A stretch of DNA of 64,000 bases, taken from Candidatus Hodarchaeota archaeon. GTDB lineage: Archaea; Asgardarchaeota; Lokiarchaeia; Sigyniarchaeales; SOKP01. This document shows, one piece after another, positions 1 through 64,000 of the stretch. A program made the translations under genes and the position numbers. Position 1 is the first letter of the stretch; each line of letters starts with the position of its first letter. The stretch is taken from contig JBHLJY010000002.1 in NCBI GenBank assembly GCA_048887225.1, forward strand, positions 224,001 to 288,000, read 5' to 3'. The notes beneath the pieces are model-generated. The model was not told the DNA's origin, searched no databases, and saw only the letters and a list, made by a program, of their open reading frames with translations.

Positions 1-2
1 TT

Positions 3-785
3 GGTGTTGGCTTAATTAATAAAGGTAAAGTTGCTATAAGTTTGGGTACCAGCGATACTTATTTTGGGTATTTAAAGGATTTATATTTAGATTTGAATGG
101 TGAGGGTCATGTTTTTGGTTCTCCAACCGGAGATTATATGAGCTTAATTTGTTTTAAAAATGGATCTTTAGCAAGGGAAAGGATTAAAGATAAATTTAAT
201 TTAGATTGGACTCGATTTTCTGAGATTTTAATTAAAACTCCCTCGGGTAATTTTGGAAAAATAATGCTTCCCTATTTTTTTCCTGAAATAGTGCCATTAG
301 TATTAGATTCTAAAGTATACAGGTTTGGTTTTGATGAAAATGACTTGGAAGGAAATGTAAGAGCAATAATAGAATCCCAATTCCTCTCGATGAGGCTACA
401 CTCCGAGTGGATTGGAGAAAAACCAAAAGAAATTTATGCAACTGGAGGCGCATCAGCAAATAAAGATATTTTACAGGTTGCCGCTAACATTTTTAATACA
501 CCTATTCGACGATTTGAAATAACAGACTCGGCTGCTTTAGGAGCTGTTTTTAGAACTGCAAAATCTTATTACGATTTCATTAACATTAAGAAGAGTTGGG
601 AAGAAATATTAATTAAATTTCGTCAAGATAGCGATATTATAGAGCCACAAAAAGAGATAAAAAAGTTATATGATGATATGCTTGGACTTTATAAAAAATG
701 TGAAGATTTTATTTTAAGAAATGGTGAAGATCCAGAACTTTTTCGAAAAAAATTTATTAAAAAATATTTTCCGCCTCAAATTTAA
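3..785 (+). CDS. FGGY-family carbohydrate kinase (xylulokinase-like), C-terminal part; 5'-truncated by the window edge
   Basis: Frame is open from position 3 (GVGLINKGKVAISLGTSDT). Motifs SLGTSDT, CFKNGSLARE, RAIIESQ, TGGASAN and SAALGA match xylulokinase FGGY_C. Confidence 0.85.
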   Translation, partial: GVGLINKGKVAISLGTSDTYFGYLKDLYLDLNGEGHVFGSPTGDYMSLICFKNGSLARERIKDKFNLDWTRFSEILIKTPSGNFGKIMLPYFFPEIVPLVLDSKVYRFGFDENDLEGNVRAIIESQFLSMRLHSEWIGEKPKEIYATGGASANKDILQVAANIFNTPIRRFEITDSAALGAVFRTAKSYYDFINIKKSWEEILIKFRQDSDIIEPQKEIKKLYDDMLGLYKKCEDFILRNGEDPELFRKKFIKKYFPPQI

Positions 786-901
786 CTCTTTTAATGATAA
801 TATCTGATGAATAATCAATCAATAAAAGTTATTTAGGAATGAAATAATTATAATATATATTTAACAAATCCTATTATTTTATCATTTGAGGCTAAAAGAA
901 G

Positions 902-1696
902 ATGAGTAAGGAAATTCCGGAGAATGTAAAGGAATCACTCCGAGCAATTGGGCTTACCGATTATGAAATCTCAATTTACCTTACGTTAATTTCAATGGGA
1001 CCAATGGATGCGCGGGAACTTTCAGAAGCTTCAGGGGTTCCGTATTCGCGTATATACAATATATTAACTCAACTCGAAAAGGATAAAATGTGGATAATAA
1101 AAGAGGAAGAGTCAAGACCCTCACGTTACTTTGCCAAATCCCCCGACGAGGCATTAATTATCGCAAAGAAGCAATACAACGACAATTTTGACGATCATTC
1201 AAATAAGATTATTCATACATTAACCCCTATATATCAATCACACGATACACCTATAAAAATTGCCTTGTATATCCATAGAGGCAGGGATGTTTGTTTAAAT
1301 AGAGCTCTTTCATTGATTGAAATGGCAAAAAATTCGATTTATTTAGTTTCTACGGATTCTGATTTTTTAGAAGCTTTTTACGATGATATTAAGAAAGCTA
1401 GAGCGAGAGGAGTTATAGATCTTAAATTATTAGTCGAGGATAAAGCTCTGGAAGATGGTAAATTCAAGACATTATTAAAAAAATATAAGGAACTCTGCGA
1501 AATTAAATCTCGAGATCAAGTTTTTGGTAGTTCCATTATTATCGATGAAGGTGAAGATGCCTTCATAGTTCTTTCTCAAAGATTTTTCGAAAGATTGTCT
1601 TATTTTGGAATTGTCACTGACCATATTGCTTTTGGTCCAGCTTCATTATTTTATTTTAGTTATCTTTATGATTCTGCGAATGAAGCAAAACTCTGA
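902..1696 (+). CDS. TrmB-family transcriptional regulator
   Basis: GLTDYE..Y..L, ARELSEASGVPYSRIY..L..L HTH, followed by an effector-like domain. Confidence 0.9.
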   Translation: MSKEIPENVKESLRAIGLTDYEISIYLTLISMGPMDARELSEASGVPYSRIYNILTQLEKDKMWIIKEEESRPSRYFAKSPDEALIIAKKQYNDNFDDHSNKIIHTLTPIYQSHDTPIKIALYIHRGRDVCLNRALSLIEMAKNSIYLVSTDSDFLEAFYDDIKKARARGVIDLKLLVEDKALEDGKFKTLLKKYKELCEIKSRDQVFGSSIIIDEGEDAFIVLSQRFFERLSYFGIVTDHIAFGPASLFYFSYLYDSANEAKL

Positions 1697-1752
1697 AAAA
1701 TAATATTTTTAACTTATTTATTAATTAAAATCAGTTTAAAGAGTTGATAAAA

Positions 1753-1983
1753 ATGGAAATGAAAGATTTTAATTTAATTAAACTTGAAAGAAAAGGTAAA
1801 ATCTGTATTCTTAGATTAAATCGCCCCGCAAAGAAAATTGCGATGAGTAAAGCCATGCGCTCAGAAATTTTAGCAATTTCGCAGTTACTTAGGGTTAATA
1901 ATATCTTTTTCGATCAATATCAAGCATTTGAAGCTGAAATTAATAGCATTATTGAAAGCATGAAAAAAATATTAAATATGTGA
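1753..1983 (+). pseudogene. Truncated enoyl-CoA hydratase/crotonase N-terminal remnant
   Basis: IKLERKGKICILRLNRPAKKIAMSKAM resembles the crotonase N-terminus (LNRP.k.NA). Similarity ends after ~40 aa. Confidence 0.55.
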
Positions 1984-2041
1984 TTTTAAAAAGGATAATA
2001 ATATTCTAAACTTTACCTTATTAATATTTATTAATAACATT

Positions 2042-2959
2042 ATGACTGATTTTCAAGGTATATTTCCAGCGACTATTACTCCAATGAAAGAAGATTTTTC
2101 TATAGATTTGGAGAGTTTTAAAAATTATTTAAGCTGGTTAATAGATCAAGGTGTTAATGGTTTTGCTATAAATGTTGATACTGGTGAGGGTCCTTCTTTA
2201 ACCTCTGAAGAGAGAATGTTGCTATTAAAGGCTGCTAAAGAAATATCTGGAGGCTTAAAATTAATCGCGGGAATAATAGGTGGGTCAACCGAAAGCGCTA
2301 TTAGAGAAGCCAAAAACGCGATTTCTTGTGGTGCAGACGCGTATTTAATTTTTCCAAATGCAGTATTTAGAGGTGAACCTCAAGATTCAAATTTAATTTA
2401 TAAATATCACCAAGAAATTGCTTCAGAAACAAATACAGACATTATTATATTTAATTTACAAGATGCCCTTGGAGGATGTATCTATACAAATAAAACTCTA
2501 AAAATGCTACTATCAATACCTCAAGTAAAAGCTATAAAAGAAGCGAGTTTCGATATTTCGATTTATAAATCAGTTTATGACTTCTTAAAAAATCAAGATA
2601 AGAAAATCTCATTTTTAACTGGAAATGATAATTTTATATTAGAATCCTTTTTACTAGGTGCTGATGGTGGGTTATTAGGGGCGTGCTCTCAGTTAACTAA
2701 GTGGCAAGTTGATTGTTTTAAATATATTAAATCTAAACAATTTGAGCAAGCAATTAAGCTGTCAAATTTTTTTCAACCCATAGTTGATATAACCTTTATG
2801 CCACCCATTAGAAATTACCGTGCTAGAACTAAATATTCATTAATGCTTCAAGGTATCATTCCTAATGATTTTGTGAGACCTCCTTTAATGGAAATGTCTG
2901 AAAATGAAAAAAAAGTTATAAAGGATGCATTAAAATCCTCAGGAATAATAAAAAATTAA
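2042..2959 (+). CDS. DHDPS/NAL-family class I aldolase/lyase (non-canonical)
   Basis: GIFPATITP, TGEGPSLT.EER, Schiff-base AIKEAS, LTGND, GADGGLLG, VRPPL. Confidence 0.85.
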   Translation: MTDFQGIFPATITPMKEDFSIDLESFKNYLSWLIDQGVNGFAINVDTGEGPSLTSEERMLLLKAAKEISGGLKLIAGIIGGSTESAIREAKNAISCGADAYLIFPNAVFRGEPQDSNLIYKYHQEIASETNTDIIIFNLQDALGGCIYTNKTLKMLLSIPQVKAIKEASFDISIYKSVYDFLKNQDKKISFLTGNDNFILESFLLGADGGLLGACSQLTKWQVDCFKYIKSKQFEQAIKLSNFFQPIVDITFMPPIRNYRARTKYSLMLQGIIPNDFVRPPLMEMSENEKKVIKDALKSSGIIKN

Positions 2960-2964
2960 AAATA

Positions 2965-4362
2965 TTATTCAATTCTGATAAATTTATTTTTATATAAAGG
3001 ATCTCTAATAGCACATCCTGTGTTTTGTCCATCTCTCATTAATTGTGAACATTTTGAACAAGATATACAAGTTTTATTTTTATCAATAATTCCATCTTGA
3101 AAAATTTGTTTCGGGAACTCAGGATTAGCGAATGCCATTCTTCCAAAACCACAGATATCTACTTTTTTTTCGTGAATCAATCCCGTAGCGACATAAGTTG
3201 CAAATTGTCGCAAATAAGAATATCCAGATCCTATAACCACTAAATCTTTTGGTATGTGCTCTTTAATACTTGATGCCAAATTAAGAATTCTATTCACGCT
3301 ATAAAGAGGATGTTCATTAGGTAAACTTCCTCCTTTAACAGGTGTATCATAAGGCCTTGTAATTTGTGGTTTATAATGTGGATTACCAGCAGAAATATTT
3401 ATTAATCGTAAACCAATATGGTATAATTTTTTAATTAATTCTATAGGCTCTGAAAGATCGATCGTTGCTGGAAAAACTTCATTTTCTTTTGATTTAACAC
3501 CAAATCCATTAGGGTAAGGAATGCCGTCATATACGCTCATTCGAGTTGTAATAAAAAATTCAGAATTATTTTTCAGTTTTTTAATTGATTTTTTAACAAT
3601 ATTTAGAAATAATTTTGCTCTCTTTTCTAAAGATTTCCCCCCATATTTAGAGTTATTTCGTGTTCTAGAACTTAATAATTCGCTAATTAAATAACCATGA
3701 CTTGATTTTATATCAACACCATCAAAACCTATTTCTCTTGCCAAAATTGTTTTATTAACCCAATTATCTTCAATTTCTTCTAAATCTCTATCAGAAATAA
3801 CGATCCCATCGTTCTTCGAAACCCCAATAGCTTCATCCAGCTCAGAATTATGATATGCTCGTATTGGATATCTTTTGCCTTCTCTTCTGCAATATCTTCC
3901 TGAATGATTTAATTGCAAAATAAGTATACAATTATTTTTAAAACCCAACTTCTTTAATGTATTATTAGAAATTTCTCTAACAAAAGATATAAGTTCTTTA
4001 AATTTGCTATAAGTATTCTCAGTTAAAATTAATTGATGTTGATTTGAGCGACAATTTTCGGAAATTGCAGTCGCCTCAAACCAAATTAATCCCGCTCCTC
4101 CTTTTGCATATCGTTCATATCGTCTACATGTTAATTTACTTGGTTTTCCATCTAAATTTGCGTCGAAACCTTCCATAGGTTGTATCGATAATCGATTTGG
4201 AATAAATATATTTTTTAATTTAACTCTTTGTTGTAAATATTCTACATCTGCACTAATTGGAATTGTTAAATTTAATTTAGTTATTTTATTTTTTAATTCT
4301 GTAAGTGTTTTATACGAAAATGGCTCAAATCTAGCATGGGAAGGTTTGGAAATTGTATTCAT
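2965..4362 (-). CDS. NADH:flavin oxidoreductase (Old Yellow Enzyme family)
   Basis: PNR...QPMEG, RYAKGGAGLIWFEA, LQLNHSGR, GFDGVDIKSSHGYL, YGG.SLE.R, GFGRMAFANP, C-terminal CISCSKC. Confidence 0.9.
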   Translation of the reverse strand: MNTISKPSHARFEPFSYKTLTELKNKITKLNLTIPISADVEYLQQRVKLKNIFIPNRLSIQPMEGFDANLDGKPSKLTCRRYERYAKGGAGLIWFEATAISENCRSNQHQLILTENTYSKFKELISFVREISNNTLKKLGFKNNCILILQLNHSGRYCRREGKRYPIRAYHNSELDEAIGVSKNDGIVISDRDLEEIEDNWVNKTILAREIGFDGVDIKSSHGYLISELLSSRTRNNSKYGGKSLEKRAKLFLNIVKKSIKKLKNNSEFFITTRMSVYDGIPYPNGFGVKSKENEVFPATIDLSEPIELIKKLYHIGLRLINISAGNPHYKPQITRPYDTPVKGGSLPNEHPLYSVNRILNLASSIKEHIPKDLVVIGSGYSYLRQFATYVATGLIHEKKVDICGFGRMAFANPEFPKQIFQDGIIDKNKTCISCSKCSQLMRDGQNTGCAIRDPLYKNKFIRIE

Positions 4363-4410
4363 TATTTAATTAAATCATATAAGTAAATAAAGTACTTTGC
4401 ATTTTATCCT

Positions 4411-5049
4411 ATGATGACAACGGCTAAGAGAAAGATTCTACTATATCAAGGTGGAAGATACTTTCATTTAGAAAAAACGTGTAATTATTTCGAAAATATA
4501 TTAAGCGATTATATTATAGATTGTTTCAATAGTGTAGAAATATTTGGAACTGAAAATTTTTTTGAATATGATACAACAATTTTTTTTAGCCAAGAGGGCA
4601 AATTTACTGAAGAACAAGAAAAAAACGTCCTCGAATTTGTAGCTGGTGGAAAAGGTTTTATTGGATTGCATGGTGCATCTGCTTCATTTAAAACTCATAC
4701 AAGATATTTTGAGATGCTTGGAGGACGCTTTATTAGCCATAAAAGTGTTACGAATTTTGATGTGAATATAATTGATAAAACCCATAAAATTACACGGGGT
4801 ATAGAAAACTTCACCTTTAAGGATGAGCCATACCGACACGATTTTTCAACAAGTACGAATATCCATATATTGGCTGAGGCTAATTATCATGATAATAAAA
4901 ATCGAAAGCCTGAACCTATAATGTGGACAAAAACTTATGGAAAGGGGAGAGTTTTTTACTGTGCTTTAGGTCATAGAACTATATCTCTTAAAGATGTAAT
5001 TTTTCAAACAATTATTAAAAGAGCAGTAAGATGGGTATTAAAGGATTAA
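4411..5049 (+). CDS. ThuA-like domain protein
   Basis: FVAGGKGFIGLHGA, MLGGRF..H, DEPY, WTKTYGKGRVFYCALGH. Confidence 0.85.
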   Translation: MMTTAKRKILLYQGGRYFHLEKTCNYFENILSDYIIDCFNSVEIFGTENFFEYDTTIFFSQEGKFTEEQEKNVLEFVAGGKGFIGLHGASASFKTHTRYFEMLGGRFISHKSVTNFDVNIIDKTHKITRGIENFTFKDEPYRHDFSTSTNIHILAEANYHDNKNRKPEPIMWTKTYGKGRVFYCALGHRTISLKDVIFQTIIKRAVRWVLKD

Positions 5050-5056
5050 ATATAAG

Positions 5057-6091
5057 GTGAATATTATTACGAATAAAAAAGAATTTTTAATGATTGGAAT
5101 TATTGGATGTGGCTGGGTTACCGAGTACATTAAGCCAGTTACAAAAAATCTCGAAAATCTAAAAATTGTTGCTGCTGTTGATCCAATTTTAGAACGAGCT
5201 AATAAAATAGCTGGTAAGGAGCATTCATATGAGGATCCTTCAAAAATGTATAAAAATGAAAATATCGATGCAGTTTATATTGCGACTCCTCATAATCTTC
5301 ATAAACCTATGATCAAACAAGCATTAGAAGAGGGAAAACATGTTTTTTGCGAAAAGCCCGTTTCAACCACGATTGAAAATGCTCGTGAAATTTTTGAATT
5401 GGATAAAAAATATCCCAGCTTAAAGATTGGCTTTAATTATCAATATAGATATGATTATAATTGTTATAATTTGACGTATGGAGTTAAAGAAGGGCATATA
5501 GGAAAGGTATATTATGCGAATTGTAACGTTTTTTTCAGTCGAGAAATAGATTATTTTAACAAAGGTATTTGGAGAACCAAATTAGGAAATGCAGGGGGTG
5601 GAACTTTATTAGGCCATGGCTCACATATTCTTGATATTATGATATGGGCTCTGGGCGAACCCATATCTGTTATGGGTAAAATTGATAATTTGAAATTTAA
5701 TATTGAAGTTGAAGATATTGGATTTGGTATTATCAAATTTGAAAATGGAGTTTACGGGCAAATAAACGATTCTATGATAATAAAACCGAGGAAAAAAAGG
5801 ATTAATGATTGCGTAGAATTAGATATTTTTGGAGAAATTGGAAGCTGTTCTTACAAAGGCCCATGGCCATTTTCTTCTTTAAATTGGTATGGAGTAGAAG
5901 ATTTTAAAATAAAAGAAAATGTTGCCGGCAAATCTCATTTTAGCGAATGTCTCGGATCATATCTCAATTGGGTTTTATACGACACACCATTCTTTAACAC
6001 AGTAGAAGAAAGCTCAAGAGTCTTAAGATTAATCTCTGCAATCTACAAATCCTCAAAAACTGGTAAAGAAGTAAAAGTCGAGAAACTTTAA
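5057..6091 (+). CDS. Gfo/Idh/MocA-family oxidoreductase
   Basis: GIIGCG, DAVYIATP..LH, GKHVFCEKP, GGGTL...H.LD. Confidence 0.9.
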   Translation: MNIITNKKEFLMIGIIGCGWVTEYIKPVTKNLENLKIVAAVDPILERANKIAGKEHSYEDPSKMYKNENIDAVYIATPHNLHKPMIKQALEEGKHVFCEKPVSTTIENAREIFELDKKYPSLKIGFNYQYRYDYNCYNLTYGVKEGHIGKVYYANCNVFFSREIDYFNKGIWRTKLGNAGGGTLLGHGSHILDIMIWALGEPISVMGKIDNLKFNIEVEDIGFGIIKFENGVYGQINDSMIIKPRKKRINDCVELDIFGEIGSCSYKGPWPFSSLNWYGVEDFKIKENVAGKSHFSECLGSYLNWVLYDTPFFNTVEESSRVLRLISAIYKSSKTGKEVKVEKL

Positions 6092-6118
6092 TTATCTCTA
6101 AACTTATGAAAGAATAAT

Positions 6119-6574
6119 TTACCTTATAAACGCCCTTTTACCTAAGAAGATAAAAAGCTCCCCAAGTTCAAATAGAGTGAGAGGTTGAACAAGTCTAGCC
6201 ATTTGATGGCGGAGTTCTGCTTTCTTGAGTCCAGCAATAATTAATTTTTCAATATCTTCGATATAATCTTCCATATTTATAAATAATATTTCAATTTTCG
6301 CAACACCAGTTAATTCTTCGATATCTTTATCTAAATGCTTCTCAATTTGATTTAATAACCCTAATTTTAATTTTGGTTCTAAATCATATTCGACAATTAG
6401 TCGATTCATCTCTTCTATTACAATATTTAAAGTTAAATTCCAATCTTTATTCTCTTTATATTTCGGAATTAAAATTTCGCTAATTATTACCTCAAAAAGA
6501 GTTCGCGGTGCTTGTTCATCGAATTCTAATTCCAGTCCAGTTGATAAATTAATATTTTTAACTTCTTTGGCCAT
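6119..6574 (-). CDS. Hypothetical helical protein
   Basis: 151-aa ORF with an ATG start and GTGA-like RBS; no recognised motif. Confidence 0.6.
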   Translation of the reverse strand: MAKEVKNINLSTGLELEFDEQAPRTLFEVIISEILIPKYKENKDWNLTLNIVIEEMNRLIVEYDLEPKLKLGLLNQIEKHLDKDIEELTGVAKIEILFINMEDYIEDIEKLIIAGLKKAELRHQMARLVQPLTLFELGELFIFLGKRAFIR

Positions 6575-6658
6575 TTTAAATCACAAGAATTTTTCGACAA
6601 TTGAATTATTAATAAATAAATTAAATATTAAATATTTTTATTCTTTCGATAATACTTA

Positions 6659-7774
6659 CTAATAAAAAATTTTATTTGAATGACTAAAAGATATAAACGA
6701 ATCACTTGTAATTAAAATTTGATCTTCTGTACGTGCGCCTCCTAAGCCGTGTATGTACAATCCAGGCTCAATTGTCACAACCATATTTTCCTCTAAAACA
6801 TCTTGAGAAATTGGTGATAAATACGGATTTTCATGTATATCGATACCAACTCCATGTCCAAGACTATGAAGAAATCTTGCTCCCCATTCTTTTTTTTTAT
6901 CAATAAAATAATCTCTAACGAGTTTATCCATATCTTGACAAATTTTGCCAGCTTTTATATTATCTAACGCATATTGTTGTGCATTATTAACTAGATTTAT
7001 TAATTCGGCTTTTTCTTTACTTACTTTGCCAAAAATAAAAGTTCTTGTCAAATCAGAACAATATCCATTATGACGTGCCCCAATATCGACAATAATTATA
7101 TCGCCATCTTGAATTTTCTTATCAGAAGTTTTAGCATGAGGAAGTGCTGAATTTTCTTCTGAGGCTACAATGGTGTCAAAAGAAGTACCTTCTGATCCTA
7201 ACTTTCGCATAACATATTCCGCCTCTGCAGCAAGATCGTATTCTGTCTTGCCTTCTTCTATTTTATTGAGAATAGTCTTAAATCCGATATCACTTAATTT
7301 TGCAGCTTTTTTCATCCTTTCTATTTCTTCTTTAGTTTTTATTATCCTCGCTCGATTAATTATTTCTGAAATCCCTATAAATTGAGACACTTTAAATTTT
7401 TCTCTCCACTCTTTATATCTCTTAAATGAAATATAATCGTCTTCAAATCCTACAGAATTAAGTTCTAAATTGTTAATAGCTTTATATATGAAGTTTGGCT
7501 TTCCCTGAGGAATTTGCTTAATCTCTGTAATTTTAGAAAGAATTTTATCTTTTTCAATGATTTTTTTTGCCTGATCGTATTCTAACGCATTTAGAAAGAC
7601 CCAAATATTCCCATCGTTATATTTTAGATCCACTCTTGGAATAAAAATCACTACTTCACTTTCAACTTTAAATCCAAGAATATAAATAACGTTCTGAGGT
7701 TTTGTGATTAAAATTCCATCGATCTCACCGAATTTTTCGTGAGAACGAATTCGATTCATTCTTTGTAAGCTCAC
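6659..7774 (-). CDS. Xaa-Pro aminopeptidase/prolidase (M24B)
   Basis: R.IKTKEEIE, SALPHA, DIGA..GYCSDLTRT, HSLGHGVGIDIHE, TIEPGLY, RTED. Confidence 0.93.
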   Translation of the reverse strand: MSLQRMNRIRSHEKFGEIDGILITKPQNVIYILGFKVESEVVIFIPRVDLKYNDGNIWVFLNALEYDQAKKIIEKDKILSKITEIKQIPQGKPNFIYKAINNLELNSVGFEDDYISFKRYKEWREKFKVSQFIGISEIINRARIIKTKEEIERMKKAAKLSDIGFKTILNKIEEGKTEYDLAAEAEYVMRKLGSEGTSFDTIVASEENSALPHAKTSDKKIQDGDIIIVDIGARHNGYCSDLTRTFIFGKVSKEKAELINLVNNAQQYALDNIKAGKICQDMDKLVRDYFIDKKKEWGARFLHSLGHGVGIDIHENPYLSPISQDVLEENMVVTIEPGLYIHGLGGARTEDQILITSDSFISFSHSNKIFY

Positions 7775-8177
7775 AATAATTTAAATCTCCCAAATATATC
7801 AATATATTTTATATTAAACCATTATCTTTAAAAAATTCTTAATAGTTTTAAACGAAATTTTAGTTAGTTGATCAAAAATATATTATTTTTAAAATTTGAG
7901 TAATTTCTTAATTTCAGAAAAATTTCCAATACAAATTTAATAGAATAAATTAAGATCTTTTTTTTCACTTTTTTTAGGAAAAAAATGAAATCATCGGTTA
8001 TACGAATATGTAGTCAATTTAAGACATATTGGTGATTATTGATAAATAGATAAATGTAAATATATATTAAAATAGAATATTTTGAAGTTTTTACGTTTAT
8101 AACTTCAATTTTATAATTTCCTTTTTTTCATAGGAAAAAAGAACATTTAAATATGATATTATTTAATATAAACTTAA

Positions 8178-8318
8178 TAAAATCGGAAAGTCCATGAAAA
8201 AAAATATATTCTTATACCTAAAGCCGATGAAAGGCAATACCTCAACCCTTAACCCTGTTATTAGATAAATATGTCTCCTCTTTTTTCTACTTTTAAGCGA
8301 TCATGGTTTCCGATTTTA
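8178..8318. ncRNA. Candidate structured small RNA (or MITE) bounded by an imperfect terminal inverted repeat
   Basis: TAAAATCGGAAAGTCCATGA (8178-8197) pairs with TCATGGTTTCCGATTTTA (8301-8318): 18 bp with a 2-nt bulge. Internal GCC-GATGAAA-GGC hairpin. Lies in a 670-bp intergenic gap with TATA-like and T-tract flanks. Confidence 0.35.
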
Positions 8319-8448
8319 ATACTTTTTCTTTTTTAATTTTTTAAAAAAACAACGATAGAATGAATCTACTTCATGATTATTTTTTTAACTAAAAGCTTTT
8401 ACATTTTTGTAGTTTAATCTAATGATAATCTTTGAATATCAAAAATGA

Positions 8449-9651
8449 TCAAATCTTTGAATTCTTTAATTCGGGGAGATATTTCTCATCGCATATTTTT
8501 ATAAGCGATTTTATATAATCCATCATTTTTTTAGCGAGTTCTGGGTGTGCGAGTAAATCAACTTCGATTTTATCTCCGCGATCCCATAATGAATATGGTT
8601 TATTTTCATATGGTGCTTTTTTCTTTACCTCTTCTATCCAACTTCGAGGCAACTCATTATCTAATTCAACATCCAACATTTTAGCTAAAAATAAAGTCCA
8701 TGCTCTCGGTACAACTGTCATTAAATATCCCCCCCCACCTACGGCAAGCCATTTTTTATTACAATATTTTTCAGCATATAACTCAATTTTTTTTGCTAAA
8801 TCTTTGTAACCTTGTATTGAAAGACCCATTTGAGTAAGCGGATCGTTGTAATGAGTATCTACTCCAAGCTGAGAAATTAATATATCTGGTTTATATGCAT
8901 TTAATATTCTCGGGACGCAATAACTAAATAATCTTAAAAACATTTTATTATTAGTCCCTGGTAATAATGGAAAATTAATAGCATATCCTTTACCTTCTCC
9001 TTCACCGCGTTCATTAAGATCACCCGTTCCCGGAAATAAAAATTCTCCGCTTTCGTGAAAAGAAATAGTTAATACGTTTGGATCATCATAAAAAAGCCAT
9101 TGAACGCCATCTCCGTGATGAGCGTCAATATCGACATAAGCAATTTTTATATCATTTTGTAATTTCTTCAAGTGTTTAATAGCAACCGCAATATCGTTAA
9201 AGATACAAAAACCTGACGCTTTACTTTTCATGGCATGATGAAGCCCGCCCGCGGGATTAAATGCAACATTGAAATCGACGTCAGTCCAAACTTTATTAGC
9301 AGCAATTAAAGTACCTCCACAGACTAAAGACGATGCTTCATACATACCTTTAAAAATCGGATTATCTCCAGGTCCTAAGCCATAAGCGATTGGTTTAACG
9401 GATTTATCAGCTGGATTATTACTTAATTTTTTTACTGCTTCAATATAGTTAGGTGAATGAACTTTTTCTAATTCTTCTTTGGTGCAAATGCGGGGTGCAA
9501 TAATTTTTAATCTTGGGTGATCTAATAGCCCTAATTTTTCCATTAAGCTATAAGTTAACGTTAGCCTCAGAGGTCTTAGAGGATGCATTGGTCCAAAATT
9601 ATATTTTTGATATTTCTCTGAAAAAATAAGACCTACCTTTATGCTATCCAT
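8449..9651 (-). CDS. Zn-dependent deacetylase, HDAC class I/AcuC-like
   Basis: HPLRP.R, GGLHHA..SKASGFCIFND, DIDAHHGDG, SFHE, GVDTH..DPL, GGGGY. Confidence 0.93.
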   Translation of the reverse strand: MDSIKVGLIFSEKYQKYNFGPMHPLRPLRLTLTYSLMEKLGLLDHPRLKIIAPRICTKEELEKVHSPNYIEAVKKLSNNPADKSVKPIAYGLGPGDNPIFKGMYEASSLVCGGTLIAANKVWTDVDFNVAFNPAGGLHHAMKSKASGFCIFNDIAVAIKHLKKLQNDIKIAYVDIDAHHGDGVQWLFYDDPNVLTISFHESGEFLFPGTGDLNERGEGEGKGYAINFPLLPGTNNKMFLRLFSYCVPRILNAYKPDILISQLGVDTHYNDPLTQMGLSIQGYKDLAKKIELYAEKYCNKKWLAVGGGGYLMTVVPRAWTLFLAKMLDVELDNELPRSWIEEVKKKAPYENKPYSLWDRGDKIEVDLLAHPELAKKMMDYIKSLIKICDEKYLPELKNSKI

Positions 9652-9836
9652 TATAATAAAAATAAAATTAAGTTCTATTTTAACTAAATTATTATTTTTT
9701 AAACAGAGATTTTAAGATGAATTCCAATAGAAAGCAGAAATAAACTAAAAGTAGGATTAAATATTAAGGATAATATTAAATATTATACCGAAAAAATAAA
9801 GACTTCTATAATATAAATAACTTTTATCCTTAAAGA

Positions 9837-10391
9837 ATGAGTATTCGATTTAAGAAATTTTTAATGCGTGTTGGAAAAGAGAGTGAATTTAAACCCCTCA
9901 AAAACGCATTACTTAACTATTTAAAAAAAGATGCTGAAAACAAATATAAAAATTATCCGCGCCTTTTTGAAACCATGAAAGGATATTGGCCGGATTATCA
10001 ACATCGTTCTATGATTGCTAATCTTTTAAAAGATCATTACGAAGAAATATTTTATTTTTATTTAACTAAAATCTTTCCTTTTAGAAAAGGGGGGTTGTCA
10101 CTTGAAGATCCCGAAGCACCAACCACTGTTGATTTTAAATGTGTCTATAAATATCGCTATAATCAAAAGGAAATCGCTGTTGTTGAAGAAGTTATAAAAA
10201 AATTAAATATTCAGGATAATATGCAAGGCATTTTTAAGCGTATCCTTATTTTTGCTGTAAGTTCTCTTTCCCCTATGGTTGAGCAAATCTTCGAAAGGCC
10301 TTTTGCGTTTCAATTTGCTAATATTGACGCAAAAAAACTCAAAAATGGGGAATATGAAGTTGTAGCAGTAATTTCTGCGCGAGAGCAATAA
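9837..10391 (+). CDS. Hypothetical protein
   Basis: 184-aa ORF that fills the intergenic space; no recognised motif. Confidence 0.6.
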   Translation: MSIRFKKFLMRVGKESEFKPLKNALLNYLKKDAENKYKNYPRLFETMKGYWPDYQHRSMIANLLKDHYEEIFYFYLTKIFPFRKGGLSLEDPEAPTTVDFKCVYKYRYNQKEIAVVEEVIKKLNIQDNMQGIFKRILIFAVSSLSPMVEQIFERPFAFQFANIDAKKLKNGEYEVVAVISAREQ

Positions 10392-10428
10392 ATAATTATA
10401 ATCTTCTCTTTTAAAATATATATTTAAT

Positions 10429-11433
10429 TTACTCAATATTTTTAAGTAAATAATAAAGAAGCGCTTTAATTGTATATAACCGATTTTCAGCTTGATCATA
10501 AACAACTGAATGCTCCCCATCAATTACGGCATCATCTGCAACTATATTACGTCTGATGGGTAGACAATGCATAAAAATCGAATCTGATTTGGTAAAATTA
10601 AGATACTTTTTCTTAATGCGCCATTCATCACGATATGGTAATCTTAACGGTTTTTCATCCTTCGCATTTCCGTAATATTTTCTGGAACCCCAGCTTTTTA
10701 CGTAAACTACATCGGCATCACTAAAAGATTCCTTAATATCGTTTGAAATAGAAATTGTTCCACCCGATTTTTTTGCATTTAATCTAGCTATATTTATAAT
10801 CTCATCGTCAAGTTCGAAATTTTTTGGGTGTGCTAAAGTCACATCCATTCCGTATCTTGTGGTTATTAAAAGAGTTGAATTAGGAACACTTAAAGGTAAA
10901 GGTTTTGGGTGATAAGCCCATGATATAACTACTTTCTTACCTTTTGGGTCTTTTTTTTTTTCTTGAATTGTAAAAATATCTGTTAGAGCTTGAAGTGGAT
11001 GAAATTGGTCATCTTCAAAATTAATAATAGGAACAGGAGCCCATTTAGCAAACTTACGTAATATTCGATTTCCTTCTTTGTATATCCAATTTACAGAATT
11101 AGGAAATAATCTAATGCCTATTGCGTTATAATATCGTGCTAGTACTATTGCAGTATCTTTTACTGACTCTGATTTATAACCAATCCATGAATCTTTAATG
11201 CTATTGAATGTTGGTTGCATTCCTAACTGATAGGCTGCTACTTGTGTAGAATTTCTAGTTCTCGTCGAAGGATTATAAAAAAACATACATATAGATTTTC
11301 CAGCCAATGCATTACTATATTTATATGGATTCAGTTTTACATCTATAGTTAATTCTAATAGTTTATTTAGTTCTTCCTTATCCCAATCTTGCGTACTAAT
11401 GAAATCCTTCTTTTTCACTTGATTTGAAGACAT
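10429..11433 (-). CDS. Carbamoyltransferase, N-acetylornithine (ArgF')/YgeW-like
   Basis: STRTRNS, HPLQALTD, WAYHPKPLP, VYVKSW, HCLPIRRN, QAENR. Confidence 0.85.
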   Translation of the reverse strand: MSSNQVKKKDFISTQDWDKEELNKLLELTIDVKLNPYKYSNALAGKSICMFFYNPSTRTRNSTQVAAYQLGMQPTFNSIKDSWIGYKSESVKDTAIVLARYYNAIGIRLFPNSVNWIYKEGNRILRKFAKWAPVPIINFEDDQFHPLQALTDIFTIQEKKKDPKGKKVVISWAYHPKPLPLSVPNSTLLITTRYGMDVTLAHPKNFELDDEIINIARLNAKKSGGTISISNDIKESFSDADVVYVKSWGSRKYYGNAKDEKPLRLPYRDEWRIKKKYLNFTKSDSIFMHCLPIRRNIVADDAVIDGEHSVVYDQAENRLYTIKALLYYLLKNIE

Positions 11434-11592
11434 TAATTAACACTATTTCCTCGAATTTTTATTAAAACTCAATAAATTAATTTCTAACCATTTTTTTGAT
11501 GTAATTCTCAGATTAAACACACAAAATAAAAATAAAAATTAGAATTCTTTATTTAAGAATATTATGGTTTCTAAAGCTGAAAAAAGTAATTT

Positions 11593-12018
11593 TTATCTGC
11601 TTAAATATGAGCCTAAATCCATTAGCTCATCTTTTCGCTTAACTTGAATTTTACTTCTTATACCTTTTGCCAGTCTTTCTAAATAAACTATTACATCTAA
11701 AGGAATTCTTCTTGGAACTCCTCCTTGTTTTGAAATAATGGCTAATAAATAATCTATATTCTCTAATACTTCATGACTGACCAACTCGTTGATAACCTTT
11801 TGGTAAATTTGGGGTTCATTCGCTTTTATATTAATCAAATGATTATAGGCATCAGGCATTAATACAACTTTTAAGATATAATCAACTTTTTCCCAAAGAT
11901 TAGATATTCTTTCTTGAGAAGCTTGTATCTTTTTTTGTGCTTCCATAAGCGATCGTATTTTTTTCATTCGAATTTTATCTAATTCGTGTTGATCATCTTC
12001 TTTATGGTTTTGACTCAT
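11593..12018 (-). CDS. PDCD5-like dsDNA-binding protein
   Basis: ELDKIRMKKIRSL, ILKVVLMPDAYNHL..IK...P and a basic C-terminal KIQVKRK follow the archaeal PDCD5 pattern. Confidence 0.65.
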   Translation of the reverse strand: MSQNHKEDDQHELDKIRMKKIRSLMEAQKKIQASQERISNLWEKVDYILKVVLMPDAYNHLINIKANEPQIYQKVINELVSHEVLENIDYLLAIISKQGGVPRRIPLDVIVYLERLAKGIRSKIQVKRKDELMDLGSYLSR

Positions 12019-12040
12019 ATCTTTTTCCCACCTTAAATCA

Positions 12041-12961
12041 TTAGCTATTAACTATTTTTAAAGCAATTTCTAAAGCTCTTATCCCATCGTCTAATGTTAC
12101 AAGCGGCTTTTTATCATAGAGAAAATTTATAATTTCTCTCCTAAGAGGTTCATCGGCTCTTAAAGGAGTATACGATATTTCTTTATGTATTGGCCAATCT
12201 CCTTGTAGATCTATTCCCGTATTTATATCAATTTTTTGAGATATAAAATCTACTATTATTCCTCCTTTTTCTCCATTAACATACATTTTTCTAAATTTTG
12301 AAGGGGTTAGCCAATTAGATTCAATATGACCTATGGCATTTCCGAAATCTAATACTATGAACGCAGCATCAGCGTGAACATCATCTTTGTAACATTTTTT
12401 TACTCCTAAGGCATTTATATAGTTCTCTTTACCTAAAATCCGTTCTTGTAAATAAATATCGTGTATAGACAAATCTAATATAACTCCAATTTGCCAATCT
12501 CTTCTAGGATATAAACCAATGCGCCTTGATGTAATTGAAAGGATATCTCCAAGTTCAGGTAAATTTGTCATTAATTTTTCAAAAACTGGATTGTAAAGTT
12601 CTATAAAACCGGGCAATATACGGATACTACTTTCAAACTCCAAAAAAAGTGTTAAATCTTTTAGCTTTAATGCCATTGGTTTTTCCATTAAAATATCAAT
12701 TCCAGCAATCGCAAATTTTTTTGAAATACTAGGGATAAATTTAGGCGGTGTTACTATGCTAACAGCATCAATTTCTTCGTTTTTAATCAATTCATCTACG
12801 TTTGTATAGAGATTTATATTATCGTATTGCTTAATTACTTGATCTAATTTTGTGTTATCAACATCGCAAATACCTACTAAATTTGAAAGTTCATCAAAGA
12901 TTCTTATATGTGCCCGTCCAAACCAACCAGCACCAACTACCGCTGTGTTCTTTTTTTTCAT
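12041..12961 (-). CDS. Gfo/Idh/MocA oxidoreductase (nucleotide-sugar 3-dehydrogenase-like)
   Basis: VVGAGWFGRAH, DAVSIVTP, LMEKP, GVILDLSIHDI, SNWLTP, EPLRREI. Confidence 0.85.
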   Translation of the reverse strand: MKKKNTAVVGAGWFGRAHIRIFDELSNLVGICDVDNTKLDQVIKQYDNINLYTNVDELIKNEEIDAVSIVTPPKFIPSISKKFAIAGIDILMEKPMALKLKDLTLFLEFESSIRILPGFIELYNPVFEKLMTNLPELGDILSITSRRIGLYPRRDWQIGVILDLSIHDIYLQERILGKENYINALGVKKCYKDDVHADAAFIVLDFGNAIGHIESNWLTPSKFRKMYVNGEKGGIIVDFISQKIDINTGIDLQGDWPIHKEISYTPLRADEPLRREIINFLYDKKPLVTLDDGIRALEIALKIVNS

Positions 12962-13088
12962 TTAATTCTTTTCTTCTTTTAACTCAAATATTTTTATAGT
13001 TAAGAATAATGAACAATTAAAATAATAATTTTTTTAAGTTAATTGTATTTAGCTGAGAAACTAATTTAAATACGAAAAGAAAATTAGA

Positions 13089-13251
13089 TGGTCCCCTCCG
13101 CCGGATTTGAACCGGCGACATCCCGGTTACTGTAACGGCTGACGCATTGTCAATGGCTTTAAACCTCGATGCGCGATTTAATCTACAGCCGGATAAGCTC
13201 GATAAAATATATTATTACCGATGTGCTCTAACCAGTCTGAGCTAGGAGGGG
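13089..13251 (-). tRNA. tRNA-Tyr(GTA) with two introns (27/28: 13193-13222; 37/38: 13128-13182) and encoded CCA
   Basis: Acceptor CCCCTCC/GGAGGGG with A73 and CCA. D arm GCTC..GAGC. T arm GCCGG-TTCAAAT-CCGGC. Anticodon stem CCCGG/CCGGG forms after removing both introns. C1:G72 is typical of archaeal tRNA-Tyr. Confidence 0.92.
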
Positions 13252-13276
13252 GTTTTATAATTATCAAATTATTTAA

Positions 13277-13290
13277 TTTATATATTTTTT
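13277..13290 (-). promoter_or_regulatory. Putative BRE/TATA promoter of tRNA-Tyr
   Basis: Minus strand reads AAAAAA-TATATAAA about 26-33 nt upstream of the tRNA 5' end. Confidence 0.45.
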
Positions 13291-13463
13291 ACGATTTCAA
13301 ACAAGAGTTATTAAAGTATAGTGTTTATTCTTTTTTTAATAATTTAACCATTATAAAAACTTATTAATAAGCAAGAATTTTAATCTTTTTAATTGAAAAA
13401 CTTTTTAATAAATTAATTTATTAAATTTGTAAGAAAAATTTTTATTTAAGAGATGATTGAGAA

Positions 13464-13973
13464 TTGCGAGAAGAAAACGATTATACAGACGCAATTGAAA
13501 CATATAAAAATGATGATCATGTTATCCTTGAACCTTGGGGGCGAAGTATTGACCACTTACGATTAACAGTTATAGGTAAAAGGGGAACTCCATATGATGG
13601 AGGAAAATTCATTTTTGAGATTAAGTTCCCTGACAATTACCCGTTTGCTCCGCCTTATGCGTATGCGGTGACTCTTATGTGGCATCCTAATATTGATTCC
13701 AGTATTCCACCCGGTAAATTGAATATCTGCCTAGACTTAATTAATCCAGATCTCGTAGGAAAGGTTGATGCGTCAACAGGAGCTTCTGGATGGACACCAA
13801 GTAAAACATTAGTTAATATAATTGAAGCTCTTAAGGGGATGATGCATTACGAGCCGCCTTTCTTTAACCCGGCAGATCCATTAAACCACGAGGCTGGCGA
13901 AGAGTATTTTAGAAATCAAAAGAAATTTGAAGCTAAAGCAAAAAAGTGGACACAAAAATACGCAATGGATTAA
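13464..13973 (+). CDS. Ubiquitin-conjugating enzyme E2 (UBC fold)
   Basis: GTPYDGGKF, FPDNYPFAPP, WHPNI, catalytic ICLD, WTP, DPLNHEA. Confidence 0.93.
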   Translation: MREENDYTDAIETYKNDDHVILEPWGRSIDHLRLTVIGKRGTPYDGGKFIFEIKFPDNYPFAPPYAYAVTLMWHPNIDSSIPPGKLNICLDLINPDLVGKVDASTGASGWTPSKTLVNIIEALKGMMHYEPPFFNPADPLNHEAGEEYFRNQKKFEAKAKKWTQKYAMD

Positions 13974-14037
13974 GCTATTATTTACTTTTAAATTTCTTTT
14001 AAATAAGAATTATTTTTTAATTTAATCTTTTTTTTAA

Positions 14038-14649
14038 GTGCAAATGATTTCTTTTAAGTATAAAAAAGTAATTATATTTGACTTAGATGGCACGATCTCA
14101 AAATTAGCAGTTGATTGGGGGCATTTAAAAAGACTCTTAACAAAAAGATATAATGACTTTTATGGTGAAGACTGTGAATTTGTACATATTTCTGCGTGCC
14201 TTGATCAAGTTGTAGAAAAAGGCGATGAAGGTGAACTTGAGCGTTTTTTCAAAATATTGGAAGATTATGAGATAAAGAGTATTAAAAAAAACAAGTATAT
14301 TGAAGAATCTATATTTTTTATCAATAATTTAAGTAAATTTGAAGTGCCAAAAGAAATTAAATTAGCTGTCTTATCTTTAAATACTAGAAAGGCTATAATA
14401 GAATCATTAAAATTAGCAGGTATATTTGAAAAGATAGATTTTATAATAGGAAGGGAAGACGTTAGAAAATGGAAACCACATCCAGAAGGGCTCTTACTAA
14501 TAAAAGAACATTTCAACTTAAATAGCGAAGAAATGATATATTTTGGAGATCAAGAAAAAGATATTATGACTGGAAACAATGCTGGGATTAAAGCATATTT
14601 TATAGATGATTTAATTAATCTAGTAAACAAAAAAAGACAAAATCTGTAG
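14038..14649 (+). CDS. HAD-superfamily hydrolase (subfamily IA)
   Basis: IIFDLDGT, KPHPEGL, YFGD...DI.TG.NAG. Confidence 0.9.
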   Translation: MQMISFKYKKVIIFDLDGTISKLAVDWGHLKRLLTKRYNDFYGEDCEFVHISACLDQVVEKGDEGELERFFKILEDYEIKSIKKNKYIEESIFFINNLSKFEVPKEIKLAVLSLNTRKAIIESLKLAGIFEKIDFIIGREDVRKWKPHPEGLLLIKEHFNLNSEEMIYFGDQEKDIMTGNNAGIKAYFIDDLINLVNKKRQNL

Positions 14650-14675
14650 TTATTGAAGAAAGATACAAAAAATTA

Positions 14676-16256
14676 TTACATAAAAGTTATTATAACGTTA
14701 TATTTCTTAATTTCTGATTCTTCTTTTGCTTTTCCTAAAGGTGTCATGGAAATAACGTCATTACTTTTAATTTTAAGAGAAGTTAATTTAACTTTTGGAT
14801 CTTTCATTGAAGGGATGTAAGGGTTCCAATAAATTTCTTTACTCATAGGATTGGTAATCATCCATAATTCTGTCTCTAACTTATGTCCACTAATTTCCAT
14901 AGCTTCGAAGATATAGCCTATATCAGCATCAAAAGGTACTACAATTTGGAGGTTTTCTTCTCCCTCAATTTTACCACACGCAAGGCAATCTTCACGCTTT
15001 ATAATGTCTAAGGGATCAAATTGACCATAAACTCCATTATAATTAATATAAGGAGGATCCATTGGAGGACCAATATTTCTTCCCTTCGCTCGGAATAAGA
15101 GTTTTAACGCTTCTTGGGATTCTATACTAGAAATTATGGAACTAACCGTTTGGATTGCAGCAATTTTATTTCCTAATATGTTTTCCATTTCTTCGAATTT
15201 ATAATTAGTTCCAAACGTTTCTTTAATATTATTTTTCCATTCTTGAATTTCTTCTGGAGTCAAAGTTGCCATTTTTTCAGCAGACACATTCTCATTAAAT
15301 ACTCTCTCTCTCAGTTTTTCCAATTCATCTTGAGCGATTTCTTTTAATTTTAGCACATCGTCGTCGTTATTTAAGTCGGGCTTATGATTGTATTTTTTTT
15401 CAAATTCCACTTCTGCTTTGATAACACAATGATTTCGATTTCTTGGCAAACCCTTTAACGTACATGCTGCCACTAACTTGTCGTCTGCTGGAGGCACTGG
15501 AACTAAACATCTATAGCAAGGTGTTAGGTTCAATATATCGGGTCCATATTTCTCATCAAACTCAGCCTCAATTTTTTCTCTTATTTTAGCTTTGATAGGC
15601 TCTATTTGTTCTAGTCTTATTTTTTCTATTTCTTCTTCTAATTCTTCTATTTGTCTCTCAGCTACAAGATATTCGGGATATTTATCTTCTGTCATAGACC
15701 ATAGTTCTGACTCAACTAATTTCTCAATTTCAACTTCTCTGTTTTTGTATTGTAACTCCGAACCTTCAGGAATTATTATTTGGACATGACCTTCAAAGCC
15801 AACTGTACCTCCTTCAACTACGGGTTTTTTTAATCTCAAGCTGATCTTGTTCAAATCAAGCCTTGCGTTAAAATTATCTAAGGCCATAACAACAACATCA
15901 GCTTCTTCATAAACAGACATAGGCAATTTTTGAAGTTTTTCAAAATAATAATCAACTTGTAAAAAAGGATTCATTTCCTTTAATCTTTCAGCAGCAACTT
16001 CTGCCTTCGGTCGACCTTCATCTCCGGGTCTAAATAACATCTGTCGAGATAAATTTGAAGTTTCGATCGTGTCTAAATCAACCAAAATAAGCTTCTTGAT
16101 CCCCATTAATGCAAAGTCTTTTGCAATTTCGCAACCAAGCGCTCCAACACCTACGATCATTAAGCAACCTTTATTTAATATCTCTTGGTCCCACCCCTCA
16201 ATTAAAGTTTGACGGGCAAACATTCGACTTTTAAAAATCTCTTCTTTTTTCATCAT
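14676..16256 (-). CDS. Ubiquitin-like activating enzyme E1 (ThiF/UBA family, UBA3-like)
   Basis: FARQ, VGVGALGCE, DLDTIETSNLSRQMLF, ALDN..AR, GGTVGFEG, PCYRC, catalytic CTLKGLPR..HC, IAAIQTVSSII, CLAC, C-terminal extension. Confidence 0.9.
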   Translation of the reverse strand: MMKKEEIFKSRMFARQTLIEGWDQEILNKGCLMIVGVGALGCEIAKDFALMGIKKLILVDLDTIETSNLSRQMLFRPGDEGRPKAEVAAERLKEMNPFLQVDYYFEKLQKLPMSVYEEADVVVMALDNFNARLDLNKISLRLKKPVVEGGTVGFEGHVQIIIPEGSELQYKNREVEIEKLVESELWSMTEDKYPEYLVAERQIEELEEEIEKIRLEQIEPIKAKIREKIEAEFDEKYGPDILNLTPCYRCLVPVPPADDKLVAACTLKGLPRNRNHCVIKAEVEFEKKYNHKPDLNNDDDVLKLKEIAQDELEKLRERVFNENVSAEKMATLTPEEIQEWKNNIKETFGTNYKFEEMENILGNKIAAIQTVSSIISSIESQEALKLLFRAKGRNIGPPMDPPYINYNGVYGQFDPLDIIKREDCLACGKIEGEENLQIVVPFDADIGYIFEAMEISGHKLETELWMITNPMSKEIYWNPYIPSMKDPKVKLTSLKIKSNDVISMTPLGKAKEESEIKKYNVIITFM

Positions 16257-16331
16257 TTTTAGAATATTTTGATTTTTTATTAATATCTCATAATATTATT
16301 GATTTAAAAAATTCAGACTAATGAAATGCAT

Positions 16332-18863
16332 TCACTTCTCTTTTTTAGCAGCATCTTTAATCATTCTGGCAATTTCATCAAGATCTTTTCTATCCTCTGC
16401 TTTTTGTATTTCTTCTAGTTTTTTTGCTTCTTTTTTTTTTGCATTTTCCAATTCTGTTTGTAGTTCTTGTTTTATTTTTATCATTTTTGCCATACTCCTG
16501 CTAAATTCTTTTGCCTCTCTTTTTATTAATTGTTCCTTTTCTTTTCCTTCTAATGTTATCTTTTCTCTTCTAGTTTCAATTAATTCTTTAACATCATCAG
16601 CTAAATCACCAATCTCTCCAATTATACTTCTAATTCTTCGGTCTTCTTCTTGCCTTCTCAATTTTTCCAAGCTTACTTGATTTTCTAACTCTTCATGAAT
16701 TCTCCGTAATTCAAGTTCTTCTTTCTTAGTTCTTTCCTCTAAGAGCTTAGTATTATTAATTTCTGTTTCAATATAATGAATATGGTTTTTCCAACCCATT
16801 TCTATAAATTGGCTTATAGCTTTGTTGAAAATTTCATATGCTTTATCAAACTTACCGAACTTAGCAGATTTTTTCCCTTCATCTATCAATCCTAAAGCTT
16901 GTTGTTTTAATTCTTCAGCAAATTGCCTTCTCTCTTCAAATTCTTCAAGTTCAGTTCTTCTTCTTTTTTCTTCCTTTTCATATTCTTCTGATCTCCTCTT
17001 AAGTTCTTGTTGGAATGCAATATATTCTTGTTCTCTTTCAAATTTTGCTTGCTCTTCCAATTTTCTTTTTTCAAGGAACATTGCTTTTTCATGCTGGAGA
17101 TCTTGAATAAGTCTATTTATATTATTAATTTCGGGTTCCCATCCAATATTTTCCTCCAAAATATTTCTTGCTTGGATGTGCAACGAAATTACACTATCAA
17201 AATTTGGTTCTTTTCCTTTAAGATAATTTCCTGCTTCTTCTAGTAATGAATAAGCTACCTCTCTAGCACTCATTTGTGCTTGAATTAATTTATTTCTCTC
17301 CTCCTCGGCCATTTGTTGAGCAATTTTTTCCGCCCTTTGTTGTTGTTTTCGTTCTTCGATTATCACTTTTAACCTTTTTTCCTCTTCTAAACCTTCTTGT
17401 TCGTGCTGGAGTTCTACAATAGCTTTTTTTCTCTGGTCTATACTTGATATTGTTTCTTGAAGTGTTGGAATATAAGATTCCCATCCAGATCCCATATTAC
17501 TGAGTTTATCCAATGCTTTTTTATATTCATTTATAGCATTATCGTAATTAGATTGTTGGACCAATTTATCAGCCTCATTTAAAATTGCATAAAATTCTTC
17601 TTCTTTTTGGAATTCATCATGACGCTTCTGCTCAAATTCTCTTCTCCTTAATTCTGATTCCTGGGTAGATTCTACAAATTCTTCCTTTTGTTTTGTTTGG
17701 ATCATTTTTTGGAGTTTAGTTAATTCTACCTCTCTTCTTTTCCTAATTTCTTCAGCATGTATTTCTCTTTCTTTTCTTTCCTTAATATGATTCACGGATT
17801 TAATAATCGGTTGAGTATAATCGTCCCATCCTATAGAATTAAGAAGATTTATTGACTCTTCAAAATATTGTAAAGCTTTATCATATCTTTTTTCTCTTTC
17901 CAACCTTTTTGCTGTATCAATTAATTTAAAGGCTTTATTTTGGAGTTCTTCTTCTTTTTTCTTTTTTTGTTCAAATTCAATAAGTTTCTGCTTTTTAATA
18001 TCTATTTCAGATTGAGGGAATGGTTGTTCTGCTAAGAGTTTTTCACCTATAGACATCGTAGCTTGGTCTTGTTGAACTTGAATAGTTACATAACTTTCCT
18101 GTTCTATCCTAAGTTTATCAACAATTAGTTGAATATCTTGTGTTTGTTGAGTCCAACCCAAAGAATTTAATAACTCAATGGCTTTTTGATAATTTGTTAT
18201 TGCCTCATCGTATTTTTTATCTTTTTCATAGATTTTTGCCGTCTCGAGAAAATCAAAGGCTTTATTTTGCATCTCTTTTTCTTGTTTTTTCTTTTCTTCG
18301 TATACTTTCAGTGCCATAATTTTTTTATCTAAAATTGGTTGAGCAGTGATTTCACTTACTTGAGGTTGAACTTGAGCCTGAATATCTGCTTTAACTCCCT
18401 TTCGGCTTTCATAAATTTCAGCAAGCAGCACAATTTTCGATTTTAAGTTTTCCAATTGGATTTCGGACCATCCTGATTGAGTTAATAGTTTTATGGCTGA
18501 TAAATAATTTTGAATTGCATTATGGAGATTACCAGATTCTTCATGAGCTTTTGCCTCATCTAATAAAATAAATGCTTGATCTTGTAATTGGTCAAGTTGC
18601 GCTTTCTGAATCTGAGCCTGGGAGTATTCATATGCTTTTTGTTGTTTTAAGTAGTTATTTATTTCGGTTGCTCTGGTATAGATATCTTGAATCCTATGGG
18701 TTAAGTAACCACTTTGTTGGAGAAATTCAGCAGCCTTCTGATAATTCTCAATTGCTTTGTACCATTCTTTTTTTTCCTCAAAATTTTCGGCGTTATCCAA
18801 TAATTCAATTGCTTTTTGTGCTAACTCCTCTTTCGAGAGCTTCCTTTGCATAAAAATTAACAC
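16332..18863 (-). CDS. Large helical protein with 7 MIT/TPR-like units separated by charged coiled coils
   Basis: Repeated A-x-x-L-L-x-x-A...Y-x-x-A-I-x-x-Y-x-K-A-I-x-L-L-x-x-x-G-W units with E/K/R/Q-rich linkers. The start may be ATG at 18851. Confidence 0.75.
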   Translation of the reverse strand: MLIFMQRKLSKEELAQKAIELLDNAENFEEKKEWYKAIENYQKAAEFLQQSGYLTHRIQDIYTRATEINNYLKQQKAYEYSQAQIQKAQLDQLQDQAFILLDEAKAHEESGNLHNAIQNYLSAIKLLTQSGWSEIQLENLKSKIVLLAEIYESRKGVKADIQAQVQPQVSEITAQPILDKKIMALKVYEEKKKQEKEMQNKAFDFLETAKIYEKDKKYDEAITNYQKAIELLNSLGWTQQTQDIQLIVDKLRIEQESYVTIQVQQDQATMSIGEKLLAEQPFPQSEIDIKKQKLIEFEQKKKKEEELQNKAFKLIDTAKRLEREKRYDKALQYFEESINLLNSIGWDDYTQPIIKSVNHIKERKEREIHAEEIRKRREVELTKLQKMIQTKQKEEFVESTQESELRRREFEQKRHDEFQKEEEFYAILNEADKLVQQSNYDNAINEYKKALDKLSNMGSGWESYIPTLQETISSIDQRKKAIVELQHEQEGLEEEKRLKVIIEERKQQQRAEKIAQQMAEEERNKLIQAQMSAREVAYSLLEEAGNYLKGKEPNFDSVISLHIQARNILEENIGWEPEINNINRLIQDLQHEKAMFLEKRKLEEQAKFEREQEYIAFQQELKRRSEEYEKEEKRRRTELEEFEERRQFAEELKQQALGLIDEGKKSAKFGKFDKAYEIFNKAISQFIEMGWKNHIHYIETEINNTKLLEERTKKEELELRRIHEELENQVSLEKLRRQEEDRRIRSIIGEIGDLADDVKELIETRREKITLEGKEKEQLIKREAKEFSRSMAKMIKIKQELQTELENAKKKEAKKLEEIQKAEDRKDLDEIARMIKDAAKKEK

Positions 18864-19085
18864 TTTTAATGGTAATAATGTTAAAAAACAATAATGTTAT
18901 TATTTCAACTTTAGTAACAACTAGTATGTAATTAAAGTTTTTATATTGTTATAATTATTTTAATTAAAATTAAGATATTTTAGAGAAATTTTAAAAATAT
19001 CTCTTTTGAAGCAGTTGTAGTCGGAGATATTGAAGATAAATTAATAAAATAAATTAAAAAGCTAGCTAAACTTTAATGAGAAGAG

Positions 19086-21011
19086 ATGGGAGACAAAAAT
19101 CCAATTATTATAGATTTTGAACCTATATCCAGAAGAGTCTATTATATTCCAAAGAAAACCATTTATGATTTATTAGCTAAGATAAACGTTCAAATTAGAA
19201 CTTTATGCGGGGGGGTGGGTACTTGTGGAAAATGTAAAATTATAGTACAAAAGGGTATTGAATATTTAAGTCCATCCACTGAAAACGAAAAAAATTTTTT
19301 GACAAGAGAAAAGTTTGAAAAAGGGTGGAGATTATCCTGCCAAACTTCTGTAAATGAGAAATTCATTAATAATTTAGAAAGGTCTGTAGCACCTCAATTT
19401 CGTATTCTTTTACCTGAGGAGTTACTACTTGAAGATTTTAAAATCCTTATATCAGGTATTAATAAGGGAGTAGAATTTAATCCTGCCATCAAAAAATTAT
19501 ATGTTGAAATAGAAAAACCTTCGTTAGAAAAACCAATTCCAGATTTAGAGAGAATTAAGAGATCAATAAAAAATCCAATTTATTTTAATTTTGATTTAAT
19601 GAATGTAATACCTAACATTTTAAGAGATAGCGATCATAAAATTACTCTAACTTTTTGGGATAACAATAGAATTATAGCTTGTGAACCTGGAAATACTATT
19701 AAAGAAAATTTCGGAATTGCCTTTGATATTGGGACTACAACAATTGTTGGATATTTAATCAATTTAAATAACGGAAAGATATATTCCATAGCTTCTAAGT
19801 TAAATCCTCAAACTGCATACGGCGAAGATGTTATTACTCGAATTACGTATATAAAAGATAATGAAGATGGTCTAGAAAAATTAAATTCTTTAGTCGTTGA
19901 AGCTTTAAACGATATTATTTTAAAAAATTGTGAGAGCGCAAAAATAGAGCCATCTCAGATTTATGAGGCAACAATTGTAGGAAACTCTGTCATGCATCAT
20001 ATATTCTTGGGATTAAATCCCGTTAATATTGGCTTGAGTCCTTATATCCCAATAGTTCAACATGGATTAAATATTAACTCAAAAAAGTTAAACTTGAATA
20101 TTTCAAGCCAAGGCAACATATATACTCTTCCAATTATCGCTGGATTTGTTGGAGCGGATACAATGGGAGTAATACTTTCATCACAGATAGATAAGGAGAA
20201 AGAGTTAACTTTAATAATTGATATCGGAACAAATGGCGAAATAATCTTGGGAAATAAAAAAATGTTAGCTACTGGTTCTTGTGCTGCCGGTTCTGCATTA
20301 GAAGGCGCTCACATTAGAGATGGAATGAGAGCAGCAGCAGGCGCAATAGATAGCATAAAAATAGATCCAAAAGATTTTAATGTCTCTTATACAACAATTA
20401 AAAATAAAAAACCAATTGGAATATGCGGATCTGGTTTAATAGACACCGTCGCAGAAATGTTAAAATCAAAAATTATTACTAGAAGCGGAACCTTTAATAA
20501 AGAATTTGTAAACCACGAGAGAATTATTAAAGGCGAAAATAATACTGAATTTGTTATTGCTAACAAAGAAGATAATAATTTAAATAAAGATATTAAAATC
20601 ACCCAAAAAGAGATTAGAGAAATACAAATGGCGAAAGCAGCCTTTTATTCGGGTATAAATGTAATATTAAAGTATTTAAATGTTAAATCAGAGATTAAGC
20701 AAGTATTTTTAGCAGGAGCATTTGGAAACTATATTAATAAAGAAAATGCGAAATTTATTGGAATGATACCTGATATTCCAAGTGATTTTATTTTTCAAAT
20801 TGGAAATGCTGCAGGAATTGGAGCTCAAAATTGCTTATTGAATAAAGAACTAAGGAAAAAAGCTGAAATATTATTAAAAAAAATAAAATATATCGAAATT
20901 GCAACAAAACAAGAATTTCAGAAGGAATACGCTGAAGCCATGTATTTCCCTCATATGAATCTTGAATATTTCCCTAGTTTAAAAGAATATTCAAAAATTC
21001 CAAAGAGGTAA
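19086..21011 (+). CDS. ASKHA ATPase with N-terminal 2Fe-2S ferredoxin (RACo-like reductive activator of corrinoid proteins)
   Basis: CGGVGTCGKC...RLSC, FDIGTTT, NPQ..YGEDVITR, GFVGAD, DIGTNGE, GICGSG, LAGAFG, GNAA. Confidence 0.9.
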   Translation: MGDKNPIIIDFEPISRRVYYIPKKTIYDLLAKINVQIRTLCGGVGTCGKCKIIVQKGIEYLSPSTENEKNFLTREKFEKGWRLSCQTSVNEKFINNLERSVAPQFRILLPEELLLEDFKILISGINKGVEFNPAIKKLYVEIEKPSLEKPIPDLERIKRSIKNPIYFNFDLMNVIPNILRDSDHKITLTFWDNNRIIACEPGNTIKENFGIAFDIGTTTIVGYLINLNNGKIYSIASKLNPQTAYGEDVITRITYIKDNEDGLEKLNSLVVEALNDIILKNCESAKIEPSQIYEATIVGNSVMHHIFLGLNPVNIGLSPYIPIVQHGLNINSKKLNLNISSQGNIYTLPIIAGFVGADTMGVILSSQIDKEKELTLIIDIGTNGEIILGNKKMLATGSCAAGSALEGAHIRDGMRAAAGAIDSIKIDPKDFNVSYTTIKNKKPIGICGSGLIDTVAEMLKSKIITRSGTFNKEFVNHERIIKGENNTEFVIANKEDNNLNKDIKITQKEIREIQMAKAAFYSGINVILKYLNVKSEIKQVFLAGAFGNYINKENAKFIGMIPDIPSDFIFQIGNAAGIGAQNCLLNKELRKKAEILLKKIKYIEIATKQEFQKEYAEAMYFPHMNLEYFPSLKEYSKIPKR

Positions 21012-21187
21012 AATTACACCATTTTTACAACTTTCTTTTTGTAAAAATATTTAAAACATAACAATTATTAAAAATTGTTAATTAAGCATTTGTATTTAAA
21101 AATTAAATAAATTCTTAAATATCATTTACGATATTTATTTATATACAAATAAAAAAAATAAAACAATCATAAAAGAAGAGAAGCCTT

Positions 21188-21718
21188 ATGTCAAGTTTTA
21201 AATTAAAAGTACTTTTAACTGGCGCCGCAGCTGTTGGAAAAACGAGTCTAGTCCAGAGATTCATCAAAAACAGGTTTGCGGCAAATTATAAGCTGACAGT
21301 AGGCGTAGATATCTTAACTAAGGATGTTGAGTTCCGCCCTGGTGAAATAGCAACTCTTTCTATCTGGGATATAGGCGGGCAGCAAAGATTCGAGTTTATA
21401 CGCTCCACTTTCTATAAAGGTGCTGCTGGTGCATTATTAGTTTTTGATCTTACAAGAGAACAAACATATACAGAAACAAGAAAATGGTTAACGGAAATTA
21501 GGCAATTTGCAGGAGAAAATATTCCATTTGTATTTATTGGTAATAAATTAGATTTATTGGAAGATGTGGGGGAAGTTATCGATCGAGCTGAAGCTAAAGG
21601 GTATGCTGAAAATGAGGGTAGTATATATATCGAGACATCTGCCAAAACTGGAATTAATGTTGATGAGGCATTCACCGAACTTACACGCAGAATAATAGAC
21701 TCAAGAACTCAAGTGTAA
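21188..21718 (+). CDS. Rab-like small GTPase
   Basis: GAAAVGKTS, TVGVD, WDIGGQQRF, FYKGA, LVFDLT, GNKLD, ETSAK. Confidence 0.93.
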   Translation: MSSFKLKVLLTGAAAVGKTSLVQRFIKNRFAANYKLTVGVDILTKDVEFRPGEIATLSIWDIGGQQRFEFIRSTFYKGAAGALLVFDLTREQTYTETRKWLTEIRQFAGENIPFVFIGNKLDLLEDVGEVIDRAEAKGYAENEGSIYIETSAKTGINVDEAFTELTRRIIDSRTQV

Positions 21719-21859
21719 TTTATAAAATTGTCTTATTATTCATTCTAAATTCTTAAAATTGTTGATCTTCTTAGATATATTTTAAAAATAAGCTATTTTT
21801 ATCGAATTTTCTAATAATCATTCATATTCAATAAAAATTAACTTAAATAAGACCAATTT

Positions 21860-23287
21860 TTATCCCTCAATTTTATTATCAATAAATTCTTCCCAAAGAT
21901 CTTCATGAATTAAATTTATTGCATTAGCGAGATTCTCTTTATCAATAACCAATGATAAATTTAATTCTTCTGAGCTTTGTGATAAGGCTTTCACATGTAT
22001 ATCTTTTTTATCTAATGCTTTGAAAATTTTTGCTTTCGTCTTATTTTCTAAAATTTTTGAGCCAGTTATATTAATTATTGCAACGTTTTCAGATTTAATT
22101 TCAAAAAATTCTGTGAAATGAGACGATTTTCTTAAAGCATTTTCCGCCTTTTCTGCGTCTGTTTGTTTTACTACGAATGAAGTACTAATTTCTGAAGCAC
22201 TTTGTGACACTAGAGACACACTTATATTGTTTTTGCCCATGATTTTAAATATCTTTGCTAAAATTCCGGGCACATCAACCATAGATCCAGAAGTAATAGT
22301 AATTATGGTAGCATCTTCCATAGCAGATATTCCTTTTATCTCGTTCCTATCTGTATCCTCAGATATCATTGTAAAGTTGAAATTTTCTGCCGGTTTGTCA
22401 AAGTTTCGAATTTCTAATGGGATTTTATTCTTTTCTAGAGCCTCCAAACATTTAGGATGCAATACTTTTGCACCAAAATTTGCAATCTCTTTTGCTTCAG
22501 CGTAATCTATTTTCTTTATTAAAGATGATTTTGGGACGTAATTTGGATTGATTGCGAGTAAACCATCCACATCTTTCCATAGTATGACTTTAATATCTTT
22601 ATCTTTTCCTACTTCATATAAAGAATGTGCCAATATGGTTGCGGTGTAGTCAGAACCTCCTCGACCTAACGTAGTTATATAACCAATTTTATTTCTCCCA
22701 ATAAATCCCGTTATACAGAAAATGAATTCCTTATTTACATTCTCTAATAGTGGGATAATCTTATTTTTTACTCGATTGTTAGTTAAATCATATAAAGGAT
22801 AAGCGTTACCGAAATTATCATCTGTTATAATTATTTTGTTTGCAGGAATATAAACAGAATCTAAATTTTTACTATGAAGATATTCATTCAAGATATAAGT
22901 TGATAGGATTTCTCCAAAACTCGAAATATAATCAGCATAATAGGGTTCTAATCCAAATTCTTTGATGTCTTCAAAAACATCTTCTAGTTCGCTTAATTTT
23001 TCATCAACCCAATCTTTTGCTTTAATATAATGTGGAGAATCTTCTTGAAAGATTTCTTCAATTATATCAATATGTCTTTTTTCTATTATTGCCATATTTT
23101 TATCTATTTCTTTTTGCTTGGCAATGTTTTTCGCAGTATTTAATAATAAGTCTGTAATTCCATTCAAAGCTGAGGCAATGTAAATTTTTTTTTCATTTTC
23201 ATAGATCTTGGTAATCTCATAAATTTTACTAAACGATTTTTTATCAATTAAACAACTTCCGCCAAATTTCATTATGATGATGGTCAT
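21860..23287 (-). CDS. lysC: Aspartate kinase with ACT domains
   Basis: MKFGGS, SFGE.LS, TTLGRGGSDYTA, WKDVDG, FGAKVLHP, ACT SQSASE. Confidence 0.9.
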   Translation of the reverse strand: MTIIIMKFGGSCLIDKKSFSKIYEITKIYENEKKIYIASALNGITDLLLNTAKNIAKQKEIDKNMAIIEKRHIDIIEEIFQEDSPHYIKAKDWVDEKLSELEDVFEDIKEFGLEPYYADYISSFGEILSTYILNEYLHSKNLDSVYIPANKIIITDDNFGNAYPLYDLTNNRVKNKIIPLLENVNKEFIFCITGFIGRNKIGYITTLGRGGSDYTATILAHSLYEVGKDKDIKVILWKDVDGLLAINPNYVPKSSLIKKIDYAEAKEIANFGAKVLHPKCLEALEKNKIPLEIRNFDKPAENFNFTMISEDTDRNEIKGISAMEDATIITITSGSMVDVPGILAKIFKIMGKNNISVSLVSQSASEISTSFVVKQTDAEKAENALRKSSHFTEFFEIKSENVAIINITGSKILENKTKAKIFKALDKKDIHVKALSQSSEELNLSLVIDKENLANAINLIHEDLWEEFIDNKIEG

Positions 23288-23408
23288 ATTTTTTACACCT
23301 ATGAAATAATCATTCTAGATATGGTTAAAGAGACAGTTTTATTAAACTTTTTTGGTAAGAAATGAATAGAGGGAAAATGTATTATTTTCCCATAACTTTC
23401 TAAATTTA

Positions 23409-24281
23409 ATGATCGATCTGCATCTGCATTCTAATAAATCAGATGGTTTAGATACACCTTCACAGTTAATTGATAAGGCTCAAAAACTTGATATCGGTGC
23501 AGTTGCATTAACTGACCATGATACTATTGATGGTGTTCAAGAATTTCTCTCATATGGAGAAGAAAAGGATATTATAGTTCTTTCAGGTATTGAAATATCT
23601 ATCAGACACGAGCCAGAAAGAGAAATAAAAGATATTCATATTATAGGTTTAAATATTGATTATAATTCTGCCGAATTAATTAAAACTCTTAAACTACAGA
23701 AGGAAGGGCGTTTAAAACAAAAAAAACAGATATGTGACAGACTTCGAGAAGAACAAGGATATAATATAACGTATGAAGAAGTTAAATCAATTGCTGGCAA
23801 TCACATTGTAGGACGGCCTCATATAGTTGAAATTATGAAAAAAAATAATCCAGATAAAATTAAAGGAAAAACAAACAATGATTTATTTAAAATGATAAGT
23901 TTAGGGGGCATCGCTTACGTGAATAGGGAGTTTGAGTTAAATTTTGAAGAATCAATAGAATTAATTAATGCAGCTGGAGGAGTTCCTGTTATAGCTCATC
24001 CAGGAGTATATAAAGTCTCTAATAGATCAAAATTTATTGAATTTTGTGTAAACGCTGGAATTAAAGGAATAGAAATAGAATATACTTATTCAAAAAATAG
24101 ACCTTTTTATAATACAGAAAATGCAAAATGGGCACAAGAATACTTTCCCGATTTTTATCGGAAACTTGCTAAACGATTTAATTTAACTAGATCAGGAGGT
24201 TCGGATTACCATGGAGGTAAAAAAGGTATAAAAATGGGTGATGCAAATGTTCCAGGTAAGTATTTAAAAAATTTTATTTAA
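23409..24281 (+). CDS. PHP-domain metal-dependent phosphoesterase
   Basis: DLHLHS..SDG, ALTDHDT, GIEIS, GRPH, IAHP, GGSDYHG. Confidence 0.92.
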   Translation: MIDLHLHSNKSDGLDTPSQLIDKAQKLDIGAVALTDHDTIDGVQEFLSYGEEKDIIVLSGIEISIRHEPEREIKDIHIIGLNIDYNSAELIKTLKLQKEGRLKQKKQICDRLREEQGYNITYEEVKSIAGNHIVGRPHIVEIMKKNNPDKIKGKTNNDLFKMISLGGIAYVNREFELNFEESIELINAAGGVPVIAHPGVYKVSNRSKFIEFCVNAGIKGIEIEYTYSKNRPFYNTENAKWAQEYFPDFYRKLAKRFNLTRSGGSDYHGGKKGIKMGDANVPGKYLKNFI

Positions 24282-24339
24282 TTTATATGTTTGATTAGAA
24301 TATGAATTAAGCTTTTCAGTTGAATAACAGCTTTATTCA

Positions 24340-26349
24340 TTATTCTAAATTATCTAATATTTCCTGAATCTCCTGAATTTGTTTATCTGTTTTTTTCTCT
24401 ATGATCATCAATTTCATTTTCTTTTCACTAAGCTCTTCAGCAGTAATTTCTCCAGATAGTTCTTGCATATCAAAATCCAAAGCCATTTCTTGAAGTTTTG
24501 CCTTTTTAATTTTAAGGTCCATTAAAGACTTCTCTATTTGTTTTTTGCTAGCTCCTTCTGGTACATCAATAGATGACTCTAGGGAGGATTCTTGAACTTC
24601 AGTTACGGAAACTTCCGAAACAGGAGGCAATGGTTTAATTGGTTTTTTAGGAAATATTGGTGGTTTCAATTTTATAGGTTTTTTAGGAATTATTGGTGGT
24701 TTCAATTTTATAGGTTTTTTAGGAATTGTAGGAGCTGTTAGTTTAGGAGGTTTTGATATAGAACTTGTTATTTTCTTTGGAGCAACAGGTGGTTTTACTT
24801 CATCAGGATTTATGACGTGACCAAAAGAAGAAGTTTTCAATTTTGCTTTAGCATCTTCTGGTACTTCCAGAATTTTCTTAGGGTTTTGTCTAATTATAAA
24901 ATCTTCTGGCTTTAATTTTATTCCCGTATGAGTCTTAGATATTGAGGATTTAATTAACTTTTTTTCTTCTTCCTCAGTTTTTTCTACTTCTACTTGTTTT
25001 TGTATTGTTGGCGGAGCTTTTTCAGTCTCCAGCGCTTTTAAAAACGATGGTTTCTCTACTATAATTTGTTCAGATGGTTTCATTGGTTCAATTTTTTGTG
25101 GAACCTCGGGTAGCGTAGGCTCTTTTGGAATTTCAAGCTCTTGAGGTGGTGGAGGCTCTGGCGCTTTTAGTATCTTTGGTTCTTCTAAAATTTCAGGCTC
25201 TTGAGGTGGTGGGAGTGGAGCTTCTACCGCTTTTGGTATTTTTGGTTCTTCTTTAATCTCAAATACTTGAGGTTCTTGAGGTAATTCTTCAGCTAATTCT
25301 GTGATTCCCGCACTACTCAATATTTCTTTTATTTTTTCTGCCTTCTCGTAGAATTCACGACCAAGTGAGTCGTCTCCTAATTCAATACATAAATCTGAAA
25401 TTTTTTGAAATAATAAAAGCGCTTTGTTGAATTCACGACTTTCAAGCGCTTTCATTGCATCTTCTGTAAATTTATCCCTTTGAAGTAAAGGTCTTAATAA
25501 TGGCGAAATTTCAGCACTCATCTCTAAAATATCTGCAATTATTTGAATCATTTTATCACGATTTTCTGGTTCTGTAGCAATCATGGAATATGTCTTTAAT
25601 CCTAAAATTTTTTCTATTTGGCCAGGTTTCAATGCATTACTTAAATCTTGTTTATTACCAATTACGGCAGTATGAGCATCTGGTGCTTCTTCTTTTATTA
25701 ATTCTAAGAAAAATTTGCTTTTTTCTACATTTTCAAGTGTAGAATCCGTAACTAAAAGTACAGCATCGCTCCCTTTCACGAAATTATTCCATAAATAACT
25801 AAACTGCTCCTGTCCCGCAAAATCCCATAAGTGAAAATGTAATTTTCCTATTTTTATTGTCACAATATCCCCTGTAATAGTAGGAACGTGTTTCATTGGA
25901 ATTTCTTCTGCCTTAATTAATTTTGTTATTGTTGTTTTACCAACTCCAGCAAATCCGACCAAAGATATTTTAGGTCTTAAATTACGATGAATTGAATCAA
26001 TTGTTGTATCGAATACACTGAAAGTCTTAGGATCAAATTTATGTTTTATAATATCCTCAAATAAGTTTAAAAATTCATTTTTACATTTTATTAACTCTTT
26101 TTGTATTGGATCAGCTCTGTCTGTTAAACCCGTAACAAATAGAAACATTAATTTTTCAGGAGTTCCAGTATAAGTTATCTTATATTTATAATAATCGTAA
26201 GAGTGAATGGATGTGGCATTATTTTTATTAAAATCGTCTTCCATTAATTTAACAACAAGCTTAGATAAAATATCTTGCTTAAGTGCTTTTCCAAAATGCC
26301 TGAAGTATAAGAGATCCTTACCTTTATAGATATATACTTGTCGTAATAT
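24340..26349 (-). CDS. Longin-like domain + Arf-like small GTPase + MIT/TPR-like helices + Pro/Lys-rich linker + C-terminal coiled coil; probable ATA start at 26349 (track start 26244)
   Basis: GFAGVGKTT, WDFAGQEQF, GNKQDL. The in-frame extension ILRQVYIYKGKDLLYFRHFG looks like longin beta1-beta2. GGTGGG RBS lies 6 nt before the ATA. Confidence 0.8.
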   Translation of the reverse strand: MLRQVYIYKGKDLLYFRHFGKALKQDILSKLVVKLMEDDFNKNNATSIHSYDYYKYKITYTGTPEKLMFLFVTGLTDRADPIQKELIKCKNEFLNLFEDIIKHKFDPKTFSVFDTTIDSIHRNLRPKISLVGFAGVGKTTITKLIKAEEIPMKHVPTITGDIVTIKIGKLHFHLWDFAGQEQFSYLWNNFVKGSDAVLLVTDSTLENVEKSKFFLELIKEEAPDAHTAVIGNKQDLSNALKPGQIEKILGLKTYSMIATEPENRDKMIQIIADILEMSAEISPLLRPLLQRDKFTEDAMKALESREFNKALLLFQKISDLCIELGDDSLGREFYEKAEKIKEILSSAGITELAEELPQEPQVFEIKEEPKIPKAVEAPLPPPQEPEILEEPKILKAPEPPPPQELEIPKEPTLPEVPQKIEPMKPSEQIIVEKPSFLKALETEKAPPTIQKQVEVEKTEEEEKKLIKSSISKTHTGIKLKPEDFIIRQNPKKILEVPEDAKAKLKTSSFGHVINPDEVKPPVAPKKITSSISKPPKLTAPTIPKKPIKLKPPIIPKKPIKLKPPIFPKKPIKPLPPVSEVSVTEVQESSLESSIDVPEGASKKQIEKSLMDLKIKKAKLQEMALDFDMQELSGEITAEELSEKKMKLMIIEKKTDKQIQEIQEILDNLE
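24641..24726. repeat. 36-bp intragenic tandem repeat (~2.4 copies) encoding PKKPIKLKPPI(I/F)
   Basis: GGTTTTTTAGGAA(A/T)TATTGGTGGTTTCAATTTTATA starts at 24641 and 24677, with a partial copy at 24713. Confidence 0.9.
25130..25252. repeat. ~60-bp degenerate intragenic duplication encoding EEPKIxKAxE(AP)xPPPQExEI
   Basis: ATTTCA(A/G)GCTCTTGAGGTGGTGG recurs at ~25130 and ~25190. Confidence 0.75.
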
Positions 26350-26371
26350 ATTAGTCCCACCTTTACTATTT

Positions 26372-26866
26372 CTAACTTGAAATAAATTTTATAAGTTCTT
26401 TGATAATTGAATATTTTTCTTTACTGATGGTTGCTTTTTCTAATGCGGCTTCAATTTTATCCATGTCTTTAGAAAAATCAAATACAGAAAAGCTCTTAAT
26501 TTCTTGTTCCTGCTTAATTTCACTCAGTTTTTGAGCAAAAACTCTAATACTGGGCATGAATTGTGCTAAATTCAAACCTAAATTAACTTTTGAAATTATA
26601 ATTAATTCTTTACTAATTGTGAATAAGTAATTAAACTCTTCGGTCTCAAAAGCAAATGAGCTGATCTGATTTAAATCTAATTCTTTAGCAATTGCTTCTT
26701 TTTTACTAATTAATTCAAGTATCTTCTGTGGAATAACTTTTCCTTTTGTAAGTGTGTCTATATTTGAGGAAAGAATTATACCGTATCGATTAGCTATGGC
26801 ACAATCAGTTTTTAATTCGTTTTTAAGTTGAGAAACAACAGCTTCGTAATTTATTTTTACTGACAT
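26372..26866 (-). CDS. Roadblock/LAMTOR-like (profilin-like fold) domain protein
   Basis: Helix, CAIANRYGIILSS, helix ending AKELDLNQI, then three short strands. Lies directly upstream of the GTPase. Confidence 0.6.
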   Translation of the reverse strand: MSVKINYEAVVSQLKNELKTDCAIANRYGIILSSNIDTLTKGKVIPQKILELISKKEAIAKELDLNQISSFAFETEEFNYLFTISKELIIISKVNLGLNLAQFMPSIRVFAQKLSEIKQEQEIKSFSVFDFSKDMDKIEAALEKATISKEKYSIIKELIKFISS

Positions 26867-26979
26867 ATCTAAAGTCGGTTTCTTATTCGTTTAATATCTT
26901 AATAAAAGAATATTTATTTATATTTTGTTAATATTTAATTATTCATACGATATTAACAACTTATTATTAAATCTTTAAT

Positions 26980-27768
26980 TTGAAACCATATAAATACCAT
27001 TTTAGTGAAAAGGAATCGGATATAACAATTATTTCAGAGTCGAAAAAAGCAATATTAAGAGCAAAAGAGGCGTTTTATTATCATCGAAAAATTTTAGAAG
27101 AATATGTGTTAAAAGAAACTCAATTTCTGAAATCCTTTACTCCTGTTAAGGTCAAAACCGATAAAGATATTATTAATTTAATGGCAGAAACAGCATTTTT
27201 ATGCGATGTTGGTCCTATGGCTACAGTGGCAGGAGCCTTGGCAGATTTGATGTTAGAAGTGATGAAAAACAAAAATAATTCTGATTTTATACATGCGAAA
27301 ATAGCTTTAGTCGAAAATGGTGGTGAAATAGCTATAGATTCAGTAAAACCTATGAAAATAGCTCTTTATGCTGGAAATAACGAATTAAATCTAAATGTTG
27401 GTTTTTTAATCGAAAAGAAGGATAATCCAATTGGCATTGGTACTAGTTCGGCTACTGTTGGACATGCTATAAGTTTAGGTGAAGCTGATGCCGTTACCAT
27501 CTTTGCTGATAATGCTACTTTAGCAGATGGGGCCGCTACGGCAATAGCAAATTTAGTAAAAGGAAATGATATAGAAAAATCTATTAAAAAAGGATTAGAT
27601 GCTGTTGATGATATTGAGGGTGTAAGAGGCGCTTTTATTAGCCGTGAGAATAATGTCGGCCAAGTGGGAAAAATCCCTAAACTAATCAAGATTGAAGGAG
27701 AAAAAAATAAAATTTTAAAAGAGAAATTTGAAAATCTATTTCCTGGAGATTACCAAATTTTTAAATGA
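26980..27768 (+). CDS. UPF0280/ApbE-like protein
   Basis: VGPMATVAGALAD, VENGGEIA, GIGTSSATVGHAISLGEADAVT, LADGAATAIAN. Confidence 0.9.
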   Translation: MKPYKYHFSEKESDITIISESKKAILRAKEAFYYHRKILEEYVLKETQFLKSFTPVKVKTDKDIINLMAETAFLCDVGPMATVAGALADLMLEVMKNKNNSDFIHAKIALVENGGEIAIDSVKPMKIALYAGNNELNLNVGFLIEKKDNPIGIGTSSATVGHAISLGEADAVTIFADNATLADGAATAIANLVKGNDIEKSIKKGLDAVDDIEGVRGAFISRENNVGQVGKIPKLIKIEGEKNKILKEKFENLFPGDYQIFK

Positions 27769-30046
27769 CCCAATAGTATGCGTTATCCGTTCCGTCTCTG
27801 CTTTTGGCTGAATATATTCTGTTCAAATATTCAAGTTCATAATATTCCTCCTGATCTTCTTCGGATACATATCCATAAGTATCCCATTCTTTATTGTAAT
27901 AATATTGATCATCCAATGTTATAACGACATCTGTCTCATGCTCTTCCTTTAGCTCTTGCAATTTATTCTCATCGTCATCGATATGCTCATCCGGTTGAAA
28001 TAAATCATTGTCCTTAGTATCTTCAAAGTGATGAGTGTCCCAACCTTCGATATTTTGGTCTTTTTCGTTGTAAGGATAATCGTAATACATAAACATGTAA
28101 TAGAATCCAAATTCAGTAATTATTACATTTTTATCTGAAGTATGTTCTGAATACCATTTAGCTCCGCCTACCTGACGATTTGTTAAGCTAACATATGGAA
28201 CAATCTCATATTCATGAAAATATGTTGTACACAAAGAAAATCCAATCAGGAAGATTATAAAGAATTTTACTCGTTTTTTACTCATCGATTTAGCTTTTAT
28301 CAGTTTATAAATGTATGAGATAAATCCAATTACTACGAGCGGTGGGGTCATAAAAAAGATTCTTGCCCAATATTTACGATTAATTGTAAGTGTATCAATA
28401 ATGAAGACTGCAACAAAAAAAAATCCAAAAAATATTGCCCATATTATCATAAGCTTTCCTCTTGGCTTCTTTTGGAATAATATTATCCCCCATATGGCAA
28501 ATGCTACAAATATCATGATTTCTATACCTGTTAATATAGAAGTAATGGGTAATTTAAACACGAGTAAATTTCCTATATAATAAAAAACTGCTATTATCGT
28601 AATAATGCTTAAGGAAAGTGGTAATATTAATTTATCTTCGATTTTTTTATAATAGCTAAATTCTTCTCCTCTTACGGTTTTTGTAAACCTTCCAGTTGTA
28701 AAAAGCATTGAATTTTGTAGTCTCCAAACAAGAATTACTCCCGCTACTCCAATACCTATAGTTGCAAGAAGAAATGCAAGAGAAAATGATGAGAAATCCA
28801 TTCGTTCGAAAAAATAAAAATGTTCAGCACTTAATCCGAAATATAGAAAAAGAATAAATATCCCAAATAAACAACATAGTAATAGAAAATCGAAACCCCT
28901 TCTGTAATCTTTAATAAAGTAGATCAGGAATATCCACATAAAGCAGAGTAATAAAACAATAGATGTAAGTACATGCGTGAGAATAGCACTAATAAAAAGG
29001 ATCGTTATTATTAAATAAAAAAAAGGCATTTCTGAAAACACTGATTTTTTGGTTGGTCTCTCAATTTGAATAAAATTTTGTAATCTTACATAAAGAAGAA
29101 AGAAAATAGTTAAGGTTTTAATGAGTACTAAATGAGCTGGCCAATATTGATACATCATATAAGCAAAACCTAAACCAGAAAATTCTAAAATAAATACTCC
29201 AAAAAAAGCTAGATTTTGATTTTTAAATATTCTCATAAGAATATTGTAAAAAACTAAAGCTGATAATGGAATGGTATAAAAAACAAAGAATTTAGGGATA
29301 TGGATAAAATCGACACCAGAAAAGAAATGAATAACAGCTCCAAATATAGGTAATCCTACAGATCCATAATATTCCTCAATAGGTAAATAGTTCATTTTAA
29401 CTATTTGTTTGCTAATAAAGATATGTAACCATGCATCAGTTCCAAAGAAATATTCAAATCTTACAACATTAAAAACACAAATTAAAATTAAGAAAATTAT
29501 TAGTAAGAATCCATTTGAAGGAATTAATTTTTTAAGGTATTTAATAAAAGAAAAGTATTCATAATTTCTTTTACCAGAGAATTTATTAGATTTAAAGAAA
29601 TTATATGAACCAATTCTAATATCCTTAATTAATATATAGGTAATTATCGAAATGTAAGATATAGATAAAGAAACGAAAAAATAGAATGCTGTTATCTGAA
29701 AAGAAAATACAAATCCAATATATCCAGTAAGTATATAAAAAGACAAATTAACAACTATCGTTAAACTTAATTTTTCAAGAAAATTAAAACCCTTTCTATT
29801 AAAGATTATAAAAAAGCAAGGATATGAGGGTAGGAATGTAATAATGAATATTGTACTAAAGAGAAAGGCTAGAAACAATAATAATCCTAAAACTGAATTA
29901 GCAGGAATTCCCAAAATAACATCAATTTTAATAATTTTTAAAAAAACTAAAAAAAGGGAATTTATAGAAATTAGAAAAATAATTGCGTGAATTCTTTCTT
30001 TTGTTTCAAACAAAAATTTGTTAAAATTTATTTTAAATTTACCCAT
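27761..30046 (-). CDS. Polytopic membrane protein, GT-C-like glycosyltransferase candidate
   Basis: Many TM segments, loop motif GTDAWLH...YYG, and an acidic soluble C-terminal domain. Confidence 0.55.
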   Translation of the reverse strand: MGKFKINFNKFLFETKERIHAIIFLISINSLFLVFLKIIKIDVILGIPANSVLGLLLFLAFLFSTIFIITFLPSYPCFFIIFNRKGFNFLEKLSLTIVVNLSFYILTGYIGFVFSFQITAFYFFVSLSISYISIITYILIKDIRIGSYNFFKSNKFSGKRNYEYFSFIKYLKKLIPSNGFLLIIFLILICVFNVVRFEYFFGTDAWLHIFISKQIVKMNYLPIEEYYGSVGLPIFGAVIHFFSGVDFIHIPKFFVFYTIPLSALVFYNILMRIFKNQNLAFFGVFILEFSGLGFAYMMYQYWPAHLVLIKTLTIFFLLYVRLQNFIQIERPTKKSVFSEMPFFYLIITILFISAILTHVLTSIVLLLCFMWIFLIYFIKDYRRGFDFLLLCCLFGIFILFLYFGLSAEHFYFFERMDFSSFSLAFLLATIGIGVAGVILVWRLQNSMLFTTGRFTKTVRGEEFSYYKKIEDKLILPLSLSIITIIAVFYYIGNLLVFKLPITSILTGIEIMIFVAFAIWGIILFQKKPRGKLMIIWAIFFGFFFVAVFIIDTLTINRKYWARIFFMTPPLVVIGFISYIYKLIKAKSMSKKRVKFFIIFLIGFSLCTTYFHEYEIVPYVSLTNRQVGGAKWYSEHTSDKNVIITEFGFYYMFMYYDYPYNEKDQNIEGWDTHHFEDTKDNDLFQPDEHIDDDENKLQELKEEHETDVVITLDDQYYYNKEWDTYGYVSEEDQEEYYELEYLNRIYSAKSRDGTDNAYYWVI

Positions 30047-30051
30047 TTTAA

Positions 30052-31023
30052 TTAATTTATTTTTAAGTCTATATTATATTTGTTAACATACCACTTTAAA
30101 TAATCTCTAAGACCTTCCTCTTGTGTGTATAGCGCCTTGAAACCTAAAAGCTTTTTAGCCTTTGAAATGTCTCCAAAACTATGTTTAATATCTCCAGGTC
30201 TTGGATCTGTGTATTTTATCCCTAGATTTTCTTTACCTGTTAGTTTTAACATCAGTTTTGCAAGATCAGTTAGTTTTATAGGATTACCGCACGCAATATT
30301 TATAATTTCACCAGGAATATCATGTTCAGCAATCAATAAATTTCCCTGAATTACATCTTTAACATAAGTGAAATCTCTTGATTGTTCACCATCTCCATAT
30401 ATTATTAAATCTTCATTTCGAATAATTCTGCCTAACCAGATAGCAATTACACCACTATAAGGTGAATCTCTTTGTCGTGGACCATAAACATTAAAATATC
30501 GTATACATGTTGTGTTTAATCCGTAGACATGATGCCATACTTTTGCATATTGCTCACACGCTAATTTAGCGACTCCATAAGGAGAAATTGGCCATCTTCC
30601 CATTTCTTCATGTTTAGGTAAGGTTGGAGTATCACCATATACAGCAGAACTTGAAGCGAATATTACTTTATGGACATCCATCCTTAGAGCTGCGTTTAAA
30701 ACATTTAGTGTTCCATTTACATTAACATCATTGCAATTGTCGGGCATTTTAACTGATTGAGGTACACTTGTAAAAGCGGCTTCATGATAAACAATATCAA
30801 CTTCCTTAAAAAGGTCTAATAAGAAGTTTAAATCCCTCACGTCGCCTTTGTGAAACTTAAAATTACTATATTTCATGGCATCCTCAAGATTCACTAGTCT
30901 GCCATTAAAAAGATTATCTAAACCAATTACATCTGCTCCTAATTCAAGTAATTTGTCTGTTAAATTGCTTCCAATAAAACCAGCTGCTCCAGTAACCAGT
31001 ACTTTTTTTCCTTCAAAATTCAA
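30052..31023 (-). CDS. NAD-dependent nucleotide-sugar epimerase/dehydratase (extended SDR)
   Basis: VTGAAGFIGSN, ASSSAVYG, SPYGVAK, RYFNVYGP, GDGEQSRDFTYV. Confidence 0.93.
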   Translation of the reverse strand: MNFEGKKVLVTGAAGFIGSNLTDKLLELGADVIGLDNLFNGRLVNLEDAMKYSNFKFHKGDVRDLNFLLDLFKEVDIVYHEAAFTSVPQSVKMPDNCNDVNVNGTLNVLNAALRMDVHKVIFASSSAVYGDTPTLPKHEEMGRWPISPYGVAKLACEQYAKVWHHVYGLNTTCIRYFNVYGPRQRDSPYSGVIAIWLGRIIRNEDLIIYGDGEQSRDFTYVKDVIQGNLLIAEHDIPGEIINIACGNPIKLTDLAKLMLKLTGKENLGIKYTDPRPGDIKHSFGDISKAKKLLGFKALYTQEEGLRDYLKWYVNKYNIDLKIN

Positions 31024-31049
31024 AGATTATCCCTTAGAATTTTTTAGAT

Positions 31050-31110
31050 TTAAAGATTATATAATAAAGTTAAAGATTATATAATAAATTTAAAGATTAT
31101 ATAATAAAGT
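31050..31110. repeat. Three tandem 20-bp direct repeats in a divergent promoter
   Basis: TTAAAGATTATATAATAAA(G/T) at 31050, 31070 and 31090. Confidence 0.95.
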
Positions 31111-31137
31111 GTACATCTAATAAAAATCGAGAGTTTT

Positions 31138-31788
31138 ATGCTTAAGCAAATAAAAGGGACACTACTTGGAGGTCATTTTTCTTATTATATCTCAAAAGAT
31201 AGAAAATATTTCGTTAAAATTTGTAAGGGAGATTTAGAATGGGTGATTAAGGAATACAAAAATTTAAAAAAATATTGGAATATATTAGGTATTAAAAATC
31301 TCCAGCTCGTAGAACCTGTCAATTATTCAGAAGAAAAAGAATACATTATTACTAAATTTGTAAAAGGAAAAAGACTTGTTGAATTGCTAGATCCTAGAAT
31401 TCATCATCGTTTTGGACAATTATTAAAAGAATTCCATAATAAAGGTTTTACCCACAGTCATATTGAATTAACTGATATTATTTATCGTAATGGAAACTTT
31501 ACTCTCGTAGATGTGCCTTTTTTTAATGAAAAAAGCTCCATTCATGATTTGGCCACGATCGAAATATGTTTTAAGACTTTTAGACTCAAACAACCTTGGA
31601 AGTGGTATAAATATAGCAAATGTTATAAAGAATTTTTGAATGGTTATCAATTGAAAGATTTTTCTGAATTAAAAAAGGAATCCGATAAATCCTTTAATAA
31701 TAGAATGAATTACATGATTAAGATTGGAAAGAGAAACAAAATTAAGGCTTATATTATGAAATTTTTTCATAAAATTGGATTGTTATAA
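31138..31788 (+). CDS. Kdo/WaaP-like (LPS kinase-type) protein-kinase-fold protein
   Basis: YFVKI, KEY.NL, IITKFV.G, LLKEFHNKGFTH, LVD, HDLA. Confidence 0.6.
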   Translation: MLKQIKGTLLGGHFSYYISKDRKYFVKICKGDLEWVIKEYKNLKKYWNILGIKNLQLVEPVNYSEEKEYIITKFVKGKRLVELLDPRIHHRFGQLLKEFHNKGFTHSHIELTDIIYRNGNFTLVDVPFFNEKSSIHDLATIEICFKTFRLKQPWKWYKYSKCYKEFLNGYQLKDFSELKKESDKSFNNRMNYMIKIGKRNKIKAYIMKFFHKIGLL

Positions 31789-31809
31789 CTTATAAAAGAT
31801 TTCAATTAT

Positions 31810-32499
31810 CTATTTAACAAGTAAATATGTTTCTGTTTCAATTTTCCATCTCTCATTACCTCTGTTTACCCTCATAAAAGCATAACTTCGAATGGCATCC
31901 TCGGGAATCCCTGAAAATGGAATAATTTTTATCTGAGAATAACCCGATAATTTGGCAGGGCGCGCAATTGATTCATAATCATGTATAAATCTATGGCCAT
32001 AATAAATATGAGTAATGTAATTTAAGAGTGTTGCGGGATCGAGTTTTATTCCAGCAAACTTCTCATGTCCTTGCAGTAATTTCTTCTTTAAATCCTTATT
32101 ATAATATAATGCATCAATAAGGCGAGTAAAAGAAGGTGTCATAATAATATGAATTCCACCTTTTTTTAAGATGCGGTAGGATTCTTTAACAAAAACTCTA
32201 AATTGTCTGTAATAAAGATGTTCGATAACATGACACGAATAAATAACATCCACGGCTCTAGAAGGAAAAGGTAATTTTTTAGCGATATTTATTGGTATTT
32301 TACCTACTATGTCTGTATTGAGATATCCATCTAATTTTTCTTTTCCGCCACCGAAATGTATCTTAATTTTATCGTGGGTTTTAAAATATTTTTTTATCTT
32401 TGATTTCCTTCTTATCCTATTAAAAATATTAAATAATTTTAAGAGATCTAGTTTTAAACTGAAAAATAGCTGATTTATAAGACCTTCTTTACGCTTCAC
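31810..32499 (-). CDS. SAM-dependent methyltransferase (type 11)
   Basis: HFGGG...GYLNTD, LPFP, YSCHVIEHL, RILKKGG...TP. Confidence 0.85.
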   Translation of the reverse strand: MKRKEGLINQLFFSLKLDLLKLFNIFNRIRRKSKIKKYFKTHDKIKIHFGGGKEKLDGYLNTDIVGKIPINIAKKLPFPSRAVDVIYSCHVIEHLYYRQFRVFVKESYRILKKGGIHIIMTPSFTRLIDALYYNKDLKKKLLQGHEKFAGIKLDPATLLNYITHIYYGHRFIHDYESIARPAKLSGYSQIKIIPFSGIPEDAIRSYAFMRVNRGNERWKIETETYLLVK

Positions 32500-32564
32500 A
32501 TTTCTTAGAATTTACTATAAGATAAAAGGGTAAGTACTTTCAATTAAAAAATATATTCTCGAAA

Positions 32565-33833
32565 TTATAATTTATTAATCAATTCTATAATTTGATTGGC
32601 ACATTCTTTAGGAGAGAACATTCTTTCAATCTTTTTTATATCTTCCTCAGGAATTTCAACGGGCTTTTTAAAAAAATCTTCAATTTCTTCTAACCATAAA
32701 TTAACTTTAAGAGGTAAAATTTTCAAATATTTTTTTTTCTTAAATAAGTAATTCGCACCACATTGAGGAGAAGCTATTACAGGTGTGTTATTCATTATGC
32801 TTTCTAAGATAACTCTTCCGAAAGCTTCTGTATAAATTGAAGGAACTATTGTTAATCTAGCTTTTTGATATAAATAATATAAATTGTTAGTTGGAATTTT
32901 ACCAAAATTAATTACATTAGGATATTTCTTTAAATCATCTAGAAGTGTGCCAATAACGAGGATTATATAATCCTTGGGAAGCTTATCTAATAATAATCTT
33001 ACAAAAGGATAACCCTTGCTTCCTCCTTCATTTCTTGGAATTATATACAAAATGATTTTATTCGATTTCTCGATTTGTTCTATGATTTTTTTATCAATCA
33101 TCTCGTTCATTATTGTAATCCCTGAATTATCAATAGGGGTTATTTTTCTAATTAAAATCCTTTCATTTTTAATCCTTTTTAATGCTAAATCCTTCATTAA
33201 GGGAGATGCTACAACATTTACATACGCATATTTCATTAAAAAGAAATGTACTTTTATAATATAGTATAGGATTTTATAATATATTGTATATAATTGCGAT
33301 GTTAGTGATCGATGGAAGCTCACTGGTTTATCTAACAAAATAACCCTTAGAGTTCGCCATCTATTTATGCATTTCCAACATTTTTTCCTCGTCATTACTT
33401 CAGAACAATTGTTAAATCCATCAATTATATCAATGAATTTAGGACATAATCCCATTGGATCCCGTATAATATTAATAACAGGTATTTTTTTCAAAAATCC
33501 AGCAACCATAGCAGCAAAGGTCAGATCTCTTTGAACAACTATTATGTTTGGCTTATTTTTTTTAATTTGTTTAATAATAGGAAACAGACTTAAATACTGA
33601 TTAATTCTTAAAAATTTTATAATAGAATTAAGTTTTTTAAACGAAGTTCTCAAAATTGGATTGATTCTTTTAACAATGAGTCCTCCTTTTTTAAACTCTT
33701 TAGTATCTCTTGCTAAAACCTTAATTTCATAATCTGGATTTTTTGCGAGATCATTAATAATTCCATGACTCGATTTAAATGCACCACCACTAGTTGTAGC
33801 GTCAAATTTCTGATCAATAAATAGTATTTTCAA
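32565..33833 (-). CDS. GT4 glycosyltransferase with a Cys-rich insert
   Basis: GGAFKS, RD...CP..C..CWKC, KG, PSIYTEAFGRVILES. Confidence 0.85.
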   Translation of the reverse strand: MKILFIDQKFDATTSGGAFKSSHGIINDLAKNPDYEIKVLARDTKEFKKGGLIVKRINPILRTSFKKLNSIIKFLRINQYLSLFPIIKQIKKNKPNIIVVQRDLTFAAMVAGFLKKIPVINIIRDPMGLCPKFIDIIDGFNNCSEVMTRKKCWKCINRWRTLRVILLDKPVSFHRSLTSQLYTIYYKILYYIIKVHFFLMKYAYVNVVASPLMKDLALKRIKNERILIRKITPIDNSGITIMNEMIDKKIIEQIEKSNKIILYIIPRNEGGSKGYPFVRLLLDKLPKDYIILVIGTLLDDLKKYPNVINFGKIPTNNLYYLYQKARLTIVPSIYTEAFGRVILESIMNNTPVIASPQCGANYLFKKKKYLKILPLKVNLWLEEIEDFFKKPVEIPEEDIKKIERMFSPKECANQIIELINKL

Positions 33834-33862
33834 CTTTAATCTCCCGTATTGATAATTATCTC

Positions 33863-35872
33863 TTAATCTACCTTAAAAAATAAATAATCATCATTTTCAT
33901 ATAAAACCTTCATATTATCTTCAATTTCCTCTAAACAAGAACTCTTTGTTTCGTCTTTTTTAACCAATACATAATCTGTTTTATTACTAACAATAGCGCT
34001 TATTAATTCAGAGTAAGAGGTATCATCGTACTTGAATTTTTCTATATCTATATCTTTATTATAAATGAGGTCATAAATGTAGGAGTGTTCAAGTTTAGGC
34101 ACCAATATATTCTCATCTTCTATATCATGTCTATCTAAATAATCTCCGATGTATAAAACTGCTTCAGTTAAGTCATCATCTTCAAAATAATTTTCATAGA
34201 TTATGTTATAATGAAGATACAAATGGTATGAAAAGAGACTCGCACCTAAAATCATTAAAAAGATAAGATAAGTTTTAGCCATTTTTTCTTTTATGAGATT
34301 AATTTGCTTTTTAATACCTGCCATTTTACTGTTTAACTTTTTTATTTTAACCTTTTGAATGTATTTTATTACTTTTTTTACACCTAAAACAAAGAGTATT
34401 GACCAACATGGCGCAAAAATCTCAAACACCCTTTTTCCTTTAGTGAAAACGAAGCTCGCAATAGAAAAAATAATATCATTATCAACAATGAATAAAAATG
34501 CATCTAAAATAAAAATTAAAAATGAAACTACAAAGGTAAATTTAATAAATTCAATTAAGTATTTTTTCTGGGGGGAGTCCCATTTTTTGACATATAGTAA
34601 TCCTAATACGATAAAAATAAAACCCCAGCTTAAAGTCTTATTTATAGGAATGTCAAATCCAATATATAAGAGATTCTTGACAAGATCTGTAGTAGAAGGT
34701 GTGAGATTCAAAATTGTTAACATTATCGAAGGAATGTTCTTAAAATAACTATGTACAAGAGAATCAGATGAATATCTTCGATATAAATAACGCTCTATAT
34801 GTTCAATAATATTTTTATCTGAAATTATTAGATTTAGAAAATAGGGGATCGTCAAAATTATTATAATTGCTAAGAAAAGACCATGCTTTTTCAGAAAATA
34901 AAGTAAAACTTCTGATTTTTTGTTTTCTTTATTAATTAAATTCAAAATTAAATAATAAGACTCAAATAATAAGAAAAATCCTAAAATTAAAATAAAATAC
35001 CATAAATGAATTAAAAAGATTCCACCTATAAATAGCCCCCTAATTATAGTTATTCTCAGATTATTCTTTTCAAATAGAGTATTAATGAATATTATTCCTA
35101 AAACTGTAGCTAAAACTGACGGAACACATAGGAAAAATCTATATAATAAAGAGTTAAAACATAACAATACTACTAAAGCGATAAGAATTTCATAATCTTT
35201 TTTAAATATTTTTGATGAAATGTCAAATATCAGGAGAATAATAATAAAAAAAAAGAAAACTGGATTATATTTTATAAAAAAATACTGAATATAATAATCT
35301 TGAACAACTAACAAAGCACCAGCGTTAAAAATCACAAATCCTGTTCCATAAACGGTATACGATTCATAATCAAGATCGCCATATTTATGTAGATACAGGA
35401 TACTATTAAACCAATTATACGGATCTTTTGCAGGTAAACTTAGATTCTTTTCAATTACTCCTTGAGTGACAAGAAAGAGTATAAAAATAATTAGTACAAT
35501 CGTTAAACGTCTTTTAACTAGTTTATTTGAAAGTCTATTTTTAATATTATTAAATAAATCTTTGAAATTCTTTTCAGATTTGAATTTGTAAAAAATACAA
35601 ATATAGAAAAGATTTAGTATAACAAAAACGATTAAAGGTAAATAATTGAAAAAAAAGTTAAAAGACTTATAGAAATCTATAATAAAATATGAATAGAATA
35701 TATATAATACCGTTCCGACACCAAAAGATTCTAATAGAATCGTTAGCGAAATCTTTTTCGATTTAAAGGTATTAAAAAGGTGATATTGAAAGAAGTAGCC
35801 TAATAGCGTAAGTAATATTACAAAAAAGAAAAATATACCAAAGTTTATAAAAAAGAAACCTATTGTAATCAT
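33863..35872 (-). CDS. Polytopic membrane protein, GT-C-like; paralogue of 57028-59022
   Basis: SFGVG, KDPYNW...Y..G, FNAGALL, LIH, KR, soluble C-terminal domain (EAVLYI...DYVLV.K). Confidence 0.6.
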   Translation of the reverse strand: MITIGFFFINFGIFFFFVILLTLLGYFFQYHLFNTFKSKKISLTILLESFGVGTVLYIFYSYFIIDFYKSFNFFFNYLPLIVFVILNLFYICIFYKFKSEKNFKDLFNNIKNRLSNKLVKRRLTIVLIIFILFLVTQGVIEKNLSLPAKDPYNWFNSILYLHKYGDLDYESYTVYGTGFVIFNAGALLVVQDYYIQYFFIKYNPVFFFFIIILLIFDISSKIFKKDYEILIALVVLLCFNSLLYRFFLCVPSVLATVLGIIFINTLFEKNNLRITIIRGLFIGGIFLIHLWYFILILGFFLLFESYYLILNLINKENKKSEVLLYFLKKHGLFLAIIIILTIPYFLNLIISDKNIIEHIERYLYRRYSSDSLVHSYFKNIPSIMLTILNLTPSTTDLVKNLLYIGFDIPINKTLSWGFIFIVLGLLYVKKWDSPQKKYLIEFIKFTFVVSFLIFILDAFLFIVDNDIIFSIASFVFTKGKRVFEIFAPCWSILFVLGVKKVIKYIQKVKIKKLNSKMAGIKKQINLIKEKMAKTYLIFLMILGASLFSYHLYLHYNIIYENYFEDDDLTEAVLYIGDYLDRHDIEDENILVPKLEHSYIYDLIYNKDIDIEKFKYDDTSYSELISAIVSNKTDYVLVKKDETKSSCLEEIEDNMKVLYENDDYLFFKVD

Positions 35873-35879
35873 TTTTTAA

Positions 35880-36704
35880 TCAATATCCCGTAATACCATA
35901 TTTTTTATAGACATGTTTGAATAATAATACTGAAAGAATGGGTCCGAATATTGTCAATATTAAAACAATTGTAAAGTGTATTGTATAGCGTGAATTCCAA
36001 ACGACATTTTCAAAACCAAAAACTAAAATTATCCTGATTGTCTCCCAGAAATAATAAAAAGGATTGAAGTATACAAAAATTTGGAGCTCCTCTGGAAAAA
36101 ATTGTACTGGGTACTTATAACAGCTGAAAATAAGAAAAAACTTAATAAAAAAGAAAAATACCTTGAATTGCCCTTCAGTTGATAACCTAAATGAACCTAT
36201 GGCCAATCCAACTGAAGCAATAAATAAACACGCAGCTAAATAAAAAATTACTGTAAATAAAATTGTCATCAATGAAGCATTAGCAATTATGAAGCATATT
36301 ATAAAAACTAAAAATAATGGAATTAAGAATGCAATTAATTCCGCAATTAATTTGCTAATCAAAACATTATAAGTATTGACAGGAGACATAAATATACCTG
36401 AAAGTGTTTTCCAATACTTTTCTCGTAAAAAGCTATTACCATAAAGAGATATTAAATCAAGAATTATAATGATAAAAACACCTGTTAGTATGAAAATAAT
36501 ATAATTCTCTGGTGTCCAAATTCCAAAAGATTTATCACCAATTTCTTCAAATATCTTATTGAAAACGAGTAATGGAATAATAAAATTTGTAAATGGTATA
36601 ATTATTAAGAGGAGAAACTTTGCTATATATCTTGATCTCAATTTGAGGTCCTTAATGACTAGAGCTTTTGTCTGCGAAATATTTTTTTTAATTTGCTGTA
36701 GCAT
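35880..36704 (-). CDS. ABC-2 type permease (probable start MLQQ at 36704)
   Basis: KDLKLR.RY, EKYWKTLSGIFMSPV, YP...FP, NPFYY..E.IR; about 6 TM segments. Confidence 0.85.
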   Translation of the reverse strand: MLQQIKKNISQTKALVIKDLKLRSRYIAKFLLLIIIPFTNFIIPLLVFNKIFEEIGDKSFGIWTPENYIIFILTGVFIIIILDLISLYGNSFLREKYWKTLSGIFMSPVNTYNVLISKLIAELIAFLIPLFLVFIICFIIANASLMTILFTVIFYLAACLFIASVGLAIGSFRLSTEGQFKVFFFFIKFFLIFSCYKYPVQFFPEELQIFVYFNPFYYFWETIRIILVFGFENVVWNSRYTIHFTIVLILTIFGPILSVLLFKHVYKKYGITGY

Positions 36705-36750
36705 TAAAAAGATATAATTTTTTTTTACTAAATAACTTATTTTAATTAAG

Positions 36751-37587
36751 ATGTTTAACAAGAAAGCGATCAGAAAAAACGTTGTTCAAATTTACTCATT
36801 AACTATAAAAGATTTGAAACTAAAGGGGAGATATAAGAGTGAGTTCTTTGTTGAAAATTTTTTACCATTTCTTACGTTATTTTTTCCTTTCATAATTTTT
36901 AATACACTGTTCCAACTGAAAAGTGATTTTTTTGAAGGTAGTTATTATTCCGTAGAAAATTATATATTATTTTTATTACTCGCTTACTCCGTGGAGTGCT
37001 CTTTATTTTTATTATGGTATTATAGGGATCTTTTTTATGATGAGAAATCTTGGAAAACTCTCAATGGCATAATGGTTGCCCCTGTAAGTAAATTTAATGT
37101 ATTGATCGGTTTTTTTATCTCGGGATTATTTACAAGAGTTTTCTCCATAATTTTCACAATTATTATATGCTATATTTTATTTCCCATCCCATTGGCAACA
37201 TTGATATTTGTATTAATTGTATTATTCTGCATCACATTAACCTTTGCAGGAATGGGATTTATATTAGGATTATTTGAAATTGTAAATGAGAATGTTTCGG
37301 CAAGTTTATCTATTGGAATAAGTTTTATAGCTTTAGTAAGTTGCCTATTCTATCCAATAGAAATCTTTCCTGAACAATTTCACATTATAATTTTGTTAAA
37401 TCCACTTTATTATTATTTTGATCTCTTAAAATTATCTTGGTGGTCAGGTATTAATTATCATGAAGCTATGAGGTATATAACAATAAATCACATTATAATT
37501 GTAGGATTTTGTACAATATTGACTCCATTGATTGCTTCAATTTTATTTTTAAAAATATATCATAGATATGGAGCTTCTGGGTATTAA
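36751..37587 (+). CDS. ABC-2 type permease
   Basis: KDLKLK.RY, EKSWKTLNGIMVAPV, FYPIEIFP, LNPLYY; paralogue of the divergent permease. Confidence 0.88.
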   Translation: MFNKKAIRKNVVQIYSLTIKDLKLKGRYKSEFFVENFLPFLTLFFPFIIFNTLFQLKSDFFEGSYYSVENYILFLLLAYSVECSLFLLWYYRDLFYDEKSWKTLNGIMVAPVSKFNVLIGFFISGLFTRVFSIIFTIIICYILFPIPLATLIFVLIVLFCITLTFAGMGFILGLFEIVNENVSASLSIGISFIALVSCLFYPIEIFPEQFHIIILLNPLYYYFDLLKLSWWSGINYHEAMRYITINHIIIVGFCTILTPLIASILFLKIYHRYGASGY

Positions 37588-37589
37588 AA

Positions 37590-38525
37590 ATGAATGAAAA
37601 TATTATTGAAACTATTGATTTAACTAAAGAATTCAAGTTAAAAGCCGGTGGAAAAATTTTAGCATTAAATCGAATCAATTTCGCAATAAAAAATGGAGAG
37701 ATTTTTGGTCTTTTAGGTCCAAATGGGGCTGGAAAAACTACTTTGGTATCAATTTTATCAACCTTACTACAACCTACTAGTGGAACTGCTAAAGTTTTTG
37801 GATTAGATGTACGGAAAAATCCTAAAGTAATTAAAAGAAAAATCGGGTTAATGTTAGGAGAGGAAATGATTTATTATCGTATGACTGGAATTGACAATTT
37901 AAAATTTTTCGCAAGGCTATATCAAATCAAAAATTATAGAGAAAAGATAAAAGAAGTAACATCAATTTTAGGAATCAATCATAAATTAAAAGAATACGTA
38001 TCCAATTATTCTCGTGGTCAGAAATTAAGAATGGCCTTATCTAGAATTTTACTAATTGAACCTGAACTACTATTTTTAGATGAGCCTTTATTAGGTATGG
38101 ATCCAAAAACTACAAGAGAATTAATTAAAATCCTCGTAGGGCTCGATAAAACAATACTTTTAACTTCTCATCAAATGCATGTTGTTCAACAACTCTGTGA
38201 ACGAATTGCATTTCTAAATCGAGGTAATATCATAAAAATTGATACAAAAGAGAACTTTATTGATATTTTAAGACATTTTATTCGAATAAGTTTCAATATT
38301 ATTGATGAAAAAAATAAAAGACAATTAAAAAAGGAATTAAACTCACTTAATTATATTAATAAAATTAGCCACAAAAAAGATGGTTTTATTATATCTATAA
38401 ATGATTATAAGTATTATCCTTCACTTTTGTCTTGTTTAGGAAAATACCCCGTTCAAAAGATTAGAGAAATAGAACCGAGCTTAGATGATGTATTTATTGA
38501 ATTATCTACTCAAAAAGATATTTAA
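37590..38525 (+). CDS. ABC transporter ATP-binding protein (DrrA/NodI-like)
   Basis: GPNGAGKTT, YSRGQ, LFLDEP, TSH, PSLDDVF. Confidence 0.93.
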   Translation: MNENIIETIDLTKEFKLKAGGKILALNRINFAIKNGEIFGLLGPNGAGKTTLVSILSTLLQPTSGTAKVFGLDVRKNPKVIKRKIGLMLGEEMIYYRMTGIDNLKFFARLYQIKNYREKIKEVTSILGINHKLKEYVSNYSRGQKLRMALSRILLIEPELLFLDEPLLGMDPKTTRELIKILVGLDKTILLTSHQMHVVQQLCERIAFLNRGNIIKIDTKENFIDILRHFIRISFNIIDEKNKRQLKKELNSLNYINKISHKKDGFIISINDYKYYPSLLSCLGKYPVQKIREIEPSLDDVFIELSTQKDI

Positions 38526-38537
38526 GTGTAACTATCT

Positions 38538-39686
38538 GTGAAAATCGATATAATCTTACCTTCATTTAATAAACCTGAAAAATATCAAAGATATCAAAAG
38601 GCCCAAAGATTCACTCCATTTCCATCCTTCATTGGAAGTTGGTTTCCTGTATGGTATAATAGGAAACAACTTAAAAATATGGGAGTGTCTATACGATTTA
38701 TTAATTTTTTTAATATAAACTATAAAAAACTTCGAGATCATGTAGGATTCGACAACAGAATTATAGGGAACTTAGGAAGGAGTTATGGTAAAGTTAGAAT
38801 AACGACTAAAAAAGCGATTATTCCAATATTAAAAAAAATTCGGACTAAGGCAGAACATATTATTTATTTCGACAATGGAGATGGAACAGGCCATACTCAA
38901 TTTGAAGTATTACCTTACGTTGACCGTTATTTAAAAAAACAACTATTAAAAAATCGATTATTATATTCAAATTTTCTTTATAAAAAGCGGTTATTCACCG
39001 ATTTCTATCTAAAAAAATACAATCTAAAACCAGAAGGCACCACCACTTCGCTTCATCCAATTGATCCTCAATATGAGCATAAAATAGGTTTGTCCTGGAA
39101 TTTTGCCTATAGAGACTATCGCCCCTCAAATCAAATTAATAAGATCTTTTATGGCTTTTCAAAATTTCCTTCTTTGAAATACTGTAGCCCTTATAATAGC
39201 CGAAAGTTACTTTTTTCAGCTAATTATAGTATAAAAACGGGTTCAAACTTGATTGATTTTCAGAGGAAAGAGCTTTTAAAATATCTTGAAAACAACTTTA
39301 AAGAAAATAAGGCAGTATCAATTGGGAGGATACCAAAGAAAATATATGTAAAAACTCAAAAAAATTCAAAAGCTATTTTTAGTCCATTTGGTTGGGGGGA
39401 ATTATGTTATCGAGATTTTGAAATTTTCATTTCAGGTGCAGCTTTAATAAAACCCAATGTTGATCATATAGTTACTTGGCCGAAATTATATATAAAAAAC
39501 AAAACTTATTTTCCAATATCGTGGGAAGTTGAAAAATGGGATGATGAAATACCACATATTTTGAATGACGAGAATCTTTTATTAAAAATAGCGATAAAAG
39601 GTCAAGATTCATATAAAAGCCTGTGGACACAAAAGGGGAGAAAAAAGTTCTGTGAGCACTTTATCGAGATGGTAAGTCCAAATTAA
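38538..39686 (+). CDS. GT-B glycosyltransferase-like protein
   Basis: YLKKQLL, FSPFGWGELCYRDFE..ISGA.LIKP, IA.KGQ. Confidence 0.65.
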   Translation: MKIDIILPSFNKPEKYQRYQKAQRFTPFPSFIGSWFPVWYNRKQLKNMGVSIRFINFFNINYKKLRDHVGFDNRIIGNLGRSYGKVRITTKKAIIPILKKIRTKAEHIIYFDNGDGTGHTQFEVLPYVDRYLKKQLLKNRLLYSNFLYKKRLFTDFYLKKYNLKPEGTTTSLHPIDPQYEHKIGLSWNFAYRDYRPSNQINKIFYGFSKFPSLKYCSPYNSRKLLFSANYSIKTGSNLIDFQRKELLKYLENNFKENKAVSIGRIPKKIYVKTQKNSKAIFSPFGWGELCYRDFEIFISGAALIKPNVDHIVTWPKLYIKNKTYFPISWEVEKWDDEIPHILNDENLLLKIAIKGQDSYKSLWTQKGRKKFCEHFIEMVSPN

Positions 39687-40501
39687 GTATTATTAAAAAG
39701 AGATTTTTTTATTAAGATATCTAAATTAAAAGGACGGTATTTGGATGTTTTATTAAATAACTGTTTTAATTTTTCGTATTCGTTATGATTATCTACATCT
39801 AGCCATATCGTATCGGGAAAATCTAAATAAGAAACATTAAAATCTAAATTAATCGCTGAAAGTAAAATATCAGATACTCCAAACTTATCATCAATCTTTT
39901 CGATAAATTGAGATATTCTTTTTATAGTTTTAGTTTTCATAAGAAAGGCGCCCATATCAAGGCGGTTATAATTTTCAATTTGTTTACCAATTTCCTTGAT
40001 TTGGGCATTATATCCAAGAACCTTGGTACAATCCTCTAAATCATAGTGCCCTATAATTTTTATTGGATCGGTAGCTAAGACAATATCTTGATTATTATAT
40101 TTTTTAATTAATTCTTCATATACGTTAACAGAGAAGATGTGGTCAGCCATAGATAATATAAAAAATTCAGAATTTACATTTTTAGCACCTAAGAAGAGGC
40201 TATAGCCATTTTCTCTTTCAATGTTGTCGTTTTCAATGAAATTTAAACTTATATTTGTTGTTTTGAAAGATATGTTTTTTAAAAAACTGAAACATGATTT
40301 TTTTATCTCGGTTGTATCAGCATCCATATCTACAATTAAATTAATTTTTTTAATACCAGCTTTAATCATTCCTACGATTATATAATTTAATATATTAGAC
40401 CTTGCAAAAGGTAATAGATACTTCTTATACGAGCTATCTCGAAAATCGAATCGACTCGCACATCCCGCAGCAAGAATAATACTTTCAACATTCATATTCA
40501 A
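39683..40501 (-). CDS. NTP transferase resembling CTP:inositol-1-phosphate cytidylyltransferase (IPCT); stand-alone
   Basis: ILAAG.ASRF, RENGYSL, SMADH, DMGAF, WLDVD. Directly downstream of two MIPS genes. No fused membrane DIPPS domain. Confidence 0.75.
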   Translation of the reverse strand: MNMNVESIILAAGCASRFDFRDSSYKKYLLPFARSNILNYIIVGMIKAGIKKINLIVDMDADTTEIKKSCFSFLKNISFKTTNISLNFIENDNIERENGYSLFLGAKNVNSEFFILSMADHIFSVNVYEELIKKYNNQDIVLATDPIKIIGHYDLEDCTKVLGYNAQIKEIGKQIENYNRLDMGAFLMKTKTIKRISQFIEKIDDKFGVSDILLSAINLDFNVSYLDFPDTIWLDVDNHNEYEKLKQLFNKTSKYRPFNLDILIKKSLFNNT

Positions 40502-40537
40502 TTAAGATGTCTAATAGTTTCTACTTTAAAAATTAAT

Positions 40538-41677
40538 TTATCTCTCACGTTTACCTTCTATGAATTCTAGAACCCATTCCTTGGCTATAAAATCCGATGG
40601 AGGTTGAATATGGGGGTGTTTAAAACTAAAGGAACTTATGCTTTCTAGTCGCCCTGAAATTCTTCTATCCAAAGCTAGTTTCATAACCCGCACGACATCC
40701 AATATAACTCCTGCGGAATTGGGGGAATCCTCAACCCTGATTTTTACATCCATTACTAAAGGTAAGTTCCCATATGTCGTACCATCTATTCTAATATAAC
40801 AAATCTTTTTATCTTCAAGAAAAGGTACATAATCACTCGGACCAATTCTGCAATTAATAGGATATGGAAGAACAGAAGTTACTGAGGTTGTTTTTGATTC
40901 ACGCTTAGTTTTTAAGCGATTTTCCAATTTCATATTATAGAAATCACCATTGCCTCCGATGTTTAATTGATAAGTATCATTCACTATTACACCCCTATCC
41001 AGAAACATCTTTGCCAGAACTCGATGTGTGATAGTTGCCCCTACTTGAGATTTAATGTCATCTCCTGCGCATGGTAGTCCATTCTTTTCAAATTCAGCAA
41101 CCCAGTCCTTATCTCCCTCGAGCTTTTCAGATATAATAAATTCTGGAATTCCATTAACAAATCCACAACCAGCATCGATAGCTGCTTGAGCATATAATCT
41201 TGAAGCGTTATAGCTTCCGACCGGCAGAAGATTTACTAAGATCTCTGCCCTATTATCTCGTAATGTTTGGGCAATGTCAACAGGTCTAATAACACTTTCA
41301 TCATATGCCTTGAAATAATCTAATGTTGATAAACGCTCATCTTCAGTTTTATAACATCCATCAGAAATTGGTCCGGGATAACAAAGCGCTCCTGTTTTTG
41401 GCATATCGTTAGGTTTTACAATTGGTTGACAACAATTAGGTTCAGCATATATAGCATCTGATATATCTTTATTAATTTTTGTTGTTGAAACATCAAATGC
41501 AGCAACTACTTTAATATGACGAGGCAAATATCCCTCAATACTTGGATTCATTAAACCCATTATATACATATCTTCCTCTTTAATATTCTTATAATATTCA
41601 ATTCCTTGTAATAAAGCAGAAGCACAATTTCCAAGACCAGCTATTGCAATACGAATTTCTTTTGAATCGTTTTCCAT
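40538..41677 (-). CDS. ino1: myo-inositol-1-phosphate synthase
   Basis: GLGNCASAL.QG, LPVGS, GDDIKSQVGAT, LNIGGNGDF, KRESKT, GPSDYVPFLEDKK, EDSPNSAG, FKHP. Confidence 0.93.
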   Translation of the reverse strand: MENDSKEIRIAIAGLGNCASALLQGIEYYKNIKEEDMYIMGLMNPSIEGYLPRHIKVVAAFDVSTTKINKDISDAIYAEPNCCQPIVKPNDMPKTGALCYPGPISDGCYKTEDERLSTLDYFKAYDESVIRPVDIAQTLRDNRAEILVNLLPVGSYNASRLYAQAAIDAGCGFVNGIPEFIISEKLEGDKDWVAEFEKNGLPCAGDDIKSQVGATITHRVLAKMFLDRGVIVNDTYQLNIGGNGDFYNMKLENRLKTKRESKTTSVTSVLPYPINCRIGPSDYVPFLEDKKICYIRIDGTTYGNLPLVMDVKIRVEDSPNSAGVILDVVRVMKLALDRRISGRLESISSFSFKHPHIQPPSDFIAKEWVLEFIEGKRER

Positions 41678-41681
41678 GATT

Positions 41682-42746
41682 TCAACCCTCCTGTTTTATT
41701 CCTAATATAAATGATGCTAAATTTTTATTTGCCTCTGATGGATTCTTAGGATATTTTGGTGGATTTTTAAATCCATACGCAGAAATTTCATCTATTGATC
41801 CTGCGACACCCTGATTAATTGCGACTTTTGTAGCACGAATGACATCTGCTAATACAGAACCACCATTAGGACCATCTTCAGTTTGGATCTTAATATCCAT
41901 AATTACCTTAGATCCTAAGAAACCATTTCCAACAATCCAGAGCATAGAGTTCCGTTTATTCTTAAGGAAACCCACCCAATCAGAAGTTCCGGCCACAATT
42001 GGAGCATCAATATTTAAAGCTCCCGCTACGGACTTACTTTTTATTTCTCGTTTTATTTCTCGCGCTCGATATATTGTATTTAAACTCTCAGCACCACCCC
42101 CAACATCGAGAGCATAACTTTCTTTTATATCAATCCCCCGATCCAACAATTCTTGAAGAATTAATTTATGCAATATTGTCGCTCCAAATTGGTCTTGTAA
42201 ATCATCTCCAATTAGAGGCAATTTTGCATCATAGAATTTTTGAGCAATTTCTTTATCGGTTGCAATACTTGTAGGTGTAGCATTAATAAAGGCACAACCA
42301 GCTTTAAGGGCTTCGCTTGCATAAAATCGTACAGCATTGTCTGCTCCAGAAGGTAATAAGCATAAGACAATCTCCGCCCCGGTCGATATTAAGTATTCAG
42401 ATATATTTATTGATGGTAGTTTTGCTGGTTTAATATTAAATTCTGTTTCCTTAATGGCTCCATCTAAAACATTGCCCATAACAACGATGATATCATAATT
42501 TTTACGGAAATCAACCTTAATATCCAATTCATTTTCTCTAATTGCTTTGTAAACCTTTTTACCAACCTTTCTCTCCGAGATATCAACAGCTGCGACTATC
42601 TGAATATCTGAAATATGATAACCAGCTAACGTTGGGCGAAGCAATCCTCCATTATTCAATCCCTCACGGTAATATTCAATACCTTGGATTAACGCAGATG
42701 CAGCATTACCTATTCCAACAATTGCTAACTTAATTTTTTCTGGCAT
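41682..42746 (-). CDS. Divergent myo-inositol-1-phosphate synthase paralogue
   Basis: GIGNAASALIQG, GDDLQDQFGAT, GTSDWV, EDGPNGG, FKNPP; several active-site positions differ. Confidence 0.8.
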   Translation of the reverse strand: MPEKIKLAIVGIGNAASALIQGIEYYREGLNNGGLLRPTLAGYHISDIQIVAAVDISERKVGKKVYKAIRENELDIKVDFRKNYDIIVVMGNVLDGAIKETEFNIKPAKLPSINISEYLISTGAEIVLCLLPSGADNAVRFYASEALKAGCAFINATPTSIATDKEIAQKFYDAKLPLIGDDLQDQFGATILHKLILQELLDRGIDIKESYALDVGGGAESLNTIYRAREIKREIKSKSVAGALNIDAPIVAGTSDWVGFLKNKRNSMLWIVGNGFLGSKVIMDIKIQTEDGPNGGSVLADVIRATKVAINQGVAGSIDEISAYGFKNPPKYPKNPSEANKNLASFILGIKQEG

Positions 42747-42907
42747 ATGAACACTTCACTGTGAATTTCAGTATAAATTTGATTATTAAGAAATCAAAAT
42801 AAAATTTTCTCTATTGGATGAAAACATAAAGAGGAAAAAAATATAAAACATCATTTAATAAAAATAAATAGAAGAGAAGGATATAATGTTATAAATTTAA
42901 CAATCTC

Positions 42908-45352
42908 ATGCCAAAAATAACCAAGATATTTAATCGAATTTTGGATTTGATTTCCAAAAGGATTGCCATGAATATTAGGCACTTTTTTAGCCTGATAATC
43001 TCAAAATTTTATAGTAATAAAGTTGACGAGAATTTAATTGTCTTTGGATCTACGAACGGGAATGCTTTTTCTGGAAATTCTAAAGAACTATTTTTATATC
43101 TAACAGAAAACTCAAATTATCACTGTGTCTGGTTTACCTCATCAGATATAATTCTGAATGATTTAAGAAAAAAGGGATATCATGCAGAGTCAAATCGTAA
43201 GATTGTAAAACCGGTAAAATTCTTAAAAAGAGCCAAATATATCTTTATCACCCATGGATTCGGGGATGTTTTATTAGTAGATTTCTCACCAGATACTACT
43301 GTGGTTCATTTAGACCATGGTTCTGCATTAAAACTCATTGGATACGGTTTGAAAGCTTCATTTTTAAATGTGTTTCAGAGGAAAGTCCATGAGTATTGGA
43401 ATAAAAGAATTAGTTATTTAACGGTTTGTTCAGAGGAAACAAAAAGAATCAAGCGATTTAGTTATGATTTACCCTCTGAAAGAGTAATAATTACGGGATA
43501 TCCAAGAAATAAAACTCTTGAAGAAAACTCAATTGAAGCTCAAAATGAGCTAAGGGAGAAATTATATATTGAAAATAGTGAGGAAATATTATTATATGCT
43601 CCTACTTTTAGGGATTATCCCATTCAGAGCCCTCTTAATGGTGATTTTTTAAAAGAATTAGATGAATTTTTATTAAGAAATAATAAAATTCTTTTATACA
43701 AACCTCATCCATTTGAGGAAAAAATAGATCTTAACAAATATCAAAATATTAGATCAATCGACCCGAATGTTGATATTAATGATTTACTTGTAATTGCCGA
43801 TTTGTTAATAACAGATTATTCTGGTGTATTTTTTGATTATCTTCTCACTTTAAGACCAATTCTTTTTTTTCCTTATGATTTAGAGAAATATACAGGAGCA
43901 CGAGACTTTTTTTATGATTATAACACCCTTGTTCCAGGCCCAATTGTTAGGACTGGAGAACAGTTAATCTCAAAATTAGAAACTATGCAACAATGGAGCG
44001 TGGAATATTTAGAATCAAGATTAAAGGCTCGAGATAAATTTAATAAATATCACGACGGAAGAGCAATACAAAGAATCGTAGAACTTTTAAACCTTAAAAT
44101 AGAAAAACCAATAAGACCTATATTACCTCCAAAAGTTAGGATTGAGCCACTCATTGGAAGATTTAATAGGACCTTCAATAATGTTCTTGAATTTGTATCC
44201 AAAAAAGTTGGAATGAATATAAAACATATTTTATCTTATCCCTTGTCCAAGCTATTTAGTAAAAAGGTATATGATAGCCTCTTAGTATTTGGTAGTACCA
44301 ATGGTCAAGCGTTTGCAGGTAATCCGAAGGTTGTCTTTCAATACTTATGTGAACATTCAAATTATAAGTGTGTATGGATTACTGGTTCTGAAAACGTCTA
44401 TAGAGATTTAAAAAGACGAAATTATAATGTCGTCTTGAATAAAAATATAATTAAGACAATAAAAACTCTCAAAGCAGCCAAATATATTTTTATTTCACAT
44501 GGATTTGGAGATATTTTTTATATCGATTTTTCACCAAAATCAAGATTAATTCATTTAGCACATGGAATATCCTTTAAGAAAGGAGGTCATGATTTAGAAT
44601 CAACCTTCATGCCTTTCGTTGAGAAGTGGATGAATAAAATGCTTGTCAATCATATGAATCTTTTGATTGATTCTTCAGAAGAGACAAAACGCCATAAAAT
44701 GACAAGATTTAGCCTCCCTACTGATAGAATTGCGGTAACTGGTTATCCAAGAAATGATATTTTAATTAACCATACTAAAGATTTAGATAATAGTATTAAG
44801 AAAGGATTAGGAATCAAAAAGAATTATGAAGTGATATTATACGCTCCAACGTTCAGGGACTACAGCTATACGCCTCCTTTAAGCAAACCATTTCTCGAAA
44901 AACTAGAAGAATACCTCATAGCTGAAAACAAATGTTTTTTATATAAACCGCATCCATTTGAAAAGCAACTTGATTTAGGTGATTTTAAGAATATTAAGTC
45001 AATCGATCCTAACGTTGACATCCTTGATTTATTAATAATTTCCGATATATTGATAACAGATTATTCTAGTGTATTTTATGACTATCTCCTCACAGTAAGA
45101 CCAATAATCTTTTTTGCAGAGGATTTAGATAGATATACCAATGTAAGAGATTTTTATTATGATTACGAATCATTCGTACCTGGACCAGTTGTAAAAACCA
45201 GCGACCAATTAATTGAAGTTCTAAAATCTTTTAATCAATGGGAACCAAAATATAAAGAAAGAAGAAAACAAATGCGAGATCAATTTAATAAATATCATGA
45301 TGGAAGGTCTACAGAGAGAATTGTTGATCTACTCGAATTAAAGACGTTTTAA
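42908..45352 (+). CDS. Protein with two tandem TagF/TagB-like CDP-polyol phosphotransferase domains
   Basis: Two copies of HG..K, TGYPRN, LYAPTFRD, KPHP, ITDYS..F.DY, YHDG...RIV joined by a Pro-rich linker. Confidence 0.9.
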   Translation: MPKITKIFNRILDLISKRIAMNIRHFFSLIISKFYSNKVDENLIVFGSTNGNAFSGNSKELFLYLTENSNYHCVWFTSSDIILNDLRKKGYHAESNRKIVKPVKFLKRAKYIFITHGFGDVLLVDFSPDTTVVHLDHGSALKLIGYGLKASFLNVFQRKVHEYWNKRISYLTVCSEETKRIKRFSYDLPSERVIITGYPRNKTLEENSIEAQNELREKLYIENSEEILLYAPTFRDYPIQSPLNGDFLKELDEFLLRNNKILLYKPHPFEEKIDLNKYQNIRSIDPNVDINDLLVIADLLITDYSGVFFDYLLTLRPILFFPYDLEKYTGARDFFYDYNTLVPGPIVRTGEQLISKLETMQQWSVEYLESRLKARDKFNKYHDGRAIQRIVELLNLKIEKPIRPILPPKVRIEPLIGRFNRTFNNVLEFVSKKVGMNIKHILSYPLSKLFSKKVYDSLLVFGSTNGQAFAGNPKVVFQYLCEHSNYKCVWITGSENVYRDLKRRNYNVVLNKNIIKTIKTLKAAKYIFISHGFGDIFYIDFSPKSRLIHLAHGISFKKGGHDLESTFMPFVEKWMNKMLVNHMNLLIDSSEETKRHKMTRFSLPTDRIAVTGYPRNDILINHTKDLDNSIKKGLGIKKNYEVILYAPTFRDYSYTPPLSKPFLEKLEEYLIAENKCFLYKPHPFEKQLDLGDFKNIKSIDPNVDILDLLIISDILITDYSSVFYDYLLTVRPIIFFAEDLDRYTNVRDFYYDYESFVPGPVVKTSDQLIEVLKSFNQWEPKYKERRKQMRDQFNKYHDGRSTERIVDLLELKTF

Positions 45353-45357
45353 TTTAA

Positions 45358-46512
45358 TCAAGCTATTTTTTCAATCTTCTTATTGTATAAATCGGTAAAA
45401 ATCTCTTTCCATTTTATAATTGCGATTTCAATGTTCATCTCTCGCTTAACATATTTGTAAGCATTCTCGCTGAAATTTGTCCATGCCTCTGGATTTTTGA
45501 GCAAGTGATTCAAATTCTCTATTAATGTGTTGAAATTATTATTACAAAACAGACCAACTTGGTTTTTTCCTATGAAATTGTCAGGATTGATATTTAAGCT
45601 TAAGATTGGTGTTGAAGAATTCATTGATTGATTGAAAGAATTAGGAAAACCTTCTGTTAATGATGTATTCACAAATACCTTCGCATTTTTATAATAATCA
45701 TCCACCTCAGAAAAAGGTATACCTGGTATAAATTGAAGATTTTTGACCTTATTTGCAGTATTCTTAATATATTCAAAGTATTTAATGTCGTCTGCAGCCG
45801 GCATTATCATAATAAATTTTTCGTTAGGAAAATTTCTCGCCAAATCGATAAATACTTCTGGTCTTTTCCATTTTTTACCCCTTGCAACCCAAAGAATAAA
45901 ATCTCTTTTCTTGGTATCAGTTTTTTTGATAGAATAACTATTCCGAATTACTAAAGAATCAAAATTAAAGGTTCTTTTTAGAATATCTCGATCTTCCTCA
46001 TTTTGAACTACAATATAATCCACTTTTTTAAATCCTAAATAAAAGAATGAATATCTTCCACTTCCTTTTAAAATTTTTTTCAATAAATATAGTTTATTTA
46101 CTTGATGTTGATGTTCTGTTCGATGGATATGAACTTTTTTGTTTAACCTACAATAAAAATTAGTAAAGCCCACATATTTAGATAAATTAGCTGTGAAATA
46201 AATATCAGCATTTATTTGAGCCAGTTTCTTGTAAAATTTAAAAAATGAAAGGATATAGTTTTTAAAATTTTTCTTCTGTGAATGTCCTTTAATTACTTTT
46301 ATGTTATTGTATATTTCAAGAGATTTTTGACCGAAATCAGCTACCAAAAAATATATCTCGAAATTGTCATCCTTTACTAATTCATTGGCAATATTATATA
46401 AATCTACTTCTGCTCCGCCTATTTTTGCTTTTGAAGCCGGATTAAAGACCGCATAGGTGAACGCTTGTACAAAACAGATTTTAATCTTCCTTGTCATTTT
46501 AAACTCTTTCAA
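45358..46512 (-). CDS. GT4 glycosyltransferase
   Basis: IGGAE, WVAR...KRP, FVNTSLTEGFPNSF. Confidence 0.88.
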   Translation of the reverse strand: MKEFKMTRKIKICFVQAFTYAVFNPASKAKIGGAEVDLYNIANELVKDDNFEIYFLVADFGQKSLEIYNNIKVIKGHSQKKNFKNYILSFFKFYKKLAQINADIYFTANLSKYVGFTNFYCRLNKKVHIHRTEHQHQVNKLYLLKKILKGSGRYSFFYLGFKKVDYIVVQNEEDRDILKRTFNFDSLVIRNSYSIKKTDTKKRDFILWVARGKKWKRPEVFIDLARNFPNEKFIMIMPAADDIKYFEYIKNTANKVKNLQFIPGIPFSEVDDYYKNAKVFVNTSLTEGFPNSFNQSMNSSTPILSLNINPDNFIGKNQVGLFCNNNFNTLIENLNHLLKNPEAWTNFSENAYKYVKREMNIEIAIIKWKEIFTDLYNKKIEKIA

Positions 46513-47324
46513 ATTTTTCTAAAAACTGCCTCAAATGAAGGCACATTCCATTTATGATATTCTTCATAAAAGATAAATTCCAATGAAGTTTCCTTGTTAT
46601 TAATAAATTTGAATTTTTCTCCTTTTTGGTTTTCCAGAAATAATTCATTATTTTCAACATAAATATCATATTTATGCATACCAGTCCAAGATTTTCTTGA
46701 TCCCTCTCTTGTATTACTACACACAAAGAAGAATCCCCCTTTTTTAAGTAATTGATATCCATTTCTAAAACATTTTAGCGGATTCTCAGCATGATCTAAA
46801 GAATTTTGAGCAAATACTATATGAAAACTTTCTTTTTTAAAAGCTTTTAATAGATCTTCACCTTTCAATTTGATTGGAACAATTGGATAAGTATATTTTA
46901 ATTTTTTCATCATTCTTTCATAGATATCCGCCAATGGGTCAATTGCTGTAACTTTTATTAATTTTCTATCGACCCAATAAGATAGATTTGAATTAGGACC
47001 CGAACCAATTTCCAAGGTTTCTAATAATGATACATTGAATTTTTCTCTTAACTTTGATACCTCATCTCTTATCCCGGGAGCAAATGCCGCTGGATTTTTT
47101 CTACAAGATTCTAAAAAAGCAATTGGATCTTCTTTTTTTATAAAAAATAAACTTTCATAACTATAAACTTCGGAAGCTATGTTTGTTTCTCGTCTTATAT
47201 ATGATCTGAGTGAAAAGTATAAAGATTTCAAAAGTAGTTTTAAATTAATAAAGCTTATTTTGTTCTCTTTAATTGCTAGAGCAATAAACTCGTTAAATTT
47301 CTTAGATACGCCAGTTCGTTTCAT
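46509..47324 (-). CDS. SAM-dependent methyltransferase
   Basis: LEIGSGP, AIDPL, GEDL, NSLDH, LLKKGG. Confidence 0.85.
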   Translation of the reverse strand: MKRTGVSKKFNEFIALAIKENKISFINLKLLLKSLYFSLRSYIRRETNIASEVYSYESLFFIKKEDPIAFLESCRKNPAAFAPGIRDEVSKLREKFNVSLLETLEIGSGPNSNLSYWVDRKLIKVTAIDPLADIYERMMKKLKYTYPIVPIKLKGEDLLKAFKKESFHIVFAQNSLDHAENPLKCFRNGYQLLKKGGFFFVCSNTREGSRKSWTGMHKYDIYVENNELFLENQKGEKFKFINNKETSLEFIFYEEYHKWNVPSFEAVFRKI

Positions 47325-47431
47325 ACTATTACGATCCGATGAATTTTTATGAATGTTCTTTTTATAATATCTTTTAATTCTATGCTAAAATAAATTTTTA
47401 ACTTATTAGAGATTTTTGAAATCATACTATT

Positions 47432-48328
47432 ATGAGAAATCAAAAAGTTATTGTTATAAATGGATTTCAGAGAGGTGGGACTAATATCATTTACAATATT
47501 TTTCAATCTCATCCATTAGTTTGCTCACCAAATAATCTTGAAACAGGTGAAATAATTTCACAAAATTATCGATTATATAAATATCCTAAAATTAAATTAA
47601 TCAAATATTTTATAAAACGCTTAAAATTAAAGCTCTATGACATATTAAATAGTAAATTCATTTTAAATTCATTTTTAGTTCTGATATTTGGAAGCTTTTA
47701 TGATAAAATCTTTTATAAATATAAAAAGATGAATTATACAGATCCATTCAATAAATATAAATATGAAAATGAACCTTATAACAAAAAAGAAGTTAAAAAC
47801 AGCGTAATTTGTTTGAAATCCATCCACAACGATATTAGGTTAACGGCCTTCCTCTCTAAAATTTATAAAAATATCTTTTTCATAGGATTAGTAAGAAATG
47901 GTTATGCACTATGTGAAGGTTGGATTAGAAGAGGAAAAAATGCTGAATATTGCGGTTTGAGATATCGAAAATTCTGTGAAATGATGATTAAGGATAAGAA
48001 GAAGTTTAAAAATTATAATATCATAAAATTTGAAGACGTCTTAAAGAATCCATTTGAGATGGCATCAAGGCTATATAAATTTACAAAGCTAACACCAATT
48101 TCTTTAGAAAAGTTAAGATTTCAAGTAAAAAAGATCTTAACTGTCGATGGACACAAAATAAAATTTGGAAAAGAAAGAGCTAAATATTGGTTTGATCATG
48201 AAACTGTAAACGATTTATTTGATCCAAATATTAATAAAATTCAAATTCAAAACCTTTCAGCAGAGAATCGAAAGATTTTTGAAAAGAATACTAAATCGAT
48301 ATTAAAATATTTCAATTATTTAACCTAA
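47432..48328 (+). CDS. Sulfotransferase (PAPS-dependent)
   Basis: INGFQRGGTN (5'-PSB), SHP, LVRNG (3'-PB), IKFEDVLKNP. Confidence 0.75.
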   Translation: MRNQKVIVINGFQRGGTNIIYNIFQSHPLVCSPNNLETGEIISQNYRLYKYPKIKLIKYFIKRLKLKLYDILNSKFILNSFLVLIFGSFYDKIFYKYKKMNYTDPFNKYKYENEPYNKKEVKNSVICLKSIHNDIRLTAFLSKIYKNIFFIGLVRNGYALCEGWIRRGKNAEYCGLRYRKFCEMMIKDKKKFKNYNIIKFEDVLKNPFEMASRLYKFTKLTPISLEKLRFQVKKILTVDGHKIKFGKERAKYWFDHETVNDLFDPNINKIQIQNLSAENRKIFEKNTKSILKYFNYLT

Positions 48329-48353
48329 ATAACATTAAAAACTTTTATTAAAA

Positions 48354-49616
48354 ATGAGAATAGCCCTAATCACTAACAATTTCTTACCAAAAACAGGCGG
48401 AATCACAAATGTTATGGTAAATGTTAGTGGAAAACTGAAAAAATTAGGAGAAAAAGTCTCAGTTTTAAATAAAACTCATGATGAGAAAGAGCGGTTATGT
48501 TATAAATTGTTATCAAATACTACATCCTTGAAAGGAATAGTTGTTCATAATGTAAAGTTCTTTTATTTCTTATTTTTTCTATTCTTAAAAATTATATTTT
48601 CTTTTAAAGAAATTACACTTAAAGATAAATTGAGGTTAGCATCATTTTATTGTTTTTATCCTAAATTTATCGTCAGGAGAACTATTTCACTTAAAAACTT
48701 AGTTTCACATTTCAAAAAACAGAAATATGATATTGTATTAAGTGGAACTTCAGATATCTCTCTATTATATAGTTTTATTATAGCAAAGTGGTTTAGGCTC
48801 CCGCTAATTACAATTGCACATGGTGATGATTTTCTCAGAAGATATCCTTTTAAAATTAAAGAGTATATCTTCCAGAACATCCAAAAACTTGTTGTGACTA
48901 ATGAATTCATGCGAAAACTATTTTTAAAAATCTATGATGTCAATCCTGTTAATGTAAATGTAATACATTTAGGTGTAAATATTGAAGAAAGCCAAGTAAA
49001 AGAATCAATCATTGACTTAAGAAAAAAATTCAATATCTTATCAGATGAGTTTATAATTCTTACTGTAAGTCGTTTTTATCCCAGAAAAGGATTTGAAACA
49101 GTTTTAAAAGCAATTAGGCTCATAAAAGATGAAAATCCGGGCATTAAAATTAAATACTGCCTAATAGGGAGAGGAGAGGAAGAGAAAAGAATTATAAACA
49201 CAATCAAGAGTTTAGAACTAAACGATGATGTGAAATTATTAGGTCAGGTTGATGACATTACTAAAAATCAATTCTACAAATTATCAAATGTTTTTGTTTT
49301 AGTTCCTGAAATAAGTAAAAACTCTATCGAAGGTTTTGGTATAGTTTATACTGAAGCGAATTATTTCCACATACCAGTAATTGGATCAAGGTCTGGAGGA
49401 GTAAGAGTAGCAATTGAAGATGGTAAAAATGGTTTTCTAATTGACCCCAAAGATGTAGAAAATTTGAAGATCTTAATTATGAAATTATATGAAAACGAAC
49501 AGCTCCGTAAAAAATTAGGAGAATATGGCCATAACAGAGTTATAGATTTATTTAATTGGAGCAAAAATGCTTTAAAATATAGAGAATTATTAAAAAAAAC
49601 AAAAGAAGAATTTTGA
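48354..49616 (+). CDS. GT4 glycosyltransferase
   Basis: FLPKTGG, AHG.D, VSRFYPRKG, EGFGIVYTEA. Confidence 0.9.
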   Translation: MRIALITNNFLPKTGGITNVMVNVSGKLKKLGEKVSVLNKTHDEKERLCYKLLSNTTSLKGIVVHNVKFFYFLFFLFLKIIFSFKEITLKDKLRLASFYCFYPKFIVRRTISLKNLVSHFKKQKYDIVLSGTSDISLLYSFIIAKWFRLPLITIAHGDDFLRRYPFKIKEYIFQNIQKLVVTNEFMRKLFLKIYDVNPVNVNVIHLGVNIEESQVKESIIDLRKKFNILSDEFIILTVSRFYPRKGFETVLKAIRLIKDENPGIKIKYCLIGRGEEEKRIINTIKSLELNDDVKLLGQVDDITKNQFYKLSNVFVLVPEISKNSIEGFGIVYTEANYFHIPVIGSRSGGVRVAIEDGKNGFLIDPKDVENLKILIMKLYENEQLRKKLGEYGHNRVIDLFNWSKNALKYRELLKKTKEEF

Positions 49617-49624
49617 TATAAATA

Positions 49625-50863
49625 ATGGGCACAAAATTATTAGAATTAATCGCATCAAAAATAAAAATAATCAAATTCGCAAAAATCTTAAGGATAAATC
49701 CAAAATTCTTCTTAGATATTGTTCTTTTCCACTTTTCAAAACTTTTTAGCGCAAAAATCGATGATAAATTAATTATCTTTGGCTCAGTTGGTGGAAAAGC
49801 ATTTATTGGGAATCCGAAATATATATATCAGTACTTAAAGGAAAATACAGATTACAAGCTAATTTTCTTTGCCCAATCCAAAAACGTGAAAAACAAATTA
49901 GAAAACGAAGGTATAAAGGCAATTAACAGACATTCTATAAAAGCGATTAAAATATTGAGAAAAGCACGAGCTGTTTTTGTTTCACATGGATACGAAGATG
50001 TTTTACCGATTAAATTCTCACCAAAATCATTAGTAATTTATACTGGTCATGGGGGAGGTATCAAGATAAAAGGAAAGAATCCATATCATCAAAAATATAT
50101 CTATTCTAATTGGACAAAAATCTTGAGAGTTAAATTACGTGAGCATGAATATTTAGATTATGTTGTAAGCCCTTCTGGTTCAGGAAAGCCTCTAAAAATA
50201 TGGGCAAATATGTTACAATACCCTTTGGACAGGATATTGCCAACGGGATATCCTAGAAATGATATCTTTTTTGCTGACGACCCTTCATTAAAGACAAAGT
50301 TTAAAGATCGTTATGACATACCAAAAAATATTCAAAGAATAATATTATATGCCCCGACATATAGGGAGATTTTCTCAACAAAAGAACCTTTTACTACTGA
50401 AGATATGAAAAAATTGGATGATTTATGTAAAAACACCAATTCTATCCTTTTAATTAAGGGTCATGTGAAAGAAAAAATCATTAAATTCAAAGATTTAGAA
50501 AATATTAAAAAAGTTATTGGAGATTCAGACACGCAAGAACTCTTATATATTACGGATGTTTTAATAACAGATTATTCAACAATTTTTCATGATTTTCTGC
50601 TTCTAGACCGCCCAATCTTATTATACACTTATGATTATGATGAATACGTTAGTAAACGTGGAATTTATTATGATCATCTAGAAGAAGTCGCTCCTGGCCC
50701 TTTAATATATAACTTCAATGATCTATATGAGGCGCTAAAGAATATTGATAAAATAAAAGCTGAATATGACAAGAAAAGAATTGAATTACGAAATTACTTT
50801 AATAAATATAACGATGGGAACTCTTCGGAACGACTTTTGAGATTTTTAAAGCTAATAAATTAA
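49625..50863 (+). CDS. TagF/TagB-like CDP-polyol phosphotransferase (single domain)
   Basis: GHG..IK, TGYPRND, LYAPTYRE, KGH, ITDYSTIFHDF, NDGNSSER. Confidence 0.9.
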   Translation: MGTKLLELIASKIKIIKFAKILRINPKFFLDIVLFHFSKLFSAKIDDKLIIFGSVGGKAFIGNPKYIYQYLKENTDYKLIFFAQSKNVKNKLENEGIKAINRHSIKAIKILRKARAVFVSHGYEDVLPIKFSPKSLVIYTGHGGGIKIKGKNPYHQKYIYSNWTKILRVKLREHEYLDYVVSPSGSGKPLKIWANMLQYPLDRILPTGYPRNDIFFADDPSLKTKFKDRYDIPKNIQRIILYAPTYREIFSTKEPFTTEDMKKLDDLCKNTNSILLIKGHVKEKIIKFKDLENIKKVIGDSDTQELLYITDVLITDYSTIFHDFLLLDRPILLYTYDYDEYVSKRGIYYDHLEEVAPGPLIYNFNDLYEALKNIDKIKAEYDKKRIELRNYFNKYNDGNSSERLLRFLKLIN

Positions 50864-50870
50864 GAAGTTC

Positions 50871-51419
50871 TTATGCAAAATCATAATCATGCCAAAATTT
50901 ATGAAGATATTTTATCGTAATACCTTCCTTTTTCACAACTTTTTTCTTAGGATTTTTATCATAGTCATAAATGCTTAATATTCCATATTTTTTTGCCAAT
51001 GATATCGTGTAGTCATCATATTTAAACCACCCTAATGCCAGCTTTTCAGGTTTTACATCCACTTGCCCCATAAAATTCATTGCTTCTTTAAACAATTCAT
51101 CTTGAAGTTCATTATCGAAGAATTGCTTAATATTACATATATGTATATGTAATTGAATTTCTTCATTTTTTTCTTTTAGATATTTTATTCTATTTTTTAG
51201 TGTGTTGGTAAATTCTTCTTTGTTCATTTTCAAGTTAAAATATAATTTACAATAATCATAATTGGCGGGTGTTATTACAAACCAAACATAGTTTTTACCA
51301 ACTAAATTTTTAACCTTTTCCCATAAATCATCTCTCACAAAAGCTTCCACATGCATGGTCTTTTCAGATAATTTGGCAAATTTTCTTAGAATGCTATGAT
51401 AAAAATTCCTTAGCTTCAT
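50871..51419 (-). CDS. Polysaccharide deacetylase-like (NodB-type barrel) protein
   Basis: MHVE, WFVITP, EIQLHIH, GWF, HD.D; short and degenerate. Confidence 0.45.
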   Translation of the reverse strand: MKLRNFYHSILRKFAKLSEKTMHVEAFVRDDLWEKVKNLVGKNYVWFVITPANYDYCKLYFNLKMNKEEFTNTLKNRIKYLKEKNEEIQLHIHICNIKQFFDNELQDELFKEAMNFMGQVDVKPEKLALGWFKYDDYTISLAKKYGILSIYDYDKNPKKKVVKKEGITIKYLHKFWHDYDFA

Positions 51420-51568
51420 AAATTAAGAAATTTAGTGTAATTTAATAATTATAGGTATTATTATCAGACCCATGTTTTAAAGTAAAACTCAAAATTAAAT
51501 GTAAATTATCTATTTTATTGAGCAACTTTTTATTGTCAGATGTGTTTAAATCAAAATGAACCCTAAAG

Positions 51569-52729
51569 GTGTACAAAATTAAAATAAATAAGGCATCTCT
51601 TGCAAATTTTATTAATAGAAATATTAAAAGAAGTTTTGTCTTATTTAAGCGGATAACTCATAATAGGTTCAATTCCACATATTATGCAGATTTATTAGGT
51701 TTAAATCTAAATAGATTATTAAAAAATGAGTTCGTACCAAATCCAAAAGAGCATATCTATATTGAAACAACAAATATATGTAATCTAGGTTGTAAATTCT
51801 GTGCCTATAGTAAGGCCTCAACCAAAAAAACTGCAATGTCCAATAAAAAATTTTTTGAGATTGTTAATAATGCAACAGAAGCAGGGTATGATACTTTTGG
51901 TTTAACTCCAATCGTAGGAGAGGTATTCGTTGATAAAAATTTTATACAGAAACTTAATTTTCTTGAGAACCATAAGAAAGTCAAGAATTATCACTTTTTT
52001 ACTAATTTTACATTAGGTAATAAAGAAATTGTAGATGCACTTTTGAAATTTAAAAAGCTAAAAGAACTATTTATAAGTCTCTATGGTCATGATAAGGAAT
52101 CTTTTATGAAATTCACAGGAGGAAGCGAAAGCGTATATAATAATCTAATAGAAAACCTCGAATATCTTTCTAACCAGCTAAAAAATAAAAGTTTAGATTT
52201 TGAATTGGGTTTTGGTCTAAGAACTTATCGTTCATTTAACTCATTGGATGAATGCACGAGTAAATTATGCCAAATCTTGAAAGATATCCTAAATAATACG
52301 AGAAGGAGTCATCTTAATATAACCAAACTTTATTATAATTGGGGGGGATATATCACTCAAGATGATGTAGAAGGACTTGAAATTACAATAAATAAGCCAA
52401 CTAAGTATTATAAATGTGGATTATGCTCTCTTATTCTATACAAAAACCAAATTTTAGCGGATGGTCGAATAAATGCATGTGCTTGCCGAGATGTTGATGC
52501 AACATTAGAAATTGGGGATTTAAATACACAAAGATTCGAGGAAATTTACTCTATAAAAAATAAAAAGTATATTGACATAATAAAGAGTCAACAAAATGGA
52601 TATTTTAATCCAGTATGTAGAGACTGCGATTTTTATAGAAGTATTTATAAGTATTATAAAGTTTATCACAAGTATAAAAGAAAACTTTTCTGCTTAAATG
52701 ATTTTTATGCTTCTCTAAATAGAGATTAG
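51569..52729 (+). CDS. Radical SAM/SPASM-domain protein
   Basis: ETTNICNLGCKFC, GE, TN, SPASM C...DG..AC.C..D...IGDL, C..C. Confidence 0.9.
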   Translation: MYKIKINKASLANFINRNIKRSFVLFKRITHNRFNSTYYADLLGLNLNRLLKNEFVPNPKEHIYIETTNICNLGCKFCAYSKASTKKTAMSNKKFFEIVNNATEAGYDTFGLTPIVGEVFVDKNFIQKLNFLENHKKVKNYHFFTNFTLGNKEIVDALLKFKKLKELFISLYGHDKESFMKFTGGSESVYNNLIENLEYLSNQLKNKSLDFELGFGLRTYRSFNSLDECTSKLCQILKDILNNTRRSHLNITKLYYNWGGYITQDDVEGLEITINKPTKYYKCGLCSLILYKNQILADGRINACACRDVDATLEIGDLNTQRFEEIYSIKNKKYIDIIKSQQNGYFNPVCRDCDFYRSIYKYYKVYHKYKRKLFCLNDFYASLNRD

Positions 52730-52742
52730 CCTTTATCTTAAT

Positions 52743-54761
52743 TTAAATGAATCCATAAAAATTTTCAGTTTTTCCATTTATTATGTCTAACATATTGGTA
52801 ATTCTAGAGATATAATTATGTTTCTCTCTCGCTAATTCTGCGGCATTCCTTTTTATTTCCTCACGTAGTTCTTGATTAGATAGATATTTATCAAGTAATA
52901 ACTTCAATTCACTTTTATTATTATACCATAATAAATGTTTCTCGTTTACTGCTAATTTCTCAAGTCCTTTAAAATAATTAGTGATAATGCAACAACCAGA
53001 TGCCATGGCAATATAAGGTCGATTCGAAGCATATAATTCTAAATCCTTGAAGTATGGATCACCTGCAAATATGATCTTACATTTTGAATATTCTTCAGAC
53101 ATGTAATTAAAGATATTCTTAATTATTTTAACCTTATAATGTTTTTTGATGTAATTTAACGTTTTAGTTCTTTCGATATAGAAGGGATTTTTCAGACTTA
53201 ATTGTCCCCCAAATCCAATCTCGAATTTTTCCTTAATAAATCTATTCCTACAAATTATTTCGGGCATTATAGCAGCAGGCATATAATACACTTTTTCTAA
53301 ATTATAAGTCTTTTTGTATATAGGAATTTCTCCTTTACTTGTAATAAACATGTAATCAATTATTTTGCTATAATCAAAGTATCTAGGTGTAATTATATCC
53401 CAAAGCCAATATACGATTTTATATTTGTTTTTCGTAAAAAAAGCTGCATTAGCTTTTAAAAAAGCTCCGCCTACCTTTCCACCTACCCACAAAATATCCG
53501 GATTGTATTTTTTTATTACTTTTATTATATAACTATATGACTCGTCTTCTAAATCTATAATATTTGTTTGATACCCTAACTTTTCAAAAGCTCTTGCTTG
53601 ACTATCCCATCTAGCATTCGTTAAGAAGGTATATCTCATTGAGTAAACGCCTAACAATAAGACTTTAATGTTATTTTTCTCAATTGGAAAACTTGGTTGA
53701 TTTTTTAAATGAGTTTGGAGCATTTTAAGTGAAGAGCTTAACGTAATTGACTGAATTGAAAGATTATTCTCATCTAATATGCGTACTAAAATACCTTTAT
53801 CAAAAAGATGTGCCGTATTTCGTGAATAATAATTCTTTTTATCTGGAACTATTATAAAAACATCTGCTCCAGGCTCAAGAATTCTTTTAATTTCATCGAA
53901 AATTCTCATATATTCCCCGAAATCAATAAACTCAAAAAAATCTGCGATTAAAGCAACATCTATACGATTTTCAGGGATTTTAAATAAATCTTCGATAGAT
54001 TTGATATGAAGTGTTTTCAAACCATATTGCTTTAGTGCTTCATCAATAATTTCCGAATTTTTTGCAATTAGTAATATATTCGTTTTATTTTTGATTATTT
54101 CTTGGTTTTGCTTTATTATCTCAATGATATCATTTAATTTCTTAACATTTTTCTTTATTTCGTGATCTTTTCTTCTCAATTGTTTTATAGCGGTGATAAT
54201 AACACTTTTATTTATATTTAAATTGCTTTTATCAAATCTTTCAAAGAGGAAATTCGCTTTTTTCAAGTCAGTTATCAATCTTTCAATTTTAACTTCATTC
54301 TTATGAAATTCTATTTGAATTTTTAGAAATCCTCCTGGAATTAGTCTATTATTGAACGATCTTAGTATTTTTTGAAATTTTTCATTTTTAAAATAATGGA
54401 AAAAATGTTTAATTGTTATAATTTGACAAGAATTCCTTTTAAAAGGTAATTTTTTAAGATTACAACAAAGTGAACTATTTGATATATGAGAATCGAAATT
54501 AAAAAATGGTAAATAATTCTTTTGCTTTAAAAATCCAATTCTTATTATCCAAAATTCATTAATATATCTAATTTTCCTCCTTCGCTTTAAGTAGGGATAA
54601 ACAATCTCAAATATTAATCTATGACTCAACAAAACACGCAAAAAAGCTGAAACCAGAGAATTGAATAAGGGATCTTTTACTTTTTTCGCAAAAAAATGCT
54701 TTAAATTTACTTTTTGAGCTTTAAGAAGCGATTTTATTATCCAAATATTCTTAAAGACCAT
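52743..54761 (-). CDS. Fusion of degenerate methyltransferase-like domain(s) with a CgeB-like GT-B glycosyltransferase
   Basis: LPF...H.F.Y...L.PGG and FFEF...RILEPG...VP; C-terminal GFGG, SNRPY.AMASG, HNY..R. Confidence 0.65.
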   Translation of the reverse strand: MVFKNIWIIKSLLKAQKVNLKHFFAKKVKDPLFNSLVSAFLRVLLSHRLIFEIVYPYLKRRRKIRYINEFWIIRIGFLKQKNYLPFFNFDSHISNSSLCCNLKKLPFKRNSCQIITIKHFFHYFKNEKFQKILRSFNNRLIPGGFLKIQIEFHKNEVKIERLITDLKKANFLFERFDKSNLNINKSVIITAIKQLRRKDHEIKKNVKKLNDIIEIIKQNQEIIKNKTNILLIAKNSEIIDEALKQYGLKTLHIKSIEDLFKIPENRIDVALIADFFEFIDFGEYMRIFDEIKRILEPGADVFIIVPDKKNYYSRNTAHLFDKGILVRILDENNLSIQSITLSSSLKMLQTHLKNQPSFPIEKNNIKVLLLGVYSMRYTFLTNARWDSQARAFEKLGYQTNIIDLEDESYSYIIKVIKKYNPDILWVGGKVGGAFLKANAAFFTKNKYKIVYWLWDIITPRYFDYSKIIDYMFITSKGEIPIYKKTYNLEKVYYMPAAIMPEIICRNRFIKEKFEIGFGGQLSLKNPFYIERTKTLNYIKKHYKVKIIKNIFNYMSEEYSKCKIIFAGDPYFKDLELYASNRPYIAMASGCCIITNYFKGLEKLAVNEKHLLWYNNKSELKLLLDKYLSNQELREEIKRNAAELAREKHNYISRITNMLDIINGKTENFYGFI

Positions 54762-54814
54762 GGTAATAAAAGATCTTGAATTTTAAATTTTAAAGTTTAA
54801 TATAAACATTTATT

Positions 54815-55801
54815 TTAAATACTGATGTGAGATTTATGCCATTCAAAAGTTTTTCTTAATCCATCATCAATGTTAGTAGAAGGGTAATAATTTAAGATTT
54901 TTTTTGCTTTTTCTGTATTTGAGTATGTCACATCGACATCCCCTTTTTGTCTTTCTGTATATCTTATCCTTTTAGACTTATTTGCGATGTTATACATTTT
55001 GTCTACCAAGTCATTAACGCTAATAGGGTTTCCTATACCTAAATTAAAAATCTCTCCTACTGAATTATTATTTTCAGCCGCTAAAATTAAACCATTTATG
55101 ATATCAGAAATGTAAGTAAAATCTCTAAGTTGCCCTCCGTCTCCATAGATAGTAATCTCTCTATCTTGTAAAATTAAATTATAAAATTTTCTTATGGCCA
55201 TATCAGGTCTACCTCTTGGGCCATATACAGTATAAAACCTTACGGAAGTAATGGGTAAATAATATTCTCTAAAATAAAAATCAGCATAGATTTCTCCAAC
55301 CAATTTAGAAACTGCATAAGGAGATATTGGATTTTTTGGATGTTCTTCATCGAGTGGTGTATAAATTGGATTTCCATATACAGAGGATGATGAAGAATAA
55401 ACTACTTTCTTCACGTTGTTACGCAAAGCAAATTCTAAGATATTTACAGTACCTACAATATTGTTGTTTGTCACTTCTGACGCGTGCTCAATAGAATATC
55501 TTACACCTGCTTGAGCCGCCAGATGAAATATAATATCGACTTCGCAATTTATTTCATTATAAACTGATTTATCTAAAAGATCTCCCTTAATTAAAAAGTA
55601 ATCTTTTGAAATTTCATAATCTTTTGTTATTTTTTCGAACTGTTCCTCTTTCCCATTATAATATTTATTAAAATTATCAATAACGATAATATAATTGTTT
55701 CCTTTAATTAAATTTTCAAACAAATGTCCCCCAATAAAACCAGCGGCACCAGTAATAAGGATTGATTTATTTTTTATCATATTGTGTTTTCCACTTTGCA
55801 T
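54815..55801 (-). CDS. NAD-dependent epimerase (UDP-glucuronate 4-epimerase-like)
   Basis: TGAAGFIG, HLAAQAGVRYS, SSSSVYG, YAVSK, RFYTVYGP.GRPDMA. Confidence 0.9.
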   Translation of the reverse strand: MQSGKHNMIKNKSILITGAAGFIGGHLFENLIKGNNYIIVIDNFNKYYNGKEEQFEKITKDYEISKDYFLIKGDLLDKSVYNEINCEVDIIFHLAAQAGVRYSIEHASEVTNNNIVGTVNILEFALRNNVKKVVYSSSSSVYGNPIYTPLDEEHPKNPISPYAVSKLVGEIYADFYFREYYLPITSVRFYTVYGPRGRPDMAIRKFYNLILQDREITIYGDGGQLRDFTYISDIINGLILAAENNNSVGEIFNLGIGNPISVNDLVDKMYNIANKSKRIRYTERQKGDVDVTYSNTEKAKKILNYYPSTNIDDGLRKTFEWHKSHISI

Positions 55802-55808
55802 TATTAAA

Positions 55809-57008
55809 TTATTTAGTTCTAGTTGTTAAAATAGTCTCTTTATAAAGTCTTTTTACCTTTTGAGCTATATTGGACCAATCAAACTGTCTAACCTTCTTAA
55901 GTGAATTTTTTAAAATTGTATCACAAAGATTTTTATCTTTATAGAGAATTCTTAATTTCTTGACAATTTCTTCTCTTTCTCCGCAAGGAATTATTGAATT
56001 CTCATCAAGAATTTCATCAACTTCTCCGACATCTGTACAAATACATGGAACATTGGATGCTATTGCCTCTAATAAAACAGTTGGAAAGCCTTCTACATAT
56101 GAAGTTAAAGCAAGAAAATCTGAAATTGCGTAAAATTTTTCTATTTCTAATCTTGTTCCTAATAAAAAGACATTTTCATGTAAACCTAAAATCTTTAGCT
56201 CCTTCTTTAATTTTTTTCGATACTTTCCATCACCCAAGTAAAGCAATTTTATCTTTTTTTTCTGATTTTCACTTAATTCAGAAAGGAATATTTTGAAACT
56301 ATGAAGAAAATCAATCATTCCATAGACTTTCTGTTTCAGATCCATAAATCCAACATATATTATGATAAAATCATCATTATCAATAAATGAGGAGACCTCT
56401 AAATCGTTTATTATTTTTTCTTTCTCTTTAATGCTGGAAACATGAAAAAATCTATTTAGCTCAACACCTACGGGGATCCATTTTAATTTTCTTATATCAA
56501 GTTTGTTTTTTTCAAAAAAAGGGATCATTCTTCTACTAACTATGATATAACTCGCTGCATGTTGATATATCAGCTTTAATTCTAATAAAAAATTCAATTT
56601 AAAGTGCGAATCAAGCCCATGTTGAGTATAGATACATGGGATTCTGAATATACGATTAAATATAACAGCCATTAATCCAGTTACTGCAGGATTATCACAA
56701 TGAATTAAATCTATTCGATATTTCCTGTGGAGCTTTAGGAGTTTTTTTAATGAATAATATCCAAACCTGATTAAAAAGAGGATTTGACTTATAGCCTTTG
56801 CATTCCATTTTGAAGCTCTTAATGGTAAATAATAGATTTTAAAGTTTTCATTTACTATTTTATATTTATCTTTAAATCCTTTGGGTCTACAAGTTACATT
56901 AAACATTCTAAATCTTTTATCTGAGACATGCTTAGAAAGAAAATATGCATAAACTGCTGGCCCTGCTTTATCCGGATAAATTCTAGTTGTAAGTCTAACA
57001 ATATTCAT
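55809..57008 (-). CDS. GT4 glycosyltransferase
   Basis: YP..AG, TQHG, EGFPTVLLEA, TDVG. Confidence 0.88.
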   Translation of the reverse strand: MNIVRLTTRIYPDKAGPAVYAYFLSKHVSDKRFRMFNVTCRPKGFKDKYKIVNENFKIYYLPLRASKWNAKAISQILFLIRFGYYSLKKLLKLHRKYRIDLIHCDNPAVTGLMAVIFNRIFRIPCIYTQHGLDSHFKLNFLLELKLIYQHAASYIIVSRRMIPFFEKNKLDIRKLKWIPVGVELNRFFHVSSIKEKEKIINDLEVSSFIDNDDFIIIYVGFMDLKQKVYGMIDFLHSFKIFLSELSENQKKKIKLLYLGDGKYRKKLKKELKILGLHENVFLLGTRLEIEKFYAISDFLALTSYVEGFPTVLLEAIASNVPCICTDVGEVDEILDENSIIPCGEREEIVKKLRILYKDKNLCDTILKNSLKKVRQFDWSNIAQKVKRLYKETILTTRTK

Positions 57009-57027
57009 GAAAAATCACCAATAGAAG

Positions 57028-59022
57028 CTAAGTTTTGAAAAGTATATAATCGCTGTTTTCTAACTTCTCTTTAAAATCTGGATTACGAGATAAGTAATCT
57101 TCTATTCTTTCATTATCTAAATAATCTTTTGGAAAAATTAAATAATCAATATCCCTTTGCTGAACTTCTAATAAAAGTTCTTCATAAGTAGAATTTTCCT
57201 TCAAATCCCATTCTTTAACTTTCATATCATAAAGCATCCTAAAAATTACTGCCGAGTCTAACTCTTCGCGTAAAATTACAGAATCTGGATCCGCGTTTTC
57301 TCGGAGATAAAGTACAACCTCTACTAAGTTATCATCATAATAATAATAAAAATCAGGCCATCGATTTATATAATATGTTGAGCTTGCTGATACTAACAAA
57401 AAACCAACCATAATGGAATCAATTCTAAAGAGTCTTGAATACGGTTTTCTGCTATTAATGAATTTTTTATAGAATGCAAATTTATGAATTAAATAATCTG
57501 TAAATAATCTTGCTTTATTTACAACCCATTCAATTGCATAAACCGTTATAATTATTACAGGTAAACAAAAACTTTGTAAAATCCTCTTCCTAAATTTAAT
57601 AAAAAAACCTAAATTGTAAAAAAAGGAAGGTAAAAAGAAAAATATTATAATCATTATAATAAAGAACTTGAAATATGCTAAAATCTCTAAGTCTTTTTGA
57701 CTTTTTTTAGGTTTGACATATATTAATAAGCCTATAATTGCAAAAATGAAAAAGAGAAATATCGAATTCCTAAAAATTTCATCAAAAACATCTAATAATC
57801 TTACATCTATAATTGGCTCAAAAAATTCCAACGGAAATACCATTTCTAACAAATAATTATTAAGATCTTCATAAAATACATTATAAAGGGAATCTTCAAA
57901 ATTAGTAAAACGCTCTGAAAAATGCACAAGAAAGTCAAAGAATGAATCATTATAGACTATATATATACTTAAAAAGTAAGGAATTAAAAGAACTAACGAA
58001 ATTGATATTAAAATAACAATAGAATATGTTTGTTTTAAAAAATTTTTCCGATTTTTAATAAAAAGTAAAAACTTAAAAACGTAAAAGGAAAAAAGTACAA
58101 AAATATAATAGAAAGTCGTGAGTGGGTGGATCAAATACAAACCCGCTAAAAATATTCCAATTATATAATCAGGATATTTATTTATTACTATTAGTATTGA
58201 GATTACAAGTATAATTGATGCTAAAGAAGATGACAAATATAGTATCGTCCGTGCTATGAAATATCTTGATATTAAAATAAATAATAAGGCTAAAATAACG
58301 AGATAATGCTTTTTAAACAGTTTTCTAATGATTATAAATGCGATAATTATATAAAGTGATAACATGTAAAGAGAGATTAATTTAAAGTAATAATATCCAA
58401 AGATGTAATCGGGGTAAATCAAAAGAACGCCCGCATTGAAAAATGTGTGACCAGAAGGGTAGTTGTAATCTAAATATTCATATTCAATATGTCCATTATC
58501 AATTAAATAGAAAACCGTCTGATACCACTTGAAAGGATCTGTATAAATTAAGGAATCAGAGTCATTGATAATTACCATTTGAATCATGATACTTATTACA
58601 ATTATAAAAACTAATGATGCGAAGCAAAATATATTGTTCTTATCTGAAAAGTACTCTTCAACTCTCTCTTTAAATAAGCTTATTTTATATTGAGAGATTA
58701 TTTTTTCTTTATTTCTGAAGATCAAATAACCAAGAAAAGCACTATCAAAGATAACAATTGAAAGATAAGCAGTATAGAAATTAAACATCTTAAATAAGTC
58801 AATAATATAACATAAACTGATATAAATGGACACACCAAGACCAAATGATAGAAATAACTGTTCTAAAAAGGTATTAGAGTGATTTATTTTTTCAAATTTT
58901 TCTCTTTTGTTAAATATCTTTTCTTTTATTAAGAAAAAAACAGAATATCCTAAAATGGATAAGAGAAAGAAAAATACAAAAAAAATTAAACCTACAAGAA
59001 AAATATATAGCAGAATATCCAT
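57028..59022 (-). CDS. Polytopic membrane protein, GT-C-like
   Basis: SFGLG, TDPFKW...YPSG, FNAGVLL, LIHP, RKR, soluble C-terminal domain (EVVLYL...DYLIFPK). Confidence 0.6.
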   Translation of the reverse strand: MDILLYIFLVGLIFFVFFFLLSILGYSVFFLIKEKIFNKREKFEKINHSNTFLEQLFLSFGLGVSIYISLCYIIDLFKMFNFYTAYLSIVIFDSAFLGYLIFRNKEKIISQYKISLFKERVEEYFSDKNNIFCFASLVFIIVISIMIQMVIINDSDSLIYTDPFKWYQTVFYLIDNGHIEYEYLDYNYPSGHTFFNAGVLLIYPDYIFGYYYFKLISLYMLSLYIIIAFIIIRKLFKKHYLVILALLFILISRYFIARTILYLSSSLASIILVISILIVINKYPDYIIGIFLAGLYLIHPLTTFYYIFVLFSFYVFKFLLFIKNRKNFLKQTYSIVILISISLVLLIPYFLSIYIVYNDSFFDFLVHFSERFTNFEDSLYNVFYEDLNNYLLEMVFPLEFFEPIIDVRLLDVFDEIFRNSIFLFFIFAIIGLLIYVKPKKSQKDLEILAYFKFFIIMIIIFFFLPSFFYNLGFFIKFRKRILQSFCLPVIIITVYAIEWVVNKARLFTDYLIHKFAFYKKFINSRKPYSRLFRIDSIMVGFLLVSASSTYYINRWPDFYYYYDDNLVEVVLYLRENADPDSVILREELDSAVIFRMLYDMKVKEWDLKENSTYEELLLEVQQRDIDYLIFPKDYLDNERIEDYLSRNPDFKEKLENSDYILFKT

Positions 59023-59159
59023 TTTGTTCTTAAATCAATTCAAACTTTTCAGATTATTTGAAATAATCTTATTTAATGATTAAATATTTTTAATTTTTAA
59101 TAACACAGTTTATATTCTCATTATTTTTGAATCTTTTGAATGTAATTAACGAATGAGTA

Positions 59160-60335
59160 ATGAATATTCTAATTATATCTCAGGTGTTCCCCCCTAAAAG
59201 AGGAGGAGTACAGACAGCTGCGTATAACACAGCCAAATTTCTAGCTAATCTTGGCCATGATGTAGTAGTTGTAACAAGTAAATGGGGAGAAGAACAACGA
59301 AAAAAGCATAAAATGGATGGTTTTCTCGTATACCGATTTAAACAATTTAATCCCCCTGAATATTCTAAGATCACACAAGTTTCAAGTCTAAGATTCATGC
59401 CAAAAGCTATATATAAATTACCTAAAATAATTAGAAAACATAAAATCCAGGTAATCCACGCAGAGAGCAGATTATTTCCAATTTCATGGATCTCAACATT
59501 ATTAAATAAAATTATTTTTAAAAGACCTATGTTTGTATCTGTTCAAGGGCGTTTAGAAGTTGGGATTACTGGCATAATAGAGAATGTTTTTGATAGAATT
59601 ATTACTAAACATGTTTATGAAAAGAATTTGAATAAAATAATTTGTGTTAGTGATTCTCTTAAAGAGCGACTTGTTCAACTTAAAATAAGAGAAAGTAAAT
59701 TAAAAATGATACCAAATGGAGTAGATACAACTGAATTTGTTCGTCGTCCTCATTCAACATTTTTGGACAAACACCTAAATGGAAAAAAAGATTATAAACG
59801 AGTTGTATTTGTGGGTAGGCTAGATGTTCAAAAAGGTGTAGAATATTTAATACGAGCGATTCCAAACGTAATTTTAAAGTACAAAAAGGTTCATTTCTTT
59901 GTTCTTGGTAATGGAAATTTAGAAATCATGTTAAAGAAACTTGCCAAAGAATTACAAATTCAAGATCATGTGACATTTTTAGATTTCATTCCGTTAGAAA
60001 AAATGCCTGATTTTTATTCTTCGGCAGATATATTCTGTTTACCATCTCTTCACGAAGGTTTTCCATTAAGCATTGCTGAATCTCTTTCAATAGGATTAAT
60101 TATCGTAGCCTCTGCGATTGAAGGCGTTCCAGAAGCAATAATTGAAGGAAAAAATGGATTCTTAGCTAAACCTGGCAATGTTATAGAATTATCCAATAAA
60201 TTACTTAAAGCACTAAATCTTAAGGAAAACCAAATTAATGAGATTAAAAATAATAATATCAAATTAAGCAGATCTAAATATTCTTGGGAGAAAATAGTCG
60301 GAGAAATTGTCAAAGTCTATAAATTAAGTCCTTAA
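59160..60335 (+). CDS. GT4 glycosyltransferase
   Basis: FPPKRGGV, GHDVVVVT, IPNGVD, FVGRLDVQKG, EGFPLSIAES. Confidence 0.92.
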   Translation: MNILIISQVFPPKRGGVQTAAYNTAKFLANLGHDVVVVTSKWGEEQRKKHKMDGFLVYRFKQFNPPEYSKITQVSSLRFMPKAIYKLPKIIRKHKIQVIHAESRLFPISWISTLLNKIIFKRPMFVSVQGRLEVGITGIIENVFDRIITKHVYEKNLNKIICVSDSLKERLVQLKIRESKLKMIPNGVDTTEFVRRPHSTFLDKHLNGKKDYKRVVFVGRLDVQKGVEYLIRAIPNVILKYKKVHFFVLGNGNLEIMLKKLAKELQIQDHVTFLDFIPLEKMPDFYSSADIFCLPSLHEGFPLSIAESLSIGLIIVASAIEGVPEAIIEGKNGFLAKPGNVIELSNKLLKALNLKENQINEIKNNNIKLSRSKYSWEKIVGEIVKVYKLSP

Positions 60336-60446
60336 AAAGTTGTTTATACAATCAAATAACTCATTAAATAAATTTAAATTTCATAATGATATTACTATCA
60401 TTAACAAGGATTTGTAATCTTAAGAATATTTAACTTTAATAAAAAT

Positions 60447-61352
60447 ATGACAAGTCCTCAGAAAAAATTAGATTTTCAAACACAATTGCCATTATTTTGT
60501 TATGGAGGTCTTATAATAATAGCTCTTTTACTTGTTATTTCTAAAGATTTAAAATCTAATCAAAAAAAGAGATTTGTTAACTCAAGGAATGAATACCTTT
60601 ATCCTGGTTTAAGAGTAGGTATTATTATACCTGCTTATAACGAAGAACAGAATATCGGAAAAACTCTGTCACTTATGCCCAGAAATATCAGCGATAAATT
60701 TGAAGTGATCGTTATTGATGATGGTTCAAGCGATAAGACAGTAGAAATTGCAAATCAATTTGATACAACGGTTATTCGACATCCCAAAAATAAAGGAAAC
60801 GGAGCTGCGATACAAACAGGTTTAGATTATTGTAGAGATAACGACAAAGAGATTGTTTTAATAATCGACGCCGATGGCCAGCATGAACCTCGTTATATTA
60901 AAGATTTTATAAAGCCGATTGTAGAAGATGGTTATGATTATGTAATCGGCAATCGTTTTAGATACCATTATAACATGAGACTAGTTAAAAAAGTAGCCTC
61001 AAGAATAATGAGTTTCGTTGTATCTTTTGTACTTCGCCAAGAGATAAGCGATCCTACTATGGGATTTAGAGCGCTTTCAAAAAGAGTGATAAAATTAACA
61101 TATTTTGAATCTGATTATTCAATTACGCTTGAAATGCTTTTTAAAATAGTTCCTTACTTTAGGACTTGTCAAATTCCTATTAAAATAAATGAAAGAGTGT
61201 ATGGTCAATCTTTCATAAAATTAAAGAGATATTTCTATAAAACTTTTTTCTCATTCATAAAATATTTCCTATTTCCAAAAGTGTACAGATTTGCATATCA
61301 GGCTTTAAGGAAAGATTTAAGAAGGAAAGTCTACCTGATGTTCAAAACATAA
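60447..61352 (+). CDS. GT2 glycosyltransferase, polyprenol-phosphate glycosyltransferase (DPM synthase-like), with an N-terminal TM helix
   Basis: IIPAYNEE, VIDDGSSD.T, NKGNG, DADGQH, GNRF, D.TMGFR. Confidence 0.88.
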   Translation: MTSPQKKLDFQTQLPLFCYGGLIIIALLLVISKDLKSNQKKRFVNSRNEYLYPGLRVGIIIPAYNEEQNIGKTLSLMPRNISDKFEVIVIDDGSSDKTVEIANQFDTTVIRHPKNKGNGAAIQTGLDYCRDNDKEIVLIIDADGQHEPRYIKDFIKPIVEDGYDYVIGNRFRYHYNMRLVKKVASRIMSFVVSFVLRQEISDPTMGFRALSKRVIKLTYFESDYSITLEMLFKIVPYFRTCQIPIKINERVYGQSFIKLKRYFYKTFFSFIKYFLFPKVYRFAYQALRKDLRRKVYLMFKT

Positions 61353-61359
61353 ATCTCTT

Positions 61360-62544
61360 CTACGTGAATGGCGAATTTTTCAGAACTTTCTTATAAATTA
61401 ATATTATCTTTTTAGTTATCGCTTCCCAAGAAAACTTTTGTCTAATTAAAGCTCTTCCAATCTTTCCTAATTTTGCATATTCTTGATTGTTTTTTATTTT
61501 GTTGATAAATTCAATAGCCTGATCTAACATACCATTTTCAAATAAATAACCTGTTTTATTATGCTGGACAATCTCGCTTGTCCCCCCAACGTCAGAAGCC
61601 ACAACTGGAATTTCACATGATAATGCCTCTAACACACAAGTTGGCAATCCTTCTGCTCTAGAAGTTTGTACAAATATTGAGCATTGATTATAATATTTAA
61701 CTATTTCACTATGGTTTACTCTTTCTAAGAATTTGATTGGATATTTTTCATTTGCTTTTTTCACATCATTTAGATATGGGCCTTCTCCTATAATTAAAAA
61801 CTCTTGATTTCTATCAATCTCATTAATTTTCTTGATTAATTCTAAAAACAAATCAATACCTTTAATTTTAGTTAATCTCCCGATGAACCCTATATATTTT
61901 TTATCGATCTTATCTAATCTTTTAAATTCTTTAGAATCTACTACATTTGGGATATAAAAATTGTGTGTTTTTCTATTACTTTTAAAGACATTATTAACTG
62001 CCAATAGGTCTTCTTTAGATACTGAAATTATTGCATTTGCTCTTTTAATCATAAATTTACCAATGATTAAATCAAAAAAAAATTTCTTTATAAGTAGCAT
62101 AGCTTTTTCAATTAAGCTTGAAGCAATAAATTCTTCAGTTTGAATCCCCCCGTGAAGATGTAATATAACGGGTATTTTTTGATTAAATAGTAATCTATAA
62201 ATGAAAGTTTGTATCGTTGCGAAATATATATATGAATGGACATGAATTAGATCATATTTATTTGCGTTTTTCTTCAAGTATTTTAAAACTAAGAATAATG
62301 GATTCTTAATTCGTAAAAAATTATCATTATCTGGGAAGGCATATACTTTTTGTTTTAATACATTTATGTTTAATCCAATTTGATCAATTATTGGCCCTTT
62401 TTTTGACAATGTACTTGTGAGGATATCAACTTCAATACCTTTTTTTTCTAAATTTAAAGCTAGATCCCTACAAAAAAGAGCTAGTCCTCCTAGATATTCT
62501 GGAGGAGAAGGAGTAATTATTAAAACTTTCATTTTATTTATCAA
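61360..62544 (-). CDS. GT4 glycosyltransferase
   Basis: GGL, HLHG, IPN, FIGRL...KG, EGLPTCVLEA, SDVGG. Confidence 0.9.
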   Translation of the reverse strand: MINKMKVLIITPSPPEYLGGLALFCRDLALNLEKKGIEVDILTSTLSKKGPIIDQIGLNINVLKQKVYAFPDNDNFLRIKNPLFLVLKYLKKNANKYDLIHVHSYIYFATIQTFIYRLLFNQKIPVILHLHGGIQTEEFIASSLIEKAMLLIKKFFFDLIIGKFMIKRANAIISVSKEDLLAVNNVFKSNRKTHNFYIPNVVDSKEFKRLDKIDKKYIGFIGRLTKIKGIDLFLELIKKINEIDRNQEFLIIGEGPYLNDVKKANEKYPIKFLERVNHSEIVKYYNQCSIFVQTSRAEGLPTCVLEALSCEIPVVASDVGGTSEIVQHNKTGYLFENGMLDQAIEFINKIKNNQEYAKLGKIGRALIRQKFSWEAITKKIILIYKKVLKNSPFT

Positions 62545-62598
62545 ATTTTTTAATTAAATAAATAGAATTTAGATTAGTTATATTAAAGTATTGTAATT

Positions 62599-63972
62599 TT
62601 ACCATTTATAAAATCCTATTAATTGAAAAATCATTGTTTGAATAAAAACTAAGATTAACAATTTATTCTTTTCAGATAAAGAAAAATCCCTCTCGTTTAA
62701 ATAGAATGCTACAGGAAATAATAAAAATGGATAAATATAAGAACACCCCCTTGCGGTTTCACCAGTTTTATATACACCTAATAAAAAAAGAGACAATAAA
62801 ACAACAATAGCAGAACTCATCAATAAATAATAATCTGAAAATTCACTTTTCAATATAGAATTACCTCGTAGAAACAATAGAAAGAGAAATGGTCCAAAAA
62901 AAAACAGAATTTCTAAAATATTCTCAACTCTGCTAACAAAATACCCAAATGGATCTGCAAATAACCAAAATCCTTCAGGATTTTCTTGTTGACTCGCATA
63001 TAGAAAAGAAGCTATGTAGTTAAAATTGAATAAAACTAAAAATACGACGTATACTAAAATTAAGCTCATAGAAATTAAAAATATATTCTTAAAATTCGTT
63101 ACTCTCTTATTTTTATAAGATTTTATCATTTCAAAACAGAATAAAACACCCAAAATAAAAACTACCATGAAAGTCAAAAACGCTATTAAAAAGAGACAAG
63201 TAATTGTACCAATCAGGTTTATTCTATTATCCGGATGCATATAGAAATAAATAACTCCAAGAATTAGGGTTGCTATGATTGCGTAGTTATTAGCTAAATA
63301 GTATATTTGAATAGCTGGAAGAAGTAAAAACAAAAAAGTCATATAGAGAGCTAGATCATCATTAATTACTCTTTTCAGAATCCCATACAAAAAAAAAGCC
63401 GAAAAAATCGTCGAAATAACAAGTATCGCAAGCGATATTAAAGCTGGAAATACAAAGATTTTATATAGAAGATAGTATAATAGGACAGCTCCAGGAGGAT
63501 GTGTTCTCGAATGAAGCTCTAAACTATGTTGCCGTTGATTAAAAGTTCTTAAGAATTCAAGTGGATCCTCAATTTCTATTGCATCCCAATAGTATGTTAA
63601 TCCTCCAGAGCCCTCAGTAGGACTTACAAAACCTTTCCAGAGCCCATGGAATATATTTGTACCTATTATCAGTAAAATTCCTATAATTATCACAATGTAG
63701 AGCTTAAATTCATATTTGGATCTTAATTTTAAGATTAATAAAAAAGATATGAATACTATGGCTGCTATTATTATTCCGAAGATTGTGGGAATAATTGGCT
63801 CTACTTTTCCAATAGGCCAATATCGACCTACGGTTCTGTTAAAGAATGACGAGATTAATTTAAAGAGTAAATTAACACCAATCCAAAAACCTACAAATAT
63901 TAAAGTAATGAATGTAATTTCCTTGTAGCTAAAGAGTTCAAAATTGTTTTTTTTTACTTCAGTATCAGCCAT
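62599..63972 (-). CDS. Polytopic GT-C-like glycosyltransferase (ArnT/PMT/mannosyltransferase-like)
   Basis: About 11 TM segments, YYWDA, THPPGAVLLY, GETAR. Confidence 0.6.
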   Translation of the reverse strand: MADTEVKKNNFELFSYKEITFITLIFVGFWIGVNLLFKLISSFFNRTVGRYWPIGKVEPIIPTIFGIIIAAIVFISFLLILKLRSKYEFKLYIVIIIGILLIIGTNIFHGLWKGFVSPTEGSGGLTYYWDAIEIEDPLEFLRTFNQRQHSLELHSRTHPPGAVLLYYLLYKIFVFPALISLAILVISTIFSAFFLYGILKRVINDDLALYMTFLFLLLPAIQIYYLANNYAIIATLILGVIYFYMHPDNRINLIGTITCLFLIAFLTFMVVFILGVLFCFEMIKSYKNKRVTNFKNIFLISMSLILVYVVFLVLFNFNYIASFLYASQQENPEGFWLFADPFGYFVSRVENILEILFFFGPFLFLLFLRGNSILKSEFSDYYLLMSSAIVVLLSLFLLGVYKTGETARGCSYIYPFLLFPVAFYLNERDFSLSEKNKLLILVFIQTMIFQLIGFYKW

Positions 63973-64000
63973 TTTAGAATAATAATATCCTCTTAAATAA

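Follow-up and report, generated by a model that had tools for sequence, protein, structure and literature searches.

The 64,000-nt window analyzed here, the whole stretch of DNA to which all positions below refer, comes from a Lokiarchaeal (Asgard) genome that is 98% complete (G000). MIPS cyclizes glucose-6-phosphate to inositol-1-phosphate, and in this window a MIPS gene and an IPCT-like cytidylyltransferase gene lie next to genes for TagF-type phosphotransferases. What donor do these transferases use? A sequence-only reading had proposed CDP-inositol. We followed up this proposal in G000 and across its Lokiarchaeal family (135 genomes, coded Gnnn), and the evidence leans modestly toward a pathway in which CDP-inositol would feed TagF-like transferases that place inositol phosphate on an exported glycan.

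Organization of the locus

The open reading frames were confirmed at the coordinates listed below, and all module genes are intact. On the minus strand, MIPS-like, MIPS and IPCT-like genes follow one another from 42746 to 39683, head-to-head with a double-TagF gene starting at 42908. One more TagF gene, the third (49625), lies in this glycan locus, as does an ABC-2 exporter (35880-38525). Open reading frames, Pfam and NCBIfam all agree with this arrangement as first read from the sequence, and close homologs bear Promethearchaeota or Lokiarchaeota names, as expected from the Asgard origin that had been proposed.

32565..33833, minus strand: GT4 glycosyltransferase at the locus edge (PF00534); kept beside TagF in G241 and G266
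33863..35872, minus strand: 669-aa membrane protein, 12 TM (hydropathy); possible GT-C type transferase or ligase
35880..36761, minus strand: ABC-2 permease (PF01061/PF12698; 5-6 hydrophobic segments)
36751..37587, plus strand: ABC-2 permease (PF01061 26.2 bits; 6 hydrophobic segments)
37590..38525, plus strand: ABC transporter ATPase with DrrA-type C-terminal domain (PF00005 96 bits, PF13732)
38538..39686, plus strand: soluble 382-aa protein, possible GT-B glycosyltransferase; converges on IPCT
39683..40501, minus strand: IPCT-like candidate for a CTP:inositol-1-phosphate cytidylyltransferase, 272 aa (NF041135 IPCT half, E 4e-29)
40538..41677, minus strand: myo-inositol-1-phosphate synthase, MIPS, 379 aa (PF01658 105 bits; TIGR03450 356 bits; PDB 1gr0 E 6.5e-90)
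41682..42746, minus strand: MIPS-like paralog, 354 aa, first gene of the string (PF01658 51.6 bits; TIGR03450 220 bits)
42747..42907, no strand: divergent intergenic region, 161 bp, AT-rich, common to the MIPS-like operon and the double-TagF gene
42908..45352, plus strand: double-TagF protein, 814 aa (PF04464, two stretches, 524 bits in total)
45358..46512, minus strand: GT4 glycosyltransferase (PF00534/PF13439); adjoins the TagF gene also in G172, G170 and G150
46509..47324, minus strand: SAM methyltransferase (PF08241); kept in G172 and G170
47432..48328, plus strand: sulfotransferase (PF13469); IPCT neighbor also in G170 and in metagenome locus L093
48354..49616, plus strand: GT4 glycosyltransferase (PF00534 138 bits)
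49625..50863, plus strand: third TagF-type phosphotransferase, 412 aa (PF04464 247 bits, single domain)

TATA-like runs read in the divergent region 42747..42907 point in both directions, from which we infer a promoter role; a bacterial-type promoter scan scored the region no better than shuffles. Among the export genes, which recur across module copies, the permease at 36751-37587 scores just below the 26.9-bit PF01061 cut-off and is 97% identical in G172. The protein encoded at 38538-39686 has no match in Pfam or NCBIfam; an Atlas feature search links it to Glyco_trans_1_2/RXYLT1_C clusters at 0.94-0.98, which is a lead only, and its gene adjoins IPCT also in G172 and G167. Likewise, the membrane protein at 33863-35872 has no Pfam match and an Atlas lead to PMT/DUF6541-like archaeal clusters. 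It has a paralog at 57028-59022.

The cytidylyltransferase and the MIPS pair

The product of 39683-40501 is an NTP transferase, whose top NCBIfam match is the IPCT half of the IPCT/DIPPS model NF041135 (model positions 2-221). The score is 102 bits against an equivalog cut-off of 580, for a model that spans both halves of a bifunctional protein. Its best PDB sequence matches are the IPCTs of T. maritima (4jd0, 1e-15) and A. fulgidus (2xme, 9e-11), the top three structural matches of its AF2 model (pLDDT 90) are 4jd0, 4mnd and 2xmh, and the active-site Arg, Lys and Asp (R16, K26 and the Asp of MxDH), taken as quoted in PMC12275187, are kept. In the IPCT tree, the genes of the Lokiarchaeal family form one clade, with a DIPPS+MIPS-linked group (support 99/98) nested among TagF-linked genes, and these DIPPS+MIPS-linked IPCTs of the same family are the closest relatives of 39683-40501, as sister groups. 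Profile search and phylogeny therefore agree with the original IPCT call, and the closest relatives together with the MIPS linkage suggest that the enzyme makes CDP-inositol.

The two MIPS genes differ. The protein at 40538-41677 has canonical MIPS motifs and shares 76-84% identity with the MIPS of the same module in other genomes. In the MIPS-like protein at 41682-42746 the catalytic motifs are altered: compared with M. tuberculosis Ino1, GDDIKSQ becomes GDDLQDQ and the GGN.DF motif becomes GGGAES, and a conserved Lys is missing. Orthologs in other Asgard archaea (65-70% identity) are solitary genes whose products have an N-terminal HTH, a feature often present throughout this Asgard-wide family. 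The MIPS-like protein is probably no second synthase, and a second cyclitol product is unlikely because the conserved Lys is lost.

TagF domains

The three TagF domains of the G000 genome all lie inside the window. Both catalytic His residues are kept in each half of 42908-45352 and are invariant in all three domains; in 49625-50863 they are His142 and His280, which correspond in the alignment to His444 and His584 of S. epidermidis TagF. Where the WHG motif has Trp, the three domains carry Asp, Ala and Gly, and they score below every NCBIfam equivalog cut-off for TarB, TarF and TarL. In the TagF tree, IPCT/MIPS-linked TagFs form clades of their own and both halves of 42908-45352 fall within an IPCT/MIPS-adjacent clade, so that phylogeny and PF04464 bear out the TagF assignment. 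The IPCT-linked TagF clade has two members whose loci lack IPCT, and in one such genome (G203, 94% complete) no IPCT match was found anywhere.

The third TagF (49625-50863) matches Cps3D in sequence. It is closest to a pair of G170 genes that flank a phosphonate cassette, followed by IPCT/MIPS-adjacent TagFs, leaving its donor uncertain. The proposal that CDP-inositol serves all TagF enzymes of the locus is thus supported for the double-TagF protein and weakened for the third.

Conservation of the module across genomes

IPCTs of the Lokiarchaeal family fall into two groups. Those of the first occur with MIPS and a DIPPS-type enzyme, in the classical di-inositol-phosphate operon. Those of the second, including 39683-40501, are accompanied by a TagF gene and the MIPS pair, an association seen in at least five genera and in several gene orders. 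The second, TagF-linked group is found in 10 of the 135 family genomes, and TagF is present in 10/10 of these compared to 30/125 of the others, counts that come from related genomes and hence not from independent samples. IPCT thus accompanies TagF in this group and a DIPPS-type enzyme in the other.

In G170, IPCT and TagF lie no more than 15 kb apart; in G000, G172, G150, G155, G241, G266, G174 and two metagenome contigs the distance is 0-2.5 kb. These loci show at least three gene orders, with the MIPS-like/MIPS pair alongside in most; a search for an IPCT-TagF fusion found none. G172 has lost the MIPS pair from this locus, where it retains IPCT and the double TagF, and has MIPS elsewhere in the genome. 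Heimdall-type and other Asgard families contain more distant IPCT-like genes next to TagF; no MIPS gene was found within 10 kb of these, and again MIPS is elsewhere in all of these genomes.

Other relatives carry other genes beside TagF: in G208 a true TagD directly adjoins it, and in further family genomes its neighbors are a PEP mutase-NTP transferase fusion, a decarboxylase, an Fe-ADH and an NTP transferase. Since relatives have TagD or a phosphonate cassette in this position, the neighboring cassette appears to set the donor. Of 80 TagF loci in other prokaryotes, 34 have TagD at a distance of up to 10 kb and none has MIPS nearby, which indicates that the MIPS-TagF pairing is no general by-product.

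Alternative donors and consumers

None of the PF01066, PF01467 and PF01128 matches of G000 falls in the window, and none in the whole genome is a DIPPS-clade, TagD or TarI ortholog. The lack of DIPPS, TagD and TarI first noticed in the window thus extends genome-wide. The best TIGR01518 match in G000 scores 38 bits, with the cut-off at 165, and we rejected this gene as TagD because its neighbor, a riboflavin kinase, marks it as RibL-type. Searches of G000 gave nothing above noise for IspD/TarI, and found neither PEP mutase nor phosphonopyruvate decarboxylase. The DIPPS-clade ortholog, of the type found beside IPCT in other Asgard archaea, is absent from all seven genomes checked in which the TagF-linked IPCT group is the only one present (G000, G172, G170, G174, G150, G155 and G266).

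A rather unlikely alternative is that CDP-inositol is used elsewhere by a membrane CDP-alcohol phosphotransferase, yielding di-myo-inositol phosphate or a BEPIS-like inositol ether lipid, and that TagF uses another donor and shares with IPCT only an envelope island. All known CDP-inositol consumers (DIPPS, Rhodothermus BEPIS) do work with an IPCT-MIPS operon (PMC4587543), and one metagenome contig has MIPS and IPCT in a glycan locus with TagF not within 10 kb. Moreover, G000 keeps two AIPS/DIPPS-like CDP-alcohol phosphotransferases outside the window, C7:39505-40146 (73 bits on the DIPPS half of NF041135) and C1:294791-295759 (a 313-aa form restricted to this genus, beside GT2 and B12-radical-SAM genes), both possible CDP-inositol users that temper the support for CDP-inositol as TagF donor. 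However, the C7 orthogroup is found in 6/6 genomes examined, even in those with a true DIPPS-clade gene, and so does not track IPCT. G241 lacks the C1 form, and G150, G155 and G266 show no full-length match to it; all four carry the module. Also against this alternative, no other TagF donor pathway was found in G000, and the IPCT-TagF linkage outlasts rearrangement in at least five genera.

It is unlikely, too, that the NTP transferase activates another phospho-alcohol for TagF to transfer, such as sn-glycerol-1- or -3-phosphate or the product of the MIPS-like protein, with MIPS serving a lipid or a further-modified precursor. Members of COG1213, the family of IPCT, include phosphocholine, phosphoglutamine and phosphoglycerate cytidylyltransferases (PMC12275187), so that the substrate cannot be read from similarity alone; the low NF041135 score, the G172 locus and the distant Asgard loci lacking nearby MIPS also fit this view. 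Against it stand the DIPPS+MIPS-linked sister IPCTs, the canonical MIPS directly adjoining IPCT in most module copies, the MIPS found elsewhere in G172 and all distant cases, and the Lys lost from the MIPS-like protein. Finally, a chance neighborhood without functional link, with some genes perhaps inactive, is very improbable: glycan islands do have a mosaic make-up, and genomes differ in the gene order that surrounds the module, but all genes are intact, four gene families stay together despite rearrangement in at least five genera and two independent metagenome contigs, and MIPS accompanies TagF in none of the 80 loci from other prokaryotes.

Proposed pathway

The CDP-inositol reading is therefore supported by linkage across genera, the sister DIPPS-linked IPCTs, the lack of a DIPPS, TagD, TarI or phosphonate route in G000, and the cassettes of relatives. 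In the pathway that we propose, MIPS (40538-41677) would turn glucose-6-phosphate into inositol-1-phosphate, which the IPCT-like enzyme (39683-40501) would condense with CTP to CDP-inositol. TagF-type domains, in this scheme certainly both of 42908-45352 and possibly 49625-50863, would then use CDP-inositol instead of a membrane CDP-alcohol phosphotransferase (DIPPS), releasing CMP, as suggested by synteny and the absence of other donors and consumers. The acceptor would be a lipid-linked glycan that the neighboring GT4 enzymes assemble and the methyl- and sulfotransferases modify. The ABC-2 transporter would export the product, and the GT-C-like membrane protein may attach it outside.

Comparison with known systems

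Bacillota wall teichoic acid synthesis (TagD/TarIJ, TagB/TagF/TarL, TagGH) resembles the pathway proposed here in having a soluble cytidylyltransferase that makes a CDP-alcohol, two-His PF04464 enzymes that pass the alcohol phosphate on to a lipid-linked acceptor, and export of ABC-2 type. Here, by contrast, MIPS and IPCT (COG1213 fold) replace TagD (HxGH fold) or TarI/TarJ, the WHG Trp is substituted and scores stay under the TarB/TarF/TarL cut-offs, the locus has no TagO-type gene, the genome has no LCP ligase, and there is no peptidoglycan. Gram-negative TagF-like capsule polymerases use CDP-glycerol and are fused to GT domains, whereas the present locus has free-standing GT4 genes and CDP-inositol as its proposed donor. 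Common to both Cps3D-type systems (PDB 8qoy) and this locus are TagF-like domains with glycosyltransferases, sugar-polyol-phosphate polymers (here as a possible product) and ABC export.

The hyperthermophile di-myo-inositol-phosphate pathway (MIPS, IPCT, DIPPS; 2xme, 4jd0, 4mnd) resembles the module in having MIPS beside the nearest-related IPCT, and sister genes of the same archaeal family lie in classical MIPS-IPCT-DIPPS operons. It differs in that here TagF is the neighbor, in a glycan/export locus, and the DIPPS clade is absent from G000 and six others. BEPIS belongs to the membrane CDP-alcohol phosphotransferases and acts on lipid, unlike the candidate transferase here, a TagF domain that is soluble, GT-B-like and encoded in a glycan locus. 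As far as the account in PMC4587543 goes, the Rhodothermus marinus ino1-IPCT-BEPIS operon makes a CDP-inositol-dependent ether phosphoinositol lipid (Jorge et al. 2015), and CDP-inositol can thus donate inositol phosphate to acceptors beyond inositol phosphate.

A teichoic-acid-like poly(inositol-phosphate) backbone and single decorations fit the locus alike. Single decorations would resemble the Thermococcus kodakarensis N-glycan, for whose inositol-phosphate step we know of no assigned enzyme. This archaeal protein-linked glycan, which carries phosphodiester-linked myo-inositol (Hirao et al. 2023, as cited in PMC11407970), is the sole product precedent that we found. No paper describing an IPCT/MIPS-TagF pairing was found in the literature. 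The locus would join two known modules in a new way to make an inositol-phosphate-bearing surface glycoconjugate, and points to an undescribed route by which inositol phosphate may reach a surface glycan.

Gene content of the glycan locus

The ORF map and the Pfam and NCBIfam scans bear out every gene call of the sequence-only reading. The features on which the analysis relies are the following (window coordinates):

35880-38525: ABC-2 exporter, upstream in the locus, composed of two PF01061 permeases and a PF00005 ATPase
39683-40501, minus strand: NTP transferase resembling CTP:inositol-1-phosphate cytidylyltransferase (IPCT), 36 bp beyond MIPS
40538-41677, minus strand: canonical myo-inositol-1-phosphate synthase (MIPS), 4 bp downstream of the MIPS-like gene
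41682-42746, minus strand: MIPS-family (MIPS-like) gene, called by Pfam/NCBIfam
42908 (start): double-TagF gene of 814 aa with two complete PF04464 domains, facing the MIPS-like gene
Between the TagF genes: two GT4 genes, a methyltransferase and a sulfotransferase
49625 (start): third PF04464 gene, 412 aa

An AT-rich gap of 161 bp separates the MIPS-like gene from the double-TagF gene. A sigma-70 and terminator scan for promoters performed no better than its shuffles, these being bacterial-type models that are inapplicable to archaea. The glycan locus extends from around 27.7 kb to the end of the window and also hosts more GT4 and GT2 genes, two epimerase/dehydratases, a radical SAM/SPASM gene and three large polytopic proteins with no Pfam match. 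The Asgard assignment is correct, the close homologues being from Promethearchaeota/Lokiarchaeota assemblies.

Several other features of the locus were recorded. The polytopic proteins (27761-30046, 33863-35872 and 57028-59022) have 12-17 hydrophobic segments and may be GT-C type transferases or ligases; an Atlas feature search places the one at 33863-35872, as a lead, near PMT/DUF6541-like archaeal clusters. The permease genes are divergent, with predicted starts overlapping by 11 bp (36751-36761), and the same arrangement is found in the compared genome G172; the TTG start of the minus-strand permease may be mis-set. Positions 38538-39686 encode a soluble protein of 382 aa with no Pfam match, which is kept adjacent to IPCT within the genus and for which the Atlas leads are Glyco_trans_1_2/RXYLT1_C clusters (GT-B/RXYLT1-like families). 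RXYLT1 glycosylates ribitol phosphate, and the 382-aa protein might glycosylate inositol phosphate. Radical SAM/SPASM genes recur at the edges of glycan loci (window 51569-52729; 499-1647 and 18547-19650 in the compared loci L095 and L027, respectively).

The cytidylyltransferase is closest to known IPCTs

The NTP transferase had been read as an IPCT, and profile, PDB sequence, structural matches and tree agree in placing it nearest to IPCTs. Its best NCBIfam match is the IPCT half of NF041135, the bifunctional model of IPCT and DIPP synthase (DIPPS), with an E-value of 4e-29, twenty orders of magnitude ahead of the next family (1.8e-8). The score of 102 bits misses the curated equivalog cut-off of 580, which was set for fused IPCT and DIPPS and is out of reach for a stand-alone IPCT. 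Only three PDB sequences match, all of them IPCTs, and the AF2 model (pLDDT 90) returns in Foldseek 4jd0 (T. maritima IPCT), 4mnd (A. fulgidus IPCT-DIPPS) and 2xmh (A. fulgidus IPCT) as the top three structures, with RmlA-type folds close behind. The residues critical in T. maritima IPCT are R16, K26 and D112, that is the Arg of GxGxR, a Lys about 10 residues on and the catalytic Asp (PMC12275187). When 35 homologues are aligned, K26 and the Asp of MxDH are invariant and R16 nearly so.

Because the COG1213 family also includes phosphocholine, phosphoglutamine and phosphoglycerate enzymes (PMC12275187), similarity alone does not fix the substrate, and the case for inositol phosphate rests on genomic context. 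The coupling to a MIPS gene upstream on the same strand recurs in five compared genomes (G150, G155, G266, G241 and G167) and in loci L093 and L094. A sequence search at E 1e-5 returned no longer protein containing the IPCT domain. The long matches scanned in an exhaustive search included no IPCT-TagF fusion; in them, IPCT is joined either to a radical SAM domain or to a CDP-OH transferase, the latter with or without an LPG-synthase TM domain.

TagF domains and the donor genes beside them

The earlier assignment of three domains to TagF, the teichoic-acid-type CDP-alcohol phosphotransferase, is supported by PF04464 matches in all three and by the conserved catalytic histidines. Against a cut-off of 22, the two domains of the double gene together score 524 bits and the 412-aa protein scores 247. 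Its H142 and H280 correspond to H444 and H584 of S. epidermidis TagF, and neither residue varies across an alignment of 15 domains, the two halves of the double gene among them. No orthology to the characterized TarB, TarF or TarL was found (105 bits versus 500, 301 versus 550 and 237 versus 1000, respectively).

The Trp of the WHG motif, which precedes the first His, is replaced in the window domains (DHG, AHG and GHG), as it is throughout the first of two IPCT-linked clades and in IPCT-adjacent genes of Heimdall type. The second IPCT-linked clade retains WHG or FHG, and so do all relatives found in TagD, phosphonate or PheRS contexts. Judged from the alignment, this replacement suggests a reshaped pocket and is not a clean marker. 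In the TagF tree, the IPCT/MIPS-linked genes form these two clades apart from most TagD- and phosphonate-linked genes. Both halves of the double gene fall in the first; the 412-aa protein groups first with two genes of the compared sister genome G170 and next with the second IPCT-linked clade. Because the two G170 genes flank a phosphonate cassette, the donor of the 412-aa protein is less certain. A phosphonate pathway is missing from the window's own genome, G000. IPCT is absent from the loci of two TagF genes that belong to the IPCT-linked clade.

Where the donor is known, the gene beside TagF predicts it, as the TagD and cassette neighbors indicate. True TagD, the source of CDP-glycerol, occurs in 3 of the 135 genomes of the window's family, and in G208 a TagF gene is its immediate neighbor. 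Elsewhere in the family, many TagF genes adjoin a PEP mutase-NTP transferase fusion, a TPP decarboxylase, an Fe-alcohol dehydrogenase and a second NTP transferase, a set that is a nucleotide-activated phosphonate cassette. It is found beside TagF at L096:4881-10797 (G147), in loci L104, L105, L107 and L114, and at L027:10536-18404 (G170), which suggests that the TagF-type enzymes there transfer nucleotide-activated phosphonate onto glycans. Among the 80 non-Asgard TagF loci listed, mostly from Bacillota, TagD lies within 10 kb in 34 and MIPS in none; the pairing with MIPS and IPCT is thus not a generic by-product.

IPCT genes of the window's family occur in two contexts

IPCT-like genes were detected in 91 and TagF in 83 of the 400 Asgard genomes searched, related genomes not being independent samples. 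Within the window's family, the IPCT genes split in two by identity, context and tree. Group A genes (56-69% identical to the window gene) are accompanied by TagF and by the MIPS-like/MIPS pair. Group B genes (45-54% identical) have beside them a CDP-alcohol phosphotransferase and a lone, more distant MIPS, an arrangement that is the classical operon for di-myo-inositol phosphate (DIP). The two groups are each other's closest relatives, since group B forms a well-supported clade (99/98) nested among group A.

Group A is present in 10 family genomes, all of which have TagF. In eight of the 10, IPCT and TagF share a contig, at a distance of 0-2.5 kb in seven and of 15 kb in G170. The module occurs in at least three gene orders, and the same four-family core is found on two independent metagenome contigs, for which the Pfam annotation was done by others. 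Around this core, ABC-2 genes, GT4 genes and a sulfotransferase are recurrent. One glycan locus with MIPS and IPCT has no TagF within 10 kb. The linkage of ino1, IPCT and TagF that the earlier reading proposed to look for across Asgard genomes holds for most of group A, whereas group B IPCT goes with a DIPPS-type enzyme instead.

The MIPS pair is accessory

When compared to M. tuberculosis Ino1 and to the adjoining MIPS, the MIPS-like protein has GDDLQDQ for GDDIKSQ and GGGAES for GGN.DF. Its orthologs, which share 65-70% identity, are found widely among Asgard lineages; they stand alone, are 395 aa long and carry a helix-turn-helix at the N-terminus. The one of the cultured Lokiarchaeum ossiferum lies away from IPCT and TagF. 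A regulatory or non-catalytic role seems more likely than a second synthase. In the Asgard-wide family, Lys is replaced by Gln in GDDxKSQ and most members are 395-400 aa long with the helix-turn-helix (for example, P0230 of L. ossiferum, L116:10001-11188, and P0218 in L117). The stand-alone genes adjoin a PGM-like gene and an Arf-type GTPase, and the family may be a MIPS-derived sugar-phosphate-sensing regulator.

A third MIPS gene of G000 (contig C3, 100546-101634) has canonical motifs, and all relatives examined carry an ortholog. This gene probably serves inositol lipids as the housekeeping MIPS, and the window pair is therefore accessory. The sister genome G172 keeps IPCT, the double TagF and the housekeeping MIPS. 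It has lost the MIPS pair, leaving between IPCT and the double TagF a remnant of 48 codons (L025:5770-5913) that matches the MIPS-like gene at 88% identity; the deletion is recent and spared the rest of the module. In G170, MIPS-like, MIPS and housekeeping-type MIPS genes lie in tandem on contig C9 (693538-696269), a different contig from IPCT, so that the pair holds together even apart from IPCT.

Alternative donors and consumers in the rest of the genome

All three TagF domains of G000 lie in the window, as seen in a profile search of the 98% complete assembly. The sequence-only reading had noted that DIPPS, TagD and TarI are missing from the window; searched genome-wide, G000 has no ortholog of any of them. 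A rival explanation is that CDP-inositol is consumed by a CDP-alcohol phosphotransferase, of which G000 has four: an archaetidylserine synthase, an AIPS-like enzyme, a 211-aa AIPS/DIPPS-like protein on contig C7 and a 313-aa form on contig C1. The last two are possible consumers. In a tree of 36 CDP-OH transferases, the clades that neighbor or are fused to IPCT contain no gene from G000, G172 or G170, and G174, G150, G155 and G266 also have no DIPPS ortholog, their best matches being just 31-37% identical. Against the C7 gene, its orthogroup does not track IPCT, since all six genomes examined have it, including those with true DIPPS. The C1 gene (294791-295759; L204:6792-7733), which has an extra N-terminal membrane region and is found in this genus only, has as neighbors a processive-type GT2, B12-binding radical SAM genes and an SCP2-like gene. 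A lipid head-group pathway is one possible role, and the gene is a candidate alternative user of CDP-inositol.

Genes for other TagF donors were also sought. In G000, TIGR01518 (TagD) reaches at best 38 bits, where its cut-off is 165. PF01467 marks three genes: PPAT, NMNAT and a 149-aa RibL-like gene. The last of these, on C7, gives the 38-bit score, adjoins a CTP-dependent riboflavin kinase and was rejected as a hidden TagD. Likewise, the 142-aa 'TagD-like' genes near PheRS in relatives are PPAT orthologs, 71% identical to the PPAT of G000. Matches to IspD/TarI in G000 are at noise level, and neither PEP mutase nor phosphonopyruvate decarboxylase was found there. Another NTP transferase (C2:300734), located 36 kb downstream from the TagF genes, was discarded, as its neighbors are an Asn-synthase-like gene and an esterase, with no polyol-phosphate maker.

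A proposed route for inositol phosphate and its meaning

We judge it somewhat probable that CDP-inositol feeds the TagF-like transferases, which would place inositol phosphate on a glycan. Synteny and the lack of TagD, TarI, phosphonate and DIPPS genes favor this donor, as first proposed from the sequence; for the 412-aa TagF the proposal stands less firmly. In the pathway, MIPS would supply inositol-1-phosphate, as known for its family, and IPCT would make CDP-inositol, a step well supported by context. The TagF domains would pass inositol phosphate to a lipid-linked glycan built by the GT4 enzymes, which is the novel step; the 382-aa protein may also take part in glycan assembly. Methyl and sulfate groups would be added, the ABC-2 system would export the product, again from family knowledge, and a GT-C-like 12-TM protein might, more speculatively, attach it.

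Polymer and decoration both fit the gene evidence and look alike from genes alone. Decoration is possible because the N-glycan of T. kodakarensis carries myo-inositol phosphate, according to PMC11407970. We regard as tentative, and rather unlikely, the wider reading that Lokiarchaeia export a teichoic-acid-like polymer with inositol phosphate in its backbone, built by CDP-inositol-dependent TagF-type polymerases. One TagF scaffold would then serve the whole family with interchangeable donor cassettes (CDP-inositol, CDP-glycerol and CMP-phosphonate), giving strain-specific anionic surface coats.

The locus shares with the wall teichoic acid pathway PF04464 and a TagGH-like ABC-2 exporter, but the TagD/TarI supply, the LCP ligase (PF03816 is missing from G000) and the peptidoglycan acceptor are absent, archaea lacking murein. 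With the DIP pathway it shares MIPS and IPCT, but a DIPP synthase of the IPCT-linked clade is missing from G000. To our knowledge, CDP-inositol is used only by CDP-alcohol phosphotransferases of the membrane, which make the solute DIP or one bacterial ether lipid, and we know of TagF-type enzymes only with CDP-glycerol and CDP-ribitol. PMC4587543 gives DIPPS and BEPIS as users of CDP-inositol. Full-text searches of the literature turned up no pathway that links CDP-inositol to TagF, to teichoic acid or to archaeal glycans, in line with the earlier impression that no such system had been described; the novelty would lie in an archaeal pathway of TagF type that uses a new donor.

If true, this would give the well-studied TagF family a new donor and activated inositol a new fate, and could reveal what type of enzyme places inositol phosphate on the glycans of archaea. 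Asgard archaea are the closest prokaryotic relatives of eukaryotes. The pathway would offer a first handle on their cell-surface chemistry, which is almost unknown, at the surface that mediates their syntrophic contacts.
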